NCBI GenBank assembly: GCA_018819305.1
Contig: JAHJQO010000040.1
Span: 44,320-108,319, forward strand
DNA from: Nanobdellota archaeon
GTDB taxonomy: Archaea; Nanobdellota; Nanobdellia; Woesearchaeales; SM23-78
DNA: 64,000 bases
Reading direction: 5' to 3'
In this document: positions 1 through 64,000 of the stretch, in pieces
Position numbering within the stretch: the first letter of the stretch is position 1
Layout of the letters: each line of letters starts with the position of its first letter
Program-made: the position numbers and the translations under genes
Notes under the pieces: generated by a model
Seen by the model: the letters and a program-made list of their open reading frames with translations, nothing else
Database searches by the model: none
What the model was told of the DNA's origin: nothing

Positions 1-411
1 AATGAAATTTTAATCAAAGCCTCCGTAAGATGTTTAAAATTTTTGAAGAAAAGGTACAAACTCGGAATTATAACTAACGGGAGAAGAAAAACTCAGATTA
101 AAAGAATAAAAAAAGCCAGAATATACGATTATTTTGATGCAATCGTGTGTGCATATGAAAACCCTAAGCCTCAAAAAAAACCTTTTGATGAATGTCTTAA
201 AAAACTGAATGTAAAAGCAAATGAAGCAATTTATATAAGTCACGATATCGAAATGGATATAATAGGGGCTAAAAAAGCAGGTATGTTCACGATTTACTTC
301 AATCCAAAAAAAGATACATGTAATATTAAACCAAAGGAAGTGGATATAATGATAAAATCGTTCAAAGAGTTAAATAAAAAATTAAAAATAATAAAAGAGG
401 ATAAAGAATGA
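1..411 (+). CDS. HAD-superfamily hydrolase, 5' end cut by window edge
   Basis: Frame 1 is open from base 1 (NEILIKASVRCLKFLKKRYKLGIITNG...). C-terminal HAD-like motifs are present (KPQKKPF, ISHDIEMDIIGAKKAGM). The stop overlaps the next start (ATGA at 408-411). Confidence 0.7.
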   Translation, partial: NEILIKASVRCLKFLKKRYKLGIITNGRRKTQIKRIKKARIYDYFDAIVCAYENPKPQKKPFDECLKKLNVKANEAIYISHDIEMDIIGAKKAGMFTIYFNPKKDTCNIKPKEVDIMIKSFKELNKKLKIIKEDKE

Positions 412-1643
412 ATAAAAAACAAAAAACAAAAATTTCAAAAAAAGGAATATTAATTGTTGGGGCGGGAGTGTTACAGATAGCTGCTGTCGAAAAAGCAAAA
501 CAACTCGGCTATACAGTTTATATTACTGACCTGCATGCCGATTCTCCTGCGGTACAACATGCGGATTATTTCTTTAAGCTCAGCACAAAAGACATAGAGG
601 GTCATATGGCGCTAGCAAAAAAACTAAAAAAAGAAAATAAGATCGAAGCAGTTTATACACAAGGATGTGATGTTGAATATACGGTGGCTATGGCTGCCAG
701 AGCTGCAAAGTTACCCGGGATTAACCCTGAGGCTGCATTAAACTGCAATGATAAATCAAGAACAAGAAAAATTCTGAATGAAAAAAAAGTTGACTTTGTT
801 AAATATGCCACTGCAAAAACTGAAGAAGAGGCTATGAAAGCAGTAAATAAAATAGGGTTTCCATGCATAATAAAACCTTTGGATAATTCTGCAAGCAGAG
901 GATTAAAAGTGTTAAACTCTGAAAGCGAAGTTCCTGATGCATTCAAAAACGCTTTAAAAACTTGTTTCATGAGAAAAGAAATAATCATAGAAGAATTTCT
1001 AAAAGGCGAAGAATACAGTGTTGATACAGTAATATTCAGAGGAAAGTTGTTTCCTGCTGGCATTTCCGACAGACAGTTTCGATCAATTGAAAAATACTGT
1101 GTACAAGTCGGATCATTAACACCATCTCTACTCCCTGCAAAGAATCAAGCCGACATGTATGAATTAATGGACCGAGCTGCAAAAGCTCTTGGAGTCGATA
1201 ATGGTGCTTTTAAAGGAGATCTCATACTTATTAAAGGTAAGCCAAAAATCATTGAAGTGACTGCAAGAACATCAGGTGGTTTTGATGCACAATACCGAAA
1301 ACCTTATTCCTTTGGCATAGATATAATAAAAGCAACAATAGATATAGCTGCAGGAAAGGAACTTGACCCTATTGACTTAGTACCAAAATGGGTAAAATGG
1401 TCAAAAACTACATCTGTATTTCCTAAACCAGGAAGAATTGTTAGAATAAAAGGATTGAAAGAAATAGAAAAATTAAAAGGAGTTAAAAATATTTTTTATA
1501 CAATGAAAATAGGAGATTTTGTTAAAGATTATATTGATTGTGCCAGCAGGATAAACCACATCATCATTGTAGCTGACACTTATGAAAAATTGAATGCGCT
1601 TGAAAACAAAATTCATGAAACCTTAATAATTGAAACGGAATAG
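408..1643 (+). CDS. ATP-grasp domain enzyme
   Basis: 411 aa. N-terminal GILIVGAGVLQ Rossmann-like segment and central ATP-grasp-like pattern (GFPCIIKPLDNSASRGL, IIEEFLKGEEYSVD). Translationally coupled to the upstream HAD gene. Confidence 0.7.
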   Translation: MNKKQKTKISKKGILIVGAGVLQIAAVEKAKQLGYTVYITDLHADSPAVQHADYFFKLSTKDIEGHMALAKKLKKENKIEAVYTQGCDVEYTVAMAARAAKLPGINPEAALNCNDKSRTRKILNEKKVDFVKYATAKTEEEAMKAVNKIGFPCIIKPLDNSASRGLKVLNSESEVPDAFKNALKTCFMRKEIIIEEFLKGEEYSVDTVIFRGKLFPAGISDRQFRSIEKYCVQVGSLTPSLLPAKNQADMYELMDRAAKALGVDNGAFKGDLILIKGKPKIIEVTARTSGGFDAQYRKPYSFGIDIIKATIDIAAGKELDPIDLVPKWVKWSKTTSVFPKPGRIVRIKGLKEIEKLKGVKNIFYTMKIGDFVKDYIDCASRINHIIIVADTYEKLNALENKIHETLIIETE

Positions 1644-1666
1644 GAGAACATGAAGGAGGATAAAAA

Positions 1667-2716
1667 ATGAAAAAACCAATAATAGGAATAACAATGGGAG
1701 AACCTGCAGGTATTGGACCTGAAATTGCAATAAAAGCATTATGCGATGTAAAAATTAGACAAATATGTCATCCCTTTATCTTAGGAGATAAAAACACTTT
1801 AGAAGATGCATATAGATTTTCTCAAGGCATAACAAATAAAGAGAAATTTAATGTTGTAAAATATGATGCTCTTGAAGATATCTTATTTAATGAAAGCTAC
1901 ATCCCTGTGCTTGATTTCCATAACGTGGATGTAAGCCAAATCCAATTCGGGAAGGATTCCGAAATGGGTGGAAAAGCTTCTGGAGAATATATAAAAAAGA
2001 GTATTGAATTAGCATTAGAACAAAAGATTGATGCAGTTGTAACAGGCCCAATAAGTAAAGTATCTTTTAAAATGGGTGGTTGGGGTTTAAAATACGCTGG
2101 TCATACTGAAATGTTTGCTGATTTAACTAATACAGACAAGTATGGAATGCTTTTAGCACACGGTAATTTTCGAGTTATTCATGCAACAACACACATCCCT
2201 TACAAAGATGTGCCTAGTAAAATTACAAGAGAAAGAATTCTAGATACATTAGATTTAGCATATCAATCCTGCACGATGTTTGGCATAGAGAATCCTAAAA
2301 TAATTGTGTGTGGACTTAATCCTCATGCAGGAGAAAGTGGAAAAATAGGCGAAGAAGATGCTAATATAATTGCTCCTGCAATTGATGAATTTAGAAAGAA
2401 AGGTGTTGATGTAACAGGACCTTCACCAGCAGATACTGTTTGGAGTAAAGTTTTGAGTGGTGCGTATGATATTGGAGTGGCTATGTACCATGATCAAGGC
2501 CATATCCCTACAAAGTTATTAGGATTCCAATATGAAAAAGATGGTACATATAAATCTATATTAGGAATGAACATCACTGTAGGTATTCCTATCATCAGAG
2601 TCTCTGTTGATCATGGTGTTGCATACGGAAAATCAGGGAAAGGAATTGCCACACCAAGCAGTTTGATTCAATCAATTGAAACCGCAACTCAATTGGCGCA
2701 AAACAAGTATTATTAA
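1667..2716 (+). CDS. pdxA: PdxA-family NAD-dependent dehydrogenase (4-hydroxythreonine-4-phosphate dehydrogenase-like)
   Basis: 349 aa with PdxA-family motifs GITMGEPAGIGPEI, GHTEMF, GLNPHAGESG and YHDQGHIP. Confidence 0.85.
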   Translation: MKKPIIGITMGEPAGIGPEIAIKALCDVKIRQICHPFILGDKNTLEDAYRFSQGITNKEKFNVVKYDALEDILFNESYIPVLDFHNVDVSQIQFGKDSEMGGKASGEYIKKSIELALEQKIDAVVTGPISKVSFKMGGWGLKYAGHTEMFADLTNTDKYGMLLAHGNFRVIHATTHIPYKDVPSKITRERILDTLDLAYQSCTMFGIENPKIIVCGLNPHAGESGKIGEEDANIIAPAIDEFRKKGVDVTGPSPADTVWSKVLSGAYDIGVAMYHDQGHIPTKLLGFQYEKDGTYKSILGMNITVGIPIIRVSVDHGVAYGKSGKGIATPSSLIQSIETATQLAQNKYY

Positions 2717-2779
2717 TAGGAAAATATTAAAATACTAATCTTGTAAGTCTCTACTTAGTTTAATCGATTCATCATAAAA

Positions 2780-4456
2780 ATGAAAATACAAAAAAAATTC
2801 AGAGTATTATTAATAAATCCTCCACCAGAGAACTTATTTAAGGAAGAGGATGTGTCAAAACAGTCACAAATATCTATTACGCCGCCACTTGGCTTAGCGT
2901 ACATAGCAGCGTACTTGTTAAAAAACAAAAGCTATGATGTTTCTATACTGGATGCCCATACTGAAGGCGTATATGAAATGAAAATAAATGATGCAAAAAA
3001 TAACTATGGTATATTTTATGATATTATCCGTGAAAAAATAGAAGAATATAAACCGGACCTAGTGGGAGTTTCCTGCTTGATAGTCAGCAATCGTAAACAG
3101 GCTCATAAAGTTTGCGAAATAATTAAAAGCGTAAATAAAAGTATAATAACTGTTATGGGAGGTGGATATCCTACCACGCTCCCAGAAAAAGCTATGTCGG
3201 ACCATAATGTGAACTATGTAATTCTGGGGGAAGGTGAACATTCCTTTTTTGAATTAGTAGAATCAATCAAATCAAACAAAAGTGTAGACTATATTGACGG
3301 AATATCCTACAGGCTAAATGATAGCATCAAAATAAATCCAAAAACCAAGTACATTGAAGACTTGGACTCTCTGCCGTTTCCAGATAGGAGTCTGCTTCCT
3401 ATGGAAAAGTATTTTGAGGTTAGTATGCCTATCGGAGCTAACCTGACTAGTAGGTTTACAAGCTTTTTGACATCGCGGGGCTGCCCGGCAAACTGCATAT
3501 TCTGCTCTTCTTATAATATATGGGGTAAGAAATTTAGGGCTCGGTCTGCAAAAAATATATTGGATGAAATAGATCTGCTGATAAGAAAATATGATATTGG
3601 GGAAATCCAATTTATAGATGATAATCTGACTTTTAACATAAAAAGGGCTGAAGAGATATTTGATGGAATCATAGAACGGAAGTTTAACTTGATACTATCG
3701 GCACCTAATGGCATCGCCTTATATAGGTTGAGTCCGAAATTAATATCGAAAATGAAGAAATGTGGGTTTAATAGAGTGTGTTTAGGAATTGAGTCTGGAG
3801 ACCAGTACGTCTTAGATCACATAATAAAAAAACCTCTCAACTTAGAAAAGATTAAGCCTTTGATAAAAATAATGAAAGAAGAGGGTTTGTATTTATTTGG
3901 TTTTTTCATGTTCGGTTTCCCTGGAGAGACTAAAGAACAAATGTATAATACTATAAAGTTTGCCATGGATAGCGGTTTGGATTGGTGTGGTAATAGCATT
4001 GCAAATCCTTTGCCAGGTACCCAAATGTACAAGATTTGTGAGGAGAAAAATTATTTCAAGGGGGGGGGCAAAGACCTCATTTTTGATGAGATCAATTACT
4101 CCAAAGGAAACATAAAAACAGAGGATTTTACTCAGGAAGATGTTGAAGAAATAAGTTATGATGCGAATTTAAGAATAAACTTTCTGAATAATCCAAATTT
4201 AAAGAGGAATATAGATCTTGCACTTATGGACTTCTCTAGGGTTGCGGAAAGATATCACGGGCATGCTATCGCAAGGTATAGCTTAGGTAAAGCATATTAC
4301 CTTAAGAAAGAATACGCCAAAGCACAAGCAGAATGGAAAAAAGTCTTAAAATTACATCAAACAAGCGATGATGCAAAAAAGTGTTTAGATAAATATCATA
4401 TTAATATAAAATCAGATCTGCAAAAAGTGTCAAAAAAATGCTTGGTCAAAGAATGA
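2780..4456 (+). CDS. B12-binding-domain radical SAM protein with TPR-like C-terminus
   Basis: 558 aa. N-terminal cobalamin-binding-like domain (RVLLINPP..., VGVSCL), CxxxCxxC cluster motif (GCPANCIFCSS) and a C-terminal helical repeat (YSLGKAYYLKKEYAKAQAEWKKVL). Confidence 0.8.
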   Translation: MKIQKKFRVLLINPPPENLFKEEDVSKQSQISITPPLGLAYIAAYLLKNKSYDVSILDAHTEGVYEMKINDAKNNYGIFYDIIREKIEEYKPDLVGVSCLIVSNRKQAHKVCEIIKSVNKSIITVMGGGYPTTLPEKAMSDHNVNYVILGEGEHSFFELVESIKSNKSVDYIDGISYRLNDSIKINPKTKYIEDLDSLPFPDRSLLPMEKYFEVSMPIGANLTSRFTSFLTSRGCPANCIFCSSYNIWGKKFRARSAKNILDEIDLLIRKYDIGEIQFIDDNLTFNIKRAEEIFDGIIERKFNLILSAPNGIALYRLSPKLISKMKKCGFNRVCLGIESGDQYVLDHIIKKPLNLEKIKPLIKIMKEEGLYLFGFFMFGFPGETKEQMYNTIKFAMDSGLDWCGNSIANPLPGTQMYKICEEKNYFKGGGKDLIFDEINYSKGNIKTEDFTQEDVEEISYDANLRINFLNNPNLKRNIDLALMDFSRVAERYHGHAIARYSLGKAYYLKKEYAKAQAEWKKVLKLHQTSDDAKKCLDKYHINIKSDLQKVSKKCLVKE

Positions 4457-4563
4457 AGGTTTTGTTTGTTAATCCTTCTCTAAGAGACCAATATACGCCG
4501 GCAATGTCTCATTTAAAAATTTTTTTCTCAATCACTGCCAGAAAAAAATAAAAGATATCATCA

Positions 4564-5466
4564 ATGAAAAATCAAACCAAAAAAAAAGAATTCGTAGACC
4601 TACACCTGCATTCGAATAAGTCAGATGGCAAATTAAGCCCTAAAGAGATTATTGATGAAGCTGTTCAATTAGGTCTAAAAGCAATTGCGATTACAGACCA
4701 TGACACAATTGAAGGTTCAAAAGAAGCAATAAAGCATGGCAAAGGAAAACTCGAAGTTGTGCCTGGTGTTGAGATTAATTGCTATGAAAAAGAAAAAGGT
4801 TTTCCTGAGATTCATGTTCTGGGTTATTTATTTAATCCAGAGGCAAAGCCAATTAATGAAATATTGCAAAAGGCAAGTGAAGAAAGGTTTTATCAAAAAG
4901 AAAAACTTGTTGAGAACCTGCAAAAAATGGGTTATGATATTTCTATTGACGAAGTTCTTCAAATGGCAGGAGGTGAAGTTAGCAGGGCTCATGTTGCGCA
5001 GATACTATTAAAAAAATATCCTGATGAGTTCTCATCAATTCCTGAAGTTTTTGAAAAATACATAGGAACTCATTGTCCTGCATATGTTGAAAGAGTTTGT
5101 AAAAGCACTGTAAATATGGCTGTTGAAGCTATAATTAAATCAGGTGGTATTGCTGTGCTTGCTCATCCTGGTGCATATAAAGATAAAGATGCTATTGAAC
5201 TCATAAAATACTTCACAGAATGCGGCGGCAAAGGACTGGAAATTTGGTATCCTTATGAAAAAATATTTGGCCATGAAGGTGTTACAAAAGAAGATGAAAA
5301 AAGAAAAATTACTCTATTCAAAAAAATAGCACAGGAAAAAAATCTTCTAATGACTGGTGGTTCTGATTTTCACAGTGTAATACGCAATACACAAATCAAT
5401 GAGATGAAAATTCCTTATTCTGTTGTTGAGAAATTAAAAAAAGCTCAGAAAAAGCGTGAAATCTGA
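4564..5466 (+). CDS. PHP-domain metal-dependent phosphoesterase
   Basis: 300 aa with VDLHLHSNKSDG, ITDHDTIEG, LAHPG and GGSDFH motifs typical of the PHP family. Confidence 0.75.
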   Translation: MKNQTKKKEFVDLHLHSNKSDGKLSPKEIIDEAVQLGLKAIAITDHDTIEGSKEAIKHGKGKLEVVPGVEINCYEKEKGFPEIHVLGYLFNPEAKPINEILQKASEERFYQKEKLVENLQKMGYDISIDEVLQMAGGEVSRAHVAQILLKKYPDEFSSIPEVFEKYIGTHCPAYVERVCKSTVNMAVEAIIKSGGIAVLAHPGAYKDKDAIELIKYFTECGGKGLEIWYPYEKIFGHEGVTKEDEKRKITLFKKIAQEKNLLMTGGSDFHSVIRNTQINEMKIPYSVVEKLKKAQKKREI

Positions 5467-6935
5467 GAGGGCAATAGACTTTTTATTTCTTTTAAATCAA
5501 CGAGTTTAAACAAGAATATAACTCCTATATAAATGGCTACTCCACTAATTATGCATATTATAGCTTCAGGGAGTGGATTAACATTTAATGTTTCTTTTAA
5601 GATAAATACTGTGATTAATAAGAATGCACCTGCAATGACTGTTTTTAGCCAGCTCAACCAAGGAATTTTTACTTTTATTAGTTTGGATAAGCTAAATGAA
5701 GACAAAAGCATTACTAGAAAATAGCTTAATAAAGATGTGATTGCTGCTCCCAGCATTCCAAGCAAAGGTATAAAAATGAAATTTGTGACAATGTTCACTC
5801 CTGCTGCAATGAACATAATCTTAGCCCCAATCTTAGGTTTTCCAACAGCTGCAATAACAAATAAATGGATTTGACCTAAAATAAGGAATACTATACCTAT
5901 TAATAAATATTGAAATGCTAACGTGCCAGATATATAGTCAGGACCAAAAAATAATTGTAATATTAGAAATGAAAATGAAAACATTATAAGTGCCACAGGT
6001 AAAATTATAATGAGAGAGTATTTTTGTAGCAGATTCACACCTTGCCGAATCAATTTATTCTTTTTTCTGGCCCAAAGCTCTGATATTAGTGGAAAAATAG
6101 TTATATTAATAGATATGGCAAAAAAATTAAGCATCATCGCAGTAGGAACAACCACATTGTATATGCCAACTTCTGCGAGGCTTCTAAAATAAGTCAAAAT
6201 AAGAATATCAATATACAAAATTATCATACCACCTATACTGCCCAAAGTCGTTGGCACCCCGAAAGCAAAGAGTTTTTTTCTTAAGTCTTTTTTTATGGGA
6301 CTTCTATACTTGAAAATATTAAATATTTTGAAAAATACAAAAAAGAATCCTATCACAATCAATGTATAAACCAAGATATGCAGGTATATAGCTGTGAAAA
6401 TGTCTTTTACCAAAGTAAAGCCAATAATGAGCATGATAAGCAGAAGCATATTTTCAGCAAAATACATTAATCCATAAATTGCCATTCTCTGGAATCCTTG
6501 GAAAATGCTCCTGAGCAGTTCTCTGAAATTTGTCAAGAAAAGAATTGCAATGAAAATTAAAAGAACTTTATACGCCAGAGGTTCTTTGAAATAATGTATT
6601 GAAAGATACTGTGCAAAAATAATTATGAGAACAGCCATCACTGCAGTGATTATCAATTGTATTACAAAAGTAAAAATTATTGCACTGCTTATCTTGGCAG
6701 GAGTTTTTTTCACAAGATATTCTGGAATGTATTTTACTAATGCCTGGCAAAGTCCAACATCTTTAAAAAGAACTAAAAAATTAATAAGAGTCAAAACTGC
6801 AAAAAACAATCCATATTCTGCAACTGTCAGATTCCTTGCCAGAACAATTCTTATTAAATATCCTAGAAAAGCAGCTATTATGTTAAAGACAAATAAAATA
6901 CTTACTCCTTTAACTGCTTTTTTTGTGTAACTCAT
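5445..6935 (-). CDS. Polysaccharide biosynthesis flippase (Wzx/MOP-type multi-pass membrane protein)
   Basis: 496 aa, almost entirely hydrophobic helices (about 12-14 TM). Sits between sugar-modifying genes and converges on the PHP gene with a 22-nt overlap. Confidence 0.65.
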   Translation of the reverse strand: MSYTKKAVKGVSILFVFNIIAAFLGYLIRIVLARNLTVAEYGLFFAVLTLINFLVLFKDVGLCQALVKYIPEYLVKKTPAKISSAIIFTFVIQLIITAVMAVLIIIFAQYLSIHYFKEPLAYKVLLIFIAILFLTNFRELLRSIFQGFQRMAIYGLMYFAENMLLLIMLIIGFTLVKDIFTAIYLHILVYTLIVIGFFFVFFKIFNIFKYRSPIKKDLRKKLFAFGVPTTLGSIGGMIILYIDILILTYFRSLAEVGIYNVVVPTAMMLNFFAISINITIFPLISELWARKKNKLIRQGVNLLQKYSLIIILPVALIMFSFSFLILQLFFGPDYISGTLAFQYLLIGIVFLILGQIHLFVIAAVGKPKIGAKIMFIAAGVNIVTNFIFIPLLGMLGAAITSLLSYFLVMLLSSFSLSKLIKVKIPWLSWLKTVIAGAFLLITVFILKETLNVNPLPEAIICIISGVAIYIGVIFLFKLVDLKEIKSLLPSQISRFF

Positions 6936-6976
6936 TTTTATTTAATTATCTAATCAAATTAATATATGAAGAAAAT

Positions 6977-9670
6977 TTACCTTCCCACTCCCTTATATTT
7001 AAATCCCATCTTCTTCATTTCGACAGGATCATACAAGTTTCTGCCATCAATAATCACAGCTTGCTTCATTACCTTTTTCATTTTTTCAAAATCAGGCTCT
7101 CTGAATTCATCCCATTCTGTCAGAATGATTAAAGCATGTGCTCCTTCTAAAGCATCATAAGCATTTTTTGCAAACCTTACTCCAGTTTTAAAATGATTTC
7201 TTGCATTTTCCAATGCTTCAGGGTCATAAGCTGTTATTTTTGCATATTCCTTAAGTAGCTGGTCTATCACTGTCAGACTTGGTGATTCTCGTATATCATC
7301 AGTTCTTGGTTTGAATGATAAACCCCATATTGCAATTGTCTTGCCTTCAAGTTTGGGTAAGAATCGTTTTAATTTGGGAACTAAACTTCTTTTTTGTCTT
7401 TCATTAATGTAATCAACTGTGCGCAATAAATTTGAAGTGAAACCATACTGCTCAAGTATTTGTGCAATTGCTTTTACGTCTTTTGGAAAACAGTTATGCA
7501 CAATTAAACCATGACTTGTAATAAAATTCTCTGTATTCTCAACTTCAACACTATAAACATATGTTTCTTGATTTTGTTTATCAATGGATTTTATGTCTAC
7601 AAGACAAATCTCTTGGTTTAACCTTGTAAAACCAACACTCTTGATATTAGTGCACTTTTCTAAAACAGAATCTATTTTCTTCTGTGTTATTTTATCTTTG
7701 AAAAAAGGTAATTGCTTAATCTGTTTCTTTGTAGAAATTCTAAAAAAATGTGCGTAATCCGTACTTTTTGCAGATATTGACTTTTTATAACTGGGCACTA
7801 TACCTAATGACAGAAACAATAAAATAGATTTATGTATTAAAGAATAGCTAATGCTGCCAAAATCGTATACAACTGAATTGGTGTTTTTTGGAAAGGCTAC
7901 ATGCCCATCGCCTCGAAATAAAGTTCTGAGAAAATCTATTTTGTTTTCTTTACTTACAGAAAAAATAAGAGAAGGAACATCAGCTGAGTAAGAATCTTTC
8001 CCACATTTTAAGTATGAATCCAATAAAAAAGCTATTAATCTTGAAGAGGTCGTTATAGAAACCGTGGAGTTTACCTTATTTTCCTTTATTTTATAATTTA
8101 TATTTAAAGAATCATAAATACTCAACAAATCCTTTAAATATTCTTTTTCATTTATATTAAAACAGATGCCTATTCTTGCTCTTAGGCCTCTTAAGCCTTT
8201 TTCATAATGAATATAGCCTTCACTAATATAATAACCTAAAAAACGCATAAAAGAAGAATTAATTTTAATAATTACAGGCACATATGATGGTGTGCCTTTA
8301 ACAGTAAACAATAATAACTCTTCTCTAGGAACTAAACCCTCTACATCTTTATCAAGGTATTCTTTTAGGTTCATACAGTTTGAACGAATTATATCTCTAA
8401 GTCTTGTTGACTTGAATTTCTGGCTTAGTTGGAGTTCAAACTTTTTAAAAAGAAGATTTTTTGGTCTGACTCTCACTTTAGTGAAATCAAACGTCTTTTT
8501 ATCTAATATTTTAATAAGATCGATAAAAGTATCATACTTACTCAAGGAAGGTAAATGTAACATGGAAGGGATTGTGTCTTTCAAAGATAAATCTCTTGCT
8601 AACTTTATTTTAAAACTGTTATCTTCGTAAACCAGGAAGGGATGGTCTTCAGTAACATTCAATGTTTTATTCATACGAGTAACAATTTTAATCATATCTC
8701 CTTTATATTCTCTTTTTGTTGCTGTTTTTATTTTTTCAAAACATATTTGATTATTATTTAAATCTGCGCTACCAATCTCTAAGTTTCTAAGTTTTAGATT
8801 TAGTAATTCTTTTATTTTGATAGGCCTTATAGTGTCTGTTTCTTTTATGATAATTATTTCATCTCCATCAAGACAGCTTCCTCCGTAACCACATCCGGCC
8901 TGCAAAAATCTTGAGCCAATTCTTGTATCCAGACCCATACCTTTTCCAACTTCTTTTATATCCGCACCTATTTCCTCGCAGAGATGACTTAGTTCATTCA
9001 TAAAACTGATTCGTGTAGCCAGCATTGCATTGCTAGCATACTTGATGAGCTCTGCATTTTTTTCATTTGTAAAAAATATAGGTTTTGTTGTCCTGCTAAT
9101 AGACCTATAAAGCTTTGTAAGCATTTCTTTTGCTCGTTCACTGGTTGTGCCAACCACAATTCTGTCTGGATTTTGAAAATCTTTAACAGCAGCACCTTCT
9201 CTTAAGAACTCAGGATTGCTAACAACATCAAATTCTATTTTCTTTTTTCTTTTTTTCAGTTCTGCATTGATTATTCTTTTGACTTTTTCTGCTGTGCCTA
9301 CAGGAACTGTGCTTTTGTTAGCAATAACCTTGTAAGAATCAATATGTTTGCCTATATTTTCTGCTGCTTTGTAAACATAGCTCATATCTGCCTCTCCATT
9401 AGTCTTCGGAGGTGTTCCAACACAGATGAATATTACTTCAGCCTGTTTAACTGCTTGTTCAGTGTTTGTTGTGAATTTTAATCTTCCTAAACGCACATTT
9501 CTCTCTACTAATTCTTTCAGACCAGGTTCATAAATAGGAATGATACCTTTGCTCAAGGAATCAACTTTTTTTTGATCAATATCAAGGCAGGTTACATTAT
9601 TTCCCAGATCAGCAAAACATGTACCGCTCACTAATCCTACATATCCGCTTCCTACGCATAAAATTTTCAT
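6977..9670 (-). CDS. ugd: UDP-glucose 6-dehydrogenase interrupted by an intein
   Basis: N-extein MKILCVGSGYVGLVSGTCFADLG...GCGYGGS. C-extein CFPKDVKAIAQ...IAIWGLSFKPRTDDIRESP. The joined exteins recreate the GGSCFPKD active-site motif. 897 aa in total, with exteins of about 436 aa. Confidence 0.9.
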   Translation of the reverse strand: MKILCVGSGYVGLVSGTCFADLGNNVTCLDIDQKKVDSLSKGIIPIYEPGLKELVERNVRLGRLKFTTNTEQAVKQAEVIFICVGTPPKTNGEADMSYVYKAAENIGKHIDSYKVIANKSTVPVGTAEKVKRIINAELKKRKKKIEFDVVSNPEFLREGAAVKDFQNPDRIVVGTTSERAKEMLTKLYRSISRTTKPIFFTNEKNAELIKYASNAMLATRISFMNELSHLCEEIGADIKEVGKGMGLDTRIGSRFLQAGCGYGGSCLDGDEIIIIKETDTIRPIKIKELLNLKLRNLEIGSADLNNNQICFEKIKTATKREYKGDMIKIVTRMNKTLNVTEDHPFLVYEDNSFKIKLARDLSLKDTIPSMLHLPSLSKYDTFIDLIKILDKKTFDFTKVRVRPKNLLFKKFELQLSQKFKSTRLRDIIRSNCMNLKEYLDKDVEGLVPREELLLFTVKGTPSYVPVIIKINSSFMRFLGYYISEGYIHYEKGLRGLRARIGICFNINEKEYLKDLLSIYDSLNINYKIKENKVNSTVSITTSSRLIAFLLDSYLKCGKDSYSADVPSLIFSVSKENKIDFLRTLFRGDGHVAFPKNTNSVVYDFGSISYSLIHKSILLFLSLGIVPSYKKSISAKSTDYAHFFRISTKKQIKQLPFFKDKITQKKIDSVLEKCTNIKSVGFTRLNQEICLVDIKSIDKQNQETYVYSVEVENTENFITSHGLIVHNCFPKDVKAIAQILEQYGFTSNLLRTVDYINERQKRSLVPKLKRFLPKLEGKTIAIWGLSFKPRTDDIRESPSLTVIDQLLKEYAKITAYDPEALENARNHFKTGVRFAKNAYDALEGAHALIILTEWDEFREPDFEKMKKVMKQAVIIDGRNLYDPVEMKKMGFKYKGVGR
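7493..8875 (-). mobile_element. 461-aa intein with LAGLIDADG homing-endonuclease domain inside ugd
   Basis: Starts with Cys (CLDGDEIII, codon 8875-8873) and has TxxH block B (NVTEDHPFLV). LAGLIDADG motifs are FLGYYISEGYI and FLRTLFRGDGHV. Ends ...HGLIVHN followed by the +1 Cys (codon 7492-7490). Confidence 0.85.
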
Positions 9671-9785
9671 TTTAATACCTCTTTTAACCCCTTAATCAAT
9701 TAAATAATAGTTGAATAAACGTGTTTTTAAAGGTTATGAAACGCAAAACCAGTCTATTCCTTCCCTCGAGAAAAGACGAAAGCTT

Positions 9786-9793
9786 TTTAAATA
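9786..9793 (+). promoter_or_regulatory. TATA box for the 5S rRNA gene
   Basis: TTTAAATA lies about 20-25 nt upstream of the inferred 5S 5' end. Confidence 0.5.
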
Positions 9794-9811
9794 AATCCCA
9801 GTTCTATAGCA

Positions 9812-9926
9812 ACGGACGGTCATAGCTGCGTGGTTTACCTGTTCCCATTTCGAACACAGACGTCAAGAACGCATACGTTCCAGGGTGTACTGCACTTATG
9901 TGTGGGAAACCTGGGAAGCTGTCCAT
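9812..9926 (+). rRNA. rrf: 5S rRNA (stand-alone, no 16S/23S in window)
   Basis: GGACGGTCATAGC...CCCATTTCGAACACAGACGTCAAG...GTGTACTGCAC...GGGAAGCTGTCC. Terminal helix GGACGG/CTGTCC, with helix III-loop C and loop E-like segments. The ends are approximate to +/-3 nt. Confidence 0.85.
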
Positions 9927-9994
9927 TTAAATTTCTCGAAATTTAATAAATGAGTTATTCAATACAATTAAATTAATTGTTAGAATTATTCCAT

Positions 9995-10318
9995 TCACAG
10001 CACAGTTATCTCTATCTTGTGCCTGGCTTTATCTGCCTTTATTCCTAGCTGCGTGCCTTTAGCATCGAGATTGAATACTTGAACTATATCTTTGGGAAAT
10101 ATCATCCCATAGCTGTGACCTATTTTAATAGGGTGTTTCTTATATTCTCCCTTGAGCCTTTTTTGCTCTAGCGCGGCTGCGACCGCATTCATTTGCTTCT
10201 CAGTAAATACTTTTTCGCCACATTTGATGCATCTCAATCCCTCAAATTCAATGCCGCTTATCTTCAATTTAGTTGGATGCAACTTTGCATCACATTTAAC
10301 ACAATGCTCAACACTCAT
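9995..10318 (-). CDS. Zinc-ribbon plus AbrB/SpoVT-like domain protein (putative antitoxin)
   Basis: 107 aa. CxxC...CxxC (CVKCDAK...CIKCGEK) followed by a swapped-hairpin-like segment (IKIGHSYGMIFPKDIV). Lies 6 nt downstream of a DUF4258-like ORF. Confidence 0.45.
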   Translation of the reverse strand: MSVEHCVKCDAKLHPTKLKISGIEFEGLRCIKCGEKVFTEKQMNAVAAALEQKRLKGEYKKHPIKIGHSYGMIFPKDIVQVFNLDAKGTQLGIKADKARHKIEITVL

Positions 10319-10324
10319 TTTGTC

Positions 10325-10600
10325 TCATTCCCTTCCTTTTTGAATAATTATGCTCTTCACTTCATAAGATTCTCTTTTTTTGTTTTCTATGCAAAAAACA
10401 AAAAATGAAAGATTATCATGAAAGTATTTGTAAAATATGATTCTTTTTCTTGACTTCTTTGTTTTGGAAGCATTGCCGCACAAAACAGTATCATAAATTC
10501 TTTGCTTCATATCACATATGCCAAGATTGAACTCCAATCCTCTTTGGAGCATCCTTTTTGACGCGTGATAGTCAAAAAATACTTTTTTCAACCTGAACAC
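10325..10600 (-). CDS. DUF4258-like small protein (putative toxin)
   Basis: 91 aa. The N-terminal FFDYHASKRMLQRGL resembles the DUF4258 H-A-x-x-R-M-x-x-R-G signature. Confidence 0.4.
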   Translation of the reverse strand: MFRLKKVFFDYHASKRMLQRGLEFNLGICDMKQRIYDTVLCGNASKTKKSRKRIIFYKYFHDNLSFFVFCIENKKRESYEVKSIIIQKGRE

Positions 10601-10726
10601 CTCACAGTATGTTAAACTTATTTATAAAACTTTTGGTTAAACTTTTAATTTAACAAAATTTCTTATGAAATTTTGTTGATTTTTCTTAAAAAAAATATAA
10701 CATAAAAAAAGAAAAAAAGAAATAAT

Positions 10727-10963
10727 TTAAGCCATGCTCTTAGCAATGTCTGCGCCTTCTTCAAGCATCCATTCATCCTCTCCAAGAGGCTCTTCAGATA
10801 CTTTCACATTGTTTGCCAGGATTGCCTGGTAATACTCAATTGGCTTGATGTTTGTAATTACTGTCTGCTGTATTATGTATCTGCCGTTTCTGCTTACCTT
10901 TATCCTACTTTGGATAATAGGCATTTTCTTTAACTGTTCTTCTTTTCGGTTACTTAATCCCAT
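10727..10963 (-). CDS. Hypothetical protein
   Basis: 78-aa ORF in an otherwise empty interval. No recognisable motif. Confidence 0.3.
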   Translation of the reverse strand: MGLSNRKEEQLKKMPIIQSRIKVSRNGRYIIQQTVITNIKPIEYYQAILANNVKVSEEPLGEDEWMLEEGADIAKSMA

Positions 10964-11049
10964 TTTATCACCTCAAAATTTTATTAGAATTAGTCTAAAC
11001 TAATGATTTAAATAATGCTATGGTTAATTTTCGGAGAAAAAAAGTTTAT

Positions 11050-11934
11050 TTAGGATTTCTTTCGAATCTTTGCAATAAAAAATCCCTGCGTCCCTGTTTT
11101 ATGAGGCCATAATCTCTTGCACTTTGCAATTTCAGGGTTTAATTCTTTGCCAAAAACATTTGTCAAACCAGAATCACCAATATCAACATCTATTTTTTCA
11201 AGAATAATATCATCTCGCTGCTCCAGCAGCCAATTAATCACGAGTTCGTTTTCTTCTGGTTCAAGAGAGCAGGTTGAATAAACTAGTATTCCACCCTGCG
11301 TTAATATTTCAACAGCGGTTTCTAATAACTGTTTCTGAGTTTTTGCCATTAATTCAAAATCTTCAAGTTTTCTTTCTTCAAACCAATTAGAATCAACTGC
11401 AAAGTTTCCTGAGCAAGGAGCATCAAGAAGAATTTTATCAAATTTGAGATTCAGGTCTTCTGCAAATCTTGCATCTTTCTTGTAAACAAGAACATTTTTT
11501 GCGCCGCATCGCTCAAGATTGTTTTTTAAGCTTGGAAGCCTTGGGTTGTTAGCATCAAGAGCAATAATTCTTGCCTTATTATTTGTTAACTGTGCTAATT
11601 GTGTTGTCTTGCTTCCCGGACAAGCACACATATCTAAAACTAAATCAGTATCCTTAAGTTCCAGTAATTCTGCAGGCAACTGGCTTGCTGCTTCTTGCAA
11701 ATAATAATACCCCTGAAGATATTCTGGTGTTGCACCCATTGGAACTTCAGAGTCATATGAATAGCCATTTTTAAGAAAAGAGATTTTTATGAGCTTTGCC
11801 CTGTCTTTTAACTTCTCGATCAGTTCTTTCTCAACTATCTTAAGGGTGTTAATTCTCAGAGTTTGCATTACTTTGACTTCTGCAGGTTCGAAGTCTTGTC
11901 CTAACTTTTTGTATCTTTCTATAAACTCATTCAT
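11050..11934 (-). CDS. NOL1/NOP2/Sun-family RNA cytosine-C5 methyltransferase
   Basis: 294 aa with DMCACPGSKTTQLA (SAM site), LLDAPCSG and YSTCSLEPEENE catalytic-Cys motifs. Confidence 0.85.
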   Translation of the reverse strand: MNEFIERYKKLGQDFEPAEVKVMQTLRINTLKIVEKELIEKLKDRAKLIKISFLKNGYSYDSEVPMGATPEYLQGYYYLQEAASQLPAELLELKDTDLVLDMCACPGSKTTQLAQLTNNKARIIALDANNPRLPSLKNNLERCGAKNVLVYKKDARFAEDLNLKFDKILLDAPCSGNFAVDSNWFEERKLEDFELMAKTQKQLLETAVEILTQGGILVYSTCSLEPEENELVINWLLEQRDDIILEKIDVDIGDSGLTNVFGKELNPEIAKCKRLWPHKTGTQGFFIAKIRKKS

Positions 11935-12016
11935 AAGTAAAAGAGACTGTCTGGCCTTAATAAAGGTTTTCTAAGCAGAAAGCTTTAAATACAAAAAGAG
12001 CTTTCCTTACTTTAAA

Positions 12017-12340
12017 ATGAGAATAACAAAAAATGAATTAAATGTCGAAGAAAATGAACCATATTTAATCTACAAAGGCAGTTTGAAGGATGCAAAATCT
12101 GATCTGGTAGATTTATTAAGAAAATCACAAAAAGAAAATTATAAAGTCATGACATCGCCTCAAGCCCATATTGGACAGCTCATGAAAAAACAATTCATTA
12201 TTTCAAATGGAGATTATAGTATTTGGGCTCTGGGACAGCAAAAAGGAAAAGAGTTTGAGATTATGACCAAAGGCGATTCAACAACACATGCATATCTTGC
12301 TCATTTCTTTAGAGTGCCCCTGCTTGTTTGTGATAAATAA
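12017..12340 (+). CDS. Hypothetical protein
   Basis: 107-aa ORF with no recognised motif. Confidence 0.3.
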   Translation: MRITKNELNVEENEPYLIYKGSLKDAKSDLVDLLRKSQKENYKVMTSPQAHIGQLMKKQFIISNGDYSIWALGQQKGKEFEIMTKGDSTTHAYLAHFFRVPLLVCDK

Positions 12341-12382
12341 GAATAAAAACATTTAATAATACTCTATTTCTTCTTTTTTCAT

Positions 12383-12505
12383 ATGGTAAAACTTGGCGCA
12401 AATATTGTAGAATGCTGCTTTGTTATCTCACTTCCTGATTTAAAAGGGCATACAAAGCTTGGAGAGTACAGCATATTTAATCTAGTTGATTTTAAGGGAG
12501 AATGA
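12383..12505 (+). pseudogene. C-terminal relic of adenine phosphoribosyltransferase
   Basis: The 40-aa ORF MVKLGANIVECCFVISLPDLKGHTKLGEYSIFNLVDFKGE matches only the last ~40 residues of APRT (compare E. coli Apt ...[24 protein letters not shown]...SYSLVPF). The PRPP-binding part is absent. Confidence 0.45.
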
Positions 12506-13606
12506 TTAAACATCAACAACAATCTTTCCTGTTTTCTCGTCAATGCTTTTGATTAGTTTGTTTTTCTTGTATTTCTTTTTTACTTCTTCCCAATTCATTT
12601 TTTTTCTGTCAGAATTAATATTGTCAAGAAGCTCTTTTAATTCCTGATAATGTTCATATATACTCTCTCCTTTGCGTTGGTTCTCTGTGATTCCTTTTTC
12701 CAATGAAATTAATCTTTCTTCCTGTTTCCTGATTATAACGCTGACCTTGCTTTCCTTGCCTTGTTTTACACTTGCAACTTTTGATTCTGCATCCTTTACA
12801 ATCTTGTCTGAAAACACATCATCTAACAGTTTGTTAAAAGTTTCATATTGTTTACCTTCGTCTACAGACAGCTTAAAAGGAACAAGTTGACCATCTACAT
12901 TGTTTGCTTTAATATCAAGGTTAAACATATTCTGCAAAGCATTGTACACAGAAGCTACAGATTTATCATCTAATTTCTTATCCTTGTCAATCTTAGCTCT
13001 TTTGCAAAGTTCTTCTGCATAAAAACCACCTAGTCCAAAGTCAACAGCCAGAGTTTTTACAATTGAATCCATTTTTGACTTAGAAACAACTTCTTTGAAC
13101 TGATCCTGACTGAGAACTGATGTGTTTGTCTGCTCAGGAGGATACTCATACTTAACACCGCCTCTGACAGTTCTTGCTTGCCAGTTCTGAGACTTAAGAA
13201 GACCTCTGATTTTTTGCTCTTCATCAACCAAAACAATGTTTCCCTTGCTGAACAGCTCGCAAATCATAGTTCTGATGCCTGCTTTGGTTGTGAAAACAAT
13301 CTCAAGAATCCTTTCAAAACCTTTTTGCCTGATTTCCCGAATCCTTGCACCAGACAAATGCTTTCTCAAGAACATGCAATAACCCGGCGGTGTGTCAGGA
13401 AACAACTGCTTGTACTCAGTCATATAGCAAAGCTCAGGCAACTTAATCCTTAACATCTGCTTTCCAACGCCAGATATGTGAAATATAAATAAGAATTCGT
13501 TTCTGTCTTCATCCTGCTCATATATTTTATCAATTCTAGCTCCAACTAATGACTGGAATTCCTTGACAAGATAATGCAGGTCTAGTGAGGTTAGTTCTTG
13601 CTTCAT
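12506..13606 (-). CDS. NFACT-N (FbpA/Rqc2-like) protein, short form
   Basis: 366 aa. The N-terminus LTSLDLHYLVKEFQSLVGARIDKIYEQ is typical of the NFACT-N domain and is followed by a coiled coil. No NFACT-R/DUF814 segment is seen. Confidence 0.65.
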   Translation of the reverse strand: MKQELTSLDLHYLVKEFQSLVGARIDKIYEQDEDRNEFLFIFHISGVGKQMLRIKLPELCYMTEYKQLFPDTPPGYCMFLRKHLSGARIREIRQKGFERILEIVFTTKAGIRTMICELFSKGNIVLVDEEQKIRGLLKSQNWQARTVRGGVKYEYPPEQTNTSVLSQDQFKEVVSKSKMDSIVKTLAVDFGLGGFYAEELCKRAKIDKDKKLDDKSVASVYNALQNMFNLDIKANNVDGQLVPFKLSVDEGKQYETFNKLLDDVFSDKIVKDAESKVASVKQGKESKVSVIIRKQEERLISLEKGITENQRKGESIYEHYQELKELLDNINSDRKKMNWEEVKKKYKKNKLIKSIDEKTGKIVVDV

Positions 13607-13708
13607 GCATTAATAGAATTTGTTTTATTATTTAAACTTACCCAAACCAAAACATTTATATACAAATTAGTATCTATTTGTTATTAATTAATAACTTTTT
13701 AATACGTA

Positions 13709-14041
13709 TTGATAATTATGACTATAAAAAAATCATCAAAGCAAATCCAGAAATTAAAACATTCACCTACATTGAACACCATTCTCATGGTGGAAAACAC
13801 TTTGAAGAACATGGATGAAAGTGTTATCAGTATTGCTGGTCTTAAAAAAATACTACCTAAACAAGTTAACCACAACACTTTGATGAATATCATAGATTAT
13901 TTAGACATAAACAATAAAATATACATAAGTGTAAAAGGAATTACTTGGATTGCAAATGACAGCCCTAAATGGAGGGAAGCAATCCGAAAAGCTTCCACTT
14001 ATGAAGAGATTCTTGCGGAAATTCATAAGAAGAATATATAA
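13709..14041 (+). CDS. Hypothetical protein (possible antitoxin partner)
   Basis: 110-aa ORF lying 23 nt upstream of a RelE/ParE-like ORF on the same strand. Confidence 0.3.
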   Translation: MIIMTIKKSSKQIQKLKHSPTLNTILMVENTLKNMDESVISIAGLKKILPKQVNHNTLMNIIDYLDINNKIYISVKGITWIANDSPKWREAIRKASTYEEILAEIHKKNI

Positions 14042-14064
14042 ATAATTATCTAACAACTGTAACT

Positions 14065-14418
14065 ATGAAAAAAGTAACAATAAAATTTTCTGATGAAGCA
14101 AAAAAAATATTTCTATTTTTAGAAGAAAAATCTCCTTATTCCAAGAAAGAGAGAATGTTATTTGATGCAATTCAACATAAGATAGAACTAATAAAAAAAG
14201 ACAGACAATACGGCATCCCCATATCTAAAGGATTAATACCTGCATACTATAAAGAAAAGCATAATGCCAGTAACTTATTTCGTGTTGAGCTTCCATGTTT
14301 TTGGCGAATGCTTTACACATTAAAAGAAGGAGAACAAAAAATTGAGATAATAGCATTTATAATTGACATCATAAACCATAAAAAATACAATAAAAAGTTT
14401 GGTTATAAGAAACATTGA
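14065..14418 (+). CDS. RelE/ParE-like toxin (putative)
   Basis: 117 aa. The C-terminal pattern LFRVELPCFWRMLYTLKEGEQKIEIIAFIIDIINHKKYNKKFGY resembles the RelE/ParE beta-sheet core and its terminal H-x-x-Y. Confidence 0.35.
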   Translation: MKKVTIKFSDEAKKIFLFLEEKSPYSKKERMLFDAIQHKIELIKKDRQYGIPISKGLIPAYYKEKHNASNLFRVELPCFWRMLYTLKEGEQKIEIIAFIIDIINHKKYNKKFGYKKH

Positions 14419-14419
14419 T

Positions 14420-15403
14420 TTATAACAATTCCTCTGGAAAATAACTTATTTTGTGTTCTTTGAATACAAAGATTGATTCATATATCTTGATTACATCAGA
14501 GAATTTATCTCTTAACTCTTGGATTAATTTCAGGAATTCATCTGATGTTTTTACATGAATATCAAGCATTAAGTTATAAAACCCAATGGTTTGAGTGATA
14601 TAGTAGATGTATTTATGGTTTTCGCAAAAATAAATAAATTCTTTTTTTCTTTTATTTGATATATTTTGGAATTTCAACAATAATAAGTGCCATTGAAAGC
14701 CAAGTTTAGCAACATCAAGTTTTGTTTTGTATCCTAAAATTATTTCTTGCCGTTCAAGTGATTTGATTCTATAAACCGAAGTGTGGATTGGTATTTTTGT
14801 TTTCTTTTGTATATCTGTCAAACTAATCCTTGCATTTGAAGCGATTTCTTTGAGTACTGAAATGTCTGTTTTATCTAAAGTTATTTTTTCTTTTCTTTCT
14901 TTTTGCCTCACTTTTGAAAAATCTTTAGGAGTTACAAATTTATAGCTTACATGCTCACTGCTAACCATGATGGTAAAGTTATAATCATAAAGATTGTCTC
15001 CGCATAAGTTTGTTATCTGGCTGAGCTGTGCATCAAATCTTTCCATTGTATCTGCAAATAAGAGAACACACAAATCCCATCTTCCAACTCCAGTAAGCAG
15101 CCAACCTACAAAGTCAAGTTCTTTTAATTTTAAAATCAGCTCTTCTTCTTTTTGCTTATTGATTTTTTCAAGTTTCATAAAGACATAATAAGAATTAAAA
15201 CCCAGCTTTGCAGTGTCTAATGTTGTGTAGAAGTCTGTTATTATCTTTTTTTTAAGCAAATTATTAATTCTGTAATTAACCACTTGCTTGCTTAAACCTA
15301 TTTTCTTTGCTATCTGAGAATCTGTCTGCCTTGAGTTCTTATCCAGCTCAGAGATTATTCGCTGGTCTTTCTTCGTAAGTTTGTCCTTCATAAATACATT
15401 CAT
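14420..15403 (-). CDS. Tandem Lrp/AsnC-family transcriptional regulator
   Basis: 327 aa with two HTH_AsnC-like units (DQRIISELDKNSRQTDSQIAKKIGLSKQVVNYRINNL and DISVLKEIASNARISLTDIQKKTKIPIHTSVYRIKSL). Each is followed by a RAM-like domain. Confidence 0.7.
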   Translation of the reverse strand: MNVFMKDKLTKKDQRIISELDKNSRQTDSQIAKKIGLSKQVVNYRINNLLKKKIITDFYTTLDTAKLGFNSYYVFMKLEKINKQKEEELILKLKELDFVGWLLTGVGRWDLCVLLFADTMERFDAQLSQITNLCGDNLYDYNFTIMVSSEHVSYKFVTPKDFSKVRQKERKEKITLDKTDISVLKEIASNARISLTDIQKKTKIPIHTSVYRIKSLERQEIILGYKTKLDVAKLGFQWHLLLLKFQNISNKRKKEFIYFCENHKYIYYITQTIGFYNLMLDIHVKTSDEFLKLIQELRDKFSDVIKIYESIFVFKEHKISYFPEELL

Positions 15404-15509
15404 ATCAACAATAATTTATATATTTTTCTAAAATTGACAAAATTTTCTTTAAAAAGTTTTTAATATCTCAGAAGTCATACTACATATAAAAATAGCAACG
15501 GTGATAAAA

Positions 15510-15890
15510 ATGATATTCGAAAATAAAAGAAAAAACCTAAATAAGATAATAAGGGAAGCTCTTAATGGCAGAAAAGACCCTTGGGAAGATTACACTCCAA
15601 ATCTTTTCAGGAATAAAGAACGTGCAAGAGTTTATGGATATGAATCTCAATATAAATATGGCTTAGGTGATTTTGTTACGCAAAAAATAACAATAGGTAA
15701 AGTCGCCGCAGGTGCAACATTGACATATGGAATAAGTGTATGTGACGGAGCTATTATTTGTTCAACACCCTTTGCATATGGTGCTGGAAGGCTTGCTGAT
15801 GGAGTAGTATTCCTAACAAAGATGATGTACCTTCTTTCTAGAGCAGATAAAGAACATGAAAAAAGATATGAAAGAAAAAATGAGGAATAA
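15510..15890 (+). CDS. Hypothetical protein
   Basis: ATG at 15510 inside the listed ORF, whose 15501 start is GTG. No motif recognised. Confidence 0.3.
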   Translation: MIFENKRKNLNKIIREALNGRKDPWEDYTPNLFRNKERARVYGYESQYKYGLGDFVTQKITIGKVAAGATLTYGISVCDGAIICSTPFAYGAGRLADGVVFLTKMMYLLSRADKEHEKRYERKNEE

Positions 15891-15923
15891 AATAATCATT
15901 TAACCGTCACGCTCTTGGTCATT

Positions 15924-17681
15924 CTATCGCACTGAAATCGACTTGCTTAAATTCTTAGGTTTGTCAATTGGCCTTCCCAGCACATCTGCTATATGATAAG
16001 CGAGAAGCTGTCCTGCTGTTGCAGCTAACAACCCAAACTTGCCATCATTGCCTGTATTAACATAAATAACATTTTCCTGTTCTTTAAAAGTAGGATTGTT
16101 GGTTATAATAGTAATATCTGCGCCTCTTGCTTCTACTTCTCTTGTATTAGAAATAATATCCTCATCAGAATTACTAATCAAACTTATTACAGGAGTTCCA
16201 TCATCAATTAAAGCTAATGTTCCGTGCTTTAGCTCACCACCCATCATTCCCTCTGCGTGTATATAACTTATTTCTTTAATCTTAAGCGCTATTTCTCTGG
16301 CAACAGGATATGTTAATCCTCTTCCAATTATATATGCATCATTTGATTGAGAAATCTTCTTTGCAATCTTTCTTATTTTTTCTTTTTGTTGAAATAAATT
16401 CTTCAGTTTAGCTGATAAATTCTTTAAATTAACTCCATATCCAAATTCCTGAGCTATTCTTAACAACAATACAGTTTGGTTAACAAAGGCCTTAGTACTT
16501 GCTACACTTATTTCCTGTCCAGCCAGAATATTAAGGCTTAATTCGCTCATTCTTTGAATTGTTGAATAAGGAACATTTACTAAACTTACTATTTTCGCAT
16601 TTTTTTCTTTTGCATAATTTAAAGCATCTATCACATCCATAGTTTCCCCGCTTTGACTTATTGCAATTACTAAAGTATCTTTATCAACATTAGCATAATG
16701 CTTGAACTCAGATGCAATTAATGTCTGCACTTCAACCCCTATCTTATGAAGATAATATGCTCCTAGAAGAGATGCATGATAAGAAGTGCCGCATGCCGCA
16801 AATATAATCTTCTTTGATTTTTTTATCAATTCTATAAGTTTTCCAAAGTCATTTTTTTGTTCATAATCAAGCGAACGTAAAAGCCTGTCAACTACTTTTG
16901 GCTCTTCTTCAATTTCTTTCATCATAAAATGCTTATATTTTTTCTTCCCTGTTTCTTCTTCTTTCCATTCAAATGATTTTATTAGTTTTTCAATTGCTTT
17001 CCCGTCTTTATTGAACAACTCATAGCTGTCTTTCGTGATAATTCCAAACTCATCATTATCAAAGAAGATTGCTTTATTTGTTAAGTTTGAAAATGCATGA
17101 ATATCTGAAGCAAGAATATTCTTATCTTTACAAATTCCCACTGCTAAAGGAGAATCTCTTTTTAATGCATAAATTTTATCTTCATCTTGTTTTAATAAAA
17201 GAATAGCAAAAGTTCCTTTTATTTCTTTTATGAAATCAATACAAGCCTCATTAATTGATTTATTTTTTAGCTTCTCTTCAAAATAATGAGCAATAACTTC
17301 TGAATCTGTATTTGAAACAAACTTATGACCTATAACAGTCAAAACTTGTTTGATTTCTTCATAATTTTCTATTATGCCATTATGCACTATCGAAATATTC
17401 CCATCACAAGATTGATGAGGATGAGAATTCTGTTTTGTTACTTTGCCTGTGGTACTCCAACGCGTATGAGCAATCCCTAAATGACCTTTTAACTCTAAGA
17501 AATTTACCTTATCATTAACTCTGTCAATTTCCCCAACATCTTTTTTTACATTAATTACATGATTATCCAAAAAAGCCATACCACACGAATCATACCCTCT
17601 ATACTCAAGTCTCTTAAGTCCTTTCAACATAAGAAGGGCAATATTATCATTGTTACTTAAACAACCAAAAATACCACACAT
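15924..17681 (-). CDS. glmS: Glutamine--fructose-6-phosphate aminotransferase
   Basis: 585 aa. N-terminal MCGIFG amidotransferase nucleophile, two SIS domains (AACGTSYHA, SQSGETMD) and a C-terminal ...KPKNLSKSISVR. Confidence 0.95.
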   Translation of the reverse strand: MCGIFGCLSNNDNIALLMLKGLKRLEYRGYDSCGMAFLDNHVINVKKDVGEIDRVNDKVNFLELKGHLGIAHTRWSTTGKVTKQNSHPHQSCDGNISIVHNGIIENYEEIKQVLTVIGHKFVSNTDSEVIAHYFEEKLKNKSINEACIDFIKEIKGTFAILLLKQDEDKIYALKRDSPLAVGICKDKNILASDIHAFSNLTNKAIFFDNDEFGIITKDSYELFNKDGKAIEKLIKSFEWKEEETGKKKYKHFMMKEIEEEPKVVDRLLRSLDYEQKNDFGKLIELIKKSKKIIFAACGTSYHASLLGAYYLHKIGVEVQTLIASEFKHYANVDKDTLVIAISQSGETMDVIDALNYAKEKNAKIVSLVNVPYSTIQRMSELSLNILAGQEISVASTKAFVNQTVLLLRIAQEFGYGVNLKNLSAKLKNLFQQKEKIRKIAKKISQSNDAYIIGRGLTYPVAREIALKIKEISYIHAEGMMGGELKHGTLALIDDGTPVISLISNSDEDIISNTREVEARGADITIITNNPTFKEQENVIYVNTGNDGKFGLLAATAGQLLAYHIADVLGRPIDKPKNLSKSISVR

Positions 17682-18305
17682 TTAGCTCATCTCGTCTAAA
17701 ATTTTTTTTACTTCATGCAAATCTTTAACATAATAATCTGCTTTTCCCTTTAAAAAATGTCTTCGGAAAATCTGCACAGTTATCATTCCTAGATTGTTTC
17801 CAGCAATAATCTCTGCCTCTGCATTGTCCCCTATAACCAAAACTTCCTTTGGCCTAACTTCATACGCGCCCGTAAGTTTCATGAATATCTTCATCCTGCT
17901 ATTGCCGCTGCCTTCAAGGTCAACAATGATTTCATCAAACAAAGGAGCAATTCCCAGAATCCTTATTTTTTCATTCTGAACCCTCTCTGTACCTGAGGTG
18001 ACAAGAATTTTTTTTTGTGAAAACCTTTTAATGAGCTTCACATCATCAAAAGGAGTAATCTTGCTTAAATCCATATTCTCATAAGTGGATTTCCCTATGG
18101 CTTTAAGCTCATCAGACAGTTTTAGCATGTTAGCAACAGTTCGGAAACCAGTCGTCACATATTTTTCTCTTAGAACCTTTTCCTGCTCATCTGTCAATCC
18201 AGCAGACTTCATCTTTTCAATCATTTGGTCAAGAACATGCATTCCCAGCTGCTCATATGTATCAAAGAGAGTATTGTCAAGGTCAAATATTATCAGCTTA
18301 ATCAT
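17682..18305 (-). CDS. HAD-superfamily phosphatase
   Basis: 207 aa with IIFDLDNTLFDT (DxDx[TV] motif I), VTSGT and VIGDNAEAEI motifs. The stop abuts the glmS start. Confidence 0.75.
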   Translation of the reverse strand: MIKLIIFDLDNTLFDTYEQLGMHVLDQMIEKMKSAGLTDEQEKVLREKYVTTGFRTVANMLKLSDELKAIGKSTYENMDLSKITPFDDVKLIKRFSQKKILVTSGTERVQNEKIRILGIAPLFDEIIVDLEGSGNSRMKIFMKLTGAYEVRPKEVLVIGDNAEAEIIAGNNLGMITVQIFRRHFLKGKADYYVKDLHEVKKILDEMS

Positions 18306-19264
18306 TTTAATTCAATAATTGTTTTTGCTAGCTTGTCAGGGTCGTGCCTTGCCAGATGAATATCATCAAGCAGGTTGGTTTTTACAACTCTAAGTTTTTT
18401 TGTATTCTTCAAATCAGGCTCAACAAAATCAGCTTGTTCTTTTTTATACTTTGCAAGAAGATTTTTTGCAGGCTTCTTATTATTGCATATCACATAATTA
18501 ATCACTTTCTCTCCTAAATACTTCTCTATTTCCCTGACAAAATCAGAAGCCTTGTAATTTGTTGTCTCACCGCGTTTGGTCATAATATTGCAAACATAAA
18601 TCTTCTTAGCTTTTGACTTGGCAATGGCCTGCTTCATACCAGAAACAAGAATATTTGGCAAAACACTTGTATATAAATCTCCTGGACCTATCACTATTTT
18701 ATCTGCTTCCAAAATAGCCTTTACTGCTCCTTTGTAAGCTCTTGGTTTTGGAGCTAAAAATAATTTTTTAATCTTTAGCTCAGCATCATGTCTTGGAATG
18801 TCAATGTTTGTCTCGCCAACAACAACCTGCTTGTTCTCAAGAATCGCACCTAAATGACAATGGTTTGTTGTGACAGGAAGAACTTTTCCTTTAATTCCCA
18901 GAAGTTTAGAAGCTTCTTCAATTGCTTTTGCCTCATTGCCAGTTATATCCCTCAAAGCAGTTAAGAATAAATTACCCAGGCTATGACCGTTAAGACCCAT
19001 TCCTTTTTTAAACCTGTATTCAAAAAGATTTCTAAGACTGCTTGTGTCTGGGCTAAGAGCTAATAAGCATCTTCTGACATCCCCTGGCGGAAGAAAACCA
19101 AACTCATCCCTAAGTCTGCCTGTACTGCCTCCAGAATCCATCATAGAAACAATGGCAGTAAGTTCTGTTTCATATTTCTTTAGTCCTCTCAGAAGAGTGT
19201 ATGAACCAGTCCCACCACCAATCACCACTATTTTTTGCATGTTCTCACTATTATAGATATTCAT
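18302..19264 (-). CDS. YvcK/CofD-family (UPF0052) protein
   Basis: 320 aa with VVIGGGTGSYTLLRGLK, DSGGSTGRLRDEFGFLPPGDVRRCLLAL and IGPGDLYTS motifs. 4-nt overlap with the downstream HAD gene. Confidence 0.8.
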   Translation of the reverse strand: MNIYNSENMQKIVVIGGGTGSYTLLRGLKKYETELTAIVSMMDSGGSTGRLRDEFGFLPPGDVRRCLLALSPDTSSLRNLFEYRFKKGMGLNGHSLGNLFLTALRDITGNEAKAIEEASKLLGIKGKVLPVTTNHCHLGAILENKQVVVGETNIDIPRHDAELKIKKLFLAPKPRAYKGAVKAILEADKIVIGPGDLYTSVLPNILVSGMKQAIAKSKAKKIYVCNIMTKRGETTNYKASDFVREIEKYLGEKVINYVICNNKKPAKNLLAKYKKEQADFVEPDLKNTKKLRVVKTNLLDDIHLARHDPDKLAKTIIELK

Positions 19265-19342
19265 TTATAAGTTTAATGAAATTTAATATAATTAACAAGA
19301 AAAACTAAAAATAAAAGAAAAAAAATTTATACTAAAAAAGCT

Positions 19343-19600
19343 TCAGATTGCCCATGAAATACGGCAGGATCCTGACCAAACACTCCTCCAGTAGAATTCT
19401 CCATCTTCTTGAAAAATAGGTTCACCACAAGTACAGTCACGCCCCCATCCACCAATGTAATCATTACAGCTAAAGACAAGGCCAGCACCACTACAAATCG
19501 CATCCTTATCCGCACAAGTTACCGCAGATACAACTGCGCTGGCAAACATTAGGGACAACACTAAAAATAAGCCCAAAACAACAAATTTAATTTTTTTCAT
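19343..19600 (-). CDS. Small secreted cysteine-rich protein
   Basis: 85 aa. Signal-peptide-like MKKIKFVVLGLFLVLSLMFASAVVSA followed by 7 Cys within about 55 residues. Confidence 0.45.
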   Translation of the reverse strand: MKKIKFVVLGLFLVLSLMFASAVVSAVTCADKDAICSGAGLVFSCNDYIGGWGRDCTCGEPIFQEDGEFYWRSVWSGSCRISWAI

Positions 19601-19811
19601 GTTTACACCTCCTAATTAAACTAATTTTCTTTATTTTTAAATGAAATAAAGCTATTAAGTATATATATTTATGCGATAACCACTTCGGGACAAAAAACAC
19701 CTAAAAATGATAGAAGAAAATGCAACTAAAAACATCTTAAAAAATACATGCAAAAAAGAATACTACAAAAGAATTTATATTAAAGTTGTTATATAAAAGT
19801 TGTTTCTACAT

Positions 19812-20099
19812 TTATTCTTCAACCACAAAAACCTTGTCGTGTTCTCTCACATGCTCTGCGACTTTCATCCCAATATCATCGCCAGGCTTTGCTTCTTCGA
19901 CTTCTTTGTGATCAACCTGCATTGAGTCGACAGTCTGAACAAAGTCAGATGTTGCTCCTTTTATATGTATTTTGTCTCCTTTTTTCAAGGTATCTGTAAT
20001 CTCAATGACTGCAACACTAATATTAGTAAAATAATGAGACACAGCACCTACTTCTCGTTCTTCAGCCAATTTACCACCCCCAATAAAGCTGGAAAACAC
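19812..20099 (-). CDS. Small EF-Tu-domain-2-like beta-barrel protein
   Basis: GAVSHYFTNISVAVIEITDTLKKGDKIHIKGATSDFVQTVDSMQVDHKEV resembles archaeal 'translation elongation factor-like' mini-proteins. The listed start is GTG, so the true start is uncertain. Confidence 0.45.
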   Translation of the reverse strand: MFSSFIGGGKLAEEREVGAVSHYFTNISVAVIEITDTLKKGDKIHIKGATSDFVQTVDSMQVDHKEVEEAKPGDDIGMKVAEHVREHDKVFVVEE

Positions 20100-20144
20100 T
20101 GATTTCTTAAAAAGTTAACGCAAAATAAGCAGAATTCGTGGACA

Positions 20145-20273
20145 ATCACAATTATAACCCAAAAGTCTTCTCGAACAACTGATTATGGTCAGTTGACACC
20201 CAACGTACGGCATGCGCTCGCTATGCTCGCTTAGCCCCACTAAAAAATCACAACCCAAAAGTCTTCTCGAACT
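20145..20273. repeat. Direct repeat duplicating the 3' end of the wHTH gene, flanking a ~69-bp GC-rich spacer
   Basis: AATCACAA(TTATAA)CCCAAAAGTCTTCTCGAAC at 20145-20177 recurs as AATCACAACCCAAAAGTCTTCTCGAAC at 20247-20273. The second copy encodes the last codons (FEKTFGL*) of ORF 20248-20520. Confidence 0.6.
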
Positions 20274-20520
20274 CTTTCATCTGGTTGAACTGCTGTATGA
20301 ATGAGAATCCTTTGTTGGTTATCGCAAGCATTGTCTTGCCTTTTACATCCTGCTCTTCAACAAGCTGTTTTTCCATCAGCTCCTGCAGGTAAAGCTTCAT
20401 TTGTGTGTGAGAAAGATTAGCTTTATACATTAAATGGGTGGGTTTTATCTTGCCACCTTTATTACTAATAGTATATAACATGTCGTTTATTATTTCTATT
20501 CTACTTCTTTTTCTTTGCAT
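20248..20520 (-). CDS. Winged-helix DNA-binding protein
   Basis: 90 aa. [48 protein letters not shown] resembles small archaeal wHTH (HTH_45-like) proteins. Confidence 0.5.
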
Positions 20521-21208
20521 TCCTAAGCACCATCAAAAATGTAACTAGTAAGAATAAGTAGCCAATTAACTGAATGATTTCTGCCAGAACATAGAGTGTG
20601 GGATTTGAACTTGTGAATATAAATACAAACTGGCTAAGGGTTATTACACTAAAACTCAGACACAGCCAAAGAGTATTCTTATATCGGTTCTTTTTATATG
20701 ACAAGAAGTATCTTCTGCTTATTGCCAGTAAAAAGACAAATGCAGTTACATAAAGGATAAAATAAGTAAATCTTGTAAAATAAGTTAATACAATAATAAA
20801 ATAAGCTATTATCACATAGTTCATCGACAGCTCGTCTTTTGATGAAAGTGCATATATTATGTAAAAGCCAAACAAAGTCAAAAGAGCAAACAAAAAGAAT
20901 CCAAATGCTGATAGCAAACCTGAAGAAGCAACTATTTCTTTGCCAAGTATATTTATCAGGAAGGGTTTAAACTTCCACGCATGCATATGAGTAAAAAGAT
21001 TGGTTAGTATTTTAGCAATAAATGATAATCCTAATAGTACAAATGCTCCTCCCAGAATAAAGTGTCTTTTGTTTTTTTTGTCAAGAGCAAAGTTTCTAAA
21101 ACTAAAAAATCCTATTAACAAAACAATTATGAGGCCAATTATGTCTATTGCAATGTCTTTTCCATAGAACCACGGCGGGCTATATACAAAATCAAGCCAG
21201 TATACCAT
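20501..21208 (-). CDS. Integral membrane protein
   Basis: 235 aa with about 7 hydrophobic helices. Overlaps the downstream wHTH gene by 20 nt. Confidence 0.45.
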
Positions 21209-21464
21209 ATAGTAGTAAATGGGCGGATTTCATTTAAAAAGCTTGTGGTATTGTAACCTGTAAAAAGCCTTCATAGAGTATATATAAAGGTTTTACCATA
21301 ACAAAGGGTAGATCACCATGAATGGTCATGATGATTACTCAAACCTTCACCTCACAGCCTGAAGCAAAAAGAGAGGCGGCAGGGTTTTTATGTTAAACAC
21401 ACCTCCGTGGTTTAATATTATTGTTGCAAGCAAACCCTTTACCCAAAAAGCAAAGCCAAATTCT

Positions 21465-21752
21465 TCAACCCGGCCCCCTCATCATCAGGCTCACAACAAA
21501 CTTATAAATCATGATTAGTGCAAATACATACACTAAAAACGTTCTCACTCCAGCCATAACAAGCAGAAAGTAAATTCCTGCAAGAAGATCAAGAATGCTC
21601 AGAAAACTCTTTCTAAAAATAACTGCTTTCATAATCAGATAAAAAGCAAATATAAGAGCAATTTTCAATTCATTAAGAAAATTCAGATGCGTGGCAATCA
21701 TAAATGCTCCTGCCAGAACATCAATAAAACCAAGAAAAATAAATAATATCAT
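21465..21752 (-). CDS. Small membrane protein
   Basis: 95 aa with 3 hydrophobic helices. Starts 2 nt after the cobO stop. Confidence 0.4.
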   Translation of the reverse strand: MILFIFLGFIDVLAGAFMIATHLNFLNELKIALIFAFYLIMKAVIFRKSFLSILDLLAGIYFLLVMAGVRTFLVYVFALIMIYKFVVSLMMRGPG

Positions 21753-21754
21753 TT

Positions 21755-22291
21755 TTACTTCTCAATTCCATCACGAGCCATAACTCCTTGGTCATAAACA
21801 TGCTTTAGTTTTTTCATCTCAGTGCCATAATCGCATAAATCCAGAATATTTGGGGTGAATCCTCTTCCAGTCATCACCAGCTCTATATTTTCAGGCTTTG
21901 ACTTTATAAGATCTGCTAGATCATTTTCTTTAACAAAGCCGCAATTAAGAGCAGGCCCCATCTCATCAATAATCAGCATATCATAATTTCCTTTCTCAGC
22001 ATCATCAAAAACATTTCTAACAAAAGTTATGCACTCTTTTGCTTTTTGCTCATTTTCTTTTTCAGAGTATTTTTTAAAAAAAGGATGTAAAACATCATAC
22101 TTAACAAGTTTTATTCCTACTTTTTTTAGAATTGCATCTTCACTTGATTCGCTCTTAAACAATCTTGCAAAATAAACACTTTTGCCAGCACCTGTTGCTC
22201 TGATGGCCAGGCCTATTGCACAGGTTGTTTTTCCTTTTCCATCTCCAGTGTATATATGCACATAACCTTTGTTTGTCATTTTAATTCCCAT
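21755..22291 (-). CDS. cobO: Cob(I)alamin/cob(I)yrinic acid a,c-diamide adenosyltransferase (CobA/CobO/BtuR family)
   Basis: 178 aa with YTGDGKGKTTCAIGLAIRATGAGKSV P-loop and LIIDEMG motifs. Lies 15 nt downstream of nrdJ. Confidence 0.85.
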   Translation of the reverse strand: MGIKMTNKGYVHIYTGDGKGKTTCAIGLAIRATGAGKSVYFARLFKSESSEDAILKKVGIKLVKYDVLHPFFKKYSEKENEQKAKECITFVRNVFDDAEKGNYDMLIIDEMGPALNCGFVKENDLADLIKSKPENIELVMTGRGFTPNILDLCDYGTEMKKLKHVYDQGVMARDGIEK

Positions 22292-22306
22292 TTACATATG
22301 AAAAGT

Positions 22307-24781
22307 TTAGCTGCACTCACTATAACCGCAAAGAGCAGCACACTTAATGCATCCTTCAACATGCATCAGCGGACCTCCACAAAGAGGACAAGCACCTGTA
22401 AGATTTACTATTTCAGGACTGCCCTCATCTGGATTTTCTGTATACGACACCAGTTCGCTCTGTTGAGGAGGATGAGGTAACTGCACACCCATCTCTTTAA
22501 TATGATTCTCTATTGCTTTTCCAAGTGCATCTGCACATGAAAGCATTCTATCGGTGCCAAAACCAGCAGGCCTATGGCAGCTAATGCCTTTTAACTCTTT
22601 TATGATTTCTTTTGGATTTATACCAAATCTTAAAGCCAGAGATGAAAGCCTGCCAATTGCCTCTGCCTGAGAATCAGCACATCCTCCTGCTTTTCCAATC
22701 TGATTGAAAACTTCAAATAACTCTCCGCTTTCATCCTGATTAATTGTTACATAAAGATTGCCGCATCCTGTTTTTATTTTTCTTGTGGCACCAACAGTGA
22801 CAACAGGTCTTTTCTTTTTAACAGCAGCTGCTCTTTTAGGGGGCTGTTCTACTTCTTTTTCCTTTTTCATAATATTAAGCACTTGCTCATCCCTGCTTCC
22901 ATCCCTATAAACCGTGACACCTTTACATCCTGTTTTAAAAGCCATTTCATAAACATTTTTTATATCTGCTTCAGTTGCTTTGTTAGAAAAATTCACTGTC
23001 TTGCTAACTGCATTATCTATATTATTTTGAAATGCAGCCTGCATCTTGATATGATATTCAGGGCTAATATCATGCGAAGTAACAAAATAATTTCTTACCT
23101 CTTTTGGAATATCATCAATTTTATGTATTGTTCCTTGTTCACATACTTTTTCCATTAATTCTTTTGAATAAAATTTCATGTCCTTGGCTTGCTTTTCAAA
23201 CAAAGGATTAATATCAATCAACACATCTCCTTTGTGCAGAATATTCATTCTTTTGAAAGCAATTGCAAATAATGGTTCGACTCCGCTGGAAGCTCCTGCA
23301 ATTATACTGATAGAACCAGTTGGCGCAATAGTTGTTGTAGTTGCATTTCTCAATAGCAAATCTTTGCCTTTAAAATTCTTTGAATCTTTGTCATAAACAC
23401 TGTCTTTAAAATTCGGAAAAGTTCCTCTTTTTTTTGCCAGTTCAACAGAAGCATTTTTAGATTCGTCATCAATAAACTTCATTATTTTTTCTCCCAGCTT
23501 TGTTCCTTTATCTGAATTATAAGGAATTTTCATCTTTATAAGCAAATCTGCAAAGCCCATAACACCCAAACCAATTTTTCTGTTAGCAAGAGTCATCTTA
23601 GAAATTTGCTTTAAAGGATATTTATTCATATCAATAACATTGTCCAGAAAATGAACAGCATCATGAACGACTTGTTTCAGTCTGTCATAATCTATTTCTC
23701 CTTTATTTACAAAATTAGCTAAGTTAATAGAACCTAAGTTGCAGGATTCATAGGGCAGCAAAGGCTGTTCTCCGCAAGGATTTGTACTCTCGAATTCTCC
23801 AACATTAGGAGTTGGATTATATTCATTCATTCTGTCAATAAATATTGTGCCTGGTTCTCCATTTTTCCAAGCCATCTTTACAATCAAATCAAAAACTTTC
23901 TCTGCATTCAGCAAAACATCTCCTTCTCTGACAACACCAATTTCTTCATCAGTATGTCTGTCAAATACTTTTTTATTATCAGAGCTTAATCTAAGACTTG
24001 CAACATCTTTGTGTATTTGCTGCTGAACAAGTTCTAATTGTTCTAAATTATAATTTTTTTTATTGTGCGAATTAACCAGATGATAATATTGCTTCTTTTG
24101 AACAGCCTCCATGAATTTATCTGTCAGTGCCACAGACAAATTAAAATTAGTCATAGCCTGGTTGTCTGTTTTTGCATAAATAAAATCAATAATATCAGGA
24201 TGGTCTATTCTAAGGATGCCCATATTTGCTCCTCTTCGAGTGCCTCCTTGCTTTACTTCTTCTGTAGTATTGTTATACATCCTAATAAAAGATACCGGAC
24301 CTGGCGATGTTCCATTTGTTGTCTTTATTCTAGCACCATTAGGTCTAAGTTTATTAAAGCTAAACCCTGTTCCTCCGCCAGATTTATGGACCATTACAGT
24401 ATCATACAAAGTCTGCATTATGCTTCCCATATCATCATCAATTGGCAGGACAAAACAAGCAGACAACTGCTGCAAATGCCTTCCTGCATTCATAAGAGTG
24501 GGCGAGTTAGGCAGAAAATCGCAAGCAGCCATTAAATCATAGAACTTTTTTGCAGATTCTTTGATATCTGCATCTGAATCATAATTCTGGTCAGCAAGAC
24601 TTATATTGATTGCTACTCTGGCAAACAATTCTTCAGGTGTCTCACAAAGTTTGTTTTTATCATCTTTAGCAAGATATCTTCTTTCAAGAACAGTTTTTGC
24701 ATTATCACTGATTTTAGCTTTGTTTTTAATTAATTCTTTTTTTATTACCGGCAGCGCATCTGCATTTTTATTTTGTACCAT
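22307..24781 (-). CDS. nrdJ: Adenosylcobalamin-dependent (class II) ribonucleotide reductase
   Basis: 824 aa with the active-site loop STNPCGEQPLLPYESCNLGSINL, ATTTIAPTGSIS and a C-terminal Cys cluster (CPLCGGPLMHVEGCIKCAALCGYSEC). Confidence 0.9.
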   Translation of the reverse strand: MVQNKNADALPVIKKELIKNKAKISDNAKTVLERRYLAKDDKNKLCETPEELFARVAINISLADQNYDSDADIKESAKKFYDLMAACDFLPNSPTLMNAGRHLQQLSACFVLPIDDDMGSIMQTLYDTVMVHKSGGGTGFSFNKLRPNGARIKTTNGTSPGPVSFIRMYNNTTEEVKQGGTRRGANMGILRIDHPDIIDFIYAKTDNQAMTNFNLSVALTDKFMEAVQKKQYYHLVNSHNKKNYNLEQLELVQQQIHKDVASLRLSSDNKKVFDRHTDEEIGVVREGDVLLNAEKVFDLIVKMAWKNGEPGTIFIDRMNEYNPTPNVGEFESTNPCGEQPLLPYESCNLGSINLANFVNKGEIDYDRLKQVVHDAVHFLDNVIDMNKYPLKQISKMTLANRKIGLGVMGFADLLIKMKIPYNSDKGTKLGEKIMKFIDDESKNASVELAKKRGTFPNFKDSVYDKDSKNFKGKDLLLRNATTTTIAPTGSISIIAGASSGVEPLFAIAFKRMNILHKGDVLIDINPLFEKQAKDMKFYSKELMEKVCEQGTIHKIDDIPKEVRNYFVTSHDISPEYHIKMQAAFQNNIDNAVSKTVNFSNKATEADIKNVYEMAFKTGCKGVTVYRDGSRDEQVLNIMKKEKEVEQPPKRAAAVKKKRPVVTVGATRKIKTGCGNLYVTINQDESGELFEVFNQIGKAGGCADSQAEAIGRLSSLALRFGINPKEIIKELKGISCHRPAGFGTDRMLSCADALGKAIENHIKEMGVQLPHPPQQSELVSYTENPDEGSPEIVNLTGACPLCGGPLMHVEGCIKCAALCGYSECS

Positions 24782-24870
24782 CTTAAAACCTCTTCATCCT
24801 CTTTTTTTATTTTTTTGAAAAATCAGCAAAATCTTTGATTTTGTGTCTCAAAAGTTTTGCTTTTGTGATT

Positions 24871-25356
24871 TCAAAATTTGTTTTTCAATTTTGTTTTATT
24901 ATTATTATTTTTATTCTTAAGAAGTTTGAGTTCTTTTTCAAACTCACCAATATCCTTAAAATCTCTATAAACAGAAGCAAATCTTATGTAAGCTACAGAA
25001 TCTAGTTTTTTAAGATGCTTTATAACCAAATCACCAATAAAAGAACTCTTAACTTCCATTGTCTGCATGTTTCTTAAAGTTTTTTCAATATCATCAACTA
25101 TCTTGTCAACCTGCTCATTGCTCACAGGTCTTTTCTCACATGCCTTAAGAAGGCCTTTTCTCAGTTTTTCCTTGTCAAAGAATTCTCTGTTGCCATCTTT
25201 CTTTATGACTCTCAGACTAAAGTTCTCTATTTTTTCATAAGTAGTAAATCGTTTCTTGCAAGAGAGGCATTCTCTTCTTCTTCGGGTAGCTTCTTCTTCT
25301 GTTTCCCGCGTCTCAACCACTCTTGTATCCTTGCTTGAGCAAAATGGACATTTCAT
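24871..25356 (-). CDS. nrdR: Transcriptional repressor NrdR
   Basis: 161 aa. The zinc ribbon MKCPFCSSKDTRVVETRE...RRRECLSCKKRFTTYE is followed by an ATP-cone (LRVIKKDGNREFFDKEKL...). Confidence 0.9.
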   Translation of the reverse strand: MKCPFCSSKDTRVVETRETEEEATRRRRECLSCKKRFTTYEKIENFSLRVIKKDGNREFFDKEKLRKGLLKACEKRPVSNEQVDKIVDDIEKTLRNMQTMEVKSSFIGDLVIKHLKKLDSVAYIRFASVYRDFKDIGEFEKELKLLKNKNNNNKTKLKNKF

Positions 25357-25363
25357 AGCATAA

Positions 25364-25410
25364 ACCCCACATATAGTGTCTAAGATGATAAAAAACCCTA
25401 CATATTGGGT
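25364..25410 (-). promoter_or_regulatory. Two NrdR-box-like 16-bp palindromes upstream of nrdR
   Basis: On the gene strand the boxes are ACACTATATGTGGGGT (25379-25364) and ACCCAATATGTAGGGT (25410-25395). Each matches 13/16 of the acaCwAtATaTwGtgt consensus as I recall it. Start-to-start spacing is 31 bp. A TATA-like TTTATAAA sits about 15 nt further upstream. Confidence 0.5.
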
Positions 25411-25491
25411 TTATTTGGTCTTTATAAAGATTTACGTTGTTTAAAATATAATACAGAAAAAGTATTTTAAAAAATAAATAATAAAAAAGTC

Positions 25492-25722
25492 TTAAATCAG
25501 CTTTTTACCTGTTTCAGTCTCTGTAATGTGAATGCAAGCAACTGGACAGACTTCTGCAGCGTCTTTTATTGCGCTGATTTCATCAACATCAGGTGTTTTA
25601 ACAACGGCTTTAGGCATGCCTGAATCATCATCTTTCATATCAAAACTATCAGGACAGCAGGCAGTGCAAGCACCGCAGCCAGTACATTGTTCCGCATCAA
25701 TTTCTACTTTGTATTTTGCCAT
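25492..25722 (-). CDS. 4Fe-4S ferredoxin
   Basis: 76 aa with a CTGCGACTACCP cluster motif plus a distal CPVAC. Confidence 0.8.
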   Translation of the reverse strand: MAKYKVEIDAEQCTGCGACTACCPDSFDMKDDDSGMPKAVVKTPDVDEISAIKDAAEVCPVACIHITETETGKKLI

Positions 25723-25831
25723 TTTATTCTCCTATAAACTCAGGATTTGTTTAAAAATGTTTTGTATGTTTTTTACAAAACATTCTCAAAAACTTTTTTA
25801 GGCTTTTGTTGAAAGTTATGTTTCTTGCTGT

Positions 25832-26116
25832 TTATTTGTTCTTTGCCTTCTCAACAGCCTTGTTCATCTCATCAACCATATTGTCAATGTCCTTGTCACT
25901 CATACCATGAGCCTGGCATCCCTGCTCAAGAGTCTCAAAAGCAACCATACCACATCCTATACAATGCAAACCCTGCTTAAACATCACAGGCACAGAGTCA
26001 GGAAACTTAGCAGCAATATCACCTAAAACCATATCTTTTGACACGCCTTTGACTTCCTTAGCTACCTTTTTCTTTGCAACTTTTTTTTCAGTTTTTTTAA
26101 CTTGTTTCTTTGCCAT
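25832..26116 (-). CDS. DUF1858-type (hybrid-cluster-protein-associated redox disulfide) domain protein
   Basis: GDIAAKFPDSVPVMFKQGLHCIGCGMVAFETLEQGCQAHG. ATG at 26116 is preferred over the listed TTG start at 26131. Confidence 0.6.
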   Translation of the reverse strand: MAKKQVKKTEKKVAKKKVAKEVKGVSKDMVLGDIAAKFPDSVPVMFKQGLHCIGCGMVAFETLEQGCQAHGMSDKDIDNMVDEMNKAVEKAKNK

Positions 26117-26139
26117 GATGCTCACAAACAAGGATTTAT

Positions 26140-27000
26140 TTATAAAGGTTTCAGTTGAGAATTATTGTTATATAAAATAATGCCTTCTGAAATCATGTGT
26201 GCGTACTCATTTTGCACACGTTCATCTGATATTGCTAAATTATCCTCCCTATATTTTTCATCTATAAACCCACATTCAATTAGCACAGAAGGGATTTGAG
26301 TCCTATGCAATGCATGGCCAAGCATTAAGTAGTCATTCATCATGAATCCAGGAATGTATTTTTTGATGTTGTTTTGCTTCACTAAAACCAAATCAGCCTT
26401 ATTGTTACTTGGCTTAAAACTCATTATAAGCGAATCATATATGGAATGAGCTAATAATTTGCTTTTTTCAAACGAACCATTTTCAGGACTGGTTGTAACA
26501 CTAAAACCAGAAAACTTACCTCTATATTCTTCAACTGTATCATTTATATGAATATTAATAATCAAATCAATTGGCTGGCTCTCAGCCCATTTGAGAATGG
26601 ATAATTGAATTACGGCTTCTTCCAAAGGCATACGATGGTTTCCAGTATTATTTTTTCTAAACTCAGATATTTTTTCCAATAGATCTTCTTTATTATGTTT
26701 CAAATAAGTCTCAATACTTGGCAAATAATCTATTTCATCACGAGTCAGAGTAGCGTTCAATCCTTGCTCATGCAAAAATTCTTGGGTTTTCTCAGCAATT
26801 TTTGTATTAATAATATATTCATATCCCACTCCTTTCATATAACAACCATAACCCTGTTTAAATACAGCTTTGTTATGGCCTGGATTAAGAAGAATCTGAA
26901 GATTCTTACTATCTTTATTACTATATATGGAATGATTAAAAACAGATTTAAAATCTAACAAAGCAAAAGATAGATACTGTATGAATTCTCTTCTTTTCAT
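26140..27000 (-). CDS. N-acetylmuramoyl-L-alanine amidase (Amidase_3-like) with Tat-like signal
   Basis: 286 aa. The N-terminus MKRREFIQYLSFALL is twin-arginine-like. Amidase_3-like motifs are LNPGHNK, DLIINIHIND and IPSVLIECGFIDEKYREDNL. Confidence 0.65.
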   Translation of the reverse strand: MKRREFIQYLSFALLDFKSVFNHSIYSNKDSKNLQILLNPGHNKAVFKQGYGCYMKGVGYEYIINTKIAEKTQEFLHEQGLNATLTRDEIDYLPSIETYLKHNKEDLLEKISEFRKNNTGNHRMPLEEAVIQLSILKWAESQPIDLIINIHINDTVEEYRGKFSGFSVTTSPENGSFEKSKLLAHSIYDSLIMSFKPSNNKADLVLVKQNNIKKYIPGFMMNDYLMLGHALHRTQIPSVLIECGFIDEKYREDNLAISDERVQNEYAHMISEGIILYNNNSQLKPL

Positions 27001-27055
27001 AAGGCGGCTCCTTTAAATATAAAACAACACCCACCTCTTAATAAAAAATCAAAAA

Positions 27056-27793
27056 TCAGTCATTATCAACTCTTGGAGCAAGTATAAATGCAAGCTGAAC
27101 CTTGTTCTTCTCAATATACTCAACTCTTAGAGGGTAATCTTTTGCAAATTCCAATGTGACTTTATCACTTAACTTGCTTCCCTGCATAATCTTTTTCAAG
27201 TATTCCAAGGAATATTTTGCTTTTACTTTTTCAGTTGCAGTAATTTTTGTTCCGTCACCGCCAACTATGTCAATATTTGCCTTGTTCAGGTCTCCAGTGG
27301 CACTCACAACAAAATGTTTTGGGTCTGCTATAAAGCTCACTGATTCACCTACAATATCTGCGTCTTCGATGGCTTCATTAATAATGCTTGAATCTGTAGT
27401 TATTGTAACTGAAAACTTTAGATCTGGCACTTTTTGCTCTTTTTCTTCAACATCAATCAAAGGCATGTGAAAAGTTCTTGTGCTTGTGCCTTTTAAAGTT
27501 ATTTTTAGCTTGTTATCATCAAGTTCCAAAGATATGATGTCATTTGATTTTGCTCTGCGAAGAATCTGTTTAAGATTGTTTAGGTTGATTCCTAAGAGCT
27601 CTGGTTTCTTCACATCATACTCTGTAAATGTACTTCCCATGAGCTTGAAAATAACCATTGCCACATTTGCAGGGTCCATGGCAATAAGCTCAATATTATC
27701 AGGTGTTACCTTAAAAGTCCCCTCTGTCACTAAGTCAGAAATAATTGACACACTCTCTTTTAGATATTTTGAATCAGCAAGTGTAAGCTTCAT
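27056..27793 (-). CDS. pcn: DNA polymerase sliding clamp PCNA
   Basis: 245 aa. Full-length PCNA pattern (LKESVSIISDLVTEGTFKVTPDNIELIAMDPANVAMV...LKYSLEYLKKI...LAPRVD). Confidence 0.9.
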   Translation of the reverse strand: MKLTLADSKYLKESVSIISDLVTEGTFKVTPDNIELIAMDPANVAMVIFKLMGSTFTEYDVKKPELLGINLNNLKQILRRAKSNDIISLELDDNKLKITLKGTSTRTFHMPLIDVEEKEQKVPDLKFSVTITTDSSIINEAIEDADIVGESVSFIADPKHFVVSATGDLNKANIDIVGGDGTKITATEKVKAKYSLEYLKKIMQGSKLSDKVTLEFAKDYPLRVEYIEKNKVQLAFILAPRVDND

Positions 27794-27929
27794 ATTACAA
27801 CCCCCCTATATTTATACCTTAATATATACCTTAACCTTTATGCTATGAGAGACAATGGAGGAATATATAAGTTTTTTGGTAAAGAACTATAACAATTCAA
27901 ATATAATAATATAATTAATATATAATTAA

Positions 27930-29264
27930 TTAGAAATTAACCTTGTCTCCATTCTTAAGAATCTTAATTTTTTTTGATTTGTATCCCATTTGCAATGCAA
28001 GCTCTTTCATTGCTTCAAGCCTTTTAACATCAGCATGAGTTGGGATTATATATTCTGGCTTAAGCAGTTTTATCAAATCTCTCTGGTCTTCTCTAAATGC
28101 ATGACCAGAAACATGCACACCAGTGAATAATCTTACTTTTTTTCTCTTAAGTTCATTATCCAACTTATCTCTGTTTCTGATGTTAGCCTCAACAGGAATT
28201 ATACTGCAGGAAAAAATTACATGGTCCTCTTCTTTAAAATCATATAAATGCTCACTCAGCATTCTTGGAAGAATAGCTCTTGGCTCACCCTGATGACCTG
28301 TGACAACAAACAAGTATTTTTCAGGCTTTTTGATTTTACCAAAGAACTTTTTGACTTTGTTGCCATACCTGACAAATTCTGCTTTTTTTGAAAAATCAAT
28401 AATACCAGCTCTTTCAGCCGCAGTAATATATTTAGAAAGAGACCTGCCGATGAATACAATTTGTCTCTTAAGTTTTATGCTAAGTTCAAAAATACTCTTA
28501 AGCCTTGCAATGTGGCTGGAAAAAGTTGTCACAATAACAGCTTTGCCTTCTGAATTCACACCTAAGAGAACATCTTTAAGCATTTCTTTTGCAATGCTCT
28601 CGCTTGGTGTCTTCATTGGCGTGCCTGCATAAAGAGAATCCAGAATTAAGACTTTGACATTATCTTCTCCAATCTTTTGCAGTCCTTTATAATTAGGTTT
28701 TTCACCCAGAGTTGGAGCATTGTCAAGCTTAAAATCATTAGCATAAACAACAGTTCCATAAGGAGTATGCACTGCAATAATTACTGTCTGCGGAATAGAA
28801 TGAGTCATATTAATAAATTCAATTGTTATTTTTTTTGAAATCTTAAATTTTGAATTCACAGGATGCATAACAATATTGTTTCTCAAATTTATTTCATCAT
28901 CTTTAAGAATTGCACTTAATACTTCTGCAGTGTATCTTGTGCAGTGAATATCTGCTTTGAATTTGTTGCTAAGAAACGGAACAGCGCCTAAATGGTCAAG
29001 ATGAGCATGAGTAATGCAAATTGCTTTAACCTTGGGCCAAAGGTCATGTATTTGATTAATATTGGGAACTGCCTGAGCCCGTATCATGGTTTTTGCAGTC
29101 ATGTCTTTTTCAGAGTGAAGCTCTTCAAGGTCATCAGTGTAAGCAATATAATTATCCATATGCAGGCCCATGTCTAGAATAACAGCTTCATCATCTACTT
29201 TTACAAGAGTGCAGTTTCTGCCAATTTCAGAATAACCACCAACAGGAATTATTTGTAAACCCAT
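27930..29264 (-). CDS. rnj: Archaeal RNase J (metallo-beta-lactamase / beta-CASP)
   Basis: 444 aa with IIPVGGYSEIGRNCTLV, ITHAHLDHLGAVP and HVSGHA motifs. Confidence 0.85.
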   Translation of the reverse strand: MGLQIIPVGGYSEIGRNCTLVKVDDEAVILDMGLHMDNYIAYTDDLEELHSEKDMTAKTMIRAQAVPNINQIHDLWPKVKAICITHAHLDHLGAVPFLSNKFKADIHCTRYTAEVLSAILKDDEINLRNNIVMHPVNSKFKISKKITIEFINMTHSIPQTVIIAVHTPYGTVVYANDFKLDNAPTLGEKPNYKGLQKIGEDNVKVLILDSLYAGTPMKTPSESIAKEMLKDVLLGVNSEGKAVIVTTFSSHIARLKSIFELSIKLKRQIVFIGRSLSKYITAAERAGIIDFSKKAEFVRYGNKVKKFFGKIKKPEKYLFVVTGHQGEPRAILPRMLSEHLYDFKEEDHVIFSCSIIPVEANIRNRDKLDNELKRKKVRLFTGVHVSGHAFREDQRDLIKLLKPEYIIPTHADVKRLEAMKELALQMGYKSKKIKILKNGDKVNF

Positions 29265-29321
29265 GAATAGAATTAACCAAGAATAGAGTATTTAAAGCTT
29301 TTGGGTTGAAAAGAACAAAAG

Positions 29322-29490
29322 TGCGGACGGCAGGGCTTTCGTGAGTTTTTGCTTTTCACAAGGGGACTCCGGTCGAAGACTAGGAGTCGCCTGCTTTTTA
29401 CGAGATTTTTTGCAAAAATCTCTTTCGAACCTGCGTAGACATTACTCCAAGACTAACGTCTTGTCCTGCCAAGGCCACTCCTTGTCTAAG
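29322..29490 (-). other. tRNA-like element lacking a 5' acceptor strand, with an 88-nt insertion in the T-loop
   Basis: The minus strand reads GGAGTGGCCTTGGC (D-loop-like), then GCAGG-TTCGAA, 88 nt, C-CCTGC (a T-arm closed across the insertion), then CGTCCGC-A. No GCGGACG partner was noticed anywhere in the window (by eye, not an exhaustive scan). Confidence 0.35.
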
Positions 29491-29502
29491 CCAACAGATG
29501 AC

Positions 29503-30264
29503 TTATACTCTTTTCTTCAAAATAGTTATTCTTTCTTCTATGGATGTATAAGGGGGTAAATATCCTATTTTTTTCCAAACATCATGTCTTGTCTTATGTC
29601 TTGGGTTATTTGTTCCAATGATTTTAAACCATTTTTCAATTTCTGCTTTCCTTCTTATATTCAAAGCATACGAGTCGTTTATGTTTCTACCAAACTTAAA
29701 TCCTTTTTTTCCTTTTTGTGTTATTTTCGATTTTATATCCAACTTATTCAATAAATATTTAATTTGTTCTACTAACTTTTTAGAACAAGATGTTATTCTC
29801 AACTCAGGATGATAATTATGATTCTTTTTCCATTCAGTTGACGTCTTGGCTCTTGACCTTTCACACCAAAAAGAACCATCAGTATCAAAAATACCTCTTA
29901 AAACTGCTTTAATAACATCTTTATTATTAGAATATAAAATATTTTTAGGTATTTCAGCAATTAATGATTTAGGACCAATTTGAAAACCAAGACTTATGGC
30001 TTTTTTAATTACTTCTTTTTTGTAAGTTACAATTCCATAAACTTTCCAATAAGGAAATTTTTTTGGTTTTACAGGAGCAAAATACTTTGAAAATAAAGAA
30101 GCTAGATGATTGTCATAATATTGCTTATCTTCAGTTGTGTTTCCAGTTATATAAAGAGCATCTTTATCACTTTCAATCCATCCGTCGCCTATAAAAGCAC
30201 CTAAAATTTCAGCGATTTTAGGATTATTTAATAAATCTTTATTTTTTATTTTTTGATTAAGCAT
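29503..30264 (-). CDS. Free-standing double-motif LAGLIDADG homing endonuclease
   Basis: 253 aa with ILGAFIGDGWI and VLRGIFDTDGSF motifs. Lies between a tRNA gene and a tRNA-like fragment. Confidence 0.85.
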   Translation of the reverse strand: MLNQKIKNKDLLNNPKIAEILGAFIGDGWIESDKDALYITGNTTEDKQYYDNHLASLFSKYFAPVKPKKFPYWKVYGIVTYKKEVIKKAISLGFQIGPKSLIAEIPKNILYSNNKDVIKAVLRGIFDTDGSFWCERSRAKTSTEWKKNHNYHPELRITSCSKKLVEQIKYLLNKLDIKSKITQKGKKGFKFGRNINDSYALNIRRKAEIEKWFKIIGTNNPRHKTRHDVWKKIGYLPPYTSIEERITILKKRV

Positions 30265-30312
30265 TTAAATCACCGAATTAATTGAGGTTGAAACTATGTA
30301 AAAGATTTTGTG

Positions 30313-30342
30313 TTTAAATAGGTCACACACATATGTCCAGTG
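30313..30342 (-). promoter_or_regulatory. Promoter of the LAGLIDADG gene: CACTGGACAT element plus TATA
   Basis: The minus strand reads CACTGGACAT-ATGTGTGTGACC-TATTTAAA, with the ATG about 50 nt downstream. The 10-mer is shared with the sites at 38398 and 47328. Confidence 0.45.
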
Positions 30343-30462
30343 CCAATTAAAAATAGAAAATCATAATTTGATAGTTGAAACATTGTTGGAAGTGATTTAA
30401 CGCAATATGGCATCGAAAAATAAACAAAGGATGCATATTAATCTCTAGAAATAATGAATAAA

Positions 30463-30647
30463 TGAGGGGAGAGGGATTTGAACCCTCGTAGGCACTAAGC
30501 CAATAGATGGCCCATAGAGCATATCATTGATCTCATTTAGAGACCTCATCACTCAATAACTTGAGTTTGGATTTTCTAGTACCAATATACCGGAAAACTA
30601 TCCCGTTTAGCCTCCAATAAAGGATTTGGCCACTCCGGCATCCCCTC
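30463..30647 (-). tRNA. tRNA gene with about 100 nt of intervening sequence (class II shape, tentatively Leu-CAA)
   Basis: 7-bp acceptor GAGGGGA/TCCCCTC, U8, D-loop GAGTGGCCAAA, perfect T-arm GAGGG-TTCAAAT-CCCTC and discriminator A. At 185 nt it must contain introns. A BHB-like 19-nt D-loop intron lies at 30607-30625. The only canonical-looking anticodon loop is CTCAAG (30560-30565). The remaining splice sites are unresolved. Confidence 0.7.
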
Positions 30648-30707
30648 AATTAAATCTATGGAAAAAGGTTTAGTTTATAAGTGTTTTTCTTCAAAAGGTG
30701 TTGAGAA

Positions 30708-31118
30708 TCAGAGTCCCTGCAGTCTTCTCTGTACTTCATCCAGTGCTCGGCTTACTTTGTCAATCTCAGCAACATGCTTATTAGCAGGTTGTTTATGTTC
30801 TGATTTTTTTTCTTTGACAGACATAGATATGTGTGTCTTTTTATCTGGGACCATGTGGGGGAACTTCTTTTTTAGGTCTGCTTTTGTATAAACAGGCATC
30901 AGATCTTCAATCTTTTTCACCAGAAGCTTTAGTTCTTTTATTTCATGAGTTATCCTGTGTATTAATTCATGTTTTGCTTCTCTAATTCTTCTGATTCTAT
31001 GGGTTTCTTTTAATATACTTAAAGTTAGTTTTGAAGCTTCCAGAATATTTCTTCTGAACCCATTAGGATTATTTATCTGCATAAAAAATTCTTGCTGTCC
31101 GATATTTTTATCAGTCAT
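30708..31118 (-). CDS. Coiled-coil protein, unknown function
   Basis: 136-aa heptad-rich ORF, third gene of a tightly spaced trio. Confidence 0.4.
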   Translation of the reverse strand: MTDKNIGQQEFFMQINNPNGFRRNILEASKLTLSILKETHRIRRIREAKHELIHRITHEIKELKLLVKKIEDLMPVYTKADLKKKFPHMVPDKKTHISMSVKEKKSEHKQPANKHVAEIDKVSRALDEVQRRLQGL

Positions 31119-31128
31119 TTTGTTTTTC

Positions 31129-31353
31129 CTATTCTTGGGATAGTTCCTCTTGCATTGATTCGATTTTTTGGGATATTTCTTCCATGCTTTTTTCCCAGTT
31201 CATTATTTCTTCTTCTTCCTTGGTCTTAAAGTCTTCAAGCTCTGCAAGAAGCTGTTTTACATGAAGCACTTTTTTGTTGACAACATCAACTATACTAAGG
31301 ATTTCTTTGTACTTGTCAATTTTTACAAAAACAGGATTTGATTCACTCATCAT
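31129..31353 (-). CDS. Small coiled-coil protein, unknown function
   Basis: 74 aa (FVKIDKYKEILSIV... then an acidic coiled coil). Gaps to both neighbours are about 10 nt. Confidence 0.4.
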   Translation of the reverse strand: MMSESNPVFVKIDKYKEILSIVDVVNKKVLHVKQLLAELEDFKTKEEEEIMNWEKSMEEISQKIESMQEELSQE

Positions 31354-31364
31354 CTGGTCACCTC

Positions 31365-32114
31365 TTAAATATTATCTTCAAATAGTTTATTATCTATTAG
31401 CATTAATTTTTCTTGCAGTACATTCAACTCATTAGCCAAAACATGATATTTATCATTCTTAGCTTTGGTTGTATCAATATACTTTCCTAACAAAAGTTCC
31501 ATATCACCTGCTAGATTTTTAACAGTGTTAATGTCTTCCTTTGTATTTAGATAACTTCTCACATCAAAGAATTTTTCATCTGCAACCAATACAGGTCTCA
31601 TTGGTTTGGGATAATCTATCTTTGGTCCTGGTTCAAATTTCCTTTCCACATGCTCTGTTTCAGCAATCTTCAGCTCTTCTAACTCCTTCATCTCCTTGTC
31701 ATCAAAATCAGGAAGTTCAAATCCATTATCTCGTTCTGTGGGTTTGGAATTTACCGCTGGTTTTGAATCTAAATTAAATTTTGGCAAAGCAGGCTTTGCG
31801 GTTTCTGAAACAGGTAACTGGTTTTGTTTTCCTTTTGATAATGGAGGAATCTGATATGTAGAAATTGGTTCTGGTTCAGCAGGAACTGGTGTCAGCTCTG
31901 CGTTAAATGGTTCTGAAAATCCTAATTCTTTTTCTAAATCTTGAGCAGGCATTGCTCCGAAGCTTGCTCCAGGCCCTGATTTTAAATCTAGAGGGGGAGG
32001 AGGTACTTCAGATAATAATTTATCAAAATCAACTACTTCAGGCTCCTCTTTTTGTTCTGCTGGATTAGAAGGAAATGGAATGTCTTTCTTCTTCTTAAAA
32101 TTAAATATACCCAT
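31365..32114 (-). CDS. Pro-rich / coiled-coil protein, unknown function
   Basis: 249 aa. Disordered Pro/Glu-rich N-terminal half, with a C-terminal FFDVRSYLNTKEDI... coiled coil. Confidence 0.4.
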   Translation of the reverse strand: MGIFNFKKKKDIPFPSNPAEQKEEPEVVDFDKLLSEVPPPPLDLKSGPGASFGAMPAQDLEKELGFSEPFNAELTPVPAEPEPISTYQIPPLSKGKQNQLPVSETAKPALPKFNLDSKPAVNSKPTERDNGFELPDFDDKEMKELEELKIAETEHVERKFEPGPKIDYPKPMRPVLVADEKFFDVRSYLNTKEDINTVKNLAGDMELLLGKYIDTTKAKNDKYHVLANELNVLQEKLMLIDNKLFEDNI

Positions 32115-32378
32115 ACCCCACCTCTTTTAATAGGAAATTGTCTCTCAAACTATTTAAATCTTGCTATTATTTATTAATAAATACGACGTCATTTTTATTT
32201 TTTTCTGTTTATATAACAAAAATTCGTCACTCAATCCCCCTTATAACTTAAAAGAATGAATATTACAACTTTCGTAACTGACAAATTTTTGAATTGGCGA
32301 GCTAACAAATTAAAGATAAGGGTATTAAACCCTAAAATTCGTTAACGCTCACCAATAACAAATCATTAAAATAACCTT

Positions 32379-33401
32379 ATGTTAACTCTTTTTATGAGGG
32401 AAGCTTTGTATTACAAGAAACTGAGCAATAAGGTTGTGAAGTGCGAACTCTGTCCTTGGATGTGTATAATCAAGCCTGATAAAATAGGAATGTGCAGAGT
32501 CAGAAAGAATATGGCTGGCAAACTCTATTCTTTAATTTATGCAAGGCCATGTGCGGTGCATGTCGATCCAATTGAGAAAAAACCTTTTTATCATTTTATG
32601 CCTGGTGCAAAAGCATTTAGCATTGCCACTATTGGATGTAATTTTTTCTGTGAATTTTGCCAGAACTGGCAAATTAGCAAAGCAGATGCAAATAATATAG
32701 ATAATCAATTTGAAGAATTAAAACCAGAGCAAGTAATTAAGGTTTGCAAAGAAAACAATTGCCAGATCATCAGCTATACCTATACTGAGCCTACTATTTT
32801 TTATGAATACATGCTTGATATTGCAAAACAAGCAAAAAAACAAGGCATAAAGAACACTATTGTAAGCAATGGATATATTAATGAAGCACCTCTTAGAGAG
32901 CTTTGCAAGGTATTGGATAGTGCAAATATTGATTTAAAGGCTTTTACAAATGATTTTTATCAAAAAGTTTGCAAAGGAAAGCTTGAACCTGTGCTCAAAA
33001 CCTTAAAAATTCTAAAGCAAGAAGGTGTTTGGCTTGAAATCACTAATCTTATTGTGCCTGGCCAAAATGATGATTTTGAAAAGATTGAAGAAATGTGCAA
33101 ATGGATTGCAAAAGAACTTGGAAAAGATGTTCCGATTCATTTTTCAAGGTTTCATCCTGACTATAAAATGACTGATGCTAAGCCAACATCTGTTGAAACC
33201 CTTGAAAAAGCCAAAGAAATTGCAGAAAAATATCTTGATTATGTTTATCTCGGAAATGTTGGCGGTGAAACCAATACTTTTTGCCCTAAATGCAGGGAAA
33301 CAGTTATAAAAAGAAGCGTATTTCATGCTTCTCAGAACAGAATAAAAAGAGGTAAGTGTCCTGATTGCAAACAAAATATTGCTGGAGTTTGGGATACATG
33401 A
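32379..33401 (+). CDS. AmmeMemoRadiSam-system radical SAM enzyme
   Basis: 340 aa. N-terminal Cys cluster (CELCPWMC...CRVR), GCNFFCEFCQNWQIS radical SAM motif and a C-terminal CPKC...CPDC. Confidence 0.8.
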   Translation: MLTLFMREALYYKKLSNKVVKCELCPWMCIIKPDKIGMCRVRKNMAGKLYSLIYARPCAVHVDPIEKKPFYHFMPGAKAFSIATIGCNFFCEFCQNWQISKADANNIDNQFEELKPEQVIKVCKENNCQIISYTYTEPTIFYEYMLDIAKQAKKQGIKNTIVSNGYINEAPLRELCKVLDSANIDLKAFTNDFYQKVCKGKLEPVLKTLKILKQEGVWLEITNLIVPGQNDDFEKIEEMCKWIAKELGKDVPIHFSRFHPDYKMTDAKPTSVETLEKAKEIAEKYLDYVYLGNVGGETNTFCPKCRETVIKRSVFHASQNRIKRGKCPDCKQNIAGVWDT

Positions 33402-34642
33402 GTATATATGAAAAACATAAACAAAATGAAATTGAAGAAGCTTTAGGAATAAAGCTTCCAATACTTGTTCTTACAAATCCTATGGCAGGTGCTAATTCAA
33501 GAAAAATAGCAGATTATATGAAAGAAAAATTTGGCTCTGAATATTTTCATCATTACATAAGCCCAAAACCAGACGGAATACAAGAGATGATAAGTCAAGA
33601 AATTTCCAAGCTGAAAAAATATCCTGATTATAAATTAATGGCGATTGTCAATGGCGGTGATGGCACATTTCAAAAAGTTGCAAATCTTCATCCTAACATC
33701 GATAAATTAATAGGATGTTATTTACCAGGAGGCACGAGCTGTGATTTTCCTTTAAGTCTCGGAATCAATGGTAACCGAGATATTCCAAGAACTGCTAACT
33801 TAATAAAAAAAATATTAGACCAACATTTGCGCCTGGAAGATTATGTAAAAAAAATTGATTTGATTAAAGTTAATTATGATGAAAAAAAAGAAATTTATGG
33901 ATTTAATATTTTTGGAATTGGAATTGACGGCCTTATCTGCAATGAAGTGAATGATGATAAAAAAAGAGGAGGATTTTTCAAAAAGCTTCGTTTTGTCCAA
34001 AAAGCTATTAAGATTAAGACAAATAAAAAAAGAGCAAAAGAGCCTCAGTTATTTAAACCTCTTGAAATAGGATATATGTTAAATTATGACCAGAAAAATA
34101 CAAATGATGACGCAGATTCCTCTCATTTCAATAATATTTTTGATAATATTTTAGCATTTAATTTTTTAAATGGCAAACGCGCAGCTTCGGGGTTATATAG
34201 ATATTCCAACTTTGCATTAGATGATGGTGTTGGACGTGTCGTCATCACCAAAAATATGAAACTAGAAAGAGGACCATTATTTCTGCTGGAACACCAGCTT
34301 GCTCATGCCTTGAAAACAGCACCTCCGAAAGAAAGAAAAGAACACGATAATGTCAGAAATATTCTCTTAAGTGTTCTCAATTATGACGAAGAAGAAAATT
34401 TAGATTATTATCTGGAACTGGATGGCGAACCATATAAAATAGATAACCCGAAATCTGGCATTAAAATCGAAATTGTACCAAAAGCAACAAATGTTTTTTG
34501 TTTACATAAAACCGTGGCTGAAAAAGAAATTGATCATAGGCATATGTACAGACCTGATCCACTTGAAATCTCAGACCCTGAACTTCGAAAGCTTTCCGAA
34601 TTAGCAGAAAAAGATCCGATTTTTTATACACGCATTATATAA
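33398..34642 (+). CDS. Diacylglycerol/lipid kinase catalytic-domain (DAGK_cat) family protein
   Basis: ATG at 33398 overlaps the upstream stop (ATGA). Motifs are LVLTNPMAGANS and the IVNGGDGTF signature. Confidence 0.6.
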   Translation: MSIYEKHKQNEIEEALGIKLPILVLTNPMAGANSRKIADYMKEKFGSEYFHHYISPKPDGIQEMISQEISKLKKYPDYKLMAIVNGGDGTFQKVANLHPNIDKLIGCYLPGGTSCDFPLSLGINGNRDIPRTANLIKKILDQHLRLEDYVKKIDLIKVNYDEKKEIYGFNIFGIGIDGLICNEVNDDKKRGGFFKKLRFVQKAIKIKTNKKRAKEPQLFKPLEIGYMLNYDQKNTNDDADSSHFNNIFDNILAFNFLNGKRAASGLYRYSNFALDDGVGRVVITKNMKLERGPLFLLEHQLAHALKTAPPKERKEHDNVRNILLSVLNYDEEENLDYYLELDGEPYKIDNPKSGIKIEIVPKATNVFCLHKTVAEKEIDHRHMYRPDPLEISDPELRKLSELAEKDPIFYTRII

Positions 34643-34666
34643 ATAACTTATTCTGAAAACTAAGTG

Positions 34667-36802
34667 ATGAAGAAAATTGCATTATTATTACTGATTTGCT
34701 TATCTGCTCAATTAGTTTGGGGGATTAACATAAATGAAATAATGTATAATCCGTCTGGCTCTGACAATAACAAAGAATTTGTTGAAATATTTGGAACAGA
34801 CAATTTGACAGGATATACAATAGGTGATCTTGCAAGTAATGACACACTGGAATTAATAAAATTTTTTCAGGGAAATTTCAGTCTGATTGTAGAAGAAGGA
34901 TTTAATCATACAAACATCAATTGCAGCATTTACAACGCAGGCGCTACAATAGGGAACAACCTAAACAATGGCGAAGATACTGTTTTTCTTTATTACAACA
35001 ACATTCTTATTGATATGATTGGTTATGACGGTAGTTTAGCCAACAACAATGACTATTCCTTAGAACTAATAAATGGAACCTGGCAGGAATCATGTGAATT
35101 AGGAGGAAGCCCTGGAAAAGAAAACTGTTTGATAATCAATGAAAACATTAATAATGAAAGTATTAATATTAGTATTAATGAATCTGAAAATGAAAACATA
35201 AATGAAACAATTAATGAAACCATTGATGAACCTGAACCTATAATTCAAAATGAGACAATCAACAACCAAACAGAAGAAAATATAACAAACCCGACCTTAA
35301 AAATAGAAATAATAATTTCTGAAAACCTATTCTTAGGAGTTACATATACTTCATTGTTCAAAATCACTAATCTAAATCATGTTTCAGGAGGAGAAAATTA
35401 TGTGAATGTCAGTGTCAAATACAATGTTACAAAAAATGATGTTTTAAATAATACTCTAATAAAAGAAGATGTTTTTAATAAAACAATTAATTATTATTCA
35501 TCATCAAACACAGGTAAATTGTTTATTGAAGAAACAGGAAATTATACTCTGTGCGGAACCATCATAAATACAACAATTTCTGTATGCAAAAACTTTACTG
35601 TTATCAATCCTTCTCAAATCAGCTGTAACATAAGCATAAATCTCAGCACAGACAAAGAAATATATCTAAACAACGAGAAAGTTAAAATATATAATATCAT
35701 AAACAACAAAACATATCCTTATATTTTTGAGTACTGGATTGAAGATTTGTTTGGCAATGATGTGAAAAAAAGAACAAACACCAGCAACACTAACCAAAAA
35801 ACATGGACTGCTAAAATTGTGGAAAAAGACAGGGTTTTTCTAGTCAAAAACAAGCTTGTATTTGTTGGCTGCAATAATTCAAATATAAACATAAATAGTG
35901 AAAATGAAAAAATGATTATTGTAAAAAAACAAGAATCAAACATTGGAAAAGATGATGATTCTGACTCGAGCATAAGCATAGATTATATCTATCTTCCAAA
36001 ATCAGAAGTCTTTGCCTTTGGAGATAATTTCAATGTTAAGCTCAGCATTCACAAAGGAGACACAACAAAGAGTTTGATAAAAGCTTTTGTTGAGAAAAAC
36101 AACAGGAAAGTGTCTGAAGAAGTAAAATTCTACTTGAACAAAAAAGACTCTGATTATAATCTGACTGTTAATGTGATTCTAAAACCAAACTGTGGAATTG
36201 GGGAAACAGAAAGCAATTATGATTTGGTTGTCGAAGGCCTAGGCCTGGAGATGACAGAGAAGATAATGATCAAAGGTAATAAAAAAGGATTGTGCGAAGA
36301 AAATAAACCTGAGTTAAAAGGAGAAATTAGTTCTTTTTATACCAGAAGCAAAAAATACAGCAAGGAAATAAATCTTTATGCCAGCATAAAAGGAACTGGA
36401 ATAACTGAAGTTTATGAAGCAACTTTATTTAGTAAAAAAGGCAAACAAAACAAGATAATACAGGACTCTGATAAACTTCAGTTTGTTGTTGAGCCAGAAA
36501 TAGGCGTAAATCTGTTTTTTCTTGAACTGAAAAAAGAAGGAGAAATCATTGACACACAAACCTTGCTTGTTGAACTAGAGGGAACTGAAGAAAAGAAAAA
36601 TATAAGCCATACAGTGCTGTTAGAAAAACCAAATATGATAGAGGAAAAAGAAAATAATCTGACTAATTATTCATTGGCAACAATCACAGGAATGACTGTT
36701 TATGAGTCAGATAATGTAAAGATGATAAAATATCTGCCTTATTTTTTCATATTTATCCTGTGCCTTCTCATCGTCGGTTTAATCCTTTCAAAGAGGCGAT
36801 AA
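34667..36802 (+). CDS. Secreted, C-terminally anchored surface protein with N-terminal lamin-tail domain (LTD)
   Basis: Signal peptide MKKIALLLLICLSAQLVWG. LTD-like ININEIMYNPSGSDNNKEFVEIFG...GEDTVFLYYNN. Dense N-x-S/T sequons and a C-terminal TM (YFFIFILCLLIVGLILSKRR). Confidence 0.65.
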   Translation: MKKIALLLLICLSAQLVWGININEIMYNPSGSDNNKEFVEIFGTDNLTGYTIGDLASNDTLELIKFFQGNFSLIVEEGFNHTNINCSIYNAGATIGNNLNNGEDTVFLYYNNILIDMIGYDGSLANNNDYSLELINGTWQESCELGGSPGKENCLIINENINNESINISINESENENINETINETIDEPEPIIQNETINNQTEENITNPTLKIEIIISENLFLGVTYTSLFKITNLNHVSGGENYVNVSVKYNVTKNDVLNNTLIKEDVFNKTINYYSSSNTGKLFIEETGNYTLCGTIINTTISVCKNFTVINPSQISCNISINLSTDKEIYLNNEKVKIYNIINNKTYPYIFEYWIEDLFGNDVKKRTNTSNTNQKTWTAKIVEKDRVFLVKNKLVFVGCNNSNININSENEKMIIVKKQESNIGKDDDSDSSISIDYIYLPKSEVFAFGDNFNVKLSIHKGDTTKSLIKAFVEKNNRKVSEEVKFYLNKKDSDYNLTVNVILKPNCGIGETESNYDLVVEGLGLEMTEKIMIKGNKKGLCEENKPELKGEISSFYTRSKKYSKEINLYASIKGTGITEVYEATLFSKKGKQNKIIQDSDKLQFVVEPEIGVNLFFLELKKEGEIIDTQTLLVELEGTEEKKNISHTVLLEKPNMIEEKENNLTNYSLATITGMTVYESDNVKMIKYLPYFFIFILCLLIVGLILSKRR

Positions 36803-36834
36803 ATTTATATATCCTGCCGAATTCAGAATTCTCT

Positions 36835-37428
36835 ATGGATGAAAAAGAAATTCAGAAAAAGATTAAAGAAGGCGGTGTTTTAGCGCAAGTAACTTTTGAA
36901 ATACTTGGCAGCCCAAAAGAGCACATTGAAAAATCCATGATTTCTTATCTGGGCAATATAAAGAATGACTTTCAAATCACTGTTCTTAGTGAAGAAATCG
37001 GCGAAGCAGAAGAAACAGAAGGAAAATTATGGGGTATTTATGCTGAGACTGAAATGATTTTTGACACGATTGAGAAGCTTGTGTGGCTATGTATTAACTT
37101 TATGCCTGCAAATATTGATATTATTGCTCCTAAGGATTTGACATTCAAAGAAAAAGACCTGACCAACTGGCTGAATGATTTGCTTGCAAAGCTTCATGAA
37201 ATTTCTGCTACTGTAAGGCAGGCAAATATCCAACAGGACGCTGCTGTAAAAGGAATGAATGCATTAATTCAGAATTCTTTGCTCTTGGCAACTGAAAAAT
37301 ACCACAAGCCAGAGGAAATAAGCAAAAGAATAGGCATACCTGCAAAGCAGTTGCAGCCATTTTTTGATGCTCTTGTTAAGAATGAAAAACTTGTAAAAAA
37401 AGATAAAGAATACCATAGAAAGGGGTAA
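36835..37428 (+). CDS. Hypothetical protein upstream of scpB
   Basis: The internal ATG (MDEKEIQKK) was chosen because the listed start at 36760 overlaps the LTD gene. A role as ScpB partner or kleisin is only speculation from position. Confidence 0.35.
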   Translation: MDEKEIQKKIKEGGVLAQVTFEILGSPKEHIEKSMISYLGNIKNDFQITVLSEEIGEAEETEGKLWGIYAETEMIFDTIEKLVWLCINFMPANIDIIAPKDLTFKEKDLTNWLNDLLAKLHEISATVRQANIQQDAAVKGMNALIQNSLLLATEKYHKPEEISKRIGIPAKQLQPFFDALVKNEKLVKKDKEYHRKG

Positions 37429-37434
37429 GGTGAG

Positions 37435-38394
37435 ATGGAGTTAAAAAAAGAAGTAGAGTCTTTGTTATTCTCGTCTGGAAAGATGATGACTGAAAAAGAG
37501 CTTGCAGAACTTACAAACAGCTCTGAAAGTGAAGTAAATAATGTTCTTAACATATTAAAAAATGAATATGATGAAAGAGATACCAGCCTGATGCTGGTAA
37601 ATTCTCAGGATTCCTGGAAACTCAATGTAAGAGAAAAATACATGAATCTTGTCACAAAAATTGTAGCTGACACAGAGCTTCCTTTTCCTGTTCTTGAAAC
37701 CCTGGCAGTTGTTGCTTACAAAGCACCTGTTGTACAGGCAGAAGTTGTCAAGATAAGAGGTACAAATGCTTATGAGCAAATTGGAATTCTTGTTGATGCT
37801 GGTTTTGTAGAGAAAAGAAAAGAAGGCAGGAGTTTTAGAGTTAATCTGACTCCTAAGTTTTTTGAGTATTTTGATGTTGCAGGAGATGGAGATATTAAAG
37901 ATGCATTAAAAGATGTAAAAGTGCCTGAGAAAAAAGAACCAGAACATGTTGGCAAACTCGATGTTGTTGATGTTCCTCCTGAAGAAAAAAAAGATGCAAA
38001 AGACAAATTAGGTGATTTAGAAGTTATTGACGAACCTGAAATCAAAGAAGATGAAGAGCAGGAAGAAAAAGCAAGCATTGAAGACAACAAGCCTGATGAA
38101 GATTTTCTTAAGAACATTGAGGCAAAAATTGATGACCTTAGCAAGAGAAATGATAATCATGACAACGACGAGTTGTTTAAAAGGCAGGAAGAATTAAATA
38201 GAGAAAGAGAAGAAGAAACATCAGCTGAAACTAAAGCTGCCTCATCAGAGGAAGAAAAAGAAGATAAAAAACTTCCTGAAGAAGATGCTGATGAATCTGA
38301 AGATACAGAAGAGGAAACACCTGAAGAAGAAGAACCTGAAGAAGAGGCTCCAGCAGAGGAAGCTCCTGCTGAAGAAGAAAAAAAAGAGGAATAA
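37435..38394 (+). CDS. scpB: Segregation and condensation protein B with long acidic tail
   Basis: VESLLFSSGKMMTEKELAELT...LETLAVVAYKAPVVQAEVVKIRGTNAYEQIGILVDAGFV is a tandem-wHTH ScpB pattern. It is followed by about 150 aa rich in E/D/K. Confidence 0.8.
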   Translation: MELKKEVESLLFSSGKMMTEKELAELTNSSESEVNNVLNILKNEYDERDTSLMLVNSQDSWKLNVREKYMNLVTKIVADTELPFPVLETLAVVAYKAPVVQAEVVKIRGTNAYEQIGILVDAGFVEKRKEGRSFRVNLTPKFFEYFDVAGDGDIKDALKDVKVPEKKEPEHVGKLDVVDVPPEEKKDAKDKLGDLEVIDEPEIKEDEEQEEKASIEDNKPDEDFLKNIEAKIDDLSKRNDNHDNDELFKRQEELNREREEETSAETKAASSEEEKEDKKLPEEDADESEDTEEETPEEEEPEEEAPAEEAPAEEEKKEE

Positions 38395-38397
38395 ACG

Positions 38398-38429
38398 CAC
38401 TGGACATCCCTTGACGTAGGGTTTATAAA
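38398..38429 (+). promoter_or_regulatory. Conserved promoter element CACTGGACAT-N3-TTGACGTAGGGT plus TATA
   Basis: CACTGGACATCCCTTGACGTAGGGTTTATAAA lies about 25 nt upstream of the ATG at 38452. It is nearly identical to the minus-strand site at 47297-47328. Confidence 0.55.
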
Positions 38430-38451
38430 CCTGTTTTCTTACTATTTTTTC

Positions 38452-38604
38452 ATGACTTTAATTGTTATCTGTCCTAAATGCAAGCATCAGCAAAAGACTA
38501 ATCCTCAGAAAATAGTTAGCGCTGTAAAGACTTGTGTTTATTGCGGCAAGAGGTTTAAGATTCATTCTAATGAGAAAAAGACCCAGATTCTGAAGAGAGT
38601 TTGA
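38452..38604 (+). CDS. 50-aa zinc-ribbon protein
   Basis: MTLIVICPKCKHQQKTNPQKIVSAVKTCVYCGKRFKIHSNEKKTQILKRV has CPxC...CxxC. It falls below the ORF-track size cutoff and sits directly behind a promoter-like element. Confidence 0.45.
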   Translation: MTLIVICPKCKHQQKTNPQKIVSAVKTCVYCGKRFKIHSNEKKTQILKRV

Positions 38605-38763
38605 AGTTTTATTCAGTCATTTATTTATAAGCTATTTTTAAGCAAAATAAACATATCTTTTCAATATAGAAAAAATTTAAAAAATCACAACACTTATAAA
38701 CCCAGAAAACGTACTTTTAAAGGTTAATTATCGACGATAATCTAAATAATATAAAGGTATAAT

Positions 38764-41415
38764 ATGACTCCAAAAAAGCTTACAGACCAGGAAGAAAAAA
38801 CATCTGAAAAATCAGCTCCAAACATTGAGCCGGAAGTAGATGAAAAACGAGTAATTCGAACTGTTATTGAAGATGAAATGAAAGCTTCTTACATGGATTA
38901 TGCAATGAGTGTCATTGTAGGACGAGCCTTACCAGATATTCGAGACGGACTAAAACCTGTTCACAGAAGAATTCTTTATGCCATGAATGATATTGGCATC
39001 AAATATAATACTGCTTATAAGAAATGTGCCCGAATTGTTGGAGAAGTTCTTGGTAAATATCATCCGCACGGAGACACTGCTGTTTATGACTCACTTGTTC
39101 GAATGGCGCAGAGTTTTTCATTAAGATATCCTCTTATTCAAGGCCAGGGAAACTTTGGAAGTGTAGATGGAGACAATGCAGCAGCTATGAGATATACTGA
39201 AGCAAGAATGGCTAAGATAAGCGATGAAATGCTTGCAGACATTGAAAAAGATACTGTTGACTTCCAGCCAAATTTTGACGGCAGCTTGCAAGAACCAATT
39301 GTTTTGCCAAGTAAGATACCTAACCTTCTTATCAATGGCAGCAGTGGTATTGCTGTTGGAATGACAACCAATATTCCACCTCACAATATTAGAGAAGTAT
39401 GTCAGGCAATTATTGCGCTTATTGATGAATCTGATATTGATATTCAGGAAATTCTCAATATAATCAAAGGTCCTGATTTTCCAACAGGAGGAATTATTCT
39501 TGGAAAACAAGGAATTATCAATAATTATACTTCTGGAAGAGGAGTTATTCGAGTAAGAGGAAAGCTTGAATTAGAAGAGAAAAAAGACAGACAAAGATTA
39601 ATCATAACAGAGATACCATATCAACTCAATAAATCTCAGTTAATTGAGCAAATTGCAGATTGCGTGAATGACAGAACTATCCAAGGGATTTCAGATTTAA
39701 GAGATGAAAGTGATAGAAACGGAATGAGAGTTGTTCTGGAGCTTAAAAAAAGTGCAAACATTGAAGTTGTGAAAAACCAGCTGTTTAAACACACAAGATT
39801 GCAATCAACTTTTGGCGCAATAATGATTGCCCTTGACAATGGCCAACCCAAAACTTTCAACATAAAAGAAATTCTTGAAAGCTTTTTGCTTCACAGGCGT
39901 GTTGTTGTGAGAAAGCGAACAGATTTTGATTTAAAAAAAGCAGAAGAAAGAGCACATATTCTCAAAGGCCTTCTTGTTGCACTGGAAAATCTTGACCCTG
40001 TTATCAAGCTAATAAAAACATCCAAGACTCCTGCTATTGCAAAAACTAATTTGATTGCTGTTTACAAACTTTCTGACAAGCAGGCACAGGCAATTCTGGA
40101 TATGAGACTGCAAAAACTTACAGGCTTAGAGCAAAGAAAAATACTAGATGAACACAAAGAACTAATTGAAACTATCATGAAGCTGAAAGAGATTCTTGCT
40201 GATGAAAACAAGATTTTCATAATTATTAAAGACGAAATGAATGAACTCATTGAAAAATATGGTGATGAAAGAAGAACATTTATTCAGGAAGATGTTGAAG
40301 AAGAAATTGATATGGAAGATCTGATTAAGCCTGAAGAAAATGTGATTACAATCAGCCACGCAGGCTATATAAAAAGACAGCCAATTGATGTTTACAAAAC
40401 CCAGAGAAGAGGAGGAAAAGGAGTAATCGGAGCAACTACAAAAGAAGAAGACTTTATCAAACACTTATTTATTGCCAATACACACTCAGACTTGCTTGTG
40501 TTTACAGACAAAGGAAAAGTTTACTGGCTAAAGGTTTATAGTGTTCCTGAAGCAGCTCGTGTAAGCAAAGGAAAACCTATTGTCAACTTAATCAGAGTTG
40601 ATCCTAATGAAAAAATCCAGGCAGTTATTCCTGTAAGAGAATTTGATGACAAACAATTCTTATTGTTTGCAACAAAAAAAGGTCTTATTAAGAAAACAAA
40701 GCTCAGTGCTTATAGCAGGCCTAGAAAAGGAGGAATAATAGGTATTAATCTTAATCAGGATGATGCTGTTGTTGAAGTTATTCTTACAGACGGACAGCAG
40801 AAAATACTTATTGCAAGCAGCAATGGTCAGGCTGTCAAATTCTTTGAAGCAGATGCACGGCCAGTGGGCAGGAACAGCAGCGGCGTCAGAGGAATAAGGC
40901 TTGGAAAAGATGATACTGTAGTAGGTATGATAATTGCTAGAGACAATGCTTGTGTTATGACACTTACTGAAAATGGTTATGGAAAAAGAACCCAATTTGA
41001 TGAATACCGGCTCATTAACAGAGGTGGAAAAGGTGTTCGAAACATTATCTGCAGTGAAAGAAACGGCAGAGTAAAAGGAATTAAGTCTGTACGAGATGAT
41101 GATGAGATTATGGTTGTGTCTAAAAAAGGAATCCTCATTAGAATACCAGTTAAAAACATTAATGTTATTGGAAGAAACACCCAAGGAGTAAGAATCATGA
41201 AAATGAGTGCAGGAGACAAAGTTGTGAGCATTGCAAAGATTGAAGCTAATGATCACAGTAAAGAAGAACTTGAACAAGAGATTAAAGCACTTAAAAAAGA
41301 AATTGAAATCATAGAGCCAGAAACAGACATTGAAGAAGTTGTCGAAGAAGAAACAGAAGAGATTGATTCAGAATTTTCTGAAGAAGCTGATGTTGAAGAG
41401 AAACAAGAAGAATGA
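38764..41415 (+). CDS. gyrA: DNA gyrase subunit A
   Basis: 883 aa with [19 protein letters not shown], the active-site [10 protein letters not shown] and C-terminal beta-pinwheel repeats. Ends in an acidic tail. No gyrB is present in the window. Confidence 0.95.
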
Positions 41416-41696
41416 CTGATGAATTCTAATTAATAATTAATGTTTATTTTAAATTCCTGATTTAATAAACATAATAATCAATCCTAGAGCTGCAATTATA
41501 GCCACAAGAATAATTAACTCAACATGATGATGTGTCATCTTTTTGTTGATTTGCATGTTCATACAGAACATCTATTCGTTATTATATAAATTTTTTGCTC
41601 AAAACATTTCAAAGCAATATTATTTCTTACTAATATTGATTTACTTCTGACTGTAAATAGCAATATTTAAATACATTTCAAACCAATTATCATCTC

Positions 41697-42185
41697 ATGA
41701 GGAAGAGACTTCATAAAAAAGGATGGGAAAAAGCAGAGATAGACAGAGTTGAAAGAATTATCAAAAAAGCTGAAAAAAACAAGCATCCACATGTAAAAAA
41801 GCTAGAAAGCAGTCTTTACTGGTTTACTTTGATAATAGGAATTCTAGGAACTGTTTTCTTCTCAATTATGCTCATACCTATACTTATTGCAAGTACAAAT
41901 GCTTGGGGCTATATTTTAACAGGAATGCTGGGTTTTTTGCTTGGAGCATTAATAATTATCATAATAAAGGACTTACACTGGCTTGAAGACCATCACCACT
42001 TATTTATTGCATTATTAATCCCTGTAATTGCTCTTCTCAACTTCATTATTGTTGTGAATAGAGTAAATGTACTCAAATACCAATTGGGACTGGGTATTCA
42101 ACATCATCCATTTATCATAGGAATAATTTACCTTATTTGCTTTTTAATTCCTTACATGGTATTTCTATTTTTAAAGAGGAGATAG
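41697..42185 (+). CDS. Membrane protein
   Basis: 162 aa. Basic N-terminus followed by 4 hydrophobic helices. Confidence 0.4.
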   Translation: MRKRLHKKGWEKAEIDRVERIIKKAEKNKHPHVKKLESSLYWFTLIIGILGTVFFSIMLIPILIASTNAWGYILTGMLGFLLGALIIIIIKDLHWLEDHHHLFIALLIPVIALLNFIIVVNRVNVLKYQLGLGIQHHPFIIGIIYLICFLIPYMVFLFLKRR

Positions 42186-42187
42186 AC

Positions 42188-42598
42188 ATGGACTTAAAAG
42201 AATGGGCTGTACAATACATAAAACAAAGAGACATGGTCAAACAGGATTTAGTTAGTTATAAAGAGGAAGAAAACAAGGTTTTATGCGAATACAAAGAAGG
42301 AAAAAAAGCTGTTTTTCTTTGTAAAGAAAACCTTGAGCTTGACAATATAAAGAACATAAAAAAAGATGAAACTTTCTTTTTAGTATGCTTATGCAATGAG
42401 CATAATTTTAAGGTTCTTGCAGATAACTGGGATTTATTTAAGACAAAACAAAATCTTACATTTATATATCTCAACCCTAATATTGCAGAAAAATGGATAA
42501 TTAAACCTTTTATTCATGCAAAAATCGCTGATCCCATAACATTAAAGCAGGGCCTAAGGACTATGTACGAAACATGCCAAGGTACAGCAAAACAATAG
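42188..42598 (+). CDS. Hypothetical protein
   Basis: Internal ATG (MDLKEWAVQYIKQ) lies 2 nt after the upstream stop. No motif recognised. Confidence 0.35.
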   Translation: MDLKEWAVQYIKQRDMVKQDLVSYKEEENKVLCEYKEGKKAVFLCKENLELDNIKNIKKDETFFLVCLCNEHNFKVLADNWDLFKTKQNLTFIYLNPNIAEKWIIKPFIHAKIADPITLKQGLRTMYETCQGTAKQ

Positions 42599-42657
42599 AT
42601 AGCGCAGATAATACAAAAACAATAACAATATATATCTATTGCTAATTCTTTCATAAC

Positions 42658-43359
42658 ATGGAGACGAAGATTAACTCTGGCACAGCAGAAATGGACTGGC
42701 TTTTAGAAGGTGGGTATGATAAAGGAATAATCACTACTATTTATGGTCCTGGAAGCAGCGGCAAGACCAATCTTCTTCTTTTGTGCATTGCCAATAGTGT
42801 TAAAGGGCAAAAAGTAATATATATTGACACAGAAGGAAGCTTCTCATTAAACAGATACAAACAAATTTGTCCTGATTTTAAAAAAGCACTTGAAAAAATC
42901 ATTTTTCTCAAGCCTACAAGTTTTAAAGAGCAGGAAAAAGCAATTGGTCATCTTAGTGTTCTTATTAAGCAGGATGTCGGAGCTATTTTTGTCGACAGCA
43001 TAACTATGCTTTATCGCGCAGAGCTCAAAGAAGAGATGAACAGAGGGCTGAATAATTCTTTGGCATTTCAGGTCAGAACTCTTCTTGAGATTGCAAGAAA
43101 AAAAGATATTCCAGTAATCATGACAACCCAGGTTTATGCTGATTTTGAGAATAAAGACCAAGTCAAGCTTGTTGGAGGAAATATTATAAAAAACATGAGT
43201 AAATGTTTGATTGAGCTCAAAAAAAGCGGTCCAAACAGAGTTGCAATTATTCAAAAGCACAGAAGTATAGAAGAAGGAAAAAGTATTATGTTCAGAATTA
43301 TTGATGAAGGAATCAAAGAAGTAAAGAAAGAAGAAACAAATAAAGAAAACAAAAATTAA
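42658..43359 (+). CDS. radB: RadB-like RecA-superfamily ATPase
   Basis: 233 aa with LLEGGYDKGIITTIYGPGSSGKTNLLL (Walker A) and IFVDSIT (Walker B). It lacks the RadA N-terminal HhH domain. Confidence 0.7.
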   Translation: METKINSGTAEMDWLLEGGYDKGIITTIYGPGSSGKTNLLLLCIANSVKGQKVIYIDTEGSFSLNRYKQICPDFKKALEKIIFLKPTSFKEQEKAIGHLSVLIKQDVGAIFVDSITMLYRAELKEEMNRGLNNSLAFQVRTLLEIARKKDIPVIMTTQVYADFENKDQVKLVGGNIIKNMSKCLIELKKSGPNRVAIIQKHRSIEEGKSIMFRIIDEGIKEVKKEETNKENKN

Positions 43360-43471
43360 AAATTTTTGAAACTTAATCAAAGATTAAGAAAACAAAAATT
43401 AAAAATTTTTGAATCTCAACAATATAAAGAATATTTTTGAGCACTTAATCAAAGATTAAGAAAACAAAAAT
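43345..43471. repeat. Tandemly duplicated A/T-rich block with two copies of a 7-bp-stem hairpin
   Basis: GAAAACAAAAATTAAAAATTTTTGAA occurs at 43345 and 43388. CTTAATC-AAA-GATTAAG plus GAAAACAAAAAT occurs at about 43370 and about 43443. The block lies between the convergent radB-like and rps2 genes. Confidence 0.55.
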
Positions 43472-43482
43472 AATAAATAATT

Positions 43483-44079
43483 TTATTCATCAGAGAAATC
43501 ATCAACTGTGTGTGTGAATCCGCCTTTGTTTATCATGCCTCTGTTTTCTAAGTAACCTTTGGTTAAAAGCCAGAATACTAATCCTAGGCTTTTTCTTCCT
43601 TTATTATTACCCGGCACTACCAAGTCAATATTATTGGTTTGATTATTTGTATCACACAAAGCAATAACTGGAATTCCCATTTTTATTGCATCTTCAACAG
43701 CATTTCTGTCAGGCCAGGGATCTGTTACAAAAAGCACTTTAGCTTCAGTAAATGTTCTTAATTGAATGTTTGTAAGAATGCCTGGCGGATATCTTCCAAT
43801 ATATGTTTTCGCACCAGTAAGTTCTCCAAAGAGCTGTACTGGTTTCCAGCCATTCTCTCTCCTTGCAACAACAATAATATCTTCAGGAGCATAATTTGAC
43901 ATGAAACTAATCAAAACTTTAATCCTGGCATCAATCTGCTGTACATTCAAAACACTAAGTCCATCTGGTCTTGTCTTATAGATAAAATTCTCCATATATT
44001 TGGTCTTGAATTTTGTTCCTATATGAATTCCTGATTTCAAGTATTCATCGTTTGGTATTAATAATTCTTTTTCCATCAA
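43483..44079 (-). CDS. rps2: 30S ribosomal protein uS2 (archaeal type)
   Basis: 198 aa with YLKSGIHIGTKFKTKYMENFIYKTRPDGLSVLNV and VTDPWPDRNAVEDAIKMGIPVIALCDTN. Confidence 0.9.
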   Translation of the reverse strand: MMEKELLIPNDEYLKSGIHIGTKFKTKYMENFIYKTRPDGLSVLNVQQIDARIKVLISFMSNYAPEDIIVVARRENGWKPVQLFGELTGAKTYIGRYPPGILTNIQLRTFTEAKVLFVTDPWPDRNAVEDAIKMGIPVIALCDTNNQTNNIDLVVPGNNKGRKSLGLVFWLLTKGYLENRGMINKGGFTHTVDDFSDE

Positions 44080-44186
44080 AAATCACCTCCTGATTTTTGA
44101 GGTGCTCAGAAAAGTTTCGCTTTTCTGGCACTCAAAATTTTTAATTTTGTTGTGTCAAAAATTTTCTATTTTTGAACACTGACATG

Positions 44187-44501
44187 TTAATCTTCCTTTT
44201 CAATCTTTTGTTTTAAATCTCCTCGGACATATTTAAACCCTTGAAATTGATGGTGAGGAATAGGGTTTGCGAATTCAGACCAGGTGGAAGGTATAAATGT
44301 TATTCTTTCATAATATACCTCATCTATTTCACAGTGACCTCTTATCGCACCTTTTGTTGCAAAGTATATCCTTTCAATATCACAATGATCTGTTTGTCGG
44401 GGAACACCTGCTAAATCCCAGAAAGCAACAACATTGTTAGGGTCCAACTTTTTTTCAAGTGCTTCTGATCTTGTATAAACCAATATATCCATTCTTACCA
44501 C
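44187..44501 (-). CDS. Hypothetical protein
   Basis: 104-aa ORF (an alternative ATG lies at 44492) behind a long GC-rich leader. Confidence 0.35.
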   Translation of the reverse strand: MVRMDILVYTRSEALEKKLDPNNVVAFWDLAGVPRQTDHCDIERIYFATKGAIRGHCEIDEVYYERITFIPSTWSEFANPIPHHQFQGFKYVRGDLKQKIEKED

Positions 44502-44652
44502 CTGTTTACTTTATGCTTTTTATTTTATTAAACAGCAACAGAATAAGTCTCTATCACTGCAATTTATCGCCCGTGCAGTGTGCCAAGAGTCCCTTGCGGC
44601 TTACCTCATGACAGGGCTTTACGACTATAGAAAAAGCAGTGATTTATAAATG

Positions 44653-45198
44653 TTATGTGTTTGGAAAGCTTGCTAAATCCTCATAAACAGGACCTTCTAG
44701 ACTGAGTGTGCTCTGATAAAGCTTGAACTTATCAACAACAAACTCTTTTTTCTCAAATTTTGTATTAGTCACAAATTCCAGAAGTTTCTTTTTATCTTCA
44801 TCATTAGCAATATACTTAACCCTTGCAAATGTTAAATGAACACTAAAAGAAGTGTAATTATCTTTATATTCTGGCAAAACAGCATCAATTTGTTTTTTTA
44901 ATTTTGCCAAAGGCTCAACAGGCACTGCATCAATCCACAAAACTCTAATTTGTTTTTCATTAGGAAAATAACCAATCTTGTCAATGCTCATCTTAAATGG
45001 CTCAAAACTCACTTTGGAAAGTGCATTTTTGATTTTAGAAACATAATCTTCTTTGACTTCTCCAAGAAACTTGAGAGTAATGTGCATGTTTTCTTTTCTA
45101 ACAGGCTTCACACCTTTAATTTCTGAAAAAGGCTGCTTTATTCTTTCAATTTCCTGCTTGACATCTTCAGATATGTCTGTCGCTATGAAAAGTCTCAT
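44653..45198 (-). CDS. thpR: 2'-5' RNA ligase / 2H phosphoesterase (LigT/ThpR)
   Basis: 181 aa with the two H-x-T/S-x motifs (MHITLKF and VHLTFAR). Confidence 0.8.
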   Translation of the reverse strand: MRLFIATDISEDVKQEIERIKQPFSEIKGVKPVRKENMHITLKFLGEVKEDYVSKIKNALSKVSFEPFKMSIDKIGYFPNEKQIRVLWIDAVPVEPLAKLKKQIDAVLPEYKDNYTSFSVHLTFARVKYIANDEDKKKLLEFVTNTKFEKKEFVVDKFKLYQSTLSLEGPVYEDLASFPNT

Positions 45199-45253
45199 AA
45201 GAAAAAGAGAAAAATAATAATATTAAAAAGTTTTTTATTCGGTACAATTAATC

Positions 45254-45751
45254 CTATTTTTTGGATTCTTTGTCAGAATCGTCATCTGTGTTGTCTTCAT
45301 CAGCCTTTTCAGCTTCTTGTTCCGCTTCAGGCTCTTCATCAGAATCCTCATCAGATGGCTCTTCCTCAGGTTCATCTTCAGGAGCTTCTTCTTCAGCAGG
45401 TTCATCTTCAGCCCCATCATCATCTCCAAAGTCTTCAGAATCCATTGATTCAGCTGCTTCTTCAAGCTCTGCAACTTCTTCTTCAGATTTATCTTCTACA
45501 ACAGCTTCTTTTTGCTTAGCAGATGCAGCTGGTGCTGCTTTTGCACTGCCAATAACTTCTGCAAAACCTGCACTTCGAAGAACTCTTGTCACTTTCACTC
45601 TTACTTCGTCGCCTTCTTTGGTGTTAGGTATAAACAAAACAAATCCTTGTGTCTTTGCAATGCCGTCTCCTTTTTCACCAACAGCCTCTATCCTTACATC
45701 CAACTCATCGCCTTCTCTCACAGGCGCAAATCTTCGTCTTTGTTCAAACAT
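45254..45751 (-). CDS. TRAM-domain protein with acidic tail
   Basis: The TRAM fold pattern is PVREGDELDVRIEAVGEKGDGIAKTQGFVLFIPNTKEGDEVRVKVTRV. It is followed by about 90 aa rich in E/D/A. Confidence 0.75.
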   Translation of the reverse strand: MFEQRRRFAPVREGDELDVRIEAVGEKGDGIAKTQGFVLFIPNTKEGDEVRVKVTRVLRSAGFAEVIGSAKAAPAASAKQKEAVVEDKSEEEVAELEEAAESMDSEDFGDDDGAEDEPAEEEAPEDEPEEEPSDEDSDEEPEAEQEAEKADEDNTDDDSDKESKK

Positions 45752-45846
45752 TTACTATTCCTCCAAATATGTATTTTATATATCTATAGAATAAAGATTT
45801 ATTTATAAAGTTAATTAAAAAAATAGAAAAAGAATAAGAAAAAAAT

Positions 45847-46863
45847 TTATGCATCCTCAATTCCATTCTCAGTAATCTGAAATATGCATTCATCATCAGC
45901 AAGGTCGGGTGCGTCAACAAGTTTGCCAACTCTTGTGCCTTTCTTGCCTCTTCGCAGATAAATCCTGTAAGTGCTGTTGTGAGCTACTATGTGCCCGCCG
46001 ATTGCTTCTGTCGGGTCTCCAAAGAACTGGTCTGGCTTGGACATCACCTGATTTGTAACATAAACAGCGAGGTTGTGTATGACTGCGAGTCTTGCAAGAA
46101 CATGCATGTGCTTGTTAAGTTTTTGCTGTCTCTCAGCAAGGGTTCCTCTGCCAACAAATTCTGCTCTGAAATGAGCAGTAAGAGAATCCACAACAACAAG
46201 CTTGACTTTCAAGCCTTCTTTTATCAGGTCTTCAACTTTTTCAGCAAGCAACATCTGATGGTCAGAGTTAAAAGCTCTTGCAACCTTAATGTTTTTTAGA
46301 ACATCTTCAGAATTTAAACCTACTGCCTGACAAAATTGAATGACTCTGCCAGGCCTAAAAGTATTTTCTGTATCTATATAAACAGCTACTGCCTCAGGGT
46401 CTGCAAGAATCGTTTGCACTGCAAGAATCTGGCCAATCTGGGTTTTACCGCTTCCATACTGACCAAAGCATTCAGTAATAGCTCCAGTCTCAACACCACC
46501 TGCCAAAAGAGTGTCAAAGTTTTTGCATCCAGTGGGAATTTTCTGTATGCTCTCTCTTTTTTTCATGAGCTCTAATCCTGACTGAAACCCCATATCCATT
46601 CCATCTCTGGCTGCTTTGATAGCTTTTCTTGCAGTTGTTTCAGTAACACCTGCAGAATTTACTATTTCGCCTAATGTAGCCACAGCAATACTCATCAAAG
46701 TATCAAAACCTCCTTCTCTGAGCTTTTCAGCTGAAGCAGCTCCAATTCCCGGAAGGTCTTCTATCTTCAACTCTTTTTCTGTTTTTTTAGAACTCATTTT
46801 TATTGGGACCTCTCTCTTTGTTTTAAATTTTTCTACTTTTGCTATTACTTCTGCTTTTTGCAT
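45847..46863 (-). CDS. radA: DNA repair and recombination protein RadA
   Basis: HhH motif (IEDLPGIGAASAEKL), Walker A GQYGSGKTQ and Walker B LVVVDSL. ATG at 46863 with GGTGA 6 nt upstream is preferred to the listed GTG at 46872. An internal ATG at 46797 is also possible. Confidence 0.92.
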   Translation of the reverse strand: MQKAEVIAKVEKFKTKREVPIKMSSKKTEKELKIEDLPGIGAASAEKLREGGFDTLMSIAVATLGEIVNSAGVTETTARKAIKAARDGMDMGFQSGLELMKKRESIQKIPTGCKNFDTLLAGGVETGAITECFGQYGSGKTQIGQILAVQTILADPEAVAVYIDTENTFRPGRVIQFCQAVGLNSEDVLKNIKVARAFNSDHQMLLAEKVEDLIKEGLKVKLVVVDSLTAHFRAEFVGRGTLAERQQKLNKHMHVLARLAVIHNLAVYVTNQVMSKPDQFFGDPTEAIGGHIVAHNSTYRIYLRRGKKGTRVGKLVDAPDLADDECIFQITENGIEDA

Positions 46864-46875
46864 TAATATCACCTC

Positions 46876-47151
46876 TTATTCATCATCAGTTTCAGAATTG
46901 TTCAATGCCAGAAACTCATAAGCCTTGTTTATCACAAGAGCTGCTTTTGGCAAATCAGACATTCTTAAAGAACTGGTCTTTTGCCATTGGCCATTAGCAT
47001 CTTTATAATTTCTTTCAAAGCTAACAGATTTATAGCTTATGACCTCTCCTTGTTTGCTTTTGTTCTGGTTTTCCCAGACTGTTGCAGAAATAGCTCCTGC
47101 CCTAAACTTTTTTACAGGCAAGTTTCCTGTTGTATTTTTTTCCATGTTCAT
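46876..47151 (-). CDS. Small conserved-looking protein with acidic C-terminus (possible ssDNA-binding, weak)
   Basis: 91 aa. FRAGAISATVWENQ...SVSFERNYKDANGQWQKTSSLRMSDLPKAALVINKAYEFL vaguely recalls PC4/YdbC-like folds. Lies 4 nt upstream of radA. Confidence 0.3.
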   Translation of the reverse strand: MNMEKNTTGNLPVKKFRAGAISATVWENQNKSKQGEVISYKSVSFERNYKDANGQWQKTSSLRMSDLPKAALVINKAYEFLALNNSETDDE

Positions 47152-47296
47152 CTCCTCCTTCCTTTCGGGTTTTATTTCAAAGCCCTCTTAGTTAGGCACT
47201 ACTAAGGTACCAGAGAGCTGGAGGTGATTCTTTCTTAAAAAAGAAAGAAAAGGTAAGCATTGTTTTCTTACCTCAACATATAGATTGCCATAATTC

Positions 47297-47328
47297 TTTA
47301 TATACCCTACGTCAACCCATGTCCAGTG
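47297..47328 (-). promoter_or_regulatory. Conserved promoter element CACTGGACAT-N3-TTGACGTAGGGT plus TATA
   Basis: The minus strand reads CACTGGACATGGGTTGACGTAGGGTATATAAA. 22 of the 25 upstream-element positions are identical to the 38398 site (only the 3-nt spacer differs) and the TATA segment is near-identical. It lies about 145 nt upstream of the ATG at 47151. Confidence 0.55.
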
Positions 47329-47337
47329 TGTCTAGTG

Positions 47338-47368
47338 TAGATTTTTGCAAAAAATCTAGTAAAAAGCA
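47338..47368 (+). repeat. Hairpin element TAGATTTTTGCAAAAAATCTA-GTAAAAAGCA (second copy at 29392-29423, minus strand)
   Basis: About 29 of 31 nt are identical to the minus-strand AGAGATTTTTGCAAAAAATCTC-GTAAAAAGCA inside the tRNA-like element. Confidence 0.55.
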
Positions 47369-47517
47369 CGTCAGTACAACATAAAGCTAAAAACACGCTT
47401 TAGTTGTACGTAGTTCGGAGGAAATAACATAATATTTATATAATACAAATACAAAAATAAGAATAACAAACAATTTTTGATAATTTATAAAAAAAATGTG
47501 TGTGAGGGTTGAATAAA

Positions 47518-48192
47518 ATGAAATGGTATCTTCTTCTAGTTGTAGTTATCTTTGGAGCTTTCTTCATCGCCAGTTGTAATCCCGGACAAATCTGTGGTGA
47601 CGGTTATTGTAGTGCAGAAGAAGATGCAATGGGTTATTGCCCACAGGATTGTAATCTGGAACCCATTCCTAAATGCTATGATACTGACGGAGATGACATC
47701 TATACAAAAGGATATTTAACTTATGATGGGAAAAAATATGAAGATGAATGCTATGGTGGCGGTCTTCAACTAGGAGAAATGATTTGCATTTATGAAAATA
47801 ATGCATGGAGCATGGCTAATAGTGTGAGAGAATGTCCAAAAGGAACAACATGTACTGATGGAGCATGCAGAAAATCAGCAATAGTATGTATAGACAACAG
47901 CGAACCTGAATGCCCAACAGGTTCAACTTCTGCATCTTATGTAAACAATGATGGATGCCAGAGCTGGAGATGTGTACCTAACCCAACTGTAACTTGCGCT
48001 GATAGCGATGGTTTTGATGCATATGTTCTTGGCAGAATCACAGGAATTGATTCTGACGGCAATTCATTTACCATATCTGACACATGCGGAACCACCACCA
48101 ATTTAATAGAACGTGTTTGTGAAGGACAAACCGGGGCGATGATTAGAATTCCCTGCGCAAATGGATGCGAAGCTGGGAGGTGTCTACAATGA
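47518..48192 (+). CDS. Secreted cysteine-rich protein, lipoprotein-like signal, two six-Cys modules
   Basis: MKWYLLLVVVIFGAFFIASC signal. The module C-x-D-[ST]-D-G-x-D-x-Y...D-x-C...CP-x-G-x-x-C-x-x-G-x-C occurs twice. ATG at 47518 (GAGGG upstream) is preferred to the listed TTG at 47509. Confidence 0.6.
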   Translation: MKWYLLLVVVIFGAFFIASCNPGQICGDGYCSAEEDAMGYCPQDCNLEPIPKCYDTDGDDIYTKGYLTYDGKKYEDECYGGGLQLGEMICIYENNAWSMANSVRECPKGTTCTDGACRKSAIVCIDNSEPECPTGSTSASYVNNDGCQSWRCVPNPTVTCADSDGFDAYVLGRITGIDSDGNSFTISDTCGTTTNLIERVCEGQTGAMIRIPCANGCEAGRCLQ

Positions 48193-50297
48193 AAGCAAAA
48201 AAAGAAAAAATAAATTATAATTTTGCTATGATAGCAATAGTAGCGATTGTAGCAATTGTTGCACTGGTAATCATTGCCAAAGTTCCAGGAAAAGGATATG
48301 CTTCTCAGCAAATTGCATTTGATAGCATAGAAGTAGATCAAGAGTCGCTTGTTGGACAAGCTTATGGTAATAATCAAGGATGGACTTGTTCAGGTCCAAC
48401 AAACACCTGCTGTAATCAATATCCTGATGGTTGTAATGCAGACTGGAAATGTAGTGATTGCGGTGGTGTTTGGGAAAAATGTGATTCTAAAGCATACAAA
48501 GTATGTCATAATGGAAATGTATGGTGGTTTAATAGCTGCAACCAACCTGATGTTAAGTTTGAAGATTGCGGAACTCAATCCTGCCAAAATGCAAACTGCC
48601 AATGCATTCCAACTTATACTTATAAATGTGAGGGAGGACGCATATTGAAAATTGATAGTTGCACTCAAGCCAAAACTATTTATCTTTCTTGCGGAAGCAA
48701 TGGATGTGATACAACAGCAAATCAATGCAACTGTTATGAAACAGACACATTATTTTATACAAAAGAGGGAATTGAAGACAAATATAAATGTCGTTCTGAG
48801 TATGATTCTGAATTTGGTATCACTGTTTACTATGAAAAACAAGGATATTGTGATGGATCAAAATTTAAATGGGAATTAGAAGAAAACTGTGGTAATAACC
48901 CTTGTGATATAGTTACTGGATGCAGTGGTTCTGGCGGACCAACTGCATGTCGCGGAACTGATCCTTCTGGAGCTGGAATAAATATGGGAACTGACAGAAC
49001 GTATTCTGGCATGAGCTGGACATATTCATCAGCATACAATAATTTGAAGCCTTGCGAATGGGGTTGTAAAACTAATGAGAATTTTGAAAGAGATGGAAAC
49101 ACTTGCAAATGTGCAGTAGGATACAAAGCAGATGGACTTAAGTGTGTTCCTGATATAAGAACTTGCGAAGGAACAAAGCCAACACATGCTGATAGAGGTG
49201 CAATTAAATATACATTCATGGGAACTACAAAAACATGGGTACACAAACCTAATAAAGCAGAAGCAGAACTAGGAGCTTGTGAATATAACTGTCAAACAGG
49301 TTTCAAGAACTCTGCTGAAACAAATTCTTGCATAATGGATTTAAAAAATTGTGGAGGAACTACTCCAACTCAAGGATATTCAATTAGAGGAAACCCTCAA
49401 TACCAACATGGTGTAAGTCAAACAACTAGATGGACTTACAACAACACAGGAACTCTTGGAAGGTGCGAGTTCAAATGCCAACAAGGATATTATCCAAATA
49501 ATGCAAATAATAATTGTGTTGAATGCACAAGTATCAGTCATTGTGCAAACCAAGCATGCAAAAACAAAGCATGTACAAATAATCAATGTACTTACACTAA
49601 TGTTGCAGCAACATGCCCCGCAGCAAACACAATAAACTGCGGAGTGCAAATAACACCAACCAACCAATGCGGAAAATGCACAGGAACAGGAACAAAATGC
49701 ACAACAGGAAAAACATGCCAAAATAATCAATGCGTAGAATGCACAACAAACACAAACTGCAATGACAACAACGCTTGCACAACAGACACATGCATAAACA
49801 ACAACTGCAATTATGCAGCCAAATGTTCACCAACACAAACATGTAATACCTCAACAGGTAACTGTATTGATCCGATTGCGTGCACAGATTCTGACGATGG
49901 ATACGATTATTATAAAGCAGGAACACTAGTCTGGTATGCTGAGACTGGTGAAAAATTAACAAATAAAGACTATTGTACAGAAACAATAATAACTGAATAT
50001 GGTTGTGTAGATGGAAAATCTGTTTCCAAAGTCTTTACGTGCCCAAACGGATGCAATAACGGAGCATGCACTCCAACATTACAAGCAACTTGTATTGACC
50101 ATGACGCAAGCGATCCTTACAGGATTTATGTAAGTAGTTATGTGTCAGGCGATTATGGACAAGGTGACAGTGCTTATAATGTGCAAGATGTGTGTGACAG
50201 TAACAAAGTACTCAAAGAACAAATGTGCTTTGAAAACAAACCTGTGACAATGTTCATCAACTGTCCAGGCACATGCAACAATGGCGCATGTCAATAA
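48189..50297 (+). CDS. Large anchored cysteine-rich repeat protein
   Basis: The ATG overlaps the upstream stop (ATGA at 48189-48192). N-terminal TM (IAIVAIVAIVALVII). More than 80 Cys by eye. A C-x-N-x-x-C-T-x-D-x-C-type run (CNDNNACTTDTCINNNC) is followed by two C-terminal copies of the same six-Cys module as the upstream gene. Confidence 0.6.
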   Translation: MKAKKEKINYNFAMIAIVAIVAIVALVIIAKVPGKGYASQQIAFDSIEVDQESLVGQAYGNNQGWTCSGPTNTCCNQYPDGCNADWKCSDCGGVWEKCDSKAYKVCHNGNVWWFNSCNQPDVKFEDCGTQSCQNANCQCIPTYTYKCEGGRILKIDSCTQAKTIYLSCGSNGCDTTANQCNCYETDTLFYTKEGIEDKYKCRSEYDSEFGITVYYEKQGYCDGSKFKWELEENCGNNPCDIVTGCSGSGGPTACRGTDPSGAGINMGTDRTYSGMSWTYSSAYNNLKPCEWGCKTNENFERDGNTCKCAVGYKADGLKCVPDIRTCEGTKPTHADRGAIKYTFMGTTKTWVHKPNKAEAELGACEYNCQTGFKNSAETNSCIMDLKNCGGTTPTQGYSIRGNPQYQHGVSQTTRWTYNNTGTLGRCEFKCQQGYYPNNANNNCVECTSISHCANQACKNKACTNNQCTYTNVAATCPAANTINCGVQITPTNQCGKCTGTGTKCTTGKTCQNNQCVECTTNTNCNDNNACTTDTCINNNCNYAAKCSPTQTCNTSTGNCIDPIACTDSDDGYDYYKAGTLVWYAETGEKLTNKDYCTETIITEYGCVDGKSVSKVFTCPNGCNNGACTPTLQATCIDHDASDPYRIYVSSYVSGDYGQGDSAYNVQDVCDSNKVLKEQMCFENKPVTMFINCPGTCNNGACQ

Positions 50298-50372
50298 ATA
50301 AAATTTTTTATTTTTTTATTCTTTAAATAAAAATGATGAAAATAAAAGAAAAGAATTCTTCATAATCGTATA

Positions 50373-50648
50373 ATGATTATAATCTTGATAATCATAGTTA
50401 TAGTTGCAACAGCAATTATTCTAAAAACAGACCAGGAAAGAATAAAGAGTTTTTGGGAAGAACTTAAATCATTAAAAAAAAATACAACAGAAATAAATAC
50501 AAACAACACTGTTGGAAAAGGAACAAGTGGAATTATAAGTTATCCTGCGTGTATTACTGAGATTGAACTCTATAGAAATACAAATGACAAAAACAGTGTA
50601 AGTAAAGATTGCGAACGTTTTATACCTGAAAAACAAGGAAGTGACTGA
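50373..50648 (+). CDS. Small membrane-anchored protein
   Basis: 91 aa with the N-terminal hydrophobic helix MIIILIIIVIVATAIIL. Confidence 0.3.
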   Translation: MIIILIIIVIVATAIILKTDQERIKSFWEELKSLKKNTTEINTNNTVGKGTSGIISYPACITEIELYRNTNDKNSVSKDCERFIPEKQGSD

Positions 50649-50736
50649 TAAGATTAACAAACAAGATAAAATCATTTATTTCTATTTAGATATTAAACCA
50701 AATATTTTTATATGAGTTAAACCAAAGTTATATTTT

Positions 50737-51780
50737 ATGGTACTTGAGCATTTATTTCCAGAAAGCTGGCTTGAGAAAAAAGTCGGGTTTGCTTTTCTTA
50801 TTGCAGTTATATATTCTATTATTGGAATAATTGCTGCCAGATTATTATTTGGTGCTAACTCAGGTATTGTATCTGTGATTTTCACTTCTCTGTTAATTCT
50901 TCCTTATCTTCAGAAGATGTTTCGGAAAGAGGAGCGTGAGGAGGAGAAAGAACAAAGAGCTTCATTAAAGCATTTTGAATCAATACTTCTTTTCTTCAAG
51001 AACAATCAGGCTATAAGAGTTTATTTTGCTATTTTCTTTGGAATCTTTTTTACTTATGCATTTGCTTCGTTTATTCTTCCACAGCTCGGAGTTAATACTT
51101 TTAATGTTTTAAAAGAGCAATTATTTGTTGACCCTGCTCTCAGAGGAAGGGCTGTTTTTAGTTTTGGCACATTCATAAGCATTCTGGCTAATAACTGGTG
51201 GGTTTTGCTTGCCTGCTTTTTATTAGCAATTATATCTGGAGATGGAGCAATCTTTTTTATCACATGGAATGCAAGCAGCTGGGGAGCTATTTTTGGCTAC
51301 AGAGCATTAACAGCAGGACTTTATGCAAATGTAAATCCCTGGTGGTACTTATTCCTGGTCATAATAATAACCTTACCTCATGTTATTCTTGAAGGAGGCG
51401 CTTATATATTATCTGCGATATCAGGAAGCATTATATCTGATGAAATAATACAGGAAAAGTCAGACATAAGAAGCTTTATCTTTTATATTATTTGCGGAGC
51501 AGGTATTATTGTCCTGCTCAGGTTCATCTATAAATCCTTGTTTGGTATAGGAAGCTTGTTAATCTTTAACTTAATCACTATCATTATAATTACTGCCATG
51601 ATTTATGTGATTGGGAGGCTCTTCCAGCAGAAAAGATTAAAGAAAGTATTTCTCAACAATTACACTTTGTTCATAATAGCAATCATTGTGTTTGTAATTG
51701 GTACCTTAGTAGAAACCCTTGTTCTTAACAATGTGAGCATTCTCAATAAGATTTACATATTTAGTCATATGTTTGGATGA
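50737..51780 (+). CDS. SpoIIM/DUF95-like integral membrane protein
   Basis: 347-aa multi-pass protein. FISILANNWWVLLACFLLAIISGDGAIFFITWNASSWGAIFG resembles the SpoIIM family core. Confidence 0.5.
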   Translation: MVLEHLFPESWLEKKVGFAFLIAVIYSIIGIIAARLLFGANSGIVSVIFTSLLILPYLQKMFRKEEREEEKEQRASLKHFESILLFFKNNQAIRVYFAIFFGIFFTYAFASFILPQLGVNTFNVLKEQLFVDPALRGRAVFSFGTFISILANNWWVLLACFLLAIISGDGAIFFITWNASSWGAIFGYRALTAGLYANVNPWWYLFLVIIITLPHVILEGGAYILSAISGSIISDEIIQEKSDIRSFIFYIICGAGIIVLLRFIYKSLFGIGSLLIFNLITIIIITAMIYVIGRLFQQKRLKKVFLNNYTLFIIAIIVFVIGTLVETLVLNNVSILNKIYIFSHMFG

Positions 51781-51783
51781 ACT

Positions 51784-52230
51784 CTAGAACCACATCAAAA
51801 CAGATATAATCACAAACATAAAAAACAACAGCCAGTCTGGAAGTCTGCCTGTTTTGAGCTTTCCTCTCATTCTTATCTTGCTTGGCCAGAAAAAAGATAT
51901 TCCTCTCTTTGTTGTGCTGTCTAAGAACAAGTGCGACATAAAACCAAGCAAAAAGCCTAATGCATAATATGAATTACCTGTCAGGAGAAATACAATAATT
52001 GTGACTGCAGTGCCGGATACAATACTATGAAAAAAACCTCTGTGTCTTAAAAACATATTAATGAATTTAAAAGGCGTTCCAACAAGAGCTGTTGCACAAT
52101 CAATGTCTGGAAAAAAGCCTCCTAATAAGATAAATGCAAGAAGAGTGATAGGATTTCCTGAAAAAGATATGTTTTTTATCACAAATAATCCTATTACTAA
52201 AGCAAAGCTTAAGTGTGTCCATAACATCAT
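51784..52230 (-). CDS. Membrane-bound metal-dependent hydrolase (YdjM/DUF457)
   Basis: 148 aa with WTHLSF, FFPDIDC, RHRGFFHS and HLFLDSTTKRGISFFWP motifs. Confidence 0.65.
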   Translation of the reverse strand: MMLWTHLSFALVIGLFVIKNISFSGNPITLLAFILLGGFFPDIDCATALVGTPFKFINMFLRHRGFFHSIVSGTAVTIIVFLLTGNSYYALGFLLGFMSHLFLDSTTKRGISFFWPSKIRMRGKLKTGRLPDWLLFFMFVIISVLMWF

Positions 52231-52246
52231 TTTAAAGAAAGAAAAA

Positions 52247-52828
52247 TTAGCTTGTTATTATAATTGTTTTGCTTCTCTGGTCATTAGAAGGATTTTGGTC
52301 ATCAAGCTTAAGAGTTGAATCTGCTGTTCCTATAATTTTCATTGGACCTTCTTTAGTCACAGCTGCAATCCTAAACAAAACAGTTGCTTCTTCATCAGGC
52401 TCTAATATCTGGGATACTACAGAATTAACAACAGTAGGCTTGACATTTTCGCCGTTTGGAATCAATTCAGCTTTTACATAGAACGGAGTATCAAGGGTTG
52501 TGTGTCCTTGGTTTGCAACAGTAATTTTGACTTCAAAAGGACTTCCTATTATTGGGCTTGGAGGATTCACATTAATCTTAACCACTCCAACATCCACATA
52601 AGTGCTTTCAGGTTCTTCTACTCCATCCTCTGCCATTGCAAAGCCAGTAATAGCATTTGCAGCAATATCATTACCTTCATAAGTTATGCCTGCTCTGCCG
52701 TCAAAATGAATTAGAACTTGTCCTGTGATAGCTACAATAGCTACTATTGCCAGAACAACAAATATTTCAAAAACAGGGCTCTCACTCTTCTTCTTAACCA
52801 TCCTTAAGTATTTGTTAGAAAAGGTCAT
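52247..52828 (-). CDS. CARDB-like domain protein with N-terminal pilin-like anchor
   Basis: The probable start is ATG 52801 (MVKKKSESPVFEIFVVLAIVAIVAI). The CARDB-like beta segment is VKINVNPPSPIIGSPFEVKITVANQGHTTLDTPFYVKAELIP. Confidence 0.5.
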   Translation of the reverse strand: MTFSNKYLRMVKKKSESPVFEIFVVLAIVAIVAITGQVLIHFDGRAGITYEGNDIAANAITGFAMAEDGVEEPESTYVDVGVVKINVNPPSPIIGSPFEVKITVANQGHTTLDTPFYVKAELIPNGENVKPTVVNSVVSQILEPDEEATVLFRIAAVTKEGPMKIIGTADSTLKLDDQNPSNDQRSKTIIITS

Positions 52829-52888
52829 ATAAAAATGTTTCTAAAATATGGATAAATATAACCCAAATATTCAAAATTTGTGCTGTAT

Positions 52889-54028
52889 TTATTCAATATC
52901 CATTAATTCTTTATCCAAATCAATATCTTCAAGATTATCACTGCTGGCTGCAGGCTTTACTTCAGGTGTTACTTTTGCAGGCTCTGATTTTTTTTCTTCT
53001 TCAATAGGCTTCTCTTCTTCCTGCCCAACAACTTTGTCTGCTTCCTGCTTAAGCTTTCTTATTTCTTCATCAGGGTCAGGCTTTCTGTCTACATTATTTG
53101 CAACCAGCTCAATTCTGTCAAAATTTTGGTTTTTATTAGCTTTTCCACTCACCTTAATTATATTCCCAAGAAGTTCTGTTTTCAATGGTTCAAATTTACT
53201 AGGATCATCCTTGAATGTCATTATCTGTGATTTGTCCATGTCAAGTAGCTGTTCAACCTGCTGGCTCCAGAAGACTACTCTGATATTATCACTTCCATCA
53301 TCAAGATACAGGTTTAATACATAATTAAAATCAGGCTCAACTTTGCTGTGAGTTGGGCAGAAAAATCCTTCATCCTTGTATCTTATTCTTTTTTTGCATT
53401 CAGGGCATACTTCAAAAAAATTCAAGTCAAAAACCTGCACAATTGTTGCCAAAACTTCAACATTAGCATCAGTTTCCTGTATTTCAGAAATATTTTTTTT
53501 AACAGCAGTAGGAGGTGTGTATGGTTTTACTTCAACTTCAACACCAGGAGGATTAATAATTAATTTAGCTGTATCACCAACATGTATTTCATTTCTTCCC
53601 TGATTCTCCCTGACATATCCTCCGCTTATCTTGACAATATCTCCTTCTTTTAACTGGTTAACAAGTTCTGCCTGATTGTGCCACATAACAACTCTTATCA
53701 TGCCAGTATCATCACCAACAAGCATATTAGAAACTTTTCCCTGATGTTTTTCTGTTTTAAATTCTCTTAACTCATAAACTTGAAGGACTTTGGCAACCAA
53801 CTCAACATTTCGCATGCCAGAAAGAATGTTTTTTATCTGAAGTTTTTCACCAACATCAAAAAGCTTTACACCTAATTCATTTGCAATAATATGAGCTGCT
53901 CCTTCTTCTGAAATTAAACCTGAGAGCTGCTTGAGCTTAGCTTTTATTTTTTCATTTAGTTCTTCTTCTGACAAGCCTGTTTTCTGAGAAATTCTTTGTT
54001 TTATCTGCGGTAAAGGCATATTAATCAT
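52889..54028 (-). CDS. rpa: Replication protein A (OB-fold ssDNA-binding, zinc-ribbon type)
   Basis: 379 aa. N-terminal helical domain (ISEEGAAHIIANELGV), two OB folds, CPECKKRIRYKDEGFFCPTH and an acidic tail. Confidence 0.85.
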   Translation of the reverse strand: MINMPLPQIKQRISQKTGLSEEELNEKIKAKLKQLSGLISEEGAAHIIANELGVKLFDVGEKLQIKNILSGMRNVELVAKVLQVYELREFKTEKHQGKVSNMLVGDDTGMIRVVMWHNQAELVNQLKEGDIVKISGGYVRENQGRNEIHVGDTAKLIINPPGVEVEVKPYTPPTAVKKNISEIQETDANVEVLATIVQVFDLNFFEVCPECKKRIRYKDEGFFCPTHSKVEPDFNYVLNLYLDDGSDNIRVVFWSQQVEQLLDMDKSQIMTFKDDPSKFEPLKTELLGNIIKVSGKANKNQNFDRIELVANNVDRKPDPDEEIRKLKQEADKVVGQEEEKPIEEEKKSEPAKVTPEVKPAASSDNLEDIDLDKELMDIE

Positions 54029-54159
54029 TAATCAACCACCCCAAAAATTATAATAAAAGAAACTCTGCTATGTTTTAAATACTTTTCTATAAAACAAAAT
54101 ATGTTTTATAGACTCAAAAAATCGAAAATTTTTTGATTTCTATACACAAAAACATACTT

Positions 54160-57100
54160 TCAGTCTTTTTTTATCAAATCATTGCAATCCACTGACAAGA
54201 AAGAATTCAAATGCTGCTCCAGGAATGATTTGAGCTTTGATTCAAGCAATCCTTTTATATTGCCGTCTCTCATCAAAGCATTCACATATTCATTGTCAAT
54301 TGCAGGAATCATTCTCAGCATTTCTGACTGCAGCTGGCTTGTATCTGGCAGCCTGCCTTCAAGAATATCATGCACATACTGGTTTTTCATAGAATCAGGC
54401 AGTTCATTGAGTTCTTTTTGCAGCATATCATAAGCTGCTCCTTTAAAATCTCTTGTTGAAGCAACTTCTTTCAGAATTTCCGGAGCATTTTCATCAAACT
54501 TATCAACAGCCTTATTCAAAAGCTGCTCTTTTGCAGACTCTGCAGTTTCAAAACTATTTAATGCATCATGATAAACATCTTCAATCTCATCATTTCTAAG
54601 GCATGCAACTGCCTGCTCTGCAGATATGCCATAACTATCAACACAACCTTTTTCAACTGCTTTTTCAACAAGCATGTCTCTTATTTCTTGTCCATTCCTG
54701 CTGTTGGCAATTTCAAGCAAATCTTTCTTTTTCTGGTCAGCAGTAAGCTCATTTTCAGCTGCCTGAATCAGTTTGCCATAAGCAAGACTTTCTGGGTCCT
54801 GACCTTTTGCAACTTCTTTTAATATTTCAGGTGCTTTTGAACTGTCAACATAATCAATTCCTTTTTGCATAGCCATTTGTTTTGTGGCTGTTGTCAAATC
54901 CTCTCCTGCCATTATATTATTAAATATAAAATTTGCATCCTGATTTTTTATCTGACCTGACAAATGATTCATCACTGTTTGTCTTTCCCAGATAGACAGG
55001 TCTTCAACAGAGTCAACAAGAGAATTGCCAATTATATCTTCATTGATTGTGTCAACAATAAAGCTTTCAAAATAATTCTTTAAGTCGCCGCCAAGAGCAT
55101 CAACATTTAACTTAACCATATCATTAAAGTCACCATTGCCAGTAACTGCATTTACAAAATCATCAGTGTCAGGCAGTTCAATATAAGGTTTTAAATCATC
55201 AGGAATAATACCTGCAGGAAGAAATGAGCCTAATTCTTTTTCAAGCAGCTCAGAAACAACTAAATCAAGCAAAGAGTTAGTTTGCACACAATTACTAATA
55301 GCATTTGCCAGCATCTTATTGCCATTCTTGTCAACAGGAACGAGTGCAACACAATAGTTTTTTCTCAGAACCTTGTCAATTATTATGGATAATTCTCCGC
55401 ATTTCTTAAGATTAAACACCATTTTACCATCTTTGACAACTCCTTTGATGGCAGGCACCATAACTGTTTCTCCTGAAAACTTACTCACAGGAACATTGCA
55501 GTCTTTTAAATCAAGGAACTTTGAATAAGGATTTGTATTTACATATTGGTCAAGCTGGCTTACTTTCTGGTTTATGCCGCTATTTGCCATTACAACAAAC
55601 TGGCTTGGATTTGATTTATCAAGAATATCTGTTGGTATCATGTTTGTAAGGAAATCAGTGCAATGCACTTCATAACCAGCAACATCCAAAGGATTACCAT
55701 CCTTGTCTTTTGGCACTTCAACCACAACTTCAAATTTTCTTGACTGTGTTTCATCAAGAGCTTCTAATATTGAACTTGCTGATGCAATATAACCAAGAAG
55801 AGGATTAATTAAGCCTGCAAGTTCTAAAACCTTGTTTAAATCTGAAGGTGATGTGCCAACTTCTGTTTCTACTAATGTTATTTCTCCTTGTTTCACTGGT
55901 TCAGGGGGCTTGTCTTTCATCTGAAATGAGAATTTCATCTTCATTAGCTCAGTTTTGTTTTCATCTGGTTTTGCACAAAGCCTGAACTTGTCTTTGTTGT
56001 AAACACATTGAGCAACATCTGTGTTAACAAAGAAACCTTCTTTAGCAGTTGTTAGTTTTGTAAGTTTTATAACCTTGTAATTATCCCAAGTGATTGCACC
56101 ATCCAATTCACCAAACTCTTTCATTTGTATAAGTTCTGCAGTATTCAAGGATCCTGTATCAAGAAACTTAAGCCTGAGCAAGTAAGATTTATAACTTGAA
56201 GGAGGAACTATTTTGCCAAAATAAAACTCATGCCTGTCAATTGTTTCAAAAGAACCATCACTTCTCTTAATAACCAAAGACGCTGTGTTTTCTTCTGTAT
56301 TAAACATAATGTTTAAGTCATTTCCTGAAACAACATTTGAAAGATTGAATTCGCAACCGCATTTATATTTCTGGTTTGAAAAGCAGTCTTCAAAAGCTTC
56401 CATCATATCATAGAACAAAGGATAATCCTCGCACTGATCTGCAAATGACAAAGTAAAATCATATTTATCAGGCTGATCATTGAACTCTTTCATTTTCTCA
56501 TTCAAACATGTTCTAGGATCATCAGTGCACGCATTCCAAGTCTTGTCAAACCAGTCAGTAAGCTGCTTTATTGGATCATCCATCTTCTTATTTACACGAG
56601 TTGTAAATGCTGGCTTGAAATTATAAGTGCCAAAACCTACAGTTTCCTTGGTTTTAGAATCTGGACCTATTGTATCTGGTTCAAAATAAGTTTCCGTAAC
56701 AGCTCCAGTTATGTCTGAATCAGAACCCTGATTTGAATCAGAAGGAATTACTGGTGTATTTAAAAACGCGTCAGGCAAATCATATTTGTTACATACAGTG
56801 TTAAGTTCTGTATTTATAGGTTGATTGCATCCAGATCCTGATATTGAATCTGCTTTTTCAAGCAGGCACTCAGGATGAATATGATCTGTTGAACCAAAAC
56901 TATGAAGAACCATTTTCTGAGAACCGTATTTTAAACCTGTAGGTACACCTTTGTAAAGCACTGCAAAATGAAGGTGAGCTCCATAAACATCAGGCCTGCA
57001 ATATCCTGATTTATCTTTTCCTCTGCCACCAACAGTTCCTATTTTTTGTCCTCGCTCAACTTGCTGGTCAGGTTCTACATTCCAAGTATCTAAGTGCAAA

Positions 57101-57933
57101 TATTCTGTGCTAAGTCCAGAGCCATGATAAATAACAACTCTTCCCCAGCATTTGTCAACAGCAGTTACTTTTCCGCTCGCAGCAGCAATAACATTGGTTC
57201 CTTTGCTTGCAGTAATATCAATTCCAGGATGATCAGTTGAACCTATATTTCCACCCATGTCTCTCCATCCAAAACAAGAATGAATCATTTTCTGAGCTGT
57301 CTGAACTGGCCAAGAAAGTTTTCCTCCTTCAAAAGTTGGCATAATAGCAAGAGGGTCTTTTTTTCTGGCTTCTATACTCAAAACATTAAAATCACTATCA
57401 GTGTCAGATATACCATAAAGCAAGAAATGATCTTCAAACTTTTTTATACTTAAGTTATAAGAAATTGGAAGATTAATACCTGTAAGTTGGTAGTAGTTCT
57501 TGGTGCGAGCCACAAAATCATCCTGAAATGCATTAAGAAATGCTGTTTCACAATCAGGAAAGCAAAGAGTATCATTTGTACTCCAAAGCGGATAAACAAA
57601 TTTACCACAGGGCGACGCCCATTCATCAACAACTTCTTCTTCTGCAACACCCACAAAGCAGGATTGCCTGATTTTATCTAAAGCTGTCTGGGATGAAAGT
57701 TTTGAGGACTGGTCTAAAAATAAATGAATTGCATCTGCATCCTGAAGAGCTGAAAAAACACTCATTTGTTTTTCTCCTAAAAACTGCTCTTCACCATTAA
57801 AATCCTTAATATTTTTTGCATTACTTAAGGCAATAAGTGCATATGAAAGAGTGATAATTGTAAAAAGCAGCACAAAAATAGGATAAACCTGTGCTTTTTT
57901 GTTTTTTCTTAAACTTCTTGATTTTATTTTCAT
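54160..57933 (-). CDS. 1257-aa pilin-like-anchored protein with M23/LytM metallopeptidase domain
   Basis: The N-terminus MKIKSRSLRKNKKA-QVYPIFVLLFTIITLSYALIAL has the class III signal shape. The M23 motifs are HPGIDI (HxxxD) and AHLHF (HxH) with GKVTAV...GLSTEYLHL...VERGQKIGTVGG between them (about aa 205-330, nt 56944-57321). A C-terminal internal repeat is APEILKEVAKG... / APEILKEVAST.... The start overlaps the upstream stop (ATGA). Confidence 0.8.
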   Translation of the reverse strand: MKIKSRSLRKNKKAQVYPIFVLLFTIITLSYALIALSNAKNIKDFNGEEQFLGEKQMSVFSALQDADAIHLFLDQSSKLSSQTALDKIRQSCFVGVAEEEVVDEWASPCGKFVYPLWSTNDTLCFPDCETAFLNAFQDDFVARTKNYYQLTGINLPISYNLSIKKFEDHFLLYGISDTDSDFNVLSIEARKKDPLAIMPTFEGGKLSWPVQTAQKMIHSCFGWRDMGGNIGSTDHPGIDITASKGTNVIAAASGKVTAVDKCWGRVVIYHGSGLSTEYLHLDTWNVEPDQQVERGQKIGTVGGRGKDKSGYCRPDVYGAHLHFAVLYKGVPTGLKYGSQKMVLHSFGSTDHIHPECLLEKADSISGSGCNQPINTELNTVCNKYDLPDAFLNTPVIPSDSNQGSDSDITGAVTETYFEPDTIGPDSKTKETVGFGTYNFKPAFTTRVNKKMDDPIKQLTDWFDKTWNACTDDPRTCLNEKMKEFNDQPDKYDFTLSFADQCEDYPLFYDMMEAFEDCFSNQKYKCGCEFNLSNVVSGNDLNIMFNTEENTASLVIKRSDGSFETIDRHEFYFGKIVPPSSYKSYLLRLKFLDTGSLNTAELIQMKEFGELDGAITWDNYKVIKLTKLTTAKEGFFVNTDVAQCVYNKDKFRLCAKPDENKTELMKMKFSFQMKDKPPEPVKQGEITLVETEVGTSPSDLNKVLELAGLINPLLGYIASASSILEALDETQSRKFEVVVEVPKDKDGNPLDVAGYEVHCTDFLTNMIPTDILDKSNPSQFVVMANSGINQKVSQLDQYVNTNPYSKFLDLKDCNVPVSKFSGETVMVPAIKGVVKDGKMVFNLKKCGELSIIIDKVLRKNYCVALVPVDKNGNKMLANAISNCVQTNSLLDLVVSELLEKELGSFLPAGIIPDDLKPYIELPDTDDFVNAVTGNGDFNDMVKLNVDALGGDLKNYFESFIVDTINEDIIGNSLVDSVEDLSIWERQTVMNHLSGQIKNQDANFIFNNIMAGEDLTTATKQMAMQKGIDYVDSSKAPEILKEVAKGQDPESLAYGKLIQAAENELTADQKKKDLLEIANSRNGQEIRDMLVEKAVEKGCVDSYGISAEQAVACLRNDEIEDVYHDALNSFETAESAKEQLLNKAVDKFDENAPEILKEVASTRDFKGAAYDMLQKELNELPDSMKNQYVHDILEGRLPDTSQLQSEMLRMIPAIDNEYVNALMRDGNIKGLLESKLKSFLEQHLNSFLSVDCNDLIKKD

Positions 57934-58577
57934 TTTATTAGTTTTATTTCAAAAAATGCAGTGTGTGAATAAAACATTATCTTTGCCATTTGGCCATCTG
58001 TGCAAGGTATTACTTGCGAGCCAAAGCCTGCTTCTCTGTAAGGAGTTGCAAATAACTCCCAAGCTAAAGGTTTAGGAATTGCATTAGAAGCAGCAGTACC
58101 TGCCAAAAAAATCACAGTTACAAGACTGTTTATGCTTTTCTTAAGGCTGCTTTTATGGCCAAATGTTTTTTTGCTTGAATTTGAATATATAATCCAAAGT
58201 TCCCAATCATCATCATAAATTCCATCAAAGAAGTTCTCTAATGACGCTTTCAAAGCATCATGGTTATAATCGTAATAGTCTTCTTGTTTATTGCAAGTCC
58301 ATGATATCAAATCTGCATTTGTTATATCTTCACCCACATCTGGAAATAAATCCTTTGGAATGTTTCCATCTGAATCATAAACTGGTGATATTAAGAAATT
58401 ATTTAGCAAAAGCTCTGTACTAAGTGAAGAAGCCCCAAGTTCTGCTTCTGCTGATTTATTGGCAGCCATAAACCTAAATAAAAAGATAAAAATAATAAAA
58501 ACAGCCACTAAGAAAATAACTGCAAAAATAGTCAAAATGGTTTTCATTCCTTTTTTTGATTTCAAAAGTCTTTTCAT
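57930..58577 (-). CDS. Pilin-like (class III signal-type) protein
   Basis: 215 aa with the N-terminus MKRLLKSKKG-MKTILTIFAVIFLVAVFIIFIF. Translationally coupled to both neighbours. Confidence 0.55.
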   Translation of the reverse strand: MKRLLKSKKGMKTILTIFAVIFLVAVFIIFIFLFRFMAANKSAEAELGASSLSTELLLNNFLISPVYDSDGNIPKDLFPDVGEDITNADLISWTCNKQEDYYDYNHDALKASLENFFDGIYDDDWELWIIYSNSSKKTFGHKSSLKKSINSLVTVIFLAGTAASNAIPKPLAWELFATPYREAGFGSQVIPCTDGQMAKIMFYSHTAFFEIKLIK

Positions 58578-58580
58578 TTT

Positions 58581-59099
58581 TCAGTTAGGTATCAAAATCA
58601 TTGTTTTGATGTAGCCAGGAAGATTCACACTATTTTTTCTATAAAGTATAGGTATGGTTCTAGTGAAAATATCTGCACTGCCTTCTCCTTTTATCCTACT
58701 CTGAGCAAGAGGTTCCAAGCGCGTATACCAAACACCGTTAAGATAAGCTGTTTTTACAAGCTCTTTTTTCTGGTCATATAATTCTAGTTTTGCAGCTATT
58801 TGTCTTTCATAAGAGTAAGTAATAGATTTGTCTAAGGTTTCATTTGTAAAATTATCCAAGGCAATAATACCAGGATAAACTCTACCTGTTACCTGATCCA
58901 TGTACATTATTGAATTCGGAGAATATATCAACCGATTGAAAAGAACTTCTCTCTGAAGCGGTTTAGGATCAACAGTAATGTTAATGAATAAGTTGATTAA
59001 AAGAAATATACCTGCCATGACTGCAACAGTTAGGACAATATAAGGAATAAATTCTAATATTTCCTCAGCTCCCACACCTCCTTTTTTGTTAAGTTTCAT
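58581..59099 (-). CDS. Pilin-like protein
   Basis: 172 aa with the N-terminus MKLNKKGG-VGAEEILEFIPYIVLTVAVMAGIFLLI. 2-3 nt gaps to both neighbours. Confidence 0.5.
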   Translation of the reverse strand: MKLNKKGGVGAEEILEFIPYIVLTVAVMAGIFLLINLFINITVDPKPLQREVLFNRLIYSPNSIMYMDQVTGRVYPGIIALDNFTNETLDKSITYSYERQIAAKLELYDQKKELVKTAYLNGVWYTRLEPLAQSRIKGEGSADIFTRTIPILYRKNSVNLPGYIKTMILIPN

Positions 59100-59101
59100 T
59101 T

Positions 59102-59533
59102 CTAATCAAACCTTATTGAATTATTCTCAAATATAATTTTAAAACTCGATGGAGTAACAGTAATATTTGACTTATTGACAGAAACATATTCATTAAACCC
59201 AATTCTAAACAAAGTCTTGGCTCTTGATTCCACAGGCTTGTCATCCCTGTCTGTTAAAAAAACATGGTCTGGCTCCAGATTAATATCCAAAGGCATATTA
59301 TCAGGTGTATTGACATCATACTCCATGACAAAATAGCCATTGCTTGCATGCATGGAATCAACTAAAAGAGCTAGGTCTCTGGCATAAAACCTTTTATGAA
59401 AAGTAGAATCACCAAGTGCACTCTCCACTCTGAGAAAAACAGCTATTACAAAGAAAGCTGCCAGTATCAAACCGAACATCACATAGAAAAGATTTGCCAG
59501 CATTGTCTTGGCTTTTTTATTAAATAAATACAT
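59102..59533 (-). CDS. Pilin-like protein
   Basis: 143 aa with the N-terminus MYLFNKKA-KTMLANLFYVMFGLILAAFFVIAVF. Confidence 0.5.
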   Translation of the reverse strand: MYLFNKKAKTMLANLFYVMFGLILAAFFVIAVFLRVESALGDSTFHKRFYARDLALLVDSMHASNGYFVMEYDVNTPDNMPLDINLEPDHVFLTDRDDKPVESRAKTLFRIGFNEYVSVNKSNITVTPSSFKIIFENNSIRFD

Positions 59534-59609
59534 AAGTATGACTATTGATAATCGGCTTTAAAAATATTTAGTTTTTAATTAACAATATAAACTTAATTTT
59601 TTTGTTTTC

Positions 59610-60761
59610 TTATTGATAAGTATTACTAATCTGCTTTAGAGACAATAAAAGGGAGTTCCCGCATTCAACTCTTTTTCCTTGCTTATAAAAAGCACACTTA
59701 TCATTTTCATTATGAACCTTACAAGGGTCAGAACTACAATAATATTGTTCCTGAGTGTCACAACTCGCGGTTTCGCTAATAGCTTTGCAATAATGGCTGC
59801 ATTTTGTTATAGCTTCACAGTTTACTGGCAGCACTTGGAACGAAGTTCCACCAGTAGAAAGACAATAGACCTTATCAAGTTGCTGACTCAAATCAACAAA
59901 TGTATTTCCACATAAGCAATTAGAAGTTATTTTTTGATTAATGGCACAATTTGTTATGCCTGTTTGTAAAATGCATTTCTGCTGGTCATCATTATAATAA
60001 CAAAACTGATTAACACTGACTTTTGAATTACTTCTTTTACCTATACACAGCTCATCTGATGTGGAAGGACATTCAACCAGAGTAGATTCTCTTTGCTTAA
60101 TCATTTCTGGAGAAAGACCTGCGGCAACCAGAACATGAATATTTCCATTAGGAGCAATAAATTTCTCAAGATATAAATCAACCATTTTTGCATATCCCAG
60201 CTGCAAATGATCATAATCAAAACGCAACTCAGCAGGATAGTCTACAGTTAATTCAGGAGAATGCTTTGGAAAATTCACTAAATCACCAGGATCTAAATAT
60301 GAAGATATCATATCTACTCCACTCAAAAAATATCCGTGAAAAATCACATTATCATCAAAAGGCCTGCATGTTGAAGGATTAGATGGGACATGATCCAATT
60401 TGTTATAAAAACAAAGACAAGGCTTGTATCCCTTACAATCCTTTACAGGATACTGCTCATAAGAGAATCCTGATTTGGGTCCATTTAATCCAAAAATATA
60501 ATGTTTTTTCTTCATGTAAAAAATCATGGTTTGAGAGTCAAAAGACCCATCTTTCTCAAGCATGAACTCCAAATTATCTGCCAAAGCATTATAATTGCTA
60601 AGAGCAGCAGGTTCTTGTCCTCCTGTTAAAGCTTGTATAAATTTATAACCGAGGTAAACAAGCAATACAATGCACATTATAACAAAAATTATGTGAATTA
60701 AATCACCCATGCCAGTCTCTTGTTGGCCTCTTTTATTCAATTTTCTCTGAAAAAAACGCAT
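59610..60761 (-). CDS. Pilin-like protein with cysteine-rich C-terminal half
   Basis: 383 aa with the N-terminus MRFFQRKLNKRG-QQETGMGDLIHIIFVIMCIVLLVYL. About 20 Cys lie in the last 170 aa. Confidence 0.5.
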   Translation of the reverse strand: MRFFQRKLNKRGQQETGMGDLIHIIFVIMCIVLLVYLGYKFIQALTGGQEPAALSNYNALADNLEFMLEKDGSFDSQTMIFYMKKKHYIFGLNGPKSGFSYEQYPVKDCKGYKPCLCFYNKLDHVPSNPSTCRPFDDNVIFHGYFLSGVDMISSYLDPGDLVNFPKHSPELTVDYPAELRFDYDHLQLGYAKMVDLYLEKFIAPNGNIHVLVAAGLSPEMIKQRESTLVECPSTSDELCIGKRSNSKVSVNQFCYYNDDQQKCILQTGITNCAINQKITSNCLCGNTFVDLSQQLDKVYCLSTGGTSFQVLPVNCEAITKCSHYCKAISETASCDTQEQYYCSSDPCKVHNENDKCAFYKQGKRVECGNSLLLSLKQISNTYQ

Positions 60762-60824
60762 AATAAGGAAATTTGATTATTTAGTATAAATTTGTTTCGG
60801 TAAGAAAGAGAAAAAAAATAAAGC

Positions 60825-61466
60825 TTAATTCTGATCAGTAGGATAAACATTTATTGTGATACTCTTTTCTGATGGAGTTCCTGCTTTGCATTTCTCAGTA
60901 TCAACTTTGCAAATAACAGGAATACGTCCTGTCGCTCCAATTATAGAGCATTCAGCATTAAACACAGGTTTTCCTTTATCAGAAGTTGTCCAAGTTTCTT
61001 TTTCACAAGGAATTGCCTTAACTGAAGACGCATTAATCTTAATACATCCTTCTGCTTTGATATTTGTCTCACACTCAATGTAAAAAGTTCTTTCAACAAC
61101 AACAGATTCCGGAGTAACAGTAATACGAGTAATATTTACTTTTTCATCAGGAGCCCCACCAGCACTTCCTCCACCTGAAACTATTTCTCCAAAACAACAA
61201 TAAGGTCGAGCAGGGTCTGCTTCAGAACACTGAAATATTTTCATCTTTGTACCATCACAAGCAGTATTCGCAGATACACAAACACCTTCTTTTCCCCAAA
61301 GATTTCCAAAACCCGAACAGCTAATTGCTTCACCAGTTATATTCTGAGCAGGTTTAAAAGCTCCTTTAGTCGCAAGATTTAGGAGTATATACGTAGCAAC
61401 TGCTAATAAAATAACAGTAAATATGATTTCTGGCACGCTCATTCCTTTTTTTGATTTTAACAACAT
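60825..61466 (-). CDS. Type IV pilin-like protein (G-MxxxE signature), cysteine-rich
   Basis: ATG at 61466 gives MLLKSKKG-MSVPEIIFTVILLAVATYILL, with Glu at +5 after the putative cleavage Gly. The listed start at 61478 is TTG. Confidence 0.6.
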   Translation of the reverse strand: MLLKSKKGMSVPEIIFTVILLAVATYILLNLATKGAFKPAQNITGEAISCSGFGNLWGKEGVCVSANTACDGTKMKIFQCSEADPARPYCCFGEIVSGGGSAGGAPDEKVNITRITVTPESVVVERTFYIECETNIKAEGCIKINASSVKAIPCEKETWTTSDKGKPVFNAECSIIGATGRIPVICKVDTEKCKAGTPSEKSITINVYPTDQN

Positions 61467-61478
61467 ATCACCTAGCAA

Positions 61479-62249
61479 TTATTCTTTTATGGCATGAATA
61501 CACACAATAGGCTCTTCTCCTTTCATATGCTTTTCAAATGAAACAAATTGTCCAAATGTTTTTACTGTTTTTGGGAAGTTGGAAAAATCTAAAACAGCAT
61601 AACCTTTAGGATCTTTTCCAAGCCCTAACTGAGCATTTTTCAAATTATCTTCACCATCAGCAATATCTTTTTGCTTATCTTTTGTATCAAGTAATAGACA
61701 AACTCTCCCACCGGGAAACTCCCATGAAGCTCTGCTTTTGGCTCCTCTTAAACCTAAAAAACCTCCTGCTCTGTTATAAATCTTCCAAACAGAACGCGTA
61801 TTTTTCATAGTGCTCAATTGTGTATTATAATTATCAATAACAATGAATACTAAACCTTCATCTTTAGTGTTAGAATAACTTATTATGTTCTTCATATATT
61901 GCGTTGCTTGATCGCATTTTTCAGAGTCTGCCAAACAACCGGTTAATGCTTCTTTTAAATGCGTCCGAAACACTGCAATTGCCTCAGCTTCATTTGATGG
62001 AATATTTATATCAAGCACACATCTATAATCTTTACAAAGACCATTTTGTCCTGCCAATTTGCATTCCTTTCCATCCTGAAGACCTGCGCATGCTTTTGAA
62101 GAATCTAATGTATCTTTTGAGATTTGACTCATAGTCTTCCCAGACAACTTTAATGGATCTAACAAAATAATAAGAACAAAAGTCAACAATAAAACACCAA
62201 ATATGACTCCTAAAAATGAAACACCTTTTTTATTTTTTCCTAAATACAT
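61479..62249 (-). CDS. Pilin-like protein
   Basis: 256 aa with the N-terminus MYLGKNKKG-VSFLGVIFGVLLLTFVLIILL. The stop abuts the next ORF. Confidence 0.55.
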   Translation of the reverse strand: MYLGKNKKGVSFLGVIFGVLLLTFVLIILLDPLKLSGKTMSQISKDTLDSSKACAGLQDGKECKLAGQNGLCKDYRCVLDINIPSNEAEAIAVFRTHLKEALTGCLADSEKCDQATQYMKNIISYSNTKDEGLVFIVIDNYNTQLSTMKNTRSVWKIYNRAGGFLGLRGAKSRASWEFPGGRVCLLLDTKDKQKDIADGEDNLKNAQLGLGKDPKGYAVLDFSNFPKTVKTFGQFVSFEKHMKGEEPIVCIHAIKE

Positions 62250-62319
62250 TCAATCACCATTTCTTACACTAAATTATTATTTTTTTAGTATATAAAGGTT
62301 GCGAAAGCAACAAAATAAA

Positions 62320-63030
62320 TCAAGCTGTAACACAAGCATTCACATCTCTATCAGTCTCCTTGTCCACGAATGATTTAATGCTAGCAACATAATTCACAAG
62401 GCTGTTTTCTGAGCAAGGAGCATACTTAACTAAAATATCTCCAACAGTTGTTAATCCTTCTCCAACATAATTATTTTTTATCAGGTCAAACCAGTGCTGA
62501 ACTCCTCTTTTCCAGGTTGGATAACTGCAAAATCCTTCATAATTTGTGCCTGAATATTTAGTTTTGCACGTATTTGTATATCTTATATTTCCAATTGACT
62601 TGGTTGTTGAGGCTTTACCTGCTTTTCCAAAACTTGATTCTTGCCTGAAAAATGCAAGAGCAATAGCATTATCAATTCCTGTTCTTTCACTCTCAGATAC
62701 AAAAAAACTAGCTATGTCAGGCTCTGCTATGATTGCTGGCGAGTTGGCATCTTTGAGTATTTTTTCAACTTCTGCTGCAGACAATGAAGGAGAATGCATA
62801 ACTGTAAGTTTGCATTTCAAAGCATTATCATTACAAGATTCTCCTGAATTTTCAGAGCCAAAAACACCTAAATCAATATCTATAGGAGTATTATCATCTG
62901 CTACAACAAAAATACTTTGAACTACTTTTCTTGAACCAGGAAAAACTATCAAAATAAGTGCAATAATTACAAATATGATGAGCACAATTGTGAATATTTT
63001 TCCTAATACATTTTCTGCACCATCAGACAT
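62320..63030 (-). CDS. N-terminally anchored lysozyme-like (GH73 glucosaminidase / SLT-type) murein hydrolase
   Basis: 236 aa with a hydrophobic N-terminal helix (KIFTIVLIIFVIIALILIVF). The pattern GIDNAIALAFFRQESSFGKAG...IGNIRY...FCSYPTWKRGVQHWFDLIKNNY...VKYAP...NYVASIKSFV has a catalytic-type Q-E-S-x-F. Confidence 0.6.
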   Translation of the reverse strand: MSDGAENVLGKIFTIVLIIFVIIALILIVFPGSRKVVQSIFVVADDNTPIDIDLGVFGSENSGESCNDNALKCKLTVMHSPSLSAAEVEKILKDANSPAIIAEPDIASFFVSESERTGIDNAIALAFFRQESSFGKAGKASTTKSIGNIRYTNTCKTKYSGTNYEGFCSYPTWKRGVQHWFDLIKNNYVGEGLTTVGDILVKYAPCSENSLVNYVASIKSFVDKETDRDVNACVTA

Positions 63031-63039
63031 TTTTTAACC

Positions 63040-63195
63040 TCAAAAAATACTTTTTAATAAATTTGGAAGATTCAAAGCAATTACCATTATAATTAGAACA
63101 ATAAGAAGCAAACCAAGTATAATCCAAAGTGTGCTGCCTAAAGCAGGCATTGGCTGTACATCTGCCTGTGCTTTCTTATTATTCATATTCTTCAT
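63040..63195 (-). CDS. 51-aa single-pass membrane protein
   Basis: MKNMNNKKAQADVQPMPALGSTLWIILGLLLIVLIIMVIALNLPNLLKSIF. Below the ORF-track cutoff. It fills the gap in the operon. Confidence 0.35.
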   Translation of the reverse strand: MKNMNNKKAQADVQPMPALGSTLWIILGLLLIVLIIMVIALNLPNLLKSIF

Positions 63196-63249
63196 ATTAA
63201 AACCTTTTATTTTATTGTATTTAATGATTTCGATAATTATAAAATATTA

Positions 63250-64000
63250 CTATCCAAGCACTTCTTTTTCCTTATCTTGCCTTACAGGCATTATTTCGCA
63301 GCCTATTTGCTTTAAGTTTTCTGCTGTATATTCTTCAAAAATCACCATTGACACCCATTCAACACCTTTTGATTTTAAAGCATCAATAATTGCACCCCCG
63401 ATAGCTCCAAGAACTGCTCCAGCACCAACTACTACTGCCGCAGCTCCACCTGTAGCACCTATAATGGCAGCAGTGAGAATTCCTGCTGTTGCACCTCCAA
63501 GAGAACCATAATAAGCACTCCAAGCCTTTGCATCTTGTTTTGTTTGGTAATAAGTATTTAATTTTTCATAAAAATCCTGCATATAATCGTCTCCTTTTGC
63601 ATAAACAAACATAGTGGCATAAGTTTTTGATGAGTCAAGAACCTTCAATGCTGTATTTTGCTGGACTTGCTGAATAAATTCAGGCGAAGCTTTTTCTTCA
63701 ATATCACCAGTCAGATAATCCATATAAGTCAAATCATTAAATTTTTCATCATTAACTTTTGTTGTTAATAAATATTCAGTGAGACCCTCTATTTGTTTAT
63801 TTTTTTGATTAAAATCAATAACAGAGCAAATATGACAGAAGTAACCTTCTCCTTTAAATAATTGAATCTGGCCACGCCCCCAAGTTCCCCAACAAGTCTT
63901 TAATGAATCTGCAATATAACGCTTTGATTCTTTTTCATTTGATTTGGGAATAGTATAATATTTTGTTGGACAATATATATCAGTAACTAAAGCTTCTCCA
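63250..64000 (-). CDS. Hypothetical protein, 5' end beyond window, Gly/Ala-rich C-terminal membrane segment
   Basis: The reading frame stays open upstream of the listed Met to base 63999 (GEALVTDIYCPTKYYTIPKS...CWGTWGRGQIQLF...). The C-terminus is GGATAGILTAAIIGATGGAAAVVVGAGAVLGAIGGAII. Confidence 0.5.
   Translation of the reverse strand, partial: GEALVTDIYCPTKYYTIPKSNEKESKRYIADSLKTCWGTWGRGQIQLFKGEGYFCHICSVIDFNQKNKQIEGLTEYLLTTKVNDEKFNDLTYMDYLTGDIEEKASPEFIQQVQQNTALKVLDSSKTYATMFVYAKGDDYMQDFYEKLNTYYQTKQDAKAWSAYYGSLGGATAGILTAAIIGATGGAAAVVVGAGAVLGAIGGAIIDALKSKGVEWVSMVIFEEYTAENLKQIGCEIMPVRQDKEKEVLG

Follow-up and report, generated by a model that had tools for sequence, protein, structure and literature searches.

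Archaeal open reading frames (ORFs) of the I-DmoI type are located inside spliced introns of rRNA genes. Cyanophage F-CphI and the psbA intron represent collaborative homing, and in the fungal mitochondrial Allomyces atp6 type a free-standing endonuclease brings a replacement 3′ end of the gene and the old end is left behind. Phage T4 SegB, a member of the GIY-YIG family, lies in a tRNA gene cluster, and split tRNA genes are known from Nanoarchaeum equitans and Caldivirga. How archaeal tRNA introns and split tRNA genes arose has long been an open question, and Randau and Soll reportedly proposed that gene break-up guards tRNA genes from the mobile elements targeting them. A related protective-disruption model has been published, as has the case of Caldiarchaeum subterraneum, in which a mobile element disrupts a tRNA gene and a tRNA-Thr fragment lies 1.8 kb from the full gene (PMC3293823). 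Collaborative or trans homing was described for phage T4 mobE and the I-TevIII intron (PMC2790892), and SegB is mentioned as a free-standing homing endonuclease (PMC13096335). In the literature searched, no account was found of archaeal LAGLIDADG elements associated with tRNA genes.

The locus analysed here lies in the window, the whole stretch of 64 kb that was examined. It reads as the only site for tRNA-Leu(CAA) in a Woesearchaeota-like genome, and this site appears to be occupied by a free-standing LAGLIDADG cassette. With I-DmoI, I-Tsp061I and I-PorI it shares the fold, the two-motif monomer (Foldseek TM 0.70-0.77), an archaeal host and a BHB position in a stable-RNA gene. Unlike those of the I-DmoI type, the window ORF stands free, with a complete tRNA and a promoter-like spacer upstream and a displaced tRNA half behind it. 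F-CphI/psbA and mobE/I-TevIII are alike in having an endonuclease gene beside an intron-containing target, intron-free alleles and an intron that would shield its carrier, but they involve phage group I introns in protein-coding genes, whereas the window has an archaeal BHB intron, a tRNA gene, a duplicated 3′ exon and a presumed cleavage. A working gene with a seemingly foreign 3′ part, an endonuclease ORF and an orphaned native 3′ part recall Allomyces atp6, which is however organellar and protein-coding; in the archaeal tRNA gene the displaced part keeps its own introns. As in Caldiarchaeum and at integrase insertions, a same-isotype fragment and a full tRNA flank a mobile insert and alleles with differing introns coexist, but those inserts bring a recombinase or integrase, while the 1-kb insert of the window holds a LAGLIDADG gene only and its junction falls at the canonical splice site. 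Split genes of the Nanoarchaeum and Caldivirga kind share the stand-alone 3′ half from nt 38 and a DPANN-type genome; unlike in Nanoarchaeum, the half found here lacks a partner 5′ half in the 64-kb window, a complementary leader and its own promoter, and the same tRNA is encoded in full 1 kb upstream. SegB is likewise a free-standing endonuclease linked to tRNA genes, but the window enzyme is not GIY-YIG, its genome is not that of a phage and part of the tRNA is duplicated.

Organization of the locus

The positions and sequence statements given for the tRNA, the ORF and the shared blocks in a preliminary description of this DNA were all accurate. In the order of the minus strand, the features are as follows.

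30674..30688, minus strand: TATA-like block AAAAACACTTATAAA 5′ of copy A, putative promoter
30463..30647, minus strand: copy A, tRNA-Leu(CAA) gene of 185 nt, mature tRNA of 84 nt, taken as functional
30647-30626, 30606-30598, 30566-30560 and 30508-30463, minus strand: exons of copy A
30607..30625, minus strand: intron 1 of copy A, D-loop, 19 nt, ATCCTTTATTGGAGGCTAA
30567..30597, minus strand: intron 2 of copy A, anticodon stem position 30/31, 31 nt
30509..30559, minus strand: intron 3 of copy A, canonical position 37/38, 51 nt
30265..30462, minus strand: spacer from copy A to the ORF, conserved motifs, putative promoter
29503..30264, minus strand: LAGLIDADG homing endonuclease gene, 253 aa, intact, two motifs
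29500..29502, minus strand: junction GTC from the stop codon to nt 38, with TAA mimicking a 37/38 intron 3′ end
29322..29499, minus strand: copy B (element 2), 3′ half (nt 38-73) of tRNA-Leu(CAA)
29499-29486, 29441-29424 and 29335-29322, minus strand: exons of copy B
29442..29485, minus strand: variable-loop BHB intron of copy B, 44 nt, holding the 9-mer GGAGTGGCC
29336..29423, minus strand: T-loop (59/60) BHB intron of copy B, 88 nt
29309..29320, minus strand: T-rich tract TTTTGTTCTTTT 3′ of copy B, putative native tRNA terminator
29264-27930: RNase J gene with promoter, after the T-rich tract

The upstream tRNA-Leu(CAA) gene

The intron-rich tRNA reported at 30647-30463 was identified as tRNA-Leu(CAA) with three BHB introns. 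In the raw sequence it was found neither by ARAGORN nor with Rfam covariance models, at gathering and permissive thresholds alike, and no simple single-intron tRNA was returned; ARAGORN recognised tRNA-Leu(CAA) only after the three inserts were taken out. Standard tRNA finders, here ARAGORN and Rfam, may thus miss such intron-rich genes entirely, which is a practical warning. The ARAGORN run placed the D-loop intron boundaries 2 nt off and gave a product of 85 nt, and the mature length of 84 nt is taken from the BHB scan and from relatives without the D-loop intron, which read GGAGTGGCCAAACGGGATAG. Spliced copy A has the cloverleaf, long variable arm, anticodon CAA and A73 of a class II tRNA, with the acceptor GAGGGGA/TCCCCTC and the T arm GAGGG-TTCAAAT-CCCTC as read from the sequence. 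Its homologues in relatives carry one, two or three of the same introns.

The BHB arrangement, a 4-bp central helix between two 3-nt bulges, is seen in each of the five introns, three in copy A and two in copy B. Their boundaries were fixed independently through relatives, the scan alone giving many false positives. In intron 1 the scan gave a 4/4 central helix and an inner helix of 3 bp; this intron is missing from L005, L016 and L022 (L-numbers label the 101 fetched loci compared) and found in L003 and L100, the latter being 92.5% identical over 30640-30601. The boundaries of intron 2 predicted from relatives coincide with the BHB position (central helix 4/4, inner helix 4 bp). Intron 3, folded by hand, has the central helix CUCA/UGGG (4/4), the anticodon stem as outer helix and an inner helix of 2 bp. 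It also contains a conserved C/D-box-like motif, GAG-UGAUGA-hairpin-AAUGAUA..CUC at approximately 30555-30522, which is shared by relatives and gave a weak Rfam match to sR5 (E 0.4), far under the gathering score. A true C/D box was rejected, as the boxes leave no space between them for guide sequences, and the motif is termed K-turn-like only. A group I intron with its endonuclease was also rejected: with E values of up to 10 admitted, Intron_gpI had no match in 29200-30750. All published group I introns of archaea reside in rRNA genes (PMC6125680).

Upstream, the AAAAACACTTATAAA block is identical in 15 of 15 positions to the sequence at the same place before the tRNA-Leu of the endonuclease-less locus L098, and the upstream block ACTTATAAAC also occurs in L096 and L097. 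The AAAAACACTTATAAA block is probably a promoter retained from the native locus. A T-rich tract comes after copy A.

The endonuclease gene and its spacer

The ORF had been described as a LAGLIDADG gene that stands alone behind an AT-rich spacer with a promoter. Its Pfam match to LAGLIDADG_3 (2e-12, 47.6 bits against a cut-off of 22.5) supports the assignment, and motifs in the spacer point to a promoter. A distance of 199 nt separates the gene from the complete tRNA upstream, and it is thus not intron-encoded in the sense of an ORF between splice sites. Its two motifs are ILGAFIGDG (D27) and LRGIFDTDG (D129); D129 never varies among 30 aligned homologues and at least 90% of them retain D27; by motif position the two would correspond to the catalytic residues of I-DmoI. 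Searched by sequence, the PDB gave only marginal matches among solved structures. The AlphaFold model of the 253-aa protein (pLDDT 94) was matched by Foldseek to I-Tsp061I (TM 0.77) and I-DmoI (TM ~0.70), with probability 1.0 to these two, PI-SceI and the TliVMA intein endonuclease domain. Motifs, profile and predicted fold together indicate a monomeric two-motif LAGLIDADG homing endonuclease, which presumably cleaves DNA.

The spacer motifs are TCAAATTATGATT (30371-30359), CACTGGACAT (30342-30333), the TATA-like CCTATTTAAACA (30322-30311) and GGTGA (30274-30270) ahead of the ATG. They recur in the spacers of L001, L003, L005 and L006 and are missing from endonuclease-less loci; their role as a promoter of the endonuclease gene is putative. 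Integrase-type att integration was considered in view of the duplicated tRNA segment, but the only ORF of the 1-kb insert is the LAGLIDADG gene. More than 160 homologues, some of them truncated, occur in DPANN archaea, a relative is encoded in roughly 360 GTDB genomes, and a metagenome scan with the single endonuclease protein gave two loci only. Viral contigs hold only relatives of at most 31% identity over extended matches, providing no evidence for a viral carrier.

A tRNA 3′ half downstream of the stop codon

The tRNA-like element after the ORF is 5′-truncated, as the preliminary description had it, but it starts at 29499/29500, corresponding to nt 38, and not at 29490. Copy B is 91% identical to the functional tRNA-Leu(CAA) of L093 and L100 over 76-77 nt (E 8e-24 and 3e-24), and the 5′ half of L093 joined to spliced copy B is read by ARAGORN as tRNA-Leu(CAA). 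Three inserts were at one stage assumed in this element; the BHB scan and comparison with L030 and L093 merged the first two into the single 44-nt variable-loop intron (central helix 4/4, inner helix 5 bp), a homologue of which is found in the functional tRNAs of L093, L098 and L100. The T-loop intron has the central helix UUCG/CGAA (4/4) and the 5-bp T stem as outer helix. Introns at the same position occur in functional tRNA-Leu(CAA) of L021, L033, L014 and L019, and the intron end of L021, CGAAAG/CCCTGCCGTCCGCA, is the same as that of copy B. A mature tRNA made with copy B would have the 3′ end CCUGCCGUCCGCA. A plus-strand tRNA reading of the element was discarded, a matching 3′ acceptor being missing.

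Past the 3′ end, the TTTTGTTCTTTT tract is a likely native tRNA terminator. The downstream flank is common to the post-tRNA flank of L100, and the start of the RNase J gene is 86% identical in DNA over 107 nt. Sequence comparison thus shows copy B to be the 3′ half of the host lineage's own tRNA-Leu(CAA), with native introns, flank and putative terminator.

The shared blocks that first drew attention to the element differ in weight. The 15-mer at 30509-30495 and 29500-29486 is a real homology: its count was reached by no shuffle, both copies comprise the last intron base and the tRNA from nt 38 to the variable loop, and in relatives the same block stands straight after the ORF stop codon. The 9-mer GGAGTGGCC, with exact copies at 30636-30628 and 29481-29473, had been taken as a shared D-loop block; with one mismatch allowed its count was reached in 7 of 100 shuffles, it lies inside the variable-loop intron, where the counterpart in L093 and L100 reads GGCTTGGCC, and it is regarded as a chance match. 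The rearranged, opposite order reported for the blocks is therefore only apparent, since the 15-mer belongs to a colinear duplication of the tRNA. The further near-matches inspected for the 15-mer and the T-loop motif (33178-33192, 11885-11892) fall within coding regions.

Copy B has a high GC content and a high predicted folding stability (z = -3.3), its BHB introns and all stems are intact, and once spliced it is identical to the post-ORF copy of L030 in 44 of 46 positions, though the L030 endonuclease is only 53% identical. These properties would suit a functional 3′ half of a split tRNA-Leu, co-transcribed with the endonuclease mRNA, relieved of two introns and trans-spliced to a remote 5′ half (GCGGACG...). 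Such a split gene had been raised earlier and is judged improbable. A search of the 64-kb window for GCGGACG, or GYGGRYG allowing wobble, gave matches in coding regions only, none with tRNA context, and since the ORF abuts nt 38 a leader for BHB formation with a partner is missing. Copy A moreover already provides tRNA-Leu(CAA), nearby hosts make this tRNA from one contiguous gene, and the post-ORF copy is truncated or lost in relatives. A circularly permuted tRNA, the other arrangement suggested, was dismissed, as copy B is followed by the T-run and then the promoter and RNase J gene, with no 5′ half.

Empty, occupied and decayed sites in relatives

With the same synteny, the loci L096, L097, L098/L099 and L100 have one tRNA-Leu(CAA) of the copy B type and no endonuclease. 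L096-L098 and L100 represent four of the closest host relatives examined. Proteins with 60-77% identity to the flanking 74-aa protein of the window exist, and the endonuclease was present in none of the four loci examined among them. A search with a 136-aa neighbour gave two short contigs, which end too soon past the tRNA to prove absence of the endonuclease. Of the 101 loci fetched, those with the uninterrupted site AGACTCAARATCTRTTGG are all endonuclease-less, and the window has no copy of it.

More distant relatives share the layout of full tRNA, spacer, ORF and 3′ half, the latter in varied states of decay. All post-ORF halves begin at one junction; L001, L008, L020, L022 and L030 have the half at full length, L007 and L011/L013 have it truncated, and about ten further loci have none. 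Wherever upstream sequence was available for loci with an endonuclease at least 53% identical (group A), tRNA-Leu(CAA) was located upstream. In most genomes the acceptors of copies A and B are of different types.

Endonuclease identity shows no correlation with that of the flanking 74-aa protein (Spearman -0.19), a test that uses one short flanking protein and pairwise identities rather than phylogenetic trees. Relative to the window, L007 has an endonuclease identity of 79% and a flanking protein identity of 35%, while L030 has 53% and 49%. Empty homologous sites combined with decoupling from flanking-gene identity, as measured pairwise, point to mobility. That the protein is instead a domesticated, vertically inherited host factor, such as a tRNA-Leu-linked regulator or maturase, beside an unrelated local duplication, is very improbable, even though its conservation (53-79%) exceeds that of neighbouring proteins (27-57%) and the same neighbours are kept across many genomes. 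Its similarity does not track flanking-gene similarity, it is absent at the same locus in the four close host relatives, truncated copies exist, and the duplicated tRNA part always begins at the one junction.

The junction at nt 38

The junction TAA-G(T/C)C/ATCT is common to L001, L008, L020 and L022, and L030 reads TAA-ACC/ATCT. The stop codon with the following G (TAAG) sits where the 3′ helix strand of the intron belongs, the place of UGGG or UGAG in copy A, and pairs with CUCA in three of four positions. This and the start of copy B exactly at nt 38 substantiate the link of the ORF to the canonical intron position that had been proposed for this locus. The ORF might on this ground have lain ancestrally in a giant 37/38 BHB intron with copy B as the true 3′ exon, the 3′ exon being duplicated later as copy A; the upstream duplicate would allow a short-intron tRNA and make copy B redundant, and some genomes might use both 3′ splice sites. 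The acceptor of copy B does pair with the upstream 5′ acceptor in L001, L007, L011/L013 and L030, and the nearest structural relatives of the protein are intron-encoded archaeal enzymes. In the window, however, a giant intron ending at copy B would have a 3/4 central helix, and its exons would mispair at three of seven acceptor positions. No sampled locus shows a 5′ exon, ORF and 3′ exon without a complete upstream tRNA, the two copies are of different types in most genomes, the nearest hosts are entirely without the ORF, and a T-rich tract follows copy A. An intron-borne origin is for these reasons considered unlikely.

Proposed origin of the arrangement

The arrangement is probably best explained by a mobile endonuclease cassette that entered at 37/38, leaving a working tRNA of foreign type and a displaced native 3′ half, with cleavage, homing and RNA processing assumed from the sequence. 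The enzyme would cut endonuclease-free tRNA-Leu(CAA) at or beside 37/38, its target being the exon-exon site AGACTCAAG/ATCTGTTGG or the intron/3′-exon junction. Repair off a cassette-bearing copy would import the 37/38 intron, a replacement 3′ exon, the promoter-bearing spacer and the ORF. At the window locus the 5′ exon was apparently co-converted too, because the working gene has only non-native exons, as seen in acceptor, anticodon stem and T stem. The outcome would be a working foreign-type tRNA with the native 3′ half shoved downstream of the ORF, and the carrier tRNA should resist cutting, as its introns interrupt the putative site. Displacement by a mobile cassette fits better than a local rearrangement of one gene, because copies A and B differ in sequence type.

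Copy B itself appears to be non-functional as a tRNA part by now, and probably serves only as a 3′ untranslated region of the endonuclease mRNA and a right-hand homology arm for further homing. Its intactness suggests a recent event; selection on copy B could explain the intact BHB motifs and stems and the identity with L030 equally well. The recipient could have been an intron-bearing allele, as L100 has a 37/38 intron without an endonuclease. The copy A of the window resembles that of L022, with an endonuclease only 60% identical; copy A type and endonuclease similarity do not go together, so the alleles would be mosaics, and the notion of a whole tRNA travelling with the ORF is a simplification.

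The locus and its relatives supply a LAGLIDADG family tied to one tRNA gene across DPANN archaea, the empty, occupied and decayed alleles of one site, and a displaced half-tRNA still with introns. They offer a natural before-and-after picture of tRNA gene breakage and intron gain, and this three-part resource makes the origin of tRNA introns and split genes testable. It is conceivable, though still doubtful, that homing of this endonuclease family is still giving rise, in archaea, to BHB introns at the canonical position and to orphaned tRNA half-genes, with the K-turn-like 37/38 intron travelling with the cassette. If so, displaced halves such as copy B would be raw material for split tRNA genes, and the extra introns of the carrier tRNA would be selected for destroying the DNA target of the enzyme. 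Loss of the ORF via recombination between the two 3′ exons would leave the 37/38 intron behind. L100, which combines native exons and the native variable-loop intron with cassette-type 37/38 and D-loop introns, looks like a product of such a loss.

Organization of the locus

Read on the minus strand the locus has four parts, and directly after the last of them follow a T-run and the RNase J gene:

30647-30463 (-), tRNA-like gene of 185 nt
between the tRNA-like gene and the ORF (-), AT-rich spacer of 198 nt
30264-29503 (-), ORF of 253 aa
from 3 bases past the ORF stop codon to 29322 (-), GC-rich structured stretch ending in ...CCCTGCCGTCCGCA (element 2)

The ORF had been described as a LAGLIDADG gene, which its Pfam LAGLIDADG_3 match at 2e-12 bears out, and both RNA stretches folded far better than shuffled controls (z = -4.8 for the tRNA gene and -3.3 for element 2). 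ARAGORN found no tRNA gene in the whole 64-kb window, and permissive Rfam settings added nothing in the tRNA/ORF region; Rfam found a 5S rRNA alone, at 9812-9927 (+), away from other rRNA genes. The exon boundaries of the upstream gene were fixed by comparison with relatives having one, two or three inserts, and with its three inserts taken out ARAGORN called tRNA-Leu(CAA), showing A73 and a long variable arm. The mature tRNA is 84 nt. The intron-rich tRNA of the preliminary description is thus real, with a perfect 4-bp bulge-helix-bulge (BHB) central helix at every intron boundary. Standard finders miss the intron-rich tRNAs of this lineage, and the window may therefore hold further ones.

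30625-30607 (-), D-loop intron, 19 nt (BHB scan)
30597-30567 (-), intron at 30/31, 31 nt (BHB scan)
30559-30509 (-), canonical intron at 37/38, 51 nt (BHB checked by hand)

The 37/38 intron contains a C/D-box-like or K-turn-like motif, GAG-UGAUGA-hairpin-(A/G)AUGA..CUC, at 30522-30555 (-), which is conserved in the homologous introns of related loci L001-L030 and L100 and gives a weak Rfam match to sR5 (E 0.4). As there is no space for guide sequences, the motif is more suggestive of a K-turn bound by L7Ae than of a methylation guide.

Element 2 is colinear with the tRNA

The tRNA-like element reported after the ORF was recognized as a tRNA-Leu(CAA) 3′ half, but the rearrangement of blocks proposed with it was not upheld, the two copies being colinear. 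Both blocks were located where they had been placed. The 15-mer (30509-30495; 29500-29486) is shared simply as the start of the 3′ exon in each copy, and the 9-mer GGAGTGGCC (30636-30628; 29481-29473) matches the D-loop by coincidence, because its downstream occurrence is within the variable-loop intron of element 2, and the homologous intron in loci L093 and L100 reads GGCTTGGCC.

29485-29442 (-), variable-loop intron of element 2, 44 nt (BHB scan; central helix 4/4, inner helix 5 bp)
29423-29336 (-), T-loop intron of element 2, 88 nt (BHB scan; central helix UUCG/CGAA, outer helix formed by the T stem)

Four related loci (L021, L033, L014 and L019) have a T-loop intron at this position in their functional tRNA-Leu(CAA) genes. 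Spliced element 2 reads ATCTGTTGGCTTAGTGTCTACGCAGGTTCGAACCCTGCCGTCCGCA and is identical to the post-ORF copy of L030 at 44/46 positions, including the T arm (GCAGG/CCTGC) and acceptor (CGTCCGC). In several relatives a tRNA-Leu 3′ half follows the ORF stop codon directly, at full length in L001, L008, L020, L022 and L030 and truncated in L007 and L011/L013; it is missing from about ten other loci. Every such copy begins at one junction, TAA-N(C/T)C|ATCT..., made of the last intron bases and nt 38. This junction, with a TAAG helix remnant, agrees with an ORF that was originally borne in the intron, a form that none of the sampled alleles has. A role of element 2 in a split tRNA would account for its intactness, but neither partner nor leader was found within the window and relatives have lost the post-ORF copy. 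Pairing of element 2 with the upstream 5′ acceptor fails at 3/7 positions.

Empty sites in close host relatives

Many relatives of the 74-aa flanking protein are 60-77% identical, compared with at most 49% in any endonuclease-bearing locus. Four such loci were read (L096, L097, L098/L099 and L100), and all four keep the synteny of a ~250-aa, a 74-aa and a ~135-aa protein followed by the tRNA, while the LAGLIDADG gene is absent from 4/4. That the endonuclease is a domesticated host protein is contradicted by these empty sites. Each site has a single tRNA-Leu(CAA), which belongs to the type of element 2, with acceptor GCGGG(C/T)G, anticodon stem ACAGA/UCUGU and T stem GCAGG; it is intronless in L097, has a D-loop intron alone in L096, and in L100 has D-loop, 37/38 and variable-loop introns with RNase J directly after, as in the window. 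The variable-loop intron is also present in L098 and L093.

Element 2 matches L093 or L100 at 91% over 76-77 nt (E about 1e-23), the RNase J start of the window matches L100 at 86% over 107 nt, and the flank past the tRNA terminator is common to both. These DNA matches of element 2 and its flanks identify it as the native 3′ half, which has stayed in its original place. Upstream, the window and L098 have an identical TATA block. Among the 101 loci fetched, uninterrupted AGACTCAARATCTRTTGG is restricted to endonuclease-less ones, and it is found nowhere in the window.

In the working tRNA the exons (acceptor GAGGGGA, stem AUAGA, T stem GAGGG) are like those of distant carriers (L022, L008) and unlike the native type, and its D-loop intron resembles that of L100. 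Judged by this composition the alleles are mosaics. In the endonuclease-less tRNA-Leu(CAA) of L100 (3244-3440) the exons and the variable-loop intron are native, and the D-loop and 37/38 introns resemble those of the working tRNA; recombination between a carrier's two 3′ exons would leave just such a gene. Its acceptor stem has a C6-A67 mismatch.

Proposed mechanism and known systems

Cleavage by the endonuclease would fall on or next to position 37/38 of tRNA-Leu(CAA) genes without an endonuclease, and repair from a carrier would bring in the intron together with a new 3′ exon, the spacer and the ORF. That the junction is identical in all carriers points to a single founding event, possibly a one-ended invasion with synthesis through the ORF and end-joining at the break; in later spread the displaced half and the 5′ region would serve as homology arms. 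In the window the 5′ exon was apparently co-converted too, since all exons of the working gene are of non-native type, and the recipient allele could have been intronless (L097-like) or intron-bearing (L100-like). Most probably element 2 is a relic of recent origin that forms the tail of the endonuclease mRNA.

Archaeal LAGLIDADG genes occur in rRNA BHB introns and inteins, and free-standing endonucleases bring in a replacement gene end in fungal mitochondria. The archaeal genes are also known in rRNA group I introns (PMC6125680), a free-standing endonuclease cooperates with a neighbouring intron in phages (PMC2790892), and tRNA fragments lie beside recombinase-bearing elements in Caldiarchaeum (PMC3293823). 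In the literature searched we found no description of a LAGLIDADG family linked to an archaeal tRNA gene, and the locus is of genuine interest for how tRNA introns and split tRNA genes originated.

The endonuclease family

Among DPANN proteins (labels Woesearchaeota, Nanoarchaeota or Pacearchaeota) the ORF has more than 160 homologues at 40-79% identity, and their contigs have conserved synteny with the same tRNA upstream. Identity to relatives is 53-79% for the endonuclease, 27-49% for the neighbouring small proteins and 42-62% for RNase J (partial local alignments). Endonuclease identity is uncorrelated with that of the 74-aa protein (Spearman -0.19, 55 locus pairs), and the endonuclease of L030, the carrier closest in its flanks, is the most divergent of that group. 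Acidic residues are kept in both LAGLIDADG motifs, and the confident AlphaFold model (pLDDT 94) matches I-Tsp061I, I-DmoI and intein endonuclease domains, sequence-only PDB matches being marginal. Truncated members exist, as expected of a selfish gene degenerating over time.

Two spacer motifs upstream of the endonuclease gene, TCAAATTATGATT and CACTGGACAT (30359-30371 and 30333-30342, -), are conserved across loci with endonucleases just 68-74% identical and absent in endonuclease-less loci; they could mark a promoter or a regulatory site. Homologues also occur in bins labelled bacteria (L081, titled Patescibacteria group bacterium UBA2163) or Methanosarcinales, many loci being titled 'uncultured Methanosarcinales'; mislabelling or contamination of DPANN contigs is the probable explanation.

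Mirrored layouts and tRNA fragments

Seven distant homologues (L034, L035, L036, L039, L040, L047 and L049; about 40-45% identity, several of them from Pacearchaeota-labelled bins) have a mirrored layout, with an intronless tRNA-Leu(CAA) immediately downstream of the ORF (about 2220-2310 in each). The TAG stop codon is tRNA nt 8-10, so ORF and tRNA overlap by 10 nt. By BLAST, 18/61 loci with an endonuclease below 50% identity have a downstream tRNA-Leu of this kind.

In several genomes, endonuclease-less ones included, the first 11-13 nt of the tRNA occur as a partial copy (e.g. GCGGGTGTGCCGG), with a hairpin after it, just upstream of the real tRNA-Leu gene. Behind tRNA-Leu(CAA) in L096, L098, L093 and L094 stand one to three tandem units, each about 45-55 nt long; L096 and L098 are endonuclease-less, and the contigs of L093 and L094 end soon past the tRNA.

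L096 4196-4250, L097 4202-4250, L098 3232-3330, L001 2678-2698, L016 about 2460-2520, and L033: partial 5′ tRNA copies
L094 1212-1320, L096 4386-4488, L098 3466-3615, L093 1555-1612: tandem units

The partial copy in L001 differs in tRNA type from the gene after it. Each tandem unit contains a small hairpin and terminates with the 3′ end of the tRNA itself (GCCCGCA, ACCCGCA or GTCCGCA), and the hairpin of one, CAAGACGCATTAGCGTCTTG, resembles that of the variable-loop intron; the units may have been left by insertions that happened repeatedly, or may represent a small mobile hairpin element. In L016 (2462-2570), about 200 nt downstream of the endonuclease gene, lies a tRNA-Leu(CAG) that has a D-loop intron and is preceded by a partial duplicate of its 5′ end. 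Downstream of the endonuclease gene in L005 (1115-1305, opposite strand) is a convergent intron-rich tRNA with a T-arm insert, unrelated to tRNA-Leu; it is a further instance of multiple non-canonical introns in this lineage.

What the first reader, a model, noticed from the sequence alone, without database searches (positions are those of the whole stretch)
54160..64000. Operon of about ten pilin-like proteins fused or linked to peptidoglycan hydrolases in an archaeal-looking genome
From at least 64000 down to 54160 every gene is on the minus strand with gaps of -4 to about 75 nt. Several junctions are ATGA overlaps or 2-3 nt gaps. At least seven products begin with a short basic leader ending in KKG/KRG/KKA followed directly by a roughly 20-aa hydrophobic helix. 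Examples are MLLKSKKG-MSVPEIIF..., MYLGKNKKG-VSFLGVIF..., MKRLLKSKKG-MKTILTIF... and RKNKKA-QVYPIFVLLF.... This is the shape of class III (prepilin/prearchaellin) signal peptides. Two members carry murein-degrading catalytic domains, an M23/LytM endopeptidase in a 1257-aa protein and a GH73/SLT-like lysozyme fold in a 236-aa protein. Archaea have no murein, so a filament or surface assembly displaying bacterial cell-wall hydrolases suggests contact-dependent attack on, or attachment to, bacteria. Pseudomurein-containing hosts are another possibility. I do not recognise this architecture as a described system. The operon is physically contiguous with unmistakably archaeal genes (RPA 130 nt downstream, RadA at 46 kb), which argues against a chimeric bin.
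Basis: partly seen in the sequence, partly recalled or inferred. Interest (0 to 1): 0.85.

Follow-up and report, generated by a model that had tools for sequence, protein, structure and literature searches.

The report
Archaeal pilin-like operon carrying murein hydrolases
A tiny (DPANN, Woesearchaeota-type) archaeon carries a conserved operon of about a dozen surface proteins with pilin-type leader sequences, whose largest member couples a constant N-terminal 'carrier' to interchangeable bacterial cell-wall-cutting enzymes, which points to a dedicated apparatus for attaching to or attacking bacteria.

Summary
Window 54160-64000 is one minus-strand operon of ten genes that runs off the window end. 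Every product has an N-terminal membrane helix, and eight in-window products have a KK[G/A]-type site in front of it. The 1257-aa protein has an intact M23 peptidase domain. The 236-aa protein models as a GH73 glucosaminidase.

- **Conservation.** Nine other archaeal contigs carry the operon, with 11-15 genes, down to about 25% identity. RPA always follows it.
- **Leader motif.** All 125 products have an N-terminal helix and 102 have the [KR][GA] site, against 1 of 11 controls.
- **Carrier module.** The first ~180 aa of the M23 giant form an undescribed module with a [KR][GAS]|Q[IV][FY] N-terminus, like EppA-cleaved Methanococcus pilins. It is fused to M23, SLT, M15/VanY, Amidase_2, 3D, YkuD, GH73 or NlpC/P60 domains, all peptidoglycan enzymes.
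- **Not shown.** No pilin HMM matches. One modelled member has no pilin neighbour. No ATPase, platform or prepilin peptidase is linked. One family looks like an integral membrane protein.

Murein hydrolases in these archaea are already published. The pilin-like operon and the carrier-plus-warhead design appear not to be. I read it as a new variant of modular pilins and class III-signal surface proteins, aimed at bacterial murein. Filament assembly is inferred.

The parts
54160..57933 (-). 1257-aa terminal gene of the operon. A modular giant: class III-like leader (MKIKSRSLRKNKKA|QVYPIF...), carrier module, M23 peptidase and a conserved 820-aa C-terminal region.
   Evidence: ORF. 16 homologs, all archaeal where named (Nanoarchaeota/Woesearchaeota), at 37-56% identity full-length. 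It is the last gene before RPA in ten loci.
57334..57933 (-). Carrier module, aa 1-200: leader, TM helix, the 'IG.KQ' helix and a Cys...W...C.P disulfide loop.
   Evidence: phmmer against 1.84e9 representatives gave 104 relatives, with the match at the extreme N-terminus in all but a few (P0050 and P0073 match internally), in proteins of 99-1538 aa. The conserved motif is [KR][GAS]|Q[IV][FY]. G46, C102, W110, C117 and P119 are near-invariant. There is no Pfam hit and no PDB sequence hit.
56941..57234 (-). Peptidase_M23 domain (aa 234-331) with the complete Zn/catalytic motifs HPGID, YLHL and HLHF.
   Evidence: Pfam 74.6 bits, E 7e-21. PDB hits are DipM, LasA, ShyA and others. Motifs are conserved in orthologs.
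54163..56634 (-). C-terminal region (aa 434-1257). It is Cys-rich in the middle and has helical repeats at the end (APEILKE.A...). Function unknown; probably binding or a spacer.
   Evidence: 69% mean column identity among 5 orthologs. No PDB sequence match. Relatives insert SLT or Amidase_2 just before it, between about aa 395 and 434.
57930..58577 (-). 215-aa core family, SKKG|MKTILTIF...
   Evidence: Present in all ten loci by homology or position. No family hit.
58581..59099 (-). 172-aa core family, NKKG|GVGAE(+5)E...
   Evidence: 17 close homologs and orthologs in all ten loci. AF2 model pLDDT 80: TM helix 11-39, helix 46-59 and six main beta strands. No PDB or viral structural neighbour.
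59102..59533 (-). 143-aa core family, NKKA|KTMLANLFYV...
   Evidence: Orthologs in all ten loci. No PDB profile hit.
59610..60761 (-). 383-aa core family, NKRG|QQETGMGD..., with 21 Cys.
   Evidence: Orthologs in all ten loci. Invariant cysteines. No significant PDB hit.
60825..61466 (-). 213-aa family, SKKG|MSVPE(+5)IIF..., carrying the 6-Cys C..G.C...C...C..CC module.
   Evidence: The module is shared with the small pilin-like proteins of relatives.
61479..62249 (-). 256-aa family, NKKG|VSFLGVIF...
   Evidence: Found in the window, L010, L013 and L016 only.
62320..63030 (-). 236-aa TM-anchored GH73-like N-acetylglucosaminidase. This is the variable 'hydrolase slot' of the operon.
   Evidence: Pfam Glucosaminidase matches 7 of 8 family members, best E 1.3e-5. 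AF2 pLDDT 81.6. Foldseek finds LytB, AtlE, Atl, SagB and FlgJ. E131-S132 and G147-N148-I149 are invariant. In L016 and L018 the same position holds a TM + Amidase_2 protein.
63040..63195 (-). 51-aa TM protein, NNKKA|QADVQ...
   Evidence: Positional counterparts of 41-55 aa occur in other loci.
63250..64000 (-). 3' 250 codons of a 317-aa gene (N-terminus MFDSEKRRNEMNKKG|FAMSK... lies off-window). It has a conserved Gly/Ala-rich hydrophobic hairpin near the C-terminus.
   Evidence: The paralog pair F317a/F317b has hhalign probability 97.6%. The distant homolog L021:2674-4005 has a TPM domain, E 1.7e-10.
26140..27000 (-). Not in the operon: a 286-aa Amidase_3 (N-acetylmuramoyl-L-alanine amidase) with a Tat-like N-terminus. 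It shares the murein-degradation theme.
   Evidence: Pfam 71.4 bits, E 1.2e-19.

Best explanation
This is a chromosomal, vertically inherited operon of Woesearchaeota-type DPANN archaea. It encodes an exported, multi-subunit cell-surface apparatus built from proteins with prepilin-type (class III, EppA-like) N-termini.

**The hydrolase subunits.** The last and largest subunit is a modular protein. A constant ~180-aa pilin-like carrier module presents an M23 endopeptidase. In relatives the carrier presents other, or additional, murein enzymes. A second, small TM-anchored subunit supplies a glycan-cutting GH73-like enzyme, or an amidase in relatives.

**Proposed working.**
1. The proteins are inserted by Sec.
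2. A class III signal peptidase removes their short basic leaders.
3. A type-IV-filament ATPase and platform, encoded elsewhere in the genome, assemble them into a short pilus or pseudopilus, or a bindosome-like surface array. The bulk subunits would be the two small Cys-knot pilin-like proteins encoded at the operon start, beyond this window.
4. The hydrolase-bearing giant sits at the tip or periphery. On contact with a bacterium it cuts peptide cross-links and glycan strands locally. This allows intimate attachment, penetration or lysis.

**Shown versus inferred.** Shown: the operon, its conservation, the leader motif, intact M23 motifs, the GH73 fold, and the exclusive fusion of the carrier to murein enzymes. 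Inferred: leader cleavage, filament assembly, tip location and the bacterial target.
For: - **Operon conservation.** Operon structure is. Ten loci have the same gene order down to ~25% identity, and RPA always follows.
- **Leader motif.** All 125 operon proteins have an N-terminal TM helix. 102 have [KR][GA] immediately before it, against 1 of 11 controls.
- **Carrier family.** 107 of 110 have G/A/S at -1, 61 have Q at +1, I/V at +2 and F/Y at +3. These match the experimentally defined EppA sites KG|QI, KG|QV and RA|QI, with the +1 Gln requirement (PMC4371748).
- **Candidate bulk subunits.** Small proteins at the operon start have a highly conserved KKG|QG(L/I)SMNVIIIAAIALLVL N-terminus, as major pilins do.
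- **Unlinked pilin genes have precedent.** Stand-alone pilin genes away from the assembly locus are normal in archaea (PMC4858521). DPANN archaea are reported to have Epd-like 'system 1' machineries.
- **Enzymes.** M23 is intact. The GH73 fold is supported.
- **Hydrolase shuffling.** Hydrolases move between the small subunit and an insert in the giant.
- **Carrier fusions.** Every catalytic domain fused to the carrier is a murein enzyme: M23 17, SLT 15, M15 8, VanY 6, Amidase_2 4, 3D 4, YkuD 3, plus GH73, NlpC/P60, C39-like and phage lysozyme. One fn3 domain was the only other hit.
Against: - No Pfam or NCBIfam class III-signal or pilin model matches any product.
- The modelled 172-aa member has no pilin among its structural neighbours. 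Its TM helix is separated from the next helix by a break. The carrier alignment also has an indel-prone linker after the TM helix, unlike the continuous alpha-1 of canonical pilins.
- Ectodomains of the families are not detectably related to each other.
- The 317-aa family has a second hydrophobic Gly-zipper hairpin and a TPM-domain relative. At least that product should stay in the membrane.
- No ATPase, platform or A24 peptidase lies in the 64-kb window or in the flanks of ten loci.
- How a surface-anchored enzyme would reach murein under a Gram-negative outer membrane is unexplained.
- The core-gene-like conservation differs from the patchy distribution typical of weapons.
Confidence: 0.5

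Rival explanations
1. This is a membrane-tethered muralytic complex without a filament. The N-termini are uncleaved Sec signal anchors (type II membrane proteins). The products form a fixed complex in the archaeal membrane that holds murein hydrolases at the cell surface. It acts on bacteria only at tight cell-cell contacts.
For: All products have one N-terminal TM helix and none matches a pilin HMM. There is no pilin-like structural neighbour. The ectodomains are unrelated. F317a has a second hydrophobic hairpin and a TPM-domain relative. No assembly genes are linked in ten loci.
Against: A plain signal anchor needs positive charge, not a small residue followed by Gln. Yet G/A/S at -1 occurs in 107 of 110 carriers and Q at +1 in 61. 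82% of 125 operon proteins have the [KR][GA] site, against 1 of 11 controls. The N-terminus of the small proteins is conserved like that of major pilins.
Confidence: 0.3
2. This is nutrient scavenging rather than attack or attachment. The surface-bound hydrolases digest free murein fragments and necromass, feeding amino sugars and amino acids to an auxotrophic cell.
For: The toolkit covers glycan, amide and peptide bonds. DPANN archaea are described as recyclers of cell debris (PMC9723730). The conserved, core-like genomic position fits a housekeeping role.
Against: A dozen conserved non-enzymatic partner proteins with pilin-like leaders are not needed for simple extracellular digestion. No linked transporters or catabolic genes for MurNAc or anhydro-muropeptides appear in the loci. 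Carrier fusions include YkuD and VanY, which modify stem peptides rather than releasing sugars.
Confidence: 0.12
3. These are autolysins or remodelling enzymes for a murein-like wall of the archaeon itself, as in bacterial divisome or pilus-associated hydrolases.
For: The operon is conserved like a core gene cluster next to RPA and RadA. The carrier fusions include wall-maturation enzymes (YkuD, VanY/M15). The window also holds a Tat-type Amidase_3, an ATP-grasp ligase with weak Ddl similarity and a MOP flippase.
Against: [quoted passage not shown] In a 2021 survey, murein cross-linking and recycling enzymes were reported absent from archaea (PMC10117817). No Mur ligase, MraY, MurG or PBP gene appears in the 64-kb window or in about 200 kb of flanks inspected. 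Published analyses treat these hydrolases as directed at bacteria (PMC8204110, PMC12352652).
Confidence: 0.06
4. This is an artefact or foreign DNA: a bacterial or viral segment mis-binned or mis-assembled into an archaeal contig, or an integrated element.
For: M23, GH73, SLT and the amidases are typically bacterial or phage domains. The M23 domain hits phage endolysin and tape-measure families.
Against: The same operon lies next to archaeal RPA, YdjM and RadA in ten independently assembled contigs from different studies. GC content is uniform at 33-35% across the window. No product other than the M23 domain clearly matches PHROGs. No integrase or repeats were noticed.
Confidence: 0.02

Closest known systems
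EppA-dependent Epd pili of Methanococcus maripaludis (archaeal type IV filament 'system 1')
   Same: Short basic leader ending in K/R-G/A with Gln at +1, sometimes Glu at +5. Many different minor pilin-like proteins are encoded in one transcription unit. The major pilin is very short, and pilin genes can sit away from the ATPase/platform locus.
   Different: No match to the Class_IIIsignal/DUF361 or Pilin_N HMMs. No EppA, ATPase or platform gene is linked. Catalytic domains are fused to a subunit. The ectodomains have no known pilin fold.
Bacterial modular pilins (for example S. sanguinis PilB/PilC; Raynaud et al. 2021, PMC8179133)
   Same: An N-terminal pilin module serves as a carrier for a grafted functional module, probably tip-exposed. 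Peptidase modules (S74, M26) have been noted among 264 architectures.
   Different: Those are bacterial, carry the IPR012902 G|FTLIE motif, and mostly bear adhesin modules. Here the carrier is a distinct archaeal ~180-aa family, and all of its catalytic cargo consists of murein enzymes.
Sulfolobus bindosome and SPIII-bearing substrate-binding proteins
   Same: Functional, non-filament proteins carry class III signal peptides. They are thought to be arrayed at the surface by a type IV filament-like machine that is encoded separately from them.
   Different: The cargo there is sugar-binding proteins linked to ABC transporters. Here the cargo is hydrolases against a polymer the archaeon does not make.
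Large extracellular murein lytic-transglycosylase proteins of Woese-/Pacearchaeota, and archaeal peptidoglycan hydrolases (Castelle 2021 PMC8204110; Vigneron 2022 PMC9723730; Strock 2025 PMC12352652)
   Same: Same lineage, same enzyme classes (SLT/GH23, M23, glucosaminidase) and the same proposed target, bacterial walls. The giants found here are probably members of, or overlap with, those protein families.
   Different: Those papers treat single genes with Sec/Tat or no signal. They do not describe the conserved 11-15-gene operon, the class III-like leaders, the carrier module or the hydrolase swapping (searches found nothing).
Polymorphic toxin / T6SS-T7SS cell-wall effectors (Zhang et al. 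2012, PMC3482391; Tae, Tge and Tlde families; from own knowledge)
   Same: A constant N-terminal trafficking or presentation domain is joined to a variable C-terminal warhead. The warheads are drawn from the same pool: M23, NlpC/P60, lysozyme-like, amidase and L,D-transpeptidase.
   Different: No immunity genes are expected or seen, because the producer lacks the target. The delivery route is different. The genes are chromosomal, single-copy and syntenic rather than in variable islands.

Membership tests
Archaeal type IV pilin-like proteins (class III signal peptide substrates) | Short, positively charged leader ending in [KR]-[GAS], directly followed by a ~20-residue hydrophobic stretch | tested here: met
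   9 of 10 window-operon products and 102 of 125 products in ten loci have it, against 1 of 11 controls. In the carrier family it is 107 of 110.
Archaeal type IV pilin-like proteins (class III signal peptide substrates) | EppA subtype: Gln at +1 (required by EppA), often Glu at +5 | tested here: met
   Q at +1 in the M23 giant and all its orthologs, in 61 of 107 carriers and in 29 of 102 operon sites. E at +5 in the 213-aa and 172-aa proteins. Reference sites are in PMC4371748.
Archaeal type IV pilin-like proteins (class III signal peptide substrates) | Match to curated models (Pfam Class_IIIsignal PF04021, Pilin_N PF07790; NCBIfam arch_flag_Nterm) | tested here: not met
   No such hit at E<=1-10 for 10 window proteins and 20 relatives in Pfam, or for 10 proteins (7 of the window, 3 of L014) in NCBIfam.
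Archaeal type IV pilin-like proteins (class III signal peptide substrates) | Pilin fold: a long N-terminal alpha-1 helix packed on a beta-sheet or Ig-like head | tested here: inconclusive
   The 172-aa model has TM helix 11-39, helix 46-59 and six main strands. Foldseek finds no pilin; the best hit is CutA/PII-like at E 0.017.
Archaeal type IV pilin-like proteins (class III signal peptide substrates) | Cognate class III signal peptidase, assembly ATPase and platform protein in the same genome | not testable with these tools
   None was found in the 64-kb window (only part of it was scanned) or in 10-kb flanks of ten loci. Whole genomes could not be fetched.
Peptidase family M23 (LytM/lysostaphin-type murein endopeptidases) | HMM score above the curated cut-off | tested here: met
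   74.6 bits against 28.7.
Peptidase family M23 (LytM/lysostaphin-type murein endopeptidases) | Zn-binding and catalytic motifs HxxxD, H and HxH | tested here: met
   HPGID235, YLHL278 and HLH320 are present. They are conserved in 13 of 14 aligned relatives.
Peptidase family M23 (LytM/lysostaphin-type murein endopeptidases) | Endopeptidase activity on murein cross-links | not testable with these tools
   Needs recombinant enzyme on purified sacculi.
GH73 N-acetylglucosaminidase (lysozyme-like superfamily) | Pfam Glucosaminidase (PF01832) above the gathering score | tested here: not met
   19.8 bits against 30.2 for the window protein. 7 of 8 family members match sub-threshold, best E 1.3e-5.
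GH73 N-acetylglucosaminidase (lysozyme-like superfamily) | GH73 fold with the conserved catalytic Glu | tested here: met
   Model pLDDT 81.6. Foldseek finds LytB 7pj3 at E 7.5e-6 (probability 1.0), then AtlE, Atl, SagB, Auto and FlgJ. E131 in the ESSFG motif is invariant in 8 of 8.
Modular pilins (carrier pilin module plus grafted functional module) | The same N-terminal module recurs in front of different C-terminal functional domains | tested here: met
   104 relatives, with the match at the N-terminus in all but a few, and lengths of 99-1538 aa. 13 different Pfam catalytic domains, plus one fn3, were found among 84 scanned.
Modular pilins (carrier pilin module plus grafted functional module) | Bacterial prepilin motif IPR012902 (G|F/M-T-L-I-E) | tested here: not met
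   The leaders are of the archaeal K-[GA]|Q type. No N_methyl-type Pfam hit.

The most novel reading that the evidence does not exclude
Woesearchaeota-type DPANN archaea assemble a type-IV-filament-like organelle. Its tip subunit is a pilin-like carrier armed with exchangeable murein hydrolases, accompanied by defensin-like Cys-knot pilins and a glycine-zipper membrane protein. This would be a dedicated, ancestral apparatus by which an archaeon breaches the wall of living bacteria. It would imply that the unknown hosts or prey of this very abundant lineage are bacteria, and that class III signal peptides route lytic enzymes in archaea.
Probability: 0.35. Interest if true: 0.85.

Novelty: new variant of a known kind. 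Interest (0 to 1): 0.7.

Why it matters
Woesearchaeota and their relatives are among the most abundant uncultured archaea, and their partners are unknown. Earlier work noted isolated murein hydrolase genes and guessed at bacterial hosts or prey. This locus adds several things.

- **A concrete, testable machine.** It is a deeply conserved operon whose products all carry prepilin-type leaders.
- **A recognisable carrier module.** The module can be used as a search handle, and it is fused only to murein-active enzymes.

If leader cleavage and filament assembly are confirmed, three consequences follow:
- it would be the first archaeal example of enzymes displayed on a type IV filament-like structure;
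- it would be a mechanistic entry point into archaeon-bacterium episymbiosis or predation;
- it would be a source of new lytic enzymes.

If the leaders are not cleaved, it is still a previously undescribed surface complex for degrading a polymer the organism does not make.

Tried and rejected
**Family and profile searches**
- Pfam, NCBIfam and PHROGs scans of all operon proteins found only M23, weak Glucosaminidase/SLT_4 and, at the E-value limit, one PHROG virion-protein hit on the 317-aa protein. No pilin or class III family matched.
- PDB profile searches gave nothing significant. They covered the giant's C-terminal 820 aa, the carrier module, the 143-aa and 383-aa families, and a 36-residue leader+helix profile. 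The pilin N-termini that appear (geopilin, Pilin_N, DUF973) have E-values of 0.5-3.

**Structure and profile-profile comparison**
- Foldseek of the 172-aa model against the PDB and viral structures found no neighbour.
- hhalign between ectodomain families found only the F317a/F317b paralogy. A 'set of paralogous pilins' is therefore not supported.

**Searches for context**
- A GTDB genome scan with the 172-aa family found only three species representatives. The 172-aa family is therefore narrow at this sensitivity, although the carrier module is broader.
- I looked for a linked ATPase, platform or A24 peptidase in ten loci and found none. The AAA protein in L019 is PAN-like and cytoplasmic, not a secretion ATPase.
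- The source contig beyond 64000 could not be retrieved. Look-ups returned other assemblies. Only 1.5 kb more came from a Logan contig (L004).

**Ideas considered and rejected**
- Prophage or tape-measure origin of the giant: its helical C-terminus and M23 domain resemble tape-measure proteins, but chromosomal synteny and the absence of clear phage hits speak against it.
- A Gram-positive-type conjugation system (VirB8-like proteins plus PrgK-like hydrolase): no structural or sequence support.
- A pseudomurein target: the fused enzyme repertoire is specific to MurNAc and D-amino-acid chemistry.

**Literature**
- Searches for a prior description of the operon found none.

Full report
**1. What is in the window**

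The 64-kb window has a uniform 30-38% G+C. It carries typical archaeal informational genes: RPA with Rep_fac-A_C, RadA (Rad51, 267 bits, plus HHH_5), PCNA and RNase J. NCBI names identical proteins as 'Nanoarchaeota archaeon' and their relatives as 'Candidatus Woesearchaeota'.

From 54160 to the window end, ten consecutive minus-strand ORFs form a tight operon. Their sizes are 1257, 215, 172, 143, 383, 213, 256, 236 and 51 aa, plus a 250-codon fragment. There is one ATGA overlap, and the gaps are 2-76 nt. A Logan contig with identical genes (L004) shows that the truncated gene encodes 317 aa and is preceded by a further operon gene. That gene's C-terminus matches the F317b paralog family.

**2. 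The N-termini**

Nine of the ten products, eight of them complete in the window, begin with a 7-15-residue basic leader ending in KKG, KRG or KKA. A ~20-residue hydrophobic helix follows directly. The 236-aa protein lacks the site, but an ortholog has MSQKKG|QEE.

In nine further loci with the same operon, all 125 products have an N-terminal helix. Of these, 102 have [KR][GA] within -2 to +8 residues of it. Among other window proteins with an N-terminal helix the figure is 1 of 11. Fisher p is 2e-6, with the caveat that orthologs are not independent.

The giant's orthologs read KKA|QVYP, KKA|QSGIYP, RKA|QIYP, SKG|QIFV and KRG|QIYL. These are the experimentally mapped EppA sites of Methanococcus maripaludis pilins: KG|QI, KG|QV, KG|QL and RA|QI. 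EppA requires Gln at +1 and frequently sees Glu at +5 (PMC4371748).

No curated pilin or class III HMM matches any of these proteins. Membership in the described pilin families is therefore not established. The resemblance lies in the processing-site architecture.

**3. The two enzymes**

*The M23 protein.* The 1257-aa protein has a Peptidase_M23 domain well above threshold (74.6 bits). Its complete HxxxD / H / HxH set is conserved in orthologs.

*The GH73-like protein.* The 236-aa protein is below Pfam's Glucosaminidase cut-off. However, 7 of 8 family members hit that model. An AlphaFold model (pLDDT 81.6) matches GH73 structures: LytB at E 7.5e-6, then AtlE, Atl, SagB, Auto and FlgJ. The Glu of the ESSFG motif is invariant.

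*A third enzyme.* Outside the operon, the window also encodes a Tat-type Amidase_3.

**4. Conservation and anatomy of the operon**

I used the giant, the 172-aa family and carrier-module relatives as handles. This recovered nine related loci from independent assemblies: L010, L013-L016 and L018-L021. All have 11-15 co-directional genes in the same order:

- two or three small (75-100 aa) proteins with a strongly conserved KKG|QG(L/I)SMNVIIIAAIALLVL N-terminus and a 6-Cys module (absent from L013);
- a ~600-aa Cys-rich protein in several loci;
- the F317b/F317a paralog pair;
- a tiny TM protein;
- a 'hydrolase slot';
- the 256/213-type Cys-rich proteins;
- the 383, 143, 172 and 215 families;
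- finally the giant.

RPA always follows, usually with YdjM and RadA nearby, even at ~25% identity. This is therefore an old chromosomal feature. It is not a mobile island, a prophage or a binning artefact.

None of the loci contains a secretion ATPase, a platform protein or an A24 peptidase.

**5. Hydrolase swapping and the carrier module**

*Swapping within the operon.* The slot that holds the GH73-like protein in the window holds a TM + Amidase_2 protein in L016 and L018 (E 4e-25 and 6e-30). That protein is 48-51% identical to an Amidase_2 insert inside the giant of L013. Other giants carry an SLT insert at the same point, between about residues 395 and 434 of the window protein. Some giants lack M23 altogether: L020 has SLT only, and L021 has Amidase_2 + SLT. 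In P0016 the GH73-like domain replaces M23 behind the same N-terminal module.

*The carrier family.* I searched the first 200 residues of the giant against 1.84 billion representative proteins. This found 104 relatives. In all but a few the match is at the extreme N-terminus (P0050 and P0073 match internally), and lengths run from 99 to 1538 aa. Together with the giant's homologs, 107 of 110 have G/A/S after the last basic residue, 61 have Q at +1, and I/V and F/Y follow. After the helix comes a conserved 'IG.KQ...Y.DQ.A' helix and a C...W...C.P loop. The module matches nothing in Pfam or the PDB.

*Its cargo.* A Pfam scan of 84 relatives found 13 catalytic families, all acting on peptidoglycan: M23 17, SLT 15, Peptidase_M15 8, VanY 6, Amidase_2 4, 3D 4, YkuD 3, then Glucosaminidase, NlpC/P60, C39-like, phage tail lysozyme and Lysozyme_like. 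One fn3 domain was the only other hit. This constant-carrier/variable-warhead design is the main new result. It ties the pilin-like N-terminus functionally to murein.

**6. Tests of the filament idea**

*For.* The site architecture fits, and so does the conserved N-terminus of the small proteins. In archaea, pilin genes are commonly encoded away from the assembly genes (PMC4858521). Non-filament proteins can also carry class III signals, as in the bindosome.

*Against or inconclusive.*
- The 172-aa model (pLDDT 80) has a TM helix, a second helix and six main beta strands, but no pilin or any other significant neighbour.
- The ectodomain families are mutually unrelated, except F317a/b.
- F317a has a conserved Gly/Ala-rich hydrophobic hairpin, and a distant homolog has a TPM domain. 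It probably stays in the membrane.
- Both the 172-aa model and the carrier alignment show a break or indel-prone linker after the TM helix.
- The assembly machinery could not be looked for genome-wide.

I therefore rate 'exported class III-type surface apparatus presenting murein hydrolases' as likely. I rate 'true filament with the giant at its tip' as an inference of moderate probability.

**7. The target**

[quoted passage not shown] The fused domains act on MurNAc-L-Ala bonds, D-Ala termini, meso-DAP cross-links and MurNAc-GlcNAc bonds. That chemistry is absent from pseudomurein (family knowledge). Bacterial murein is therefore the most plausible substrate. This agrees with published suggestions for this lineage (PMC8204110, PMC9723730) and with experimental proof that haloarchaeal peptidoglycan hydrolases kill bacteria (PMC12352652). 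Whether the outcome is attachment, penetration, killing or scavenging cannot be decided here.

**8. Comparison with what is known, and novelty**

Murein hydrolase genes in Woese-/Pacearchaeota, and the hypothesis of bacterial partners, are already known. Class III signals on non-pilin cargo (the bindosome) and modular pilins with grafted domains, including peptidases in bacteria, are known principles.

I could not find four things in the literature:
- the deeply conserved 11-15-gene operon;
- the EppA-type leaders on the hydrolases and all their partners;
- the ~180-aa carrier family fused only to murein enzymes as catalytic cargo;
- the cassette-like exchange of hydrolases between two operon positions.

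I classify it as a new variant of a known kind, with high follow-up value. The carrier module gives a simple handle for surveys, and the predictions (leader cleavage, activity on sacculi, co-occurrence with type IV filament genes) are directly testable.

**9. Verdict**

| Item | Verdict |
|---|---|
| Observation | Confirmed |
| Interest | 0.7 |

| Explanation | Confidence |
|---|---|
| Pilin-like surface apparatus that presents murein hydrolases to bacteria | about 0.5 |
| Uncleaved membrane-anchored complex | about 0.3 |
| Scavenging | about 0.12 |
| Own-wall remodelling | about 0.06 |
| Artefact | about 0.02 |

Noticed in passing
window 26140-27000 (-): A 286-aa N-acetylmuramoyl-L-alanine amidase (Amidase_3, 71 bits) with a twin-arginine-like N-terminus, MKRREFIQYL. 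It is a third murein-hydrolase class on the same archaeal contig and lies outside the operon.
   Followed up: partly
window 60825-61466 (-); L010:213-761, L014:3781-4351, L015:667-1240, L016:1105-1685, L018:2303-2892, L020:3928-4409, L021:259-1046: A 6-Cys module (C..GG.C...C...C..CC) follows the TM helix in the small pilin-like proteins and in the 213-aa protein. It weakly resembles the beta-defensin-like fold of tick carboxypeptidase inhibitor (PDB 2k2z E 0.013; Pfam Inhibitor_I68 9e-4, AtDEF-like 2e-3). All matches are below threshold.
   Followed up: partly
window 63250-64000 (-), full gene in L004:367-1320; L021:2674-4005: The 317-aa family carries a conserved 45-55-aa Gly/Ala-rich hydrophobic hairpin (glycine-zipper-like) before a conserved C-terminal tail. 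A distant homolog has a TPM domain (E 1.7e-10). This suggests a resident membrane protein, or a membrane-inserting element.
   Followed up: partly
L001-L003 (NCBI MAG contigs JAHJON010000112, JAHJLC010000078, JAHJUX010000109), corresponding to window ~63150: Three independent MAG contigs of the same population all end 117-138 nt upstream of the GH73-like gene. The common assembly break suggests strain-level variation in the upstream part of the operon.
   Followed up: no
L018 (CAYGYA010000038.1): The contig is labelled 'uncultured Methanosarcinales archaeon' but carries the complete Woesearchaeota-type operon (M23+SLT giant, Amidase_2 slot). It is probably a mislabelled or contaminated bin.
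   Followed up: no
L019:4913-7359: In a distant version of the operon, two genes are inserted between the 383- and 143-type genes. One encodes a cytoplasmic PAN-like AAA ATPase and the other a protein with a squalene-hopene-cyclase C-terminal fold.
   Followed up: partly
window 408-1643 (+) and 5445-6935 (-): An ATP-grasp L-amino-acid-ligase-like gene (LAL_C2, with weak D-Ala-D-Ala-ligase similarity) lies near a MOP-family polysaccharide flippase. This could bear on the own-wall rival, but it is not specific.
   Followed up: no
P0050 (7139 aa): A 7139-aa protein matches residues 14-100 of the carrier module in 11 separate stretches, far from its N-terminus. It is unlike all the other relatives.
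   Followed up: no
window 1-64000: ARAGORN finds no tRNA gene in 64 kb. The window also holds several other small Cys-rich exported proteins (for example 19343-19600 and 47518-48192).
   Followed up: no
all ten loci (for example window 52889-54028, L010:14006-15223, L020:13382-14605, L021:12279-13391): The RPA (single-stranded DNA-binding protein) gene immediately follows the operon in every locus, down to ~25% protein identity. YdjM and RadA are usually nearby. The reason for this persistent linkage is unknown.
   Followed up: partly

What the first reader, a model, noticed from the sequence alone, without database searches (positions are those of the whole stretch)
54160..57933. Giant (1257 aa) pilin-leader protein with intact M23 zinc-peptidase motifs and a duplicated C-terminal helical unit
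The HxxxD (HPGIDI) and HxH (AHLHF) motifs are separated by the usual GKV...GxxxxYxHL...G..V..GQxIG core. This places a LytM-type domain at about aa 205-330, right after the N-terminal anchor. The remaining roughly 900 residues have no motif I recognise. The exception is a clear internal duplication near the C-terminus (VDSSKAPEILKEVAKGQDPESLAYGKLIQ... and FDENAPEILKEVASTRDFKGAAYDMLQ...). Its start overlaps the stop of the upstream pilin-like gene, so it is probably made stoichiometrically with the small subunits. It would be a candidate tip or effector subunit.
Basis: partly seen in the sequence, partly recalled or inferred. Interest (0 to 1): 0.7.

Follow-up and report, generated by a model that had tools for sequence, protein, structure and literature searches.

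The report
Pilin-led giant archaeal cell-wall cutter
A tiny symbiotic-type archaeon (Woesearchaeota/Nanoarchaeota) encodes a 1257-residue surface protein with an intact bacterial-cell-wall-cutting peptidase, as the last gene of a conserved operon made only of pilin-like proteins, which suggests a filament-borne tool for breaching bacterial walls.

Summary
A 1257-aa ORF lies at 54160-57933, on the minus strand. It has a Peptidase_M23 domain (Pfam E=7e-21). The Zn and catalytic residues H235, D239, H280, H320 and H322 are invariant in all 15 homologues. A C-terminal helical unit of about 66 residues is duplicated (hhalign E=3.7e-9). The start overlaps the upstream stop (ATGA).

The organism is a DPANN archaeon; NCBI names the identical protein "M23 family metallopeptidase [Nanoarchaeota archaeon]". 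The family is small: 80 hits among 1.84 billion representatives. Its architecture is constant: [K/R-G/A leader + hydrophobic helix]-[N-domain]-[swappable murein-hydrolase cassettes]-[unannotated Cys-rich module + FN3-like domain]. The cassettes seen are M23, SLT, Amidase_2, NlpC/P60, 3D and GDSL/VanY. This subfamily adds a helical tail.

In loci from eight different assemblies the gene ends a run of 12-16 genes. Nearly all of them start with an archaeal class-III (pilin-type) signal-like N-terminus. No assembly ATPase, platform protein or prepilin peptidase was found in the flanks examined.

Best reading: an active, extracellular murein endopeptidase aimed at bacterial walls, probably presented by a type-IV-filament-like or bindosome-like assembly. 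The enzyme and its target are well supported. The filament or tip role is inferred.

Large murein hydrolases in Woese-/Pacearchaeota are already published. The pilin-type operon and the constant scaffold did not turn up in my library searches. Verdict: new variant of a known kind.

The parts
54160..57933 (-). Whole ORF, 1257 aa plus stop: giant M23 murein hydrolase, last gene of the pilin-like cluster
57892..57933 (-). aa 1-14: basic leader ending KKA, the putative class-III signal-peptidase site KKA|Q
   Evidence: In the 15-sequence alignment the -1 position is A or G in 15 of 15, -2 is K/R in 14 of 15, and +1 is mostly Q. For the cluster-wide motif.
57820..57891 (-). aa 15-38: hydrophobic helix (pilin alpha-1-like, or a membrane anchor)
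   Evidence: (helix 12-39)
57319..57819 (-). aa 39-205: conserved N-domain (IGxKQ...CGKxVYPxW...CxPDC). It is shared with the wider hydrolase family, has no library match, and is mostly helical at low pLDDT.
56899..57318 (-). aa 206-345: Peptidase_M23 catalytic domain, with H235/D239/H322 as Zn ligands and H280/H320 catalytic
56749..56898 (-). aa 346-395: conserved Cys-containing extension of the M23 region (C356, C369, C381)
56641..56748 (-). aa 396-431: S/D/T/G-rich linker. This is where paralogues carry an inserted SLT or Amidase_2 domain.
55879..56640 (-). aa 432-685: unannotated Cys-rich module 'CM1' (GxYxFxPxF...C..C..FN...CxC...FRLCA...KFALxLxDxPP). About 60 other archaeal murein hydrolases share it.
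55747..55878 (-). aa 686-729: PPEP linker plus a moderately hydrophobic, low-confidence segment
55279..55746 (-). aa 730-885: beta-rich FN3/Ig-like domain (AGYEVxC...VPVDKNGN). This assignment is inferred.
   Evidence: strands. Pfam fn3 matches the C-terminal part (aa 677-759) of relative P0040. Foldseek gives only weak Ig/FN3 matches.
54163..55104 (-). aa 944-1257: all-helical C-terminal domain (pLDDT about 85), specific to this subfamily
54697..54900 (-). aa 1012-1079: helical repeat copy 1 (..SKAPEILKEVAKG..)
54352..54549 (-). aa 1129-1194: helical repeat copy 2 (..ENAPEILKEVAST..)
57930..58577 (-). Upstream cluster gene, 215 aa, N-terminus MKRLLKSKKG|MKTILTIF.. (pilin-like). Its stop overlaps the M23 start.
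58581..59099 (-). Cluster gene, 172 aa, KKG + hydrophobic helix. Orthologues are present even in the distant loci L006 and L007.
59102..59533 (-). Cluster gene, 143 aa, NKKA + helix. Orthologues are present in L004-L007.
59610..60761 (-). Cluster gene, 383 aa, NKRG + helix, Cys-rich C-terminus
60825..61478 (-). Cluster gene, 213-217 aa, SKKG + helix
61479..62249 (-). Cluster gene, 256 aa, NKKG + helix
62320..63030 (-). Cluster gene, 236 aa: N-terminal helix plus a lysozyme/glucosaminidase-like domain (FRQESSFG). In relatives the same domain is fused to CM1.
   Evidence: Weak Glucosaminidase/SLT_4 matches. BLASTP 3e-28 to P0038 and 3e-36 to P0040.
63040..63195 (-). Small cluster gene, 51 aa, NKKAQ + helix. 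A gene of 43-55 aa sits at the same place in L004-L007.
63250..64000 (-). 3' part of a cluster gene of about 297 aa, cut by the window end. It has a conserved Cys domain and a Gly/Ala-rich glycine-zipper-like hydrophobic segment.

Best explanation
The gene encodes an extracellular, catalytically competent M23 zinc endopeptidase of a Woesearchaeota/Nanoarchaeota (DPANN) archaeon. Its substrate is bacterial murein. It belongs to a small archaeal family built on a constant scaffold. The scaffold has a class-III-signal-like leader and hydrophobic helix, a conserved N-domain, one or more interchangeable murein-hydrolase cassettes, and then a Cys-rich module with an FN3-like domain. This subfamily adds a duplicated helical tail.

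The gene is the last one of a conserved operon of 12-16 genes. The operon appears to consist almost entirely of pilin-like proteins, and it also holds a lysozyme-like protein.

Proposed mechanism (inferred):
1. The proteins are inserted by their N-terminal helices.
2. They are probably trimmed after K-[G/A] by a prepilin-type peptidase.
3. They assemble through those helices into a type-IV-filament-like or bindosome-like surface structure.
4. That structure presents the hydrolase, at a tip or on the cell surface, to the wall of a bacterial host or prey.
5. The M23 domain cuts peptide cross-links, and the lysozyme-like partner cuts glycan, opening the sacculus locally for attachment, access or feeding.

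Shown: the intact M23 site, the family architecture, the murein-specific cassette repertoire, the conserved all-pilin-like operon, and native chromosomal context.

Inferred: leader cleavage, filament incorporation, tip position, and a living bacterial target.
For: Enzyme:
- Pfam M23 E=7e-21. PDB profile E=9e-24. Foldseek probability 1.0 to Pgp3, DipM, ShyA and Csd.
- H235, D239, H280, H320 and H322 are invariant in 15 homologues at 24-57% identity. They are intact in all close relatives.

Murein as target:
- Orthologues insert SLT or Amidase_2 after the M23 domain.
- Proteins sharing CM1 carry M23, SLT, 3D, Amidase_2, NlpC/P60 and GDSL/VanY.
- The operon's 236-aa lysozyme-like domain is fused to CM1 elsewhere.
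- An Amidase_3 gene is also in the window.

Extracellular location:
- N-terminal helix, and 26 Cys residues, many of them invariant.

Pilin-like operon:
- 49 of 61 cluster proteins from five loci have [KR][GA] within 12 residues before the hydrophobic core. Composition-preserving shuffles give 23.
- Many read like archaeal pilins, for example KKG-VELSMNVIIIAAIGLLVL.
- The order of the operon and the terminal position of the hydrolase are kept in L004-L007, L010, L013, L014 and L017. L012 shows the same order but ends before the hydrolase gene.

Archaeal and native:
- RPA, RadA and PCNA are neighbours. GC is 0.344 in the cluster against 0.337 in the window. There are no viral relatives.

Literature:
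- Large extracellular murein-hydrolase proteins in Woese-/Pacearchaeota (PMC8204110, PMC9723730).
- Archaeal peptidoglycan hydrolases that kill bacteria (PMC12352652).
- Functional proteins with class-III signals in archaea (PMC3047682; bioRxiv 10.64898/2026.04.22.720090).
- Modular tip pilins in bacteria (PMC8179133, PMC12075869).
Against: - No assembly ATPase, platform protein or prepilin peptidase was found. I checked the window ORFs I scanned, the 10-kb flanks of L004-L007 (precomputed Pfam), and about 6.5 kb upstream of the cluster in L010 and L012-L014 (Walker-A motif and inspection only).
- No Pfam or NCBIfam pilin or class-III-signal model matches any cluster protein.
- The AF2 model of aa 39-205 is helical and of low confidence rather than a pilin-type beta head.
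- At 1257 aa the protein is larger than the largest modular pilin (860 residues) named in the bacterial survey (PMC8179133).
- In several cluster proteins a polar stretch separates the K-G motif from the hydrophobic core.
- Substrate, activity, processing and host are all untested.
Confidence: 0.55

Rival explanations
1. Plain signal-anchored surface enzyme. The N-terminal helix is only an uncleaved membrane anchor. The basic residues reflect the positive-inside rule. The enzyme sits on the archaeal membrane and no filament is involved. The neighbours are merely other anchored surface proteins.
For: No TFF machinery genes were found nearby. No pilin profile matches. The N-domain model is not pilin-like. 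The protein is very large.
Against: G/A at -1 and K/R at -2 are conserved position by position in homologues of 24-57% identity. The motif is enriched in 49 of 61 cluster proteins against 23 expected. The small first genes of the cluster look like archaeal major pilins. An operon of 12-16 proteins all with the same N-terminal design is typical of filament loci.
Confidence: 0.28
2. Scavenging enzyme. The hydrolase and its partners digest free murein or dead bacterial walls for amino sugars and peptides. They do not breach a living host or prey.
For: Same enzymatic evidence as the main explanation. DPANN genomes have limited biosynthesis (PMC8204110). The window also has a separate Amidase_3.
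Against: The enzyme is tethered by a helix rather than freely secreted. It sits in a structural pilin-like operon. Published readings favour contact with bacterial cells (PMC8204110, PMC9723730). The two roles are not mutually exclusive.
Confidence: 0.12
3. Autolysin or remodelling enzyme for the archaeon's own wall (murein-like or pseudomurein), or a degenerate LytM that only regulates another hydrolase.
For: M23 proteins in bacteria are often housekeeping autolysins or activators (NCBIfam matches to MepM, NlpD, EnvC). The window has sugar-nucleotide and flippase-like genes.
Against: All Zn and catalytic residues are intact, unlike EnvC/NlpD-type domains. No Mur ligase was found among the window ORFs scanned. 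SLT and Amidase_2 chemistry does not fit pseudomurein (established enzymology). Only 2 of the archaeal hydrolases surveyed come from pseudomurein makers (PMC12352652).
Confidence: 0.04
4. Lysin of an integrated virus or mobile element, analogous to phage tail-associated M23 lysins.
For: The PDB profile search also matches M23 domains of phage structural proteins (9m7n Gp16, 9k2v internal protein, 8kea hub).
Against: There is no relative in 2.9 million viral contigs. Synteny with RPA is stable across the Woesearchaeota-type loci L004-L006, L010, L013 and L014, and RadA also lies downstream in L004-L006. GC content is native. No flanking repeats were found.
Confidence: 0.01

Closest known systems
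Large extracellular murein-hydrolase proteins of Woesearchaeota/Pacearchaeota (fam00969 of Castelle et al. 2021, PMC8204110; 'large lytic murein transglycosylase' of Vigneron et al. 2022, PMC9723730)
   Same: Same lineages, giant size and extracellular location, with bacterial murein as predicted target. Orthologues and relatives of this protein carry the SLT domain on the same scaffold.
   Different: This member has M23 only and no SLT. The papers, as far as I read them, do not mention pili, M23, a pilin-like operon or the shared non-catalytic modules. I could not compare sequences with fam00969 directly.
Bacterial M23 DD-endopeptidases: C. jejuni Pgp3 (6jmx), V. cholerae ShyA (6ue4), H. pylori Csd1-3, E. 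coli MepM
   Same: Catalytic fold and all Zn and catalytic residues. These are the best sequence and structure matches.
   Different: Those are periplasmic housekeeping or shape enzymes of 250-450 aa acting on the cell's own wall. This is a 1257-aa archaeal protein with about 1000 residues of unrelated modules, in an organism not expected to make murein.
Modular type IV pilins and tip complexes (S. sanguinis PilB/PilC, PMC8179133; M. xanthus Kil/Tad tip pilins KilL/M/N used in predation, PMC12075869)
   Same: A class-III-signal-like N-terminus and helix carry bulky functional modules. The gene is encoded alongside several small pilin-like genes. A role at the contact site with another cell is proposed.
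   Different: Bacterial leaders end in G and have the IPR012902 motif, which is absent here. No peptidoglycan or hydrolase term occurs in the Kil paper. Filament incorporation is untested here.
[quoted passage not shown]
   Same: Large non-pilin functional proteins are exported with pilin-type signals. They are thought to assemble at the surface through the N-terminal helix, with the machinery encoded elsewhere in the genome.
   Different: The cargo there is solute-binding proteins encoded next to ABC transporters. Here it is a wall hydrolase inside an all-pilin-like operon.
Archaeal weaponised peptidoglycan hydrolases (Halogranum 'Woldo', zoocin A-like M23 + PG_binding_1; PMC12352652)
   Same: An archaeal M23 enzyme directed at bacterial murein.
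   Different: Woldo is a small secreted enzyme with known PG-binding domains. This protein has no recognised wall-binding domain, has a pilin-like N-terminus and sits in an operon.
Gram-positive conjugation hydrolases such as E. faecalis PrgK (TM anchor + LytM + SLT + CHAP; 8s0u)
   Same: An N-terminal membrane helix is followed by several murein-hydrolase domains within a surface-machine operon. The PrgK LytM domain is a structural match.
   Different: PrgK opens the donor's own wall for a type IV secretion channel. There are no T4SS genes here, and the organism is an archaeon. The PrgK domain order is from my own knowledge.

Membership tests
Peptidase family M23 (active lysostaphin/LytM-type metallopeptidase) | Sequence match to the family profile above the curated threshold | tested here: met
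   Pfam PF01551, 74.6 bits against a cut-off of 28.7, E=7e-21
Peptidase family M23 (active lysostaphin/LytM-type metallopeptidase) | HxxxD and HxH motifs (Zn ligands H, D, H; catalytic His residues) present and conserved | tested here: met
   H235, D239, H280, H320 and H322 are invariant in 15 of 15 homologues. The pattern is HDHHH in 24 of 36 family M23 domains. The rest are truncated alignments or an HxD variant in distant members.
Peptidase family M23 (active lysostaphin/LytM-type metallopeptidase) | M23 beta-fold | tested here: met
   AF2 pLDDT is 80-95 over aa 205-345. Foldseek probability is 1.0, E as low as 6e-11.
Peptidase family M23 (active lysostaphin/LytM-type metallopeptidase) | Zn-dependent cleavage of murein peptide bonds | not testable with these tools
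   Needs the purified domain and muropeptide analysis
Degenerate LytM regulators (EnvC/NlpD type) | Loss of Zn-ligand residues | tested here: not met
   All ligands are intact. The protein is not filed here.
Archaeal type IV pilin-like proteins (class III signal peptide substrates) | Short basic leader ending [K/R]-[G/A/S], directly followed by a hydrophobic helix of about 20 residues | tested here: met
   The sequence reads ...RKNKKA|QVYPIFVLLFTIITLSYALIAL. The positions are conserved in homologues. The motif occurs in 49 of 61 cluster proteins against 23 expected.
Archaeal type IV pilin-like proteins (class III signal peptide substrates) | Recognition by curated pilin or class-III-signal profiles | tested here: not met
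   No such Pfam or NCBIfam match for this protein or any cluster protein. Such short signals are often missed by profiles.
Archaeal type IV pilin-like proteins (class III signal peptide substrates) | Encoded with other pilin-like genes | tested here: met
   12-16 co-oriented genes with the same N-terminal design, seen in loci from eight assemblies
Archaeal type IV pilin-like proteins (class III signal peptide substrates) | TFF ATPase, platform protein and class III signal peptidase present (in the locus or the genome) | tested here: inconclusive
   Not found among the window ORFs scanned, in the 10-kb flanks of L004-L007 (precomputed Pfam), or in about 6.5 kb upstream in L010 and L012-L014 (motif and inspection only). 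The rest of the genome is not available here.
Archaeal type IV pilin-like proteins (class III signal peptide substrates) | Pilin-type globular head after alpha-1, and incorporation into a filament | tested here: inconclusive
   The AF2 model of aa 39-205 is helical with pLDDT mostly below 60. Incorporation is not testable here.
DPANN large extracellular murein hydrolases (fam00969-type) | Woese-/Pace-/Nanoarchaeota origin, very large extracellular protein | tested here: met
   Source names. 1257 aa with an N-terminal helix.
DPANN large extracellular murein hydrolases (fam00969-type) | Murein lytic transglycosylase (SLT/GH23) domain | tested here: not met
   No SLT in this protein. SLT is present in the orthologues/paralogues P0006, P0008-10, P0013 and P0014 on the same scaffold.
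DPANN large extracellular murein hydrolases (fam00969-type) | Sequence membership in the published protein cluster | not tested

The most novel reading that the evidence does not exclude
The operon of 12-16 genes builds a previously undescribed archaeal type-IV-filament-derived 'wall-breaching' organelle. In this reading small major pilins form a fibre, minor pilin-like proteins form a tip complex, and the terminal gene supplies a giant tip pilin. That tip pilin has interchangeable murein-hydrolase cassettes (M23, SLT, amidase, NlpC/P60 and others) mounted on a constant scaffold. Together with a lysozyme-like subunit and glycine-zipper membrane-active subunits, it would let Woese-/Pacearchaeota dock onto and open the envelope of bacterial hosts. 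This would be a mechanistic basis for cross-domain episymbiosis or predation by DPANN archaea.
Probability: 0.3. Interest if true: 0.85.

Novelty: new variant of a known kind. Interest (0 to 1): 0.62.

Why it matters
DPANN archaea of the Woese-/Pacearchaeota type are abundant, uncultured and assumed to depend on hosts. Who the hosts are, and how contact is made, is open.

Murein-specific enzymes in an archaeon point to bacterial partners. Here those enzymes sit on a constant scaffold with a pilin-type N-terminus. They close a conserved operon made only of pilin-like proteins.

That turns a vague idea, 'they may degrade bacterial walls', into a testable structural hypothesis: a filament or bindosome-like assembly that presents wall hydrolases.

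It also defines two unannotated conserved modules, the N-domain and CM1. It shows a cassette-swapping logic that could be mined for new wall-targeting enzymes.

Tried and rejected
1. Function for the C-terminal 830 residues. I tried Pfam and NCBIfam, PDB sequence profiles of the whole C-terminus and of CM1 alone, and Foldseek of the AF2 model against PDB and BFVD. Nothing was significant. The best was E about 0.01, with Ig/FN3-like adhesin or tail proteins and TM-scores near 0.1. The multi-domain model (pTM 0.38) probably hampers whole-chain matching.

2. Filament machinery. No T2SSE, T2SSF or Peptidase_A24 match among about 50 window ORFs. There is also none in the precomputed Pfam of loci L004-L007. 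No Walker-A ORF lies upstream in L010 or L012-L014.

3. Walking further upstream. The 51-aa gene is not on record. The organism's own contigs in NCBI stop inside the cluster.

4. Viral origin. There is no relative in IMG/VR. The CM1 alignment was too divergent for a pattern scan.

5. Mobile segment. No meaningful repeats flank the 12.8-kb stretch at which several MAG contigs end.

6. Degenerate-LytM idea. Rejected, because the ligands are invariant.

7. Pfam class-III-signal families on the small putative major pilins. No match.

Full report
**1. The observation**

The ORF is real but lies on the minus strand: ATG at 57933, stop at 54160-54162, 1257 codons. HPGIDI sits at aa 235-240 and AHLHF at aa 319-323. 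SGKV, YLHL and GQKIG lie between them.

Pfam Peptidase_M23 matches aa 234-331 at E=7.2e-21, 74.6 bits against a cut-off of 28.7. A profile of the N-terminal 392 residues matches solved M23 enzymes, with C. jejuni Pgp3 (6jmx) at E=9e-24, followed by ShyA, DipM, Csd and lysostaphin. The AF2 model of this part has pLDDT 80-95 over aa 205-345. Foldseek returns the same enzymes at probability 1.0.

The C-terminal duplication is genuine. Local alignment scores 88 against 31.8+/-5.3 for shuffles. Profile-profile comparison of the two halves of the helical domain aligns aa 1012-1079 with aa 1129-1194 at 96% probability, E=3.7e-9. A 30-nt DNA repeat 348 nt apart marks its core.

The start overlaps the stop of the upstream gene as ATGA. 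One detail of the finding is wrong: a conserved domain of about 165 residues separates the N-terminal helix from the M23 domain.

**2. Organism and context**

The neighbours are archaeal housekeeping genes. RPA is directly downstream. RadA, a RadA paralogue, PCNA, ribosomal protein S2, gyrase A and class II RNR also lie in the window.

An identical protein is on record as 'MAG: M23 family metallopeptidase [Nanoarchaeota archaeon]'. Homologues are labelled Candidatus Woesearchaeota.

GC content of the cluster (0.344) equals that of the window (0.337). No relative exists in 2.9 million viral contigs. No repeats flank the region. The gene is therefore native and chromosomal.

**3. The family**

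A word-indexed search of 5.8 billion proteins found only 15 homologues. In their alignment H235, D239, H280, H320 and H322 are invariant at 24-57% identity. Many of the 26 cysteines are invariant too, which fits an extracellular, disulfide-bonded protein.

Several orthologues carry an extra domain inserted at the linker after the M23 region (query aa 396-431). It is SLT in P0006, P0008-10, P0013 and P0014, and Amidase_2 in P0005.

An exhaustive HMM search with the C-terminal 828 residues against 1.84 billion representatives gave only 80 hits. Eighteen cover the whole C-terminus. About 60 share only its first ~250 residues, query aa 432-685. I call this module CM1.

Pfam scans of 17 of those relatives show what sits upstream of CM1:
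- M23
- SLT
- 3D
- Amidase_2, including Amidase_2 + M23 + SLT in one protein
- NlpC/P60 + SLT
- Amidase_2 + 3D
- GDSL + VanY

Three of the 17 had no Pfam catalytic domain. All the domains found are typical of murein-acting enzymes.

The same relatives also share the N-terminal design and the N-domain. The architecture is thus a constant scaffold with interchangeable murein-hydrolase cassettes.

CM1 has no match in PDB sequences. The AF2 model of the C-terminus (mean pLDDT 68.7) shows three parts:
- an alpha/beta plus beta region, which is CM1
- a beta-rich FN3-like region
- a confident all-helical tail of about 300 residues

Foldseek finds nothing significant for it in PDB or BFVD.

In distant members the second His of HxH is replaced by Asp. 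In the close family the site is intact.

**4. The operon**

Upstream on the same strand the window holds eight more genes, the last cut by the window end. They encode 215, 172, 143, 383, 217, 256, 236 and 51 aa, plus the cut gene of about 297 aa. All start with a short basic stretch, usually ending K/R-G/A, followed by a hydrophobic helix of about 20 residues.

The same arrangement recurs around homologues that share only 24-56% identity. These are L004, L005, L006 and L007, and the species-representative genomes L010, L013, L014 and L017. L012 shows the same order but ends before the hydrolase gene.

Each locus has 12-16 co-oriented genes, laid out as follows:
- It begins with two genes of 80-100 aa whose N-termini read like archaeal major pilins, for example MNKKGVELSMNVIIIAAIGLLVL.
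- Larger pilin-like proteins follow.
- The giant hydrolase comes last.
- RPA follows in the Woesearchaeota-type loci, and Hef in L007.

Orthologues of the 143- and 172-aa genes are detectable even in the most distant loci.

Across five loci, 49 of 61 cluster proteins have [KR][GA] within 12 residues of the hydrophobic core. Composition-preserving shuffles give 23. In the hydrolase alignment the -1 position is A/G in 15 of 15 and the -2 position is K/R in 14 of 15.

The 236-aa gene (62320-63030) has a lysozyme/glucosaminidase-like domain. Pfam matches are weak. In other family members this domain is fused to CM1: BLASTP E=3e-28 to P0038 and 3e-36 to P0040. The operon therefore supplies a putative glycan-cutting partner as well.

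**5. What is missing**

- No TFF ATPase, platform protein or prepilin peptidase was found in three places. These are the window ORFs scanned, the 10-kb flanks of L004-L007 by precomputed Pfam, and about 6.5 kb upstream of the cluster in four further loci by motif and inspection.
- No curated pilin or class-III-signal profile matches any cluster protein.
- The N-domain model is helical and of low confidence.
- The 4-nt overlap with the upstream gene is kept in L005 and L007. Elsewhere the spacing ranges from a 1-nt overlap to a 57-nt gap. Tight linkage is conserved, but stoichiometric coupling is not shown.

**6. Mechanism**

Well supported: this is an extracellular, active M23 endopeptidase aimed at bacterial-type murein. 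The catalytic site is intact. The cassette partners are all murein enzymes. The organism is an archaeon. Its closest characterised relatives are DD-endopeptidases of Gram-negative bacteria, so cross-link cleavage in mDAP-type murein is the most likely chemistry. That last step is an inference.

Inferred: the K-[G/A] leaders are class III signals. The operon's products would assemble through their N-terminal helices into a type-IV-filament-like or bindosome-like structure that presents the hydrolase.

Precedents:
- Sulfolobus binding proteins with class III signals, assembled by machinery encoded elsewhere (PMC3047682).
- Thousands of such archaeal proteins in a recent survey (bioRxiv 10.64898/2026.04.22.720090).
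- Bacterial modular pilins (PMC8179133).
- The tip complexes of the Myxococcus predation pilus (PMC12075869).

The main rival is a plain uncleaved membrane anchor. It differs only in how the enzyme is presented.

**7. Relation to what is known**

Large extracellular murein-transglycosylase proteins in small-genome Woese-/Pacearchaeota have been reported and read as tools for attaching to or attacking bacteria (PMC8204110, PMC9723730). Archaeal peptidoglycan hydrolases that kill bacteria have been shown experimentally for a halophile M23 enzyme (PMC12352652).

This protein is best seen as the M23-only member of that DPANN family. The following did not turn up in my library searches or in the term searches of those papers:
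- the pilin-type N-terminus
- the conserved all-pilin-like operon
- the constant N-domain and CM1/FN3 scaffold with swapped cassettes
- the duplicated helical tail

Verdict: a real feature and a new variant of a known kind. Interest is moderate to high because it gives a concrete, testable structure for how these archaea might engage bacterial walls.

Noticed in passing
window 26140-27000 (-): A separate 286-aa Amidase_3 (N-acetylmuramoyl-L-alanine amidase, E=1e-19). Its N-terminus looks twin-arginine-like (MKRREFIQYLSF..). This is a third murein-degrading enzyme type in the same archaeal window.
   Followed up: partly
window 63250-64000 (-) and orthologues in L004-L007, L010-L017: The cluster protein of about 300 aa has a conserved Cys domain followed by a long Gly/Ala-rich glycine-zipper-like hydrophobic segment (e.g. 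GGATAGILTAAIIGATGGAAAVVVGAGAVLGAIGGAII). A similar Gly-rich insert replaces the aa 690-730 segment of the hydrolase in relative P0042. These may be membrane-active elements.
   Followed up: partly
window about 63146-63167 and about 50304-50330: Contigs of about 12.8 kb from three NCBI MAG assemblies (GCA_018829025.1, GCA_018820305.1, GCA_018821995.1) end at about 63146-63167, inside the 51-aa cluster gene. The two whose full span was read (L001, L002) also end together near 50304-50330. No flanking repeats explain this. Strain variation on either side is a possible cause.
   Followed up: partly
relatives P0038, P0074, P0080 (and probably P0030, P0055, P0062, P0068): Distant family members have H-L-D in place of the H-x-H motif of M23 (e.g. 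PHLDFKVY). This is a conserved Asp-for-His substitution at the third Zn-ligand position.
   Followed up: partly
window 6977-9670 (-): The UDP-glucose/GDP-mannose dehydrogenase gene is interrupted by an intein with a LAGLIDADG homing-endonuclease domain. Intein_splicing spans aa 278-726.
   Followed up: no
window 29503-30264 (-): A free-standing 253-aa ORF with a LAGLIDADG_3 domain (E=2e-12), next to RNase J. It may be a homing endonuclease. Its host element was not identified.
   Followed up: no
L013 and L015 (genome contigs): Two contigs carrying the same pilin-like operon are titled 'uncultured Methanosarcinales archaeon' and 'Alphaproteobacteria bacterium'. This is probably mis-binning of DPANN contigs. 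It could conceivably reflect co-occurrence with partner organisms.
   Followed up: no
window 54461-54490 and 54809-54838: The core of the two helical repeat copies is 80% identical at the DNA level and 9 of 9 identical in protein (APEILKEVA). In orthologues the two copies are more diverged, which suggests local gene conversion in this lineage.
   Followed up: partly
window 47509-48192 (+) and 48165-50297 (+): Two Cys-rich secreted or anchored proteins with no Pfam match. The first has a lipobox-like FIASC N-terminus. The second (710 aa) has a basic stretch followed by a hydrophobic helix. They add to the surface-protein load near the cluster.
   Followed up: no
window 9812-9927 (+): A stand-alone 5S rRNA gene (57.5 bits) with no 16S or 23S rRNA in the 64-kb window. 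No tRNA genes were detected in the whole window.
   Followed up: no
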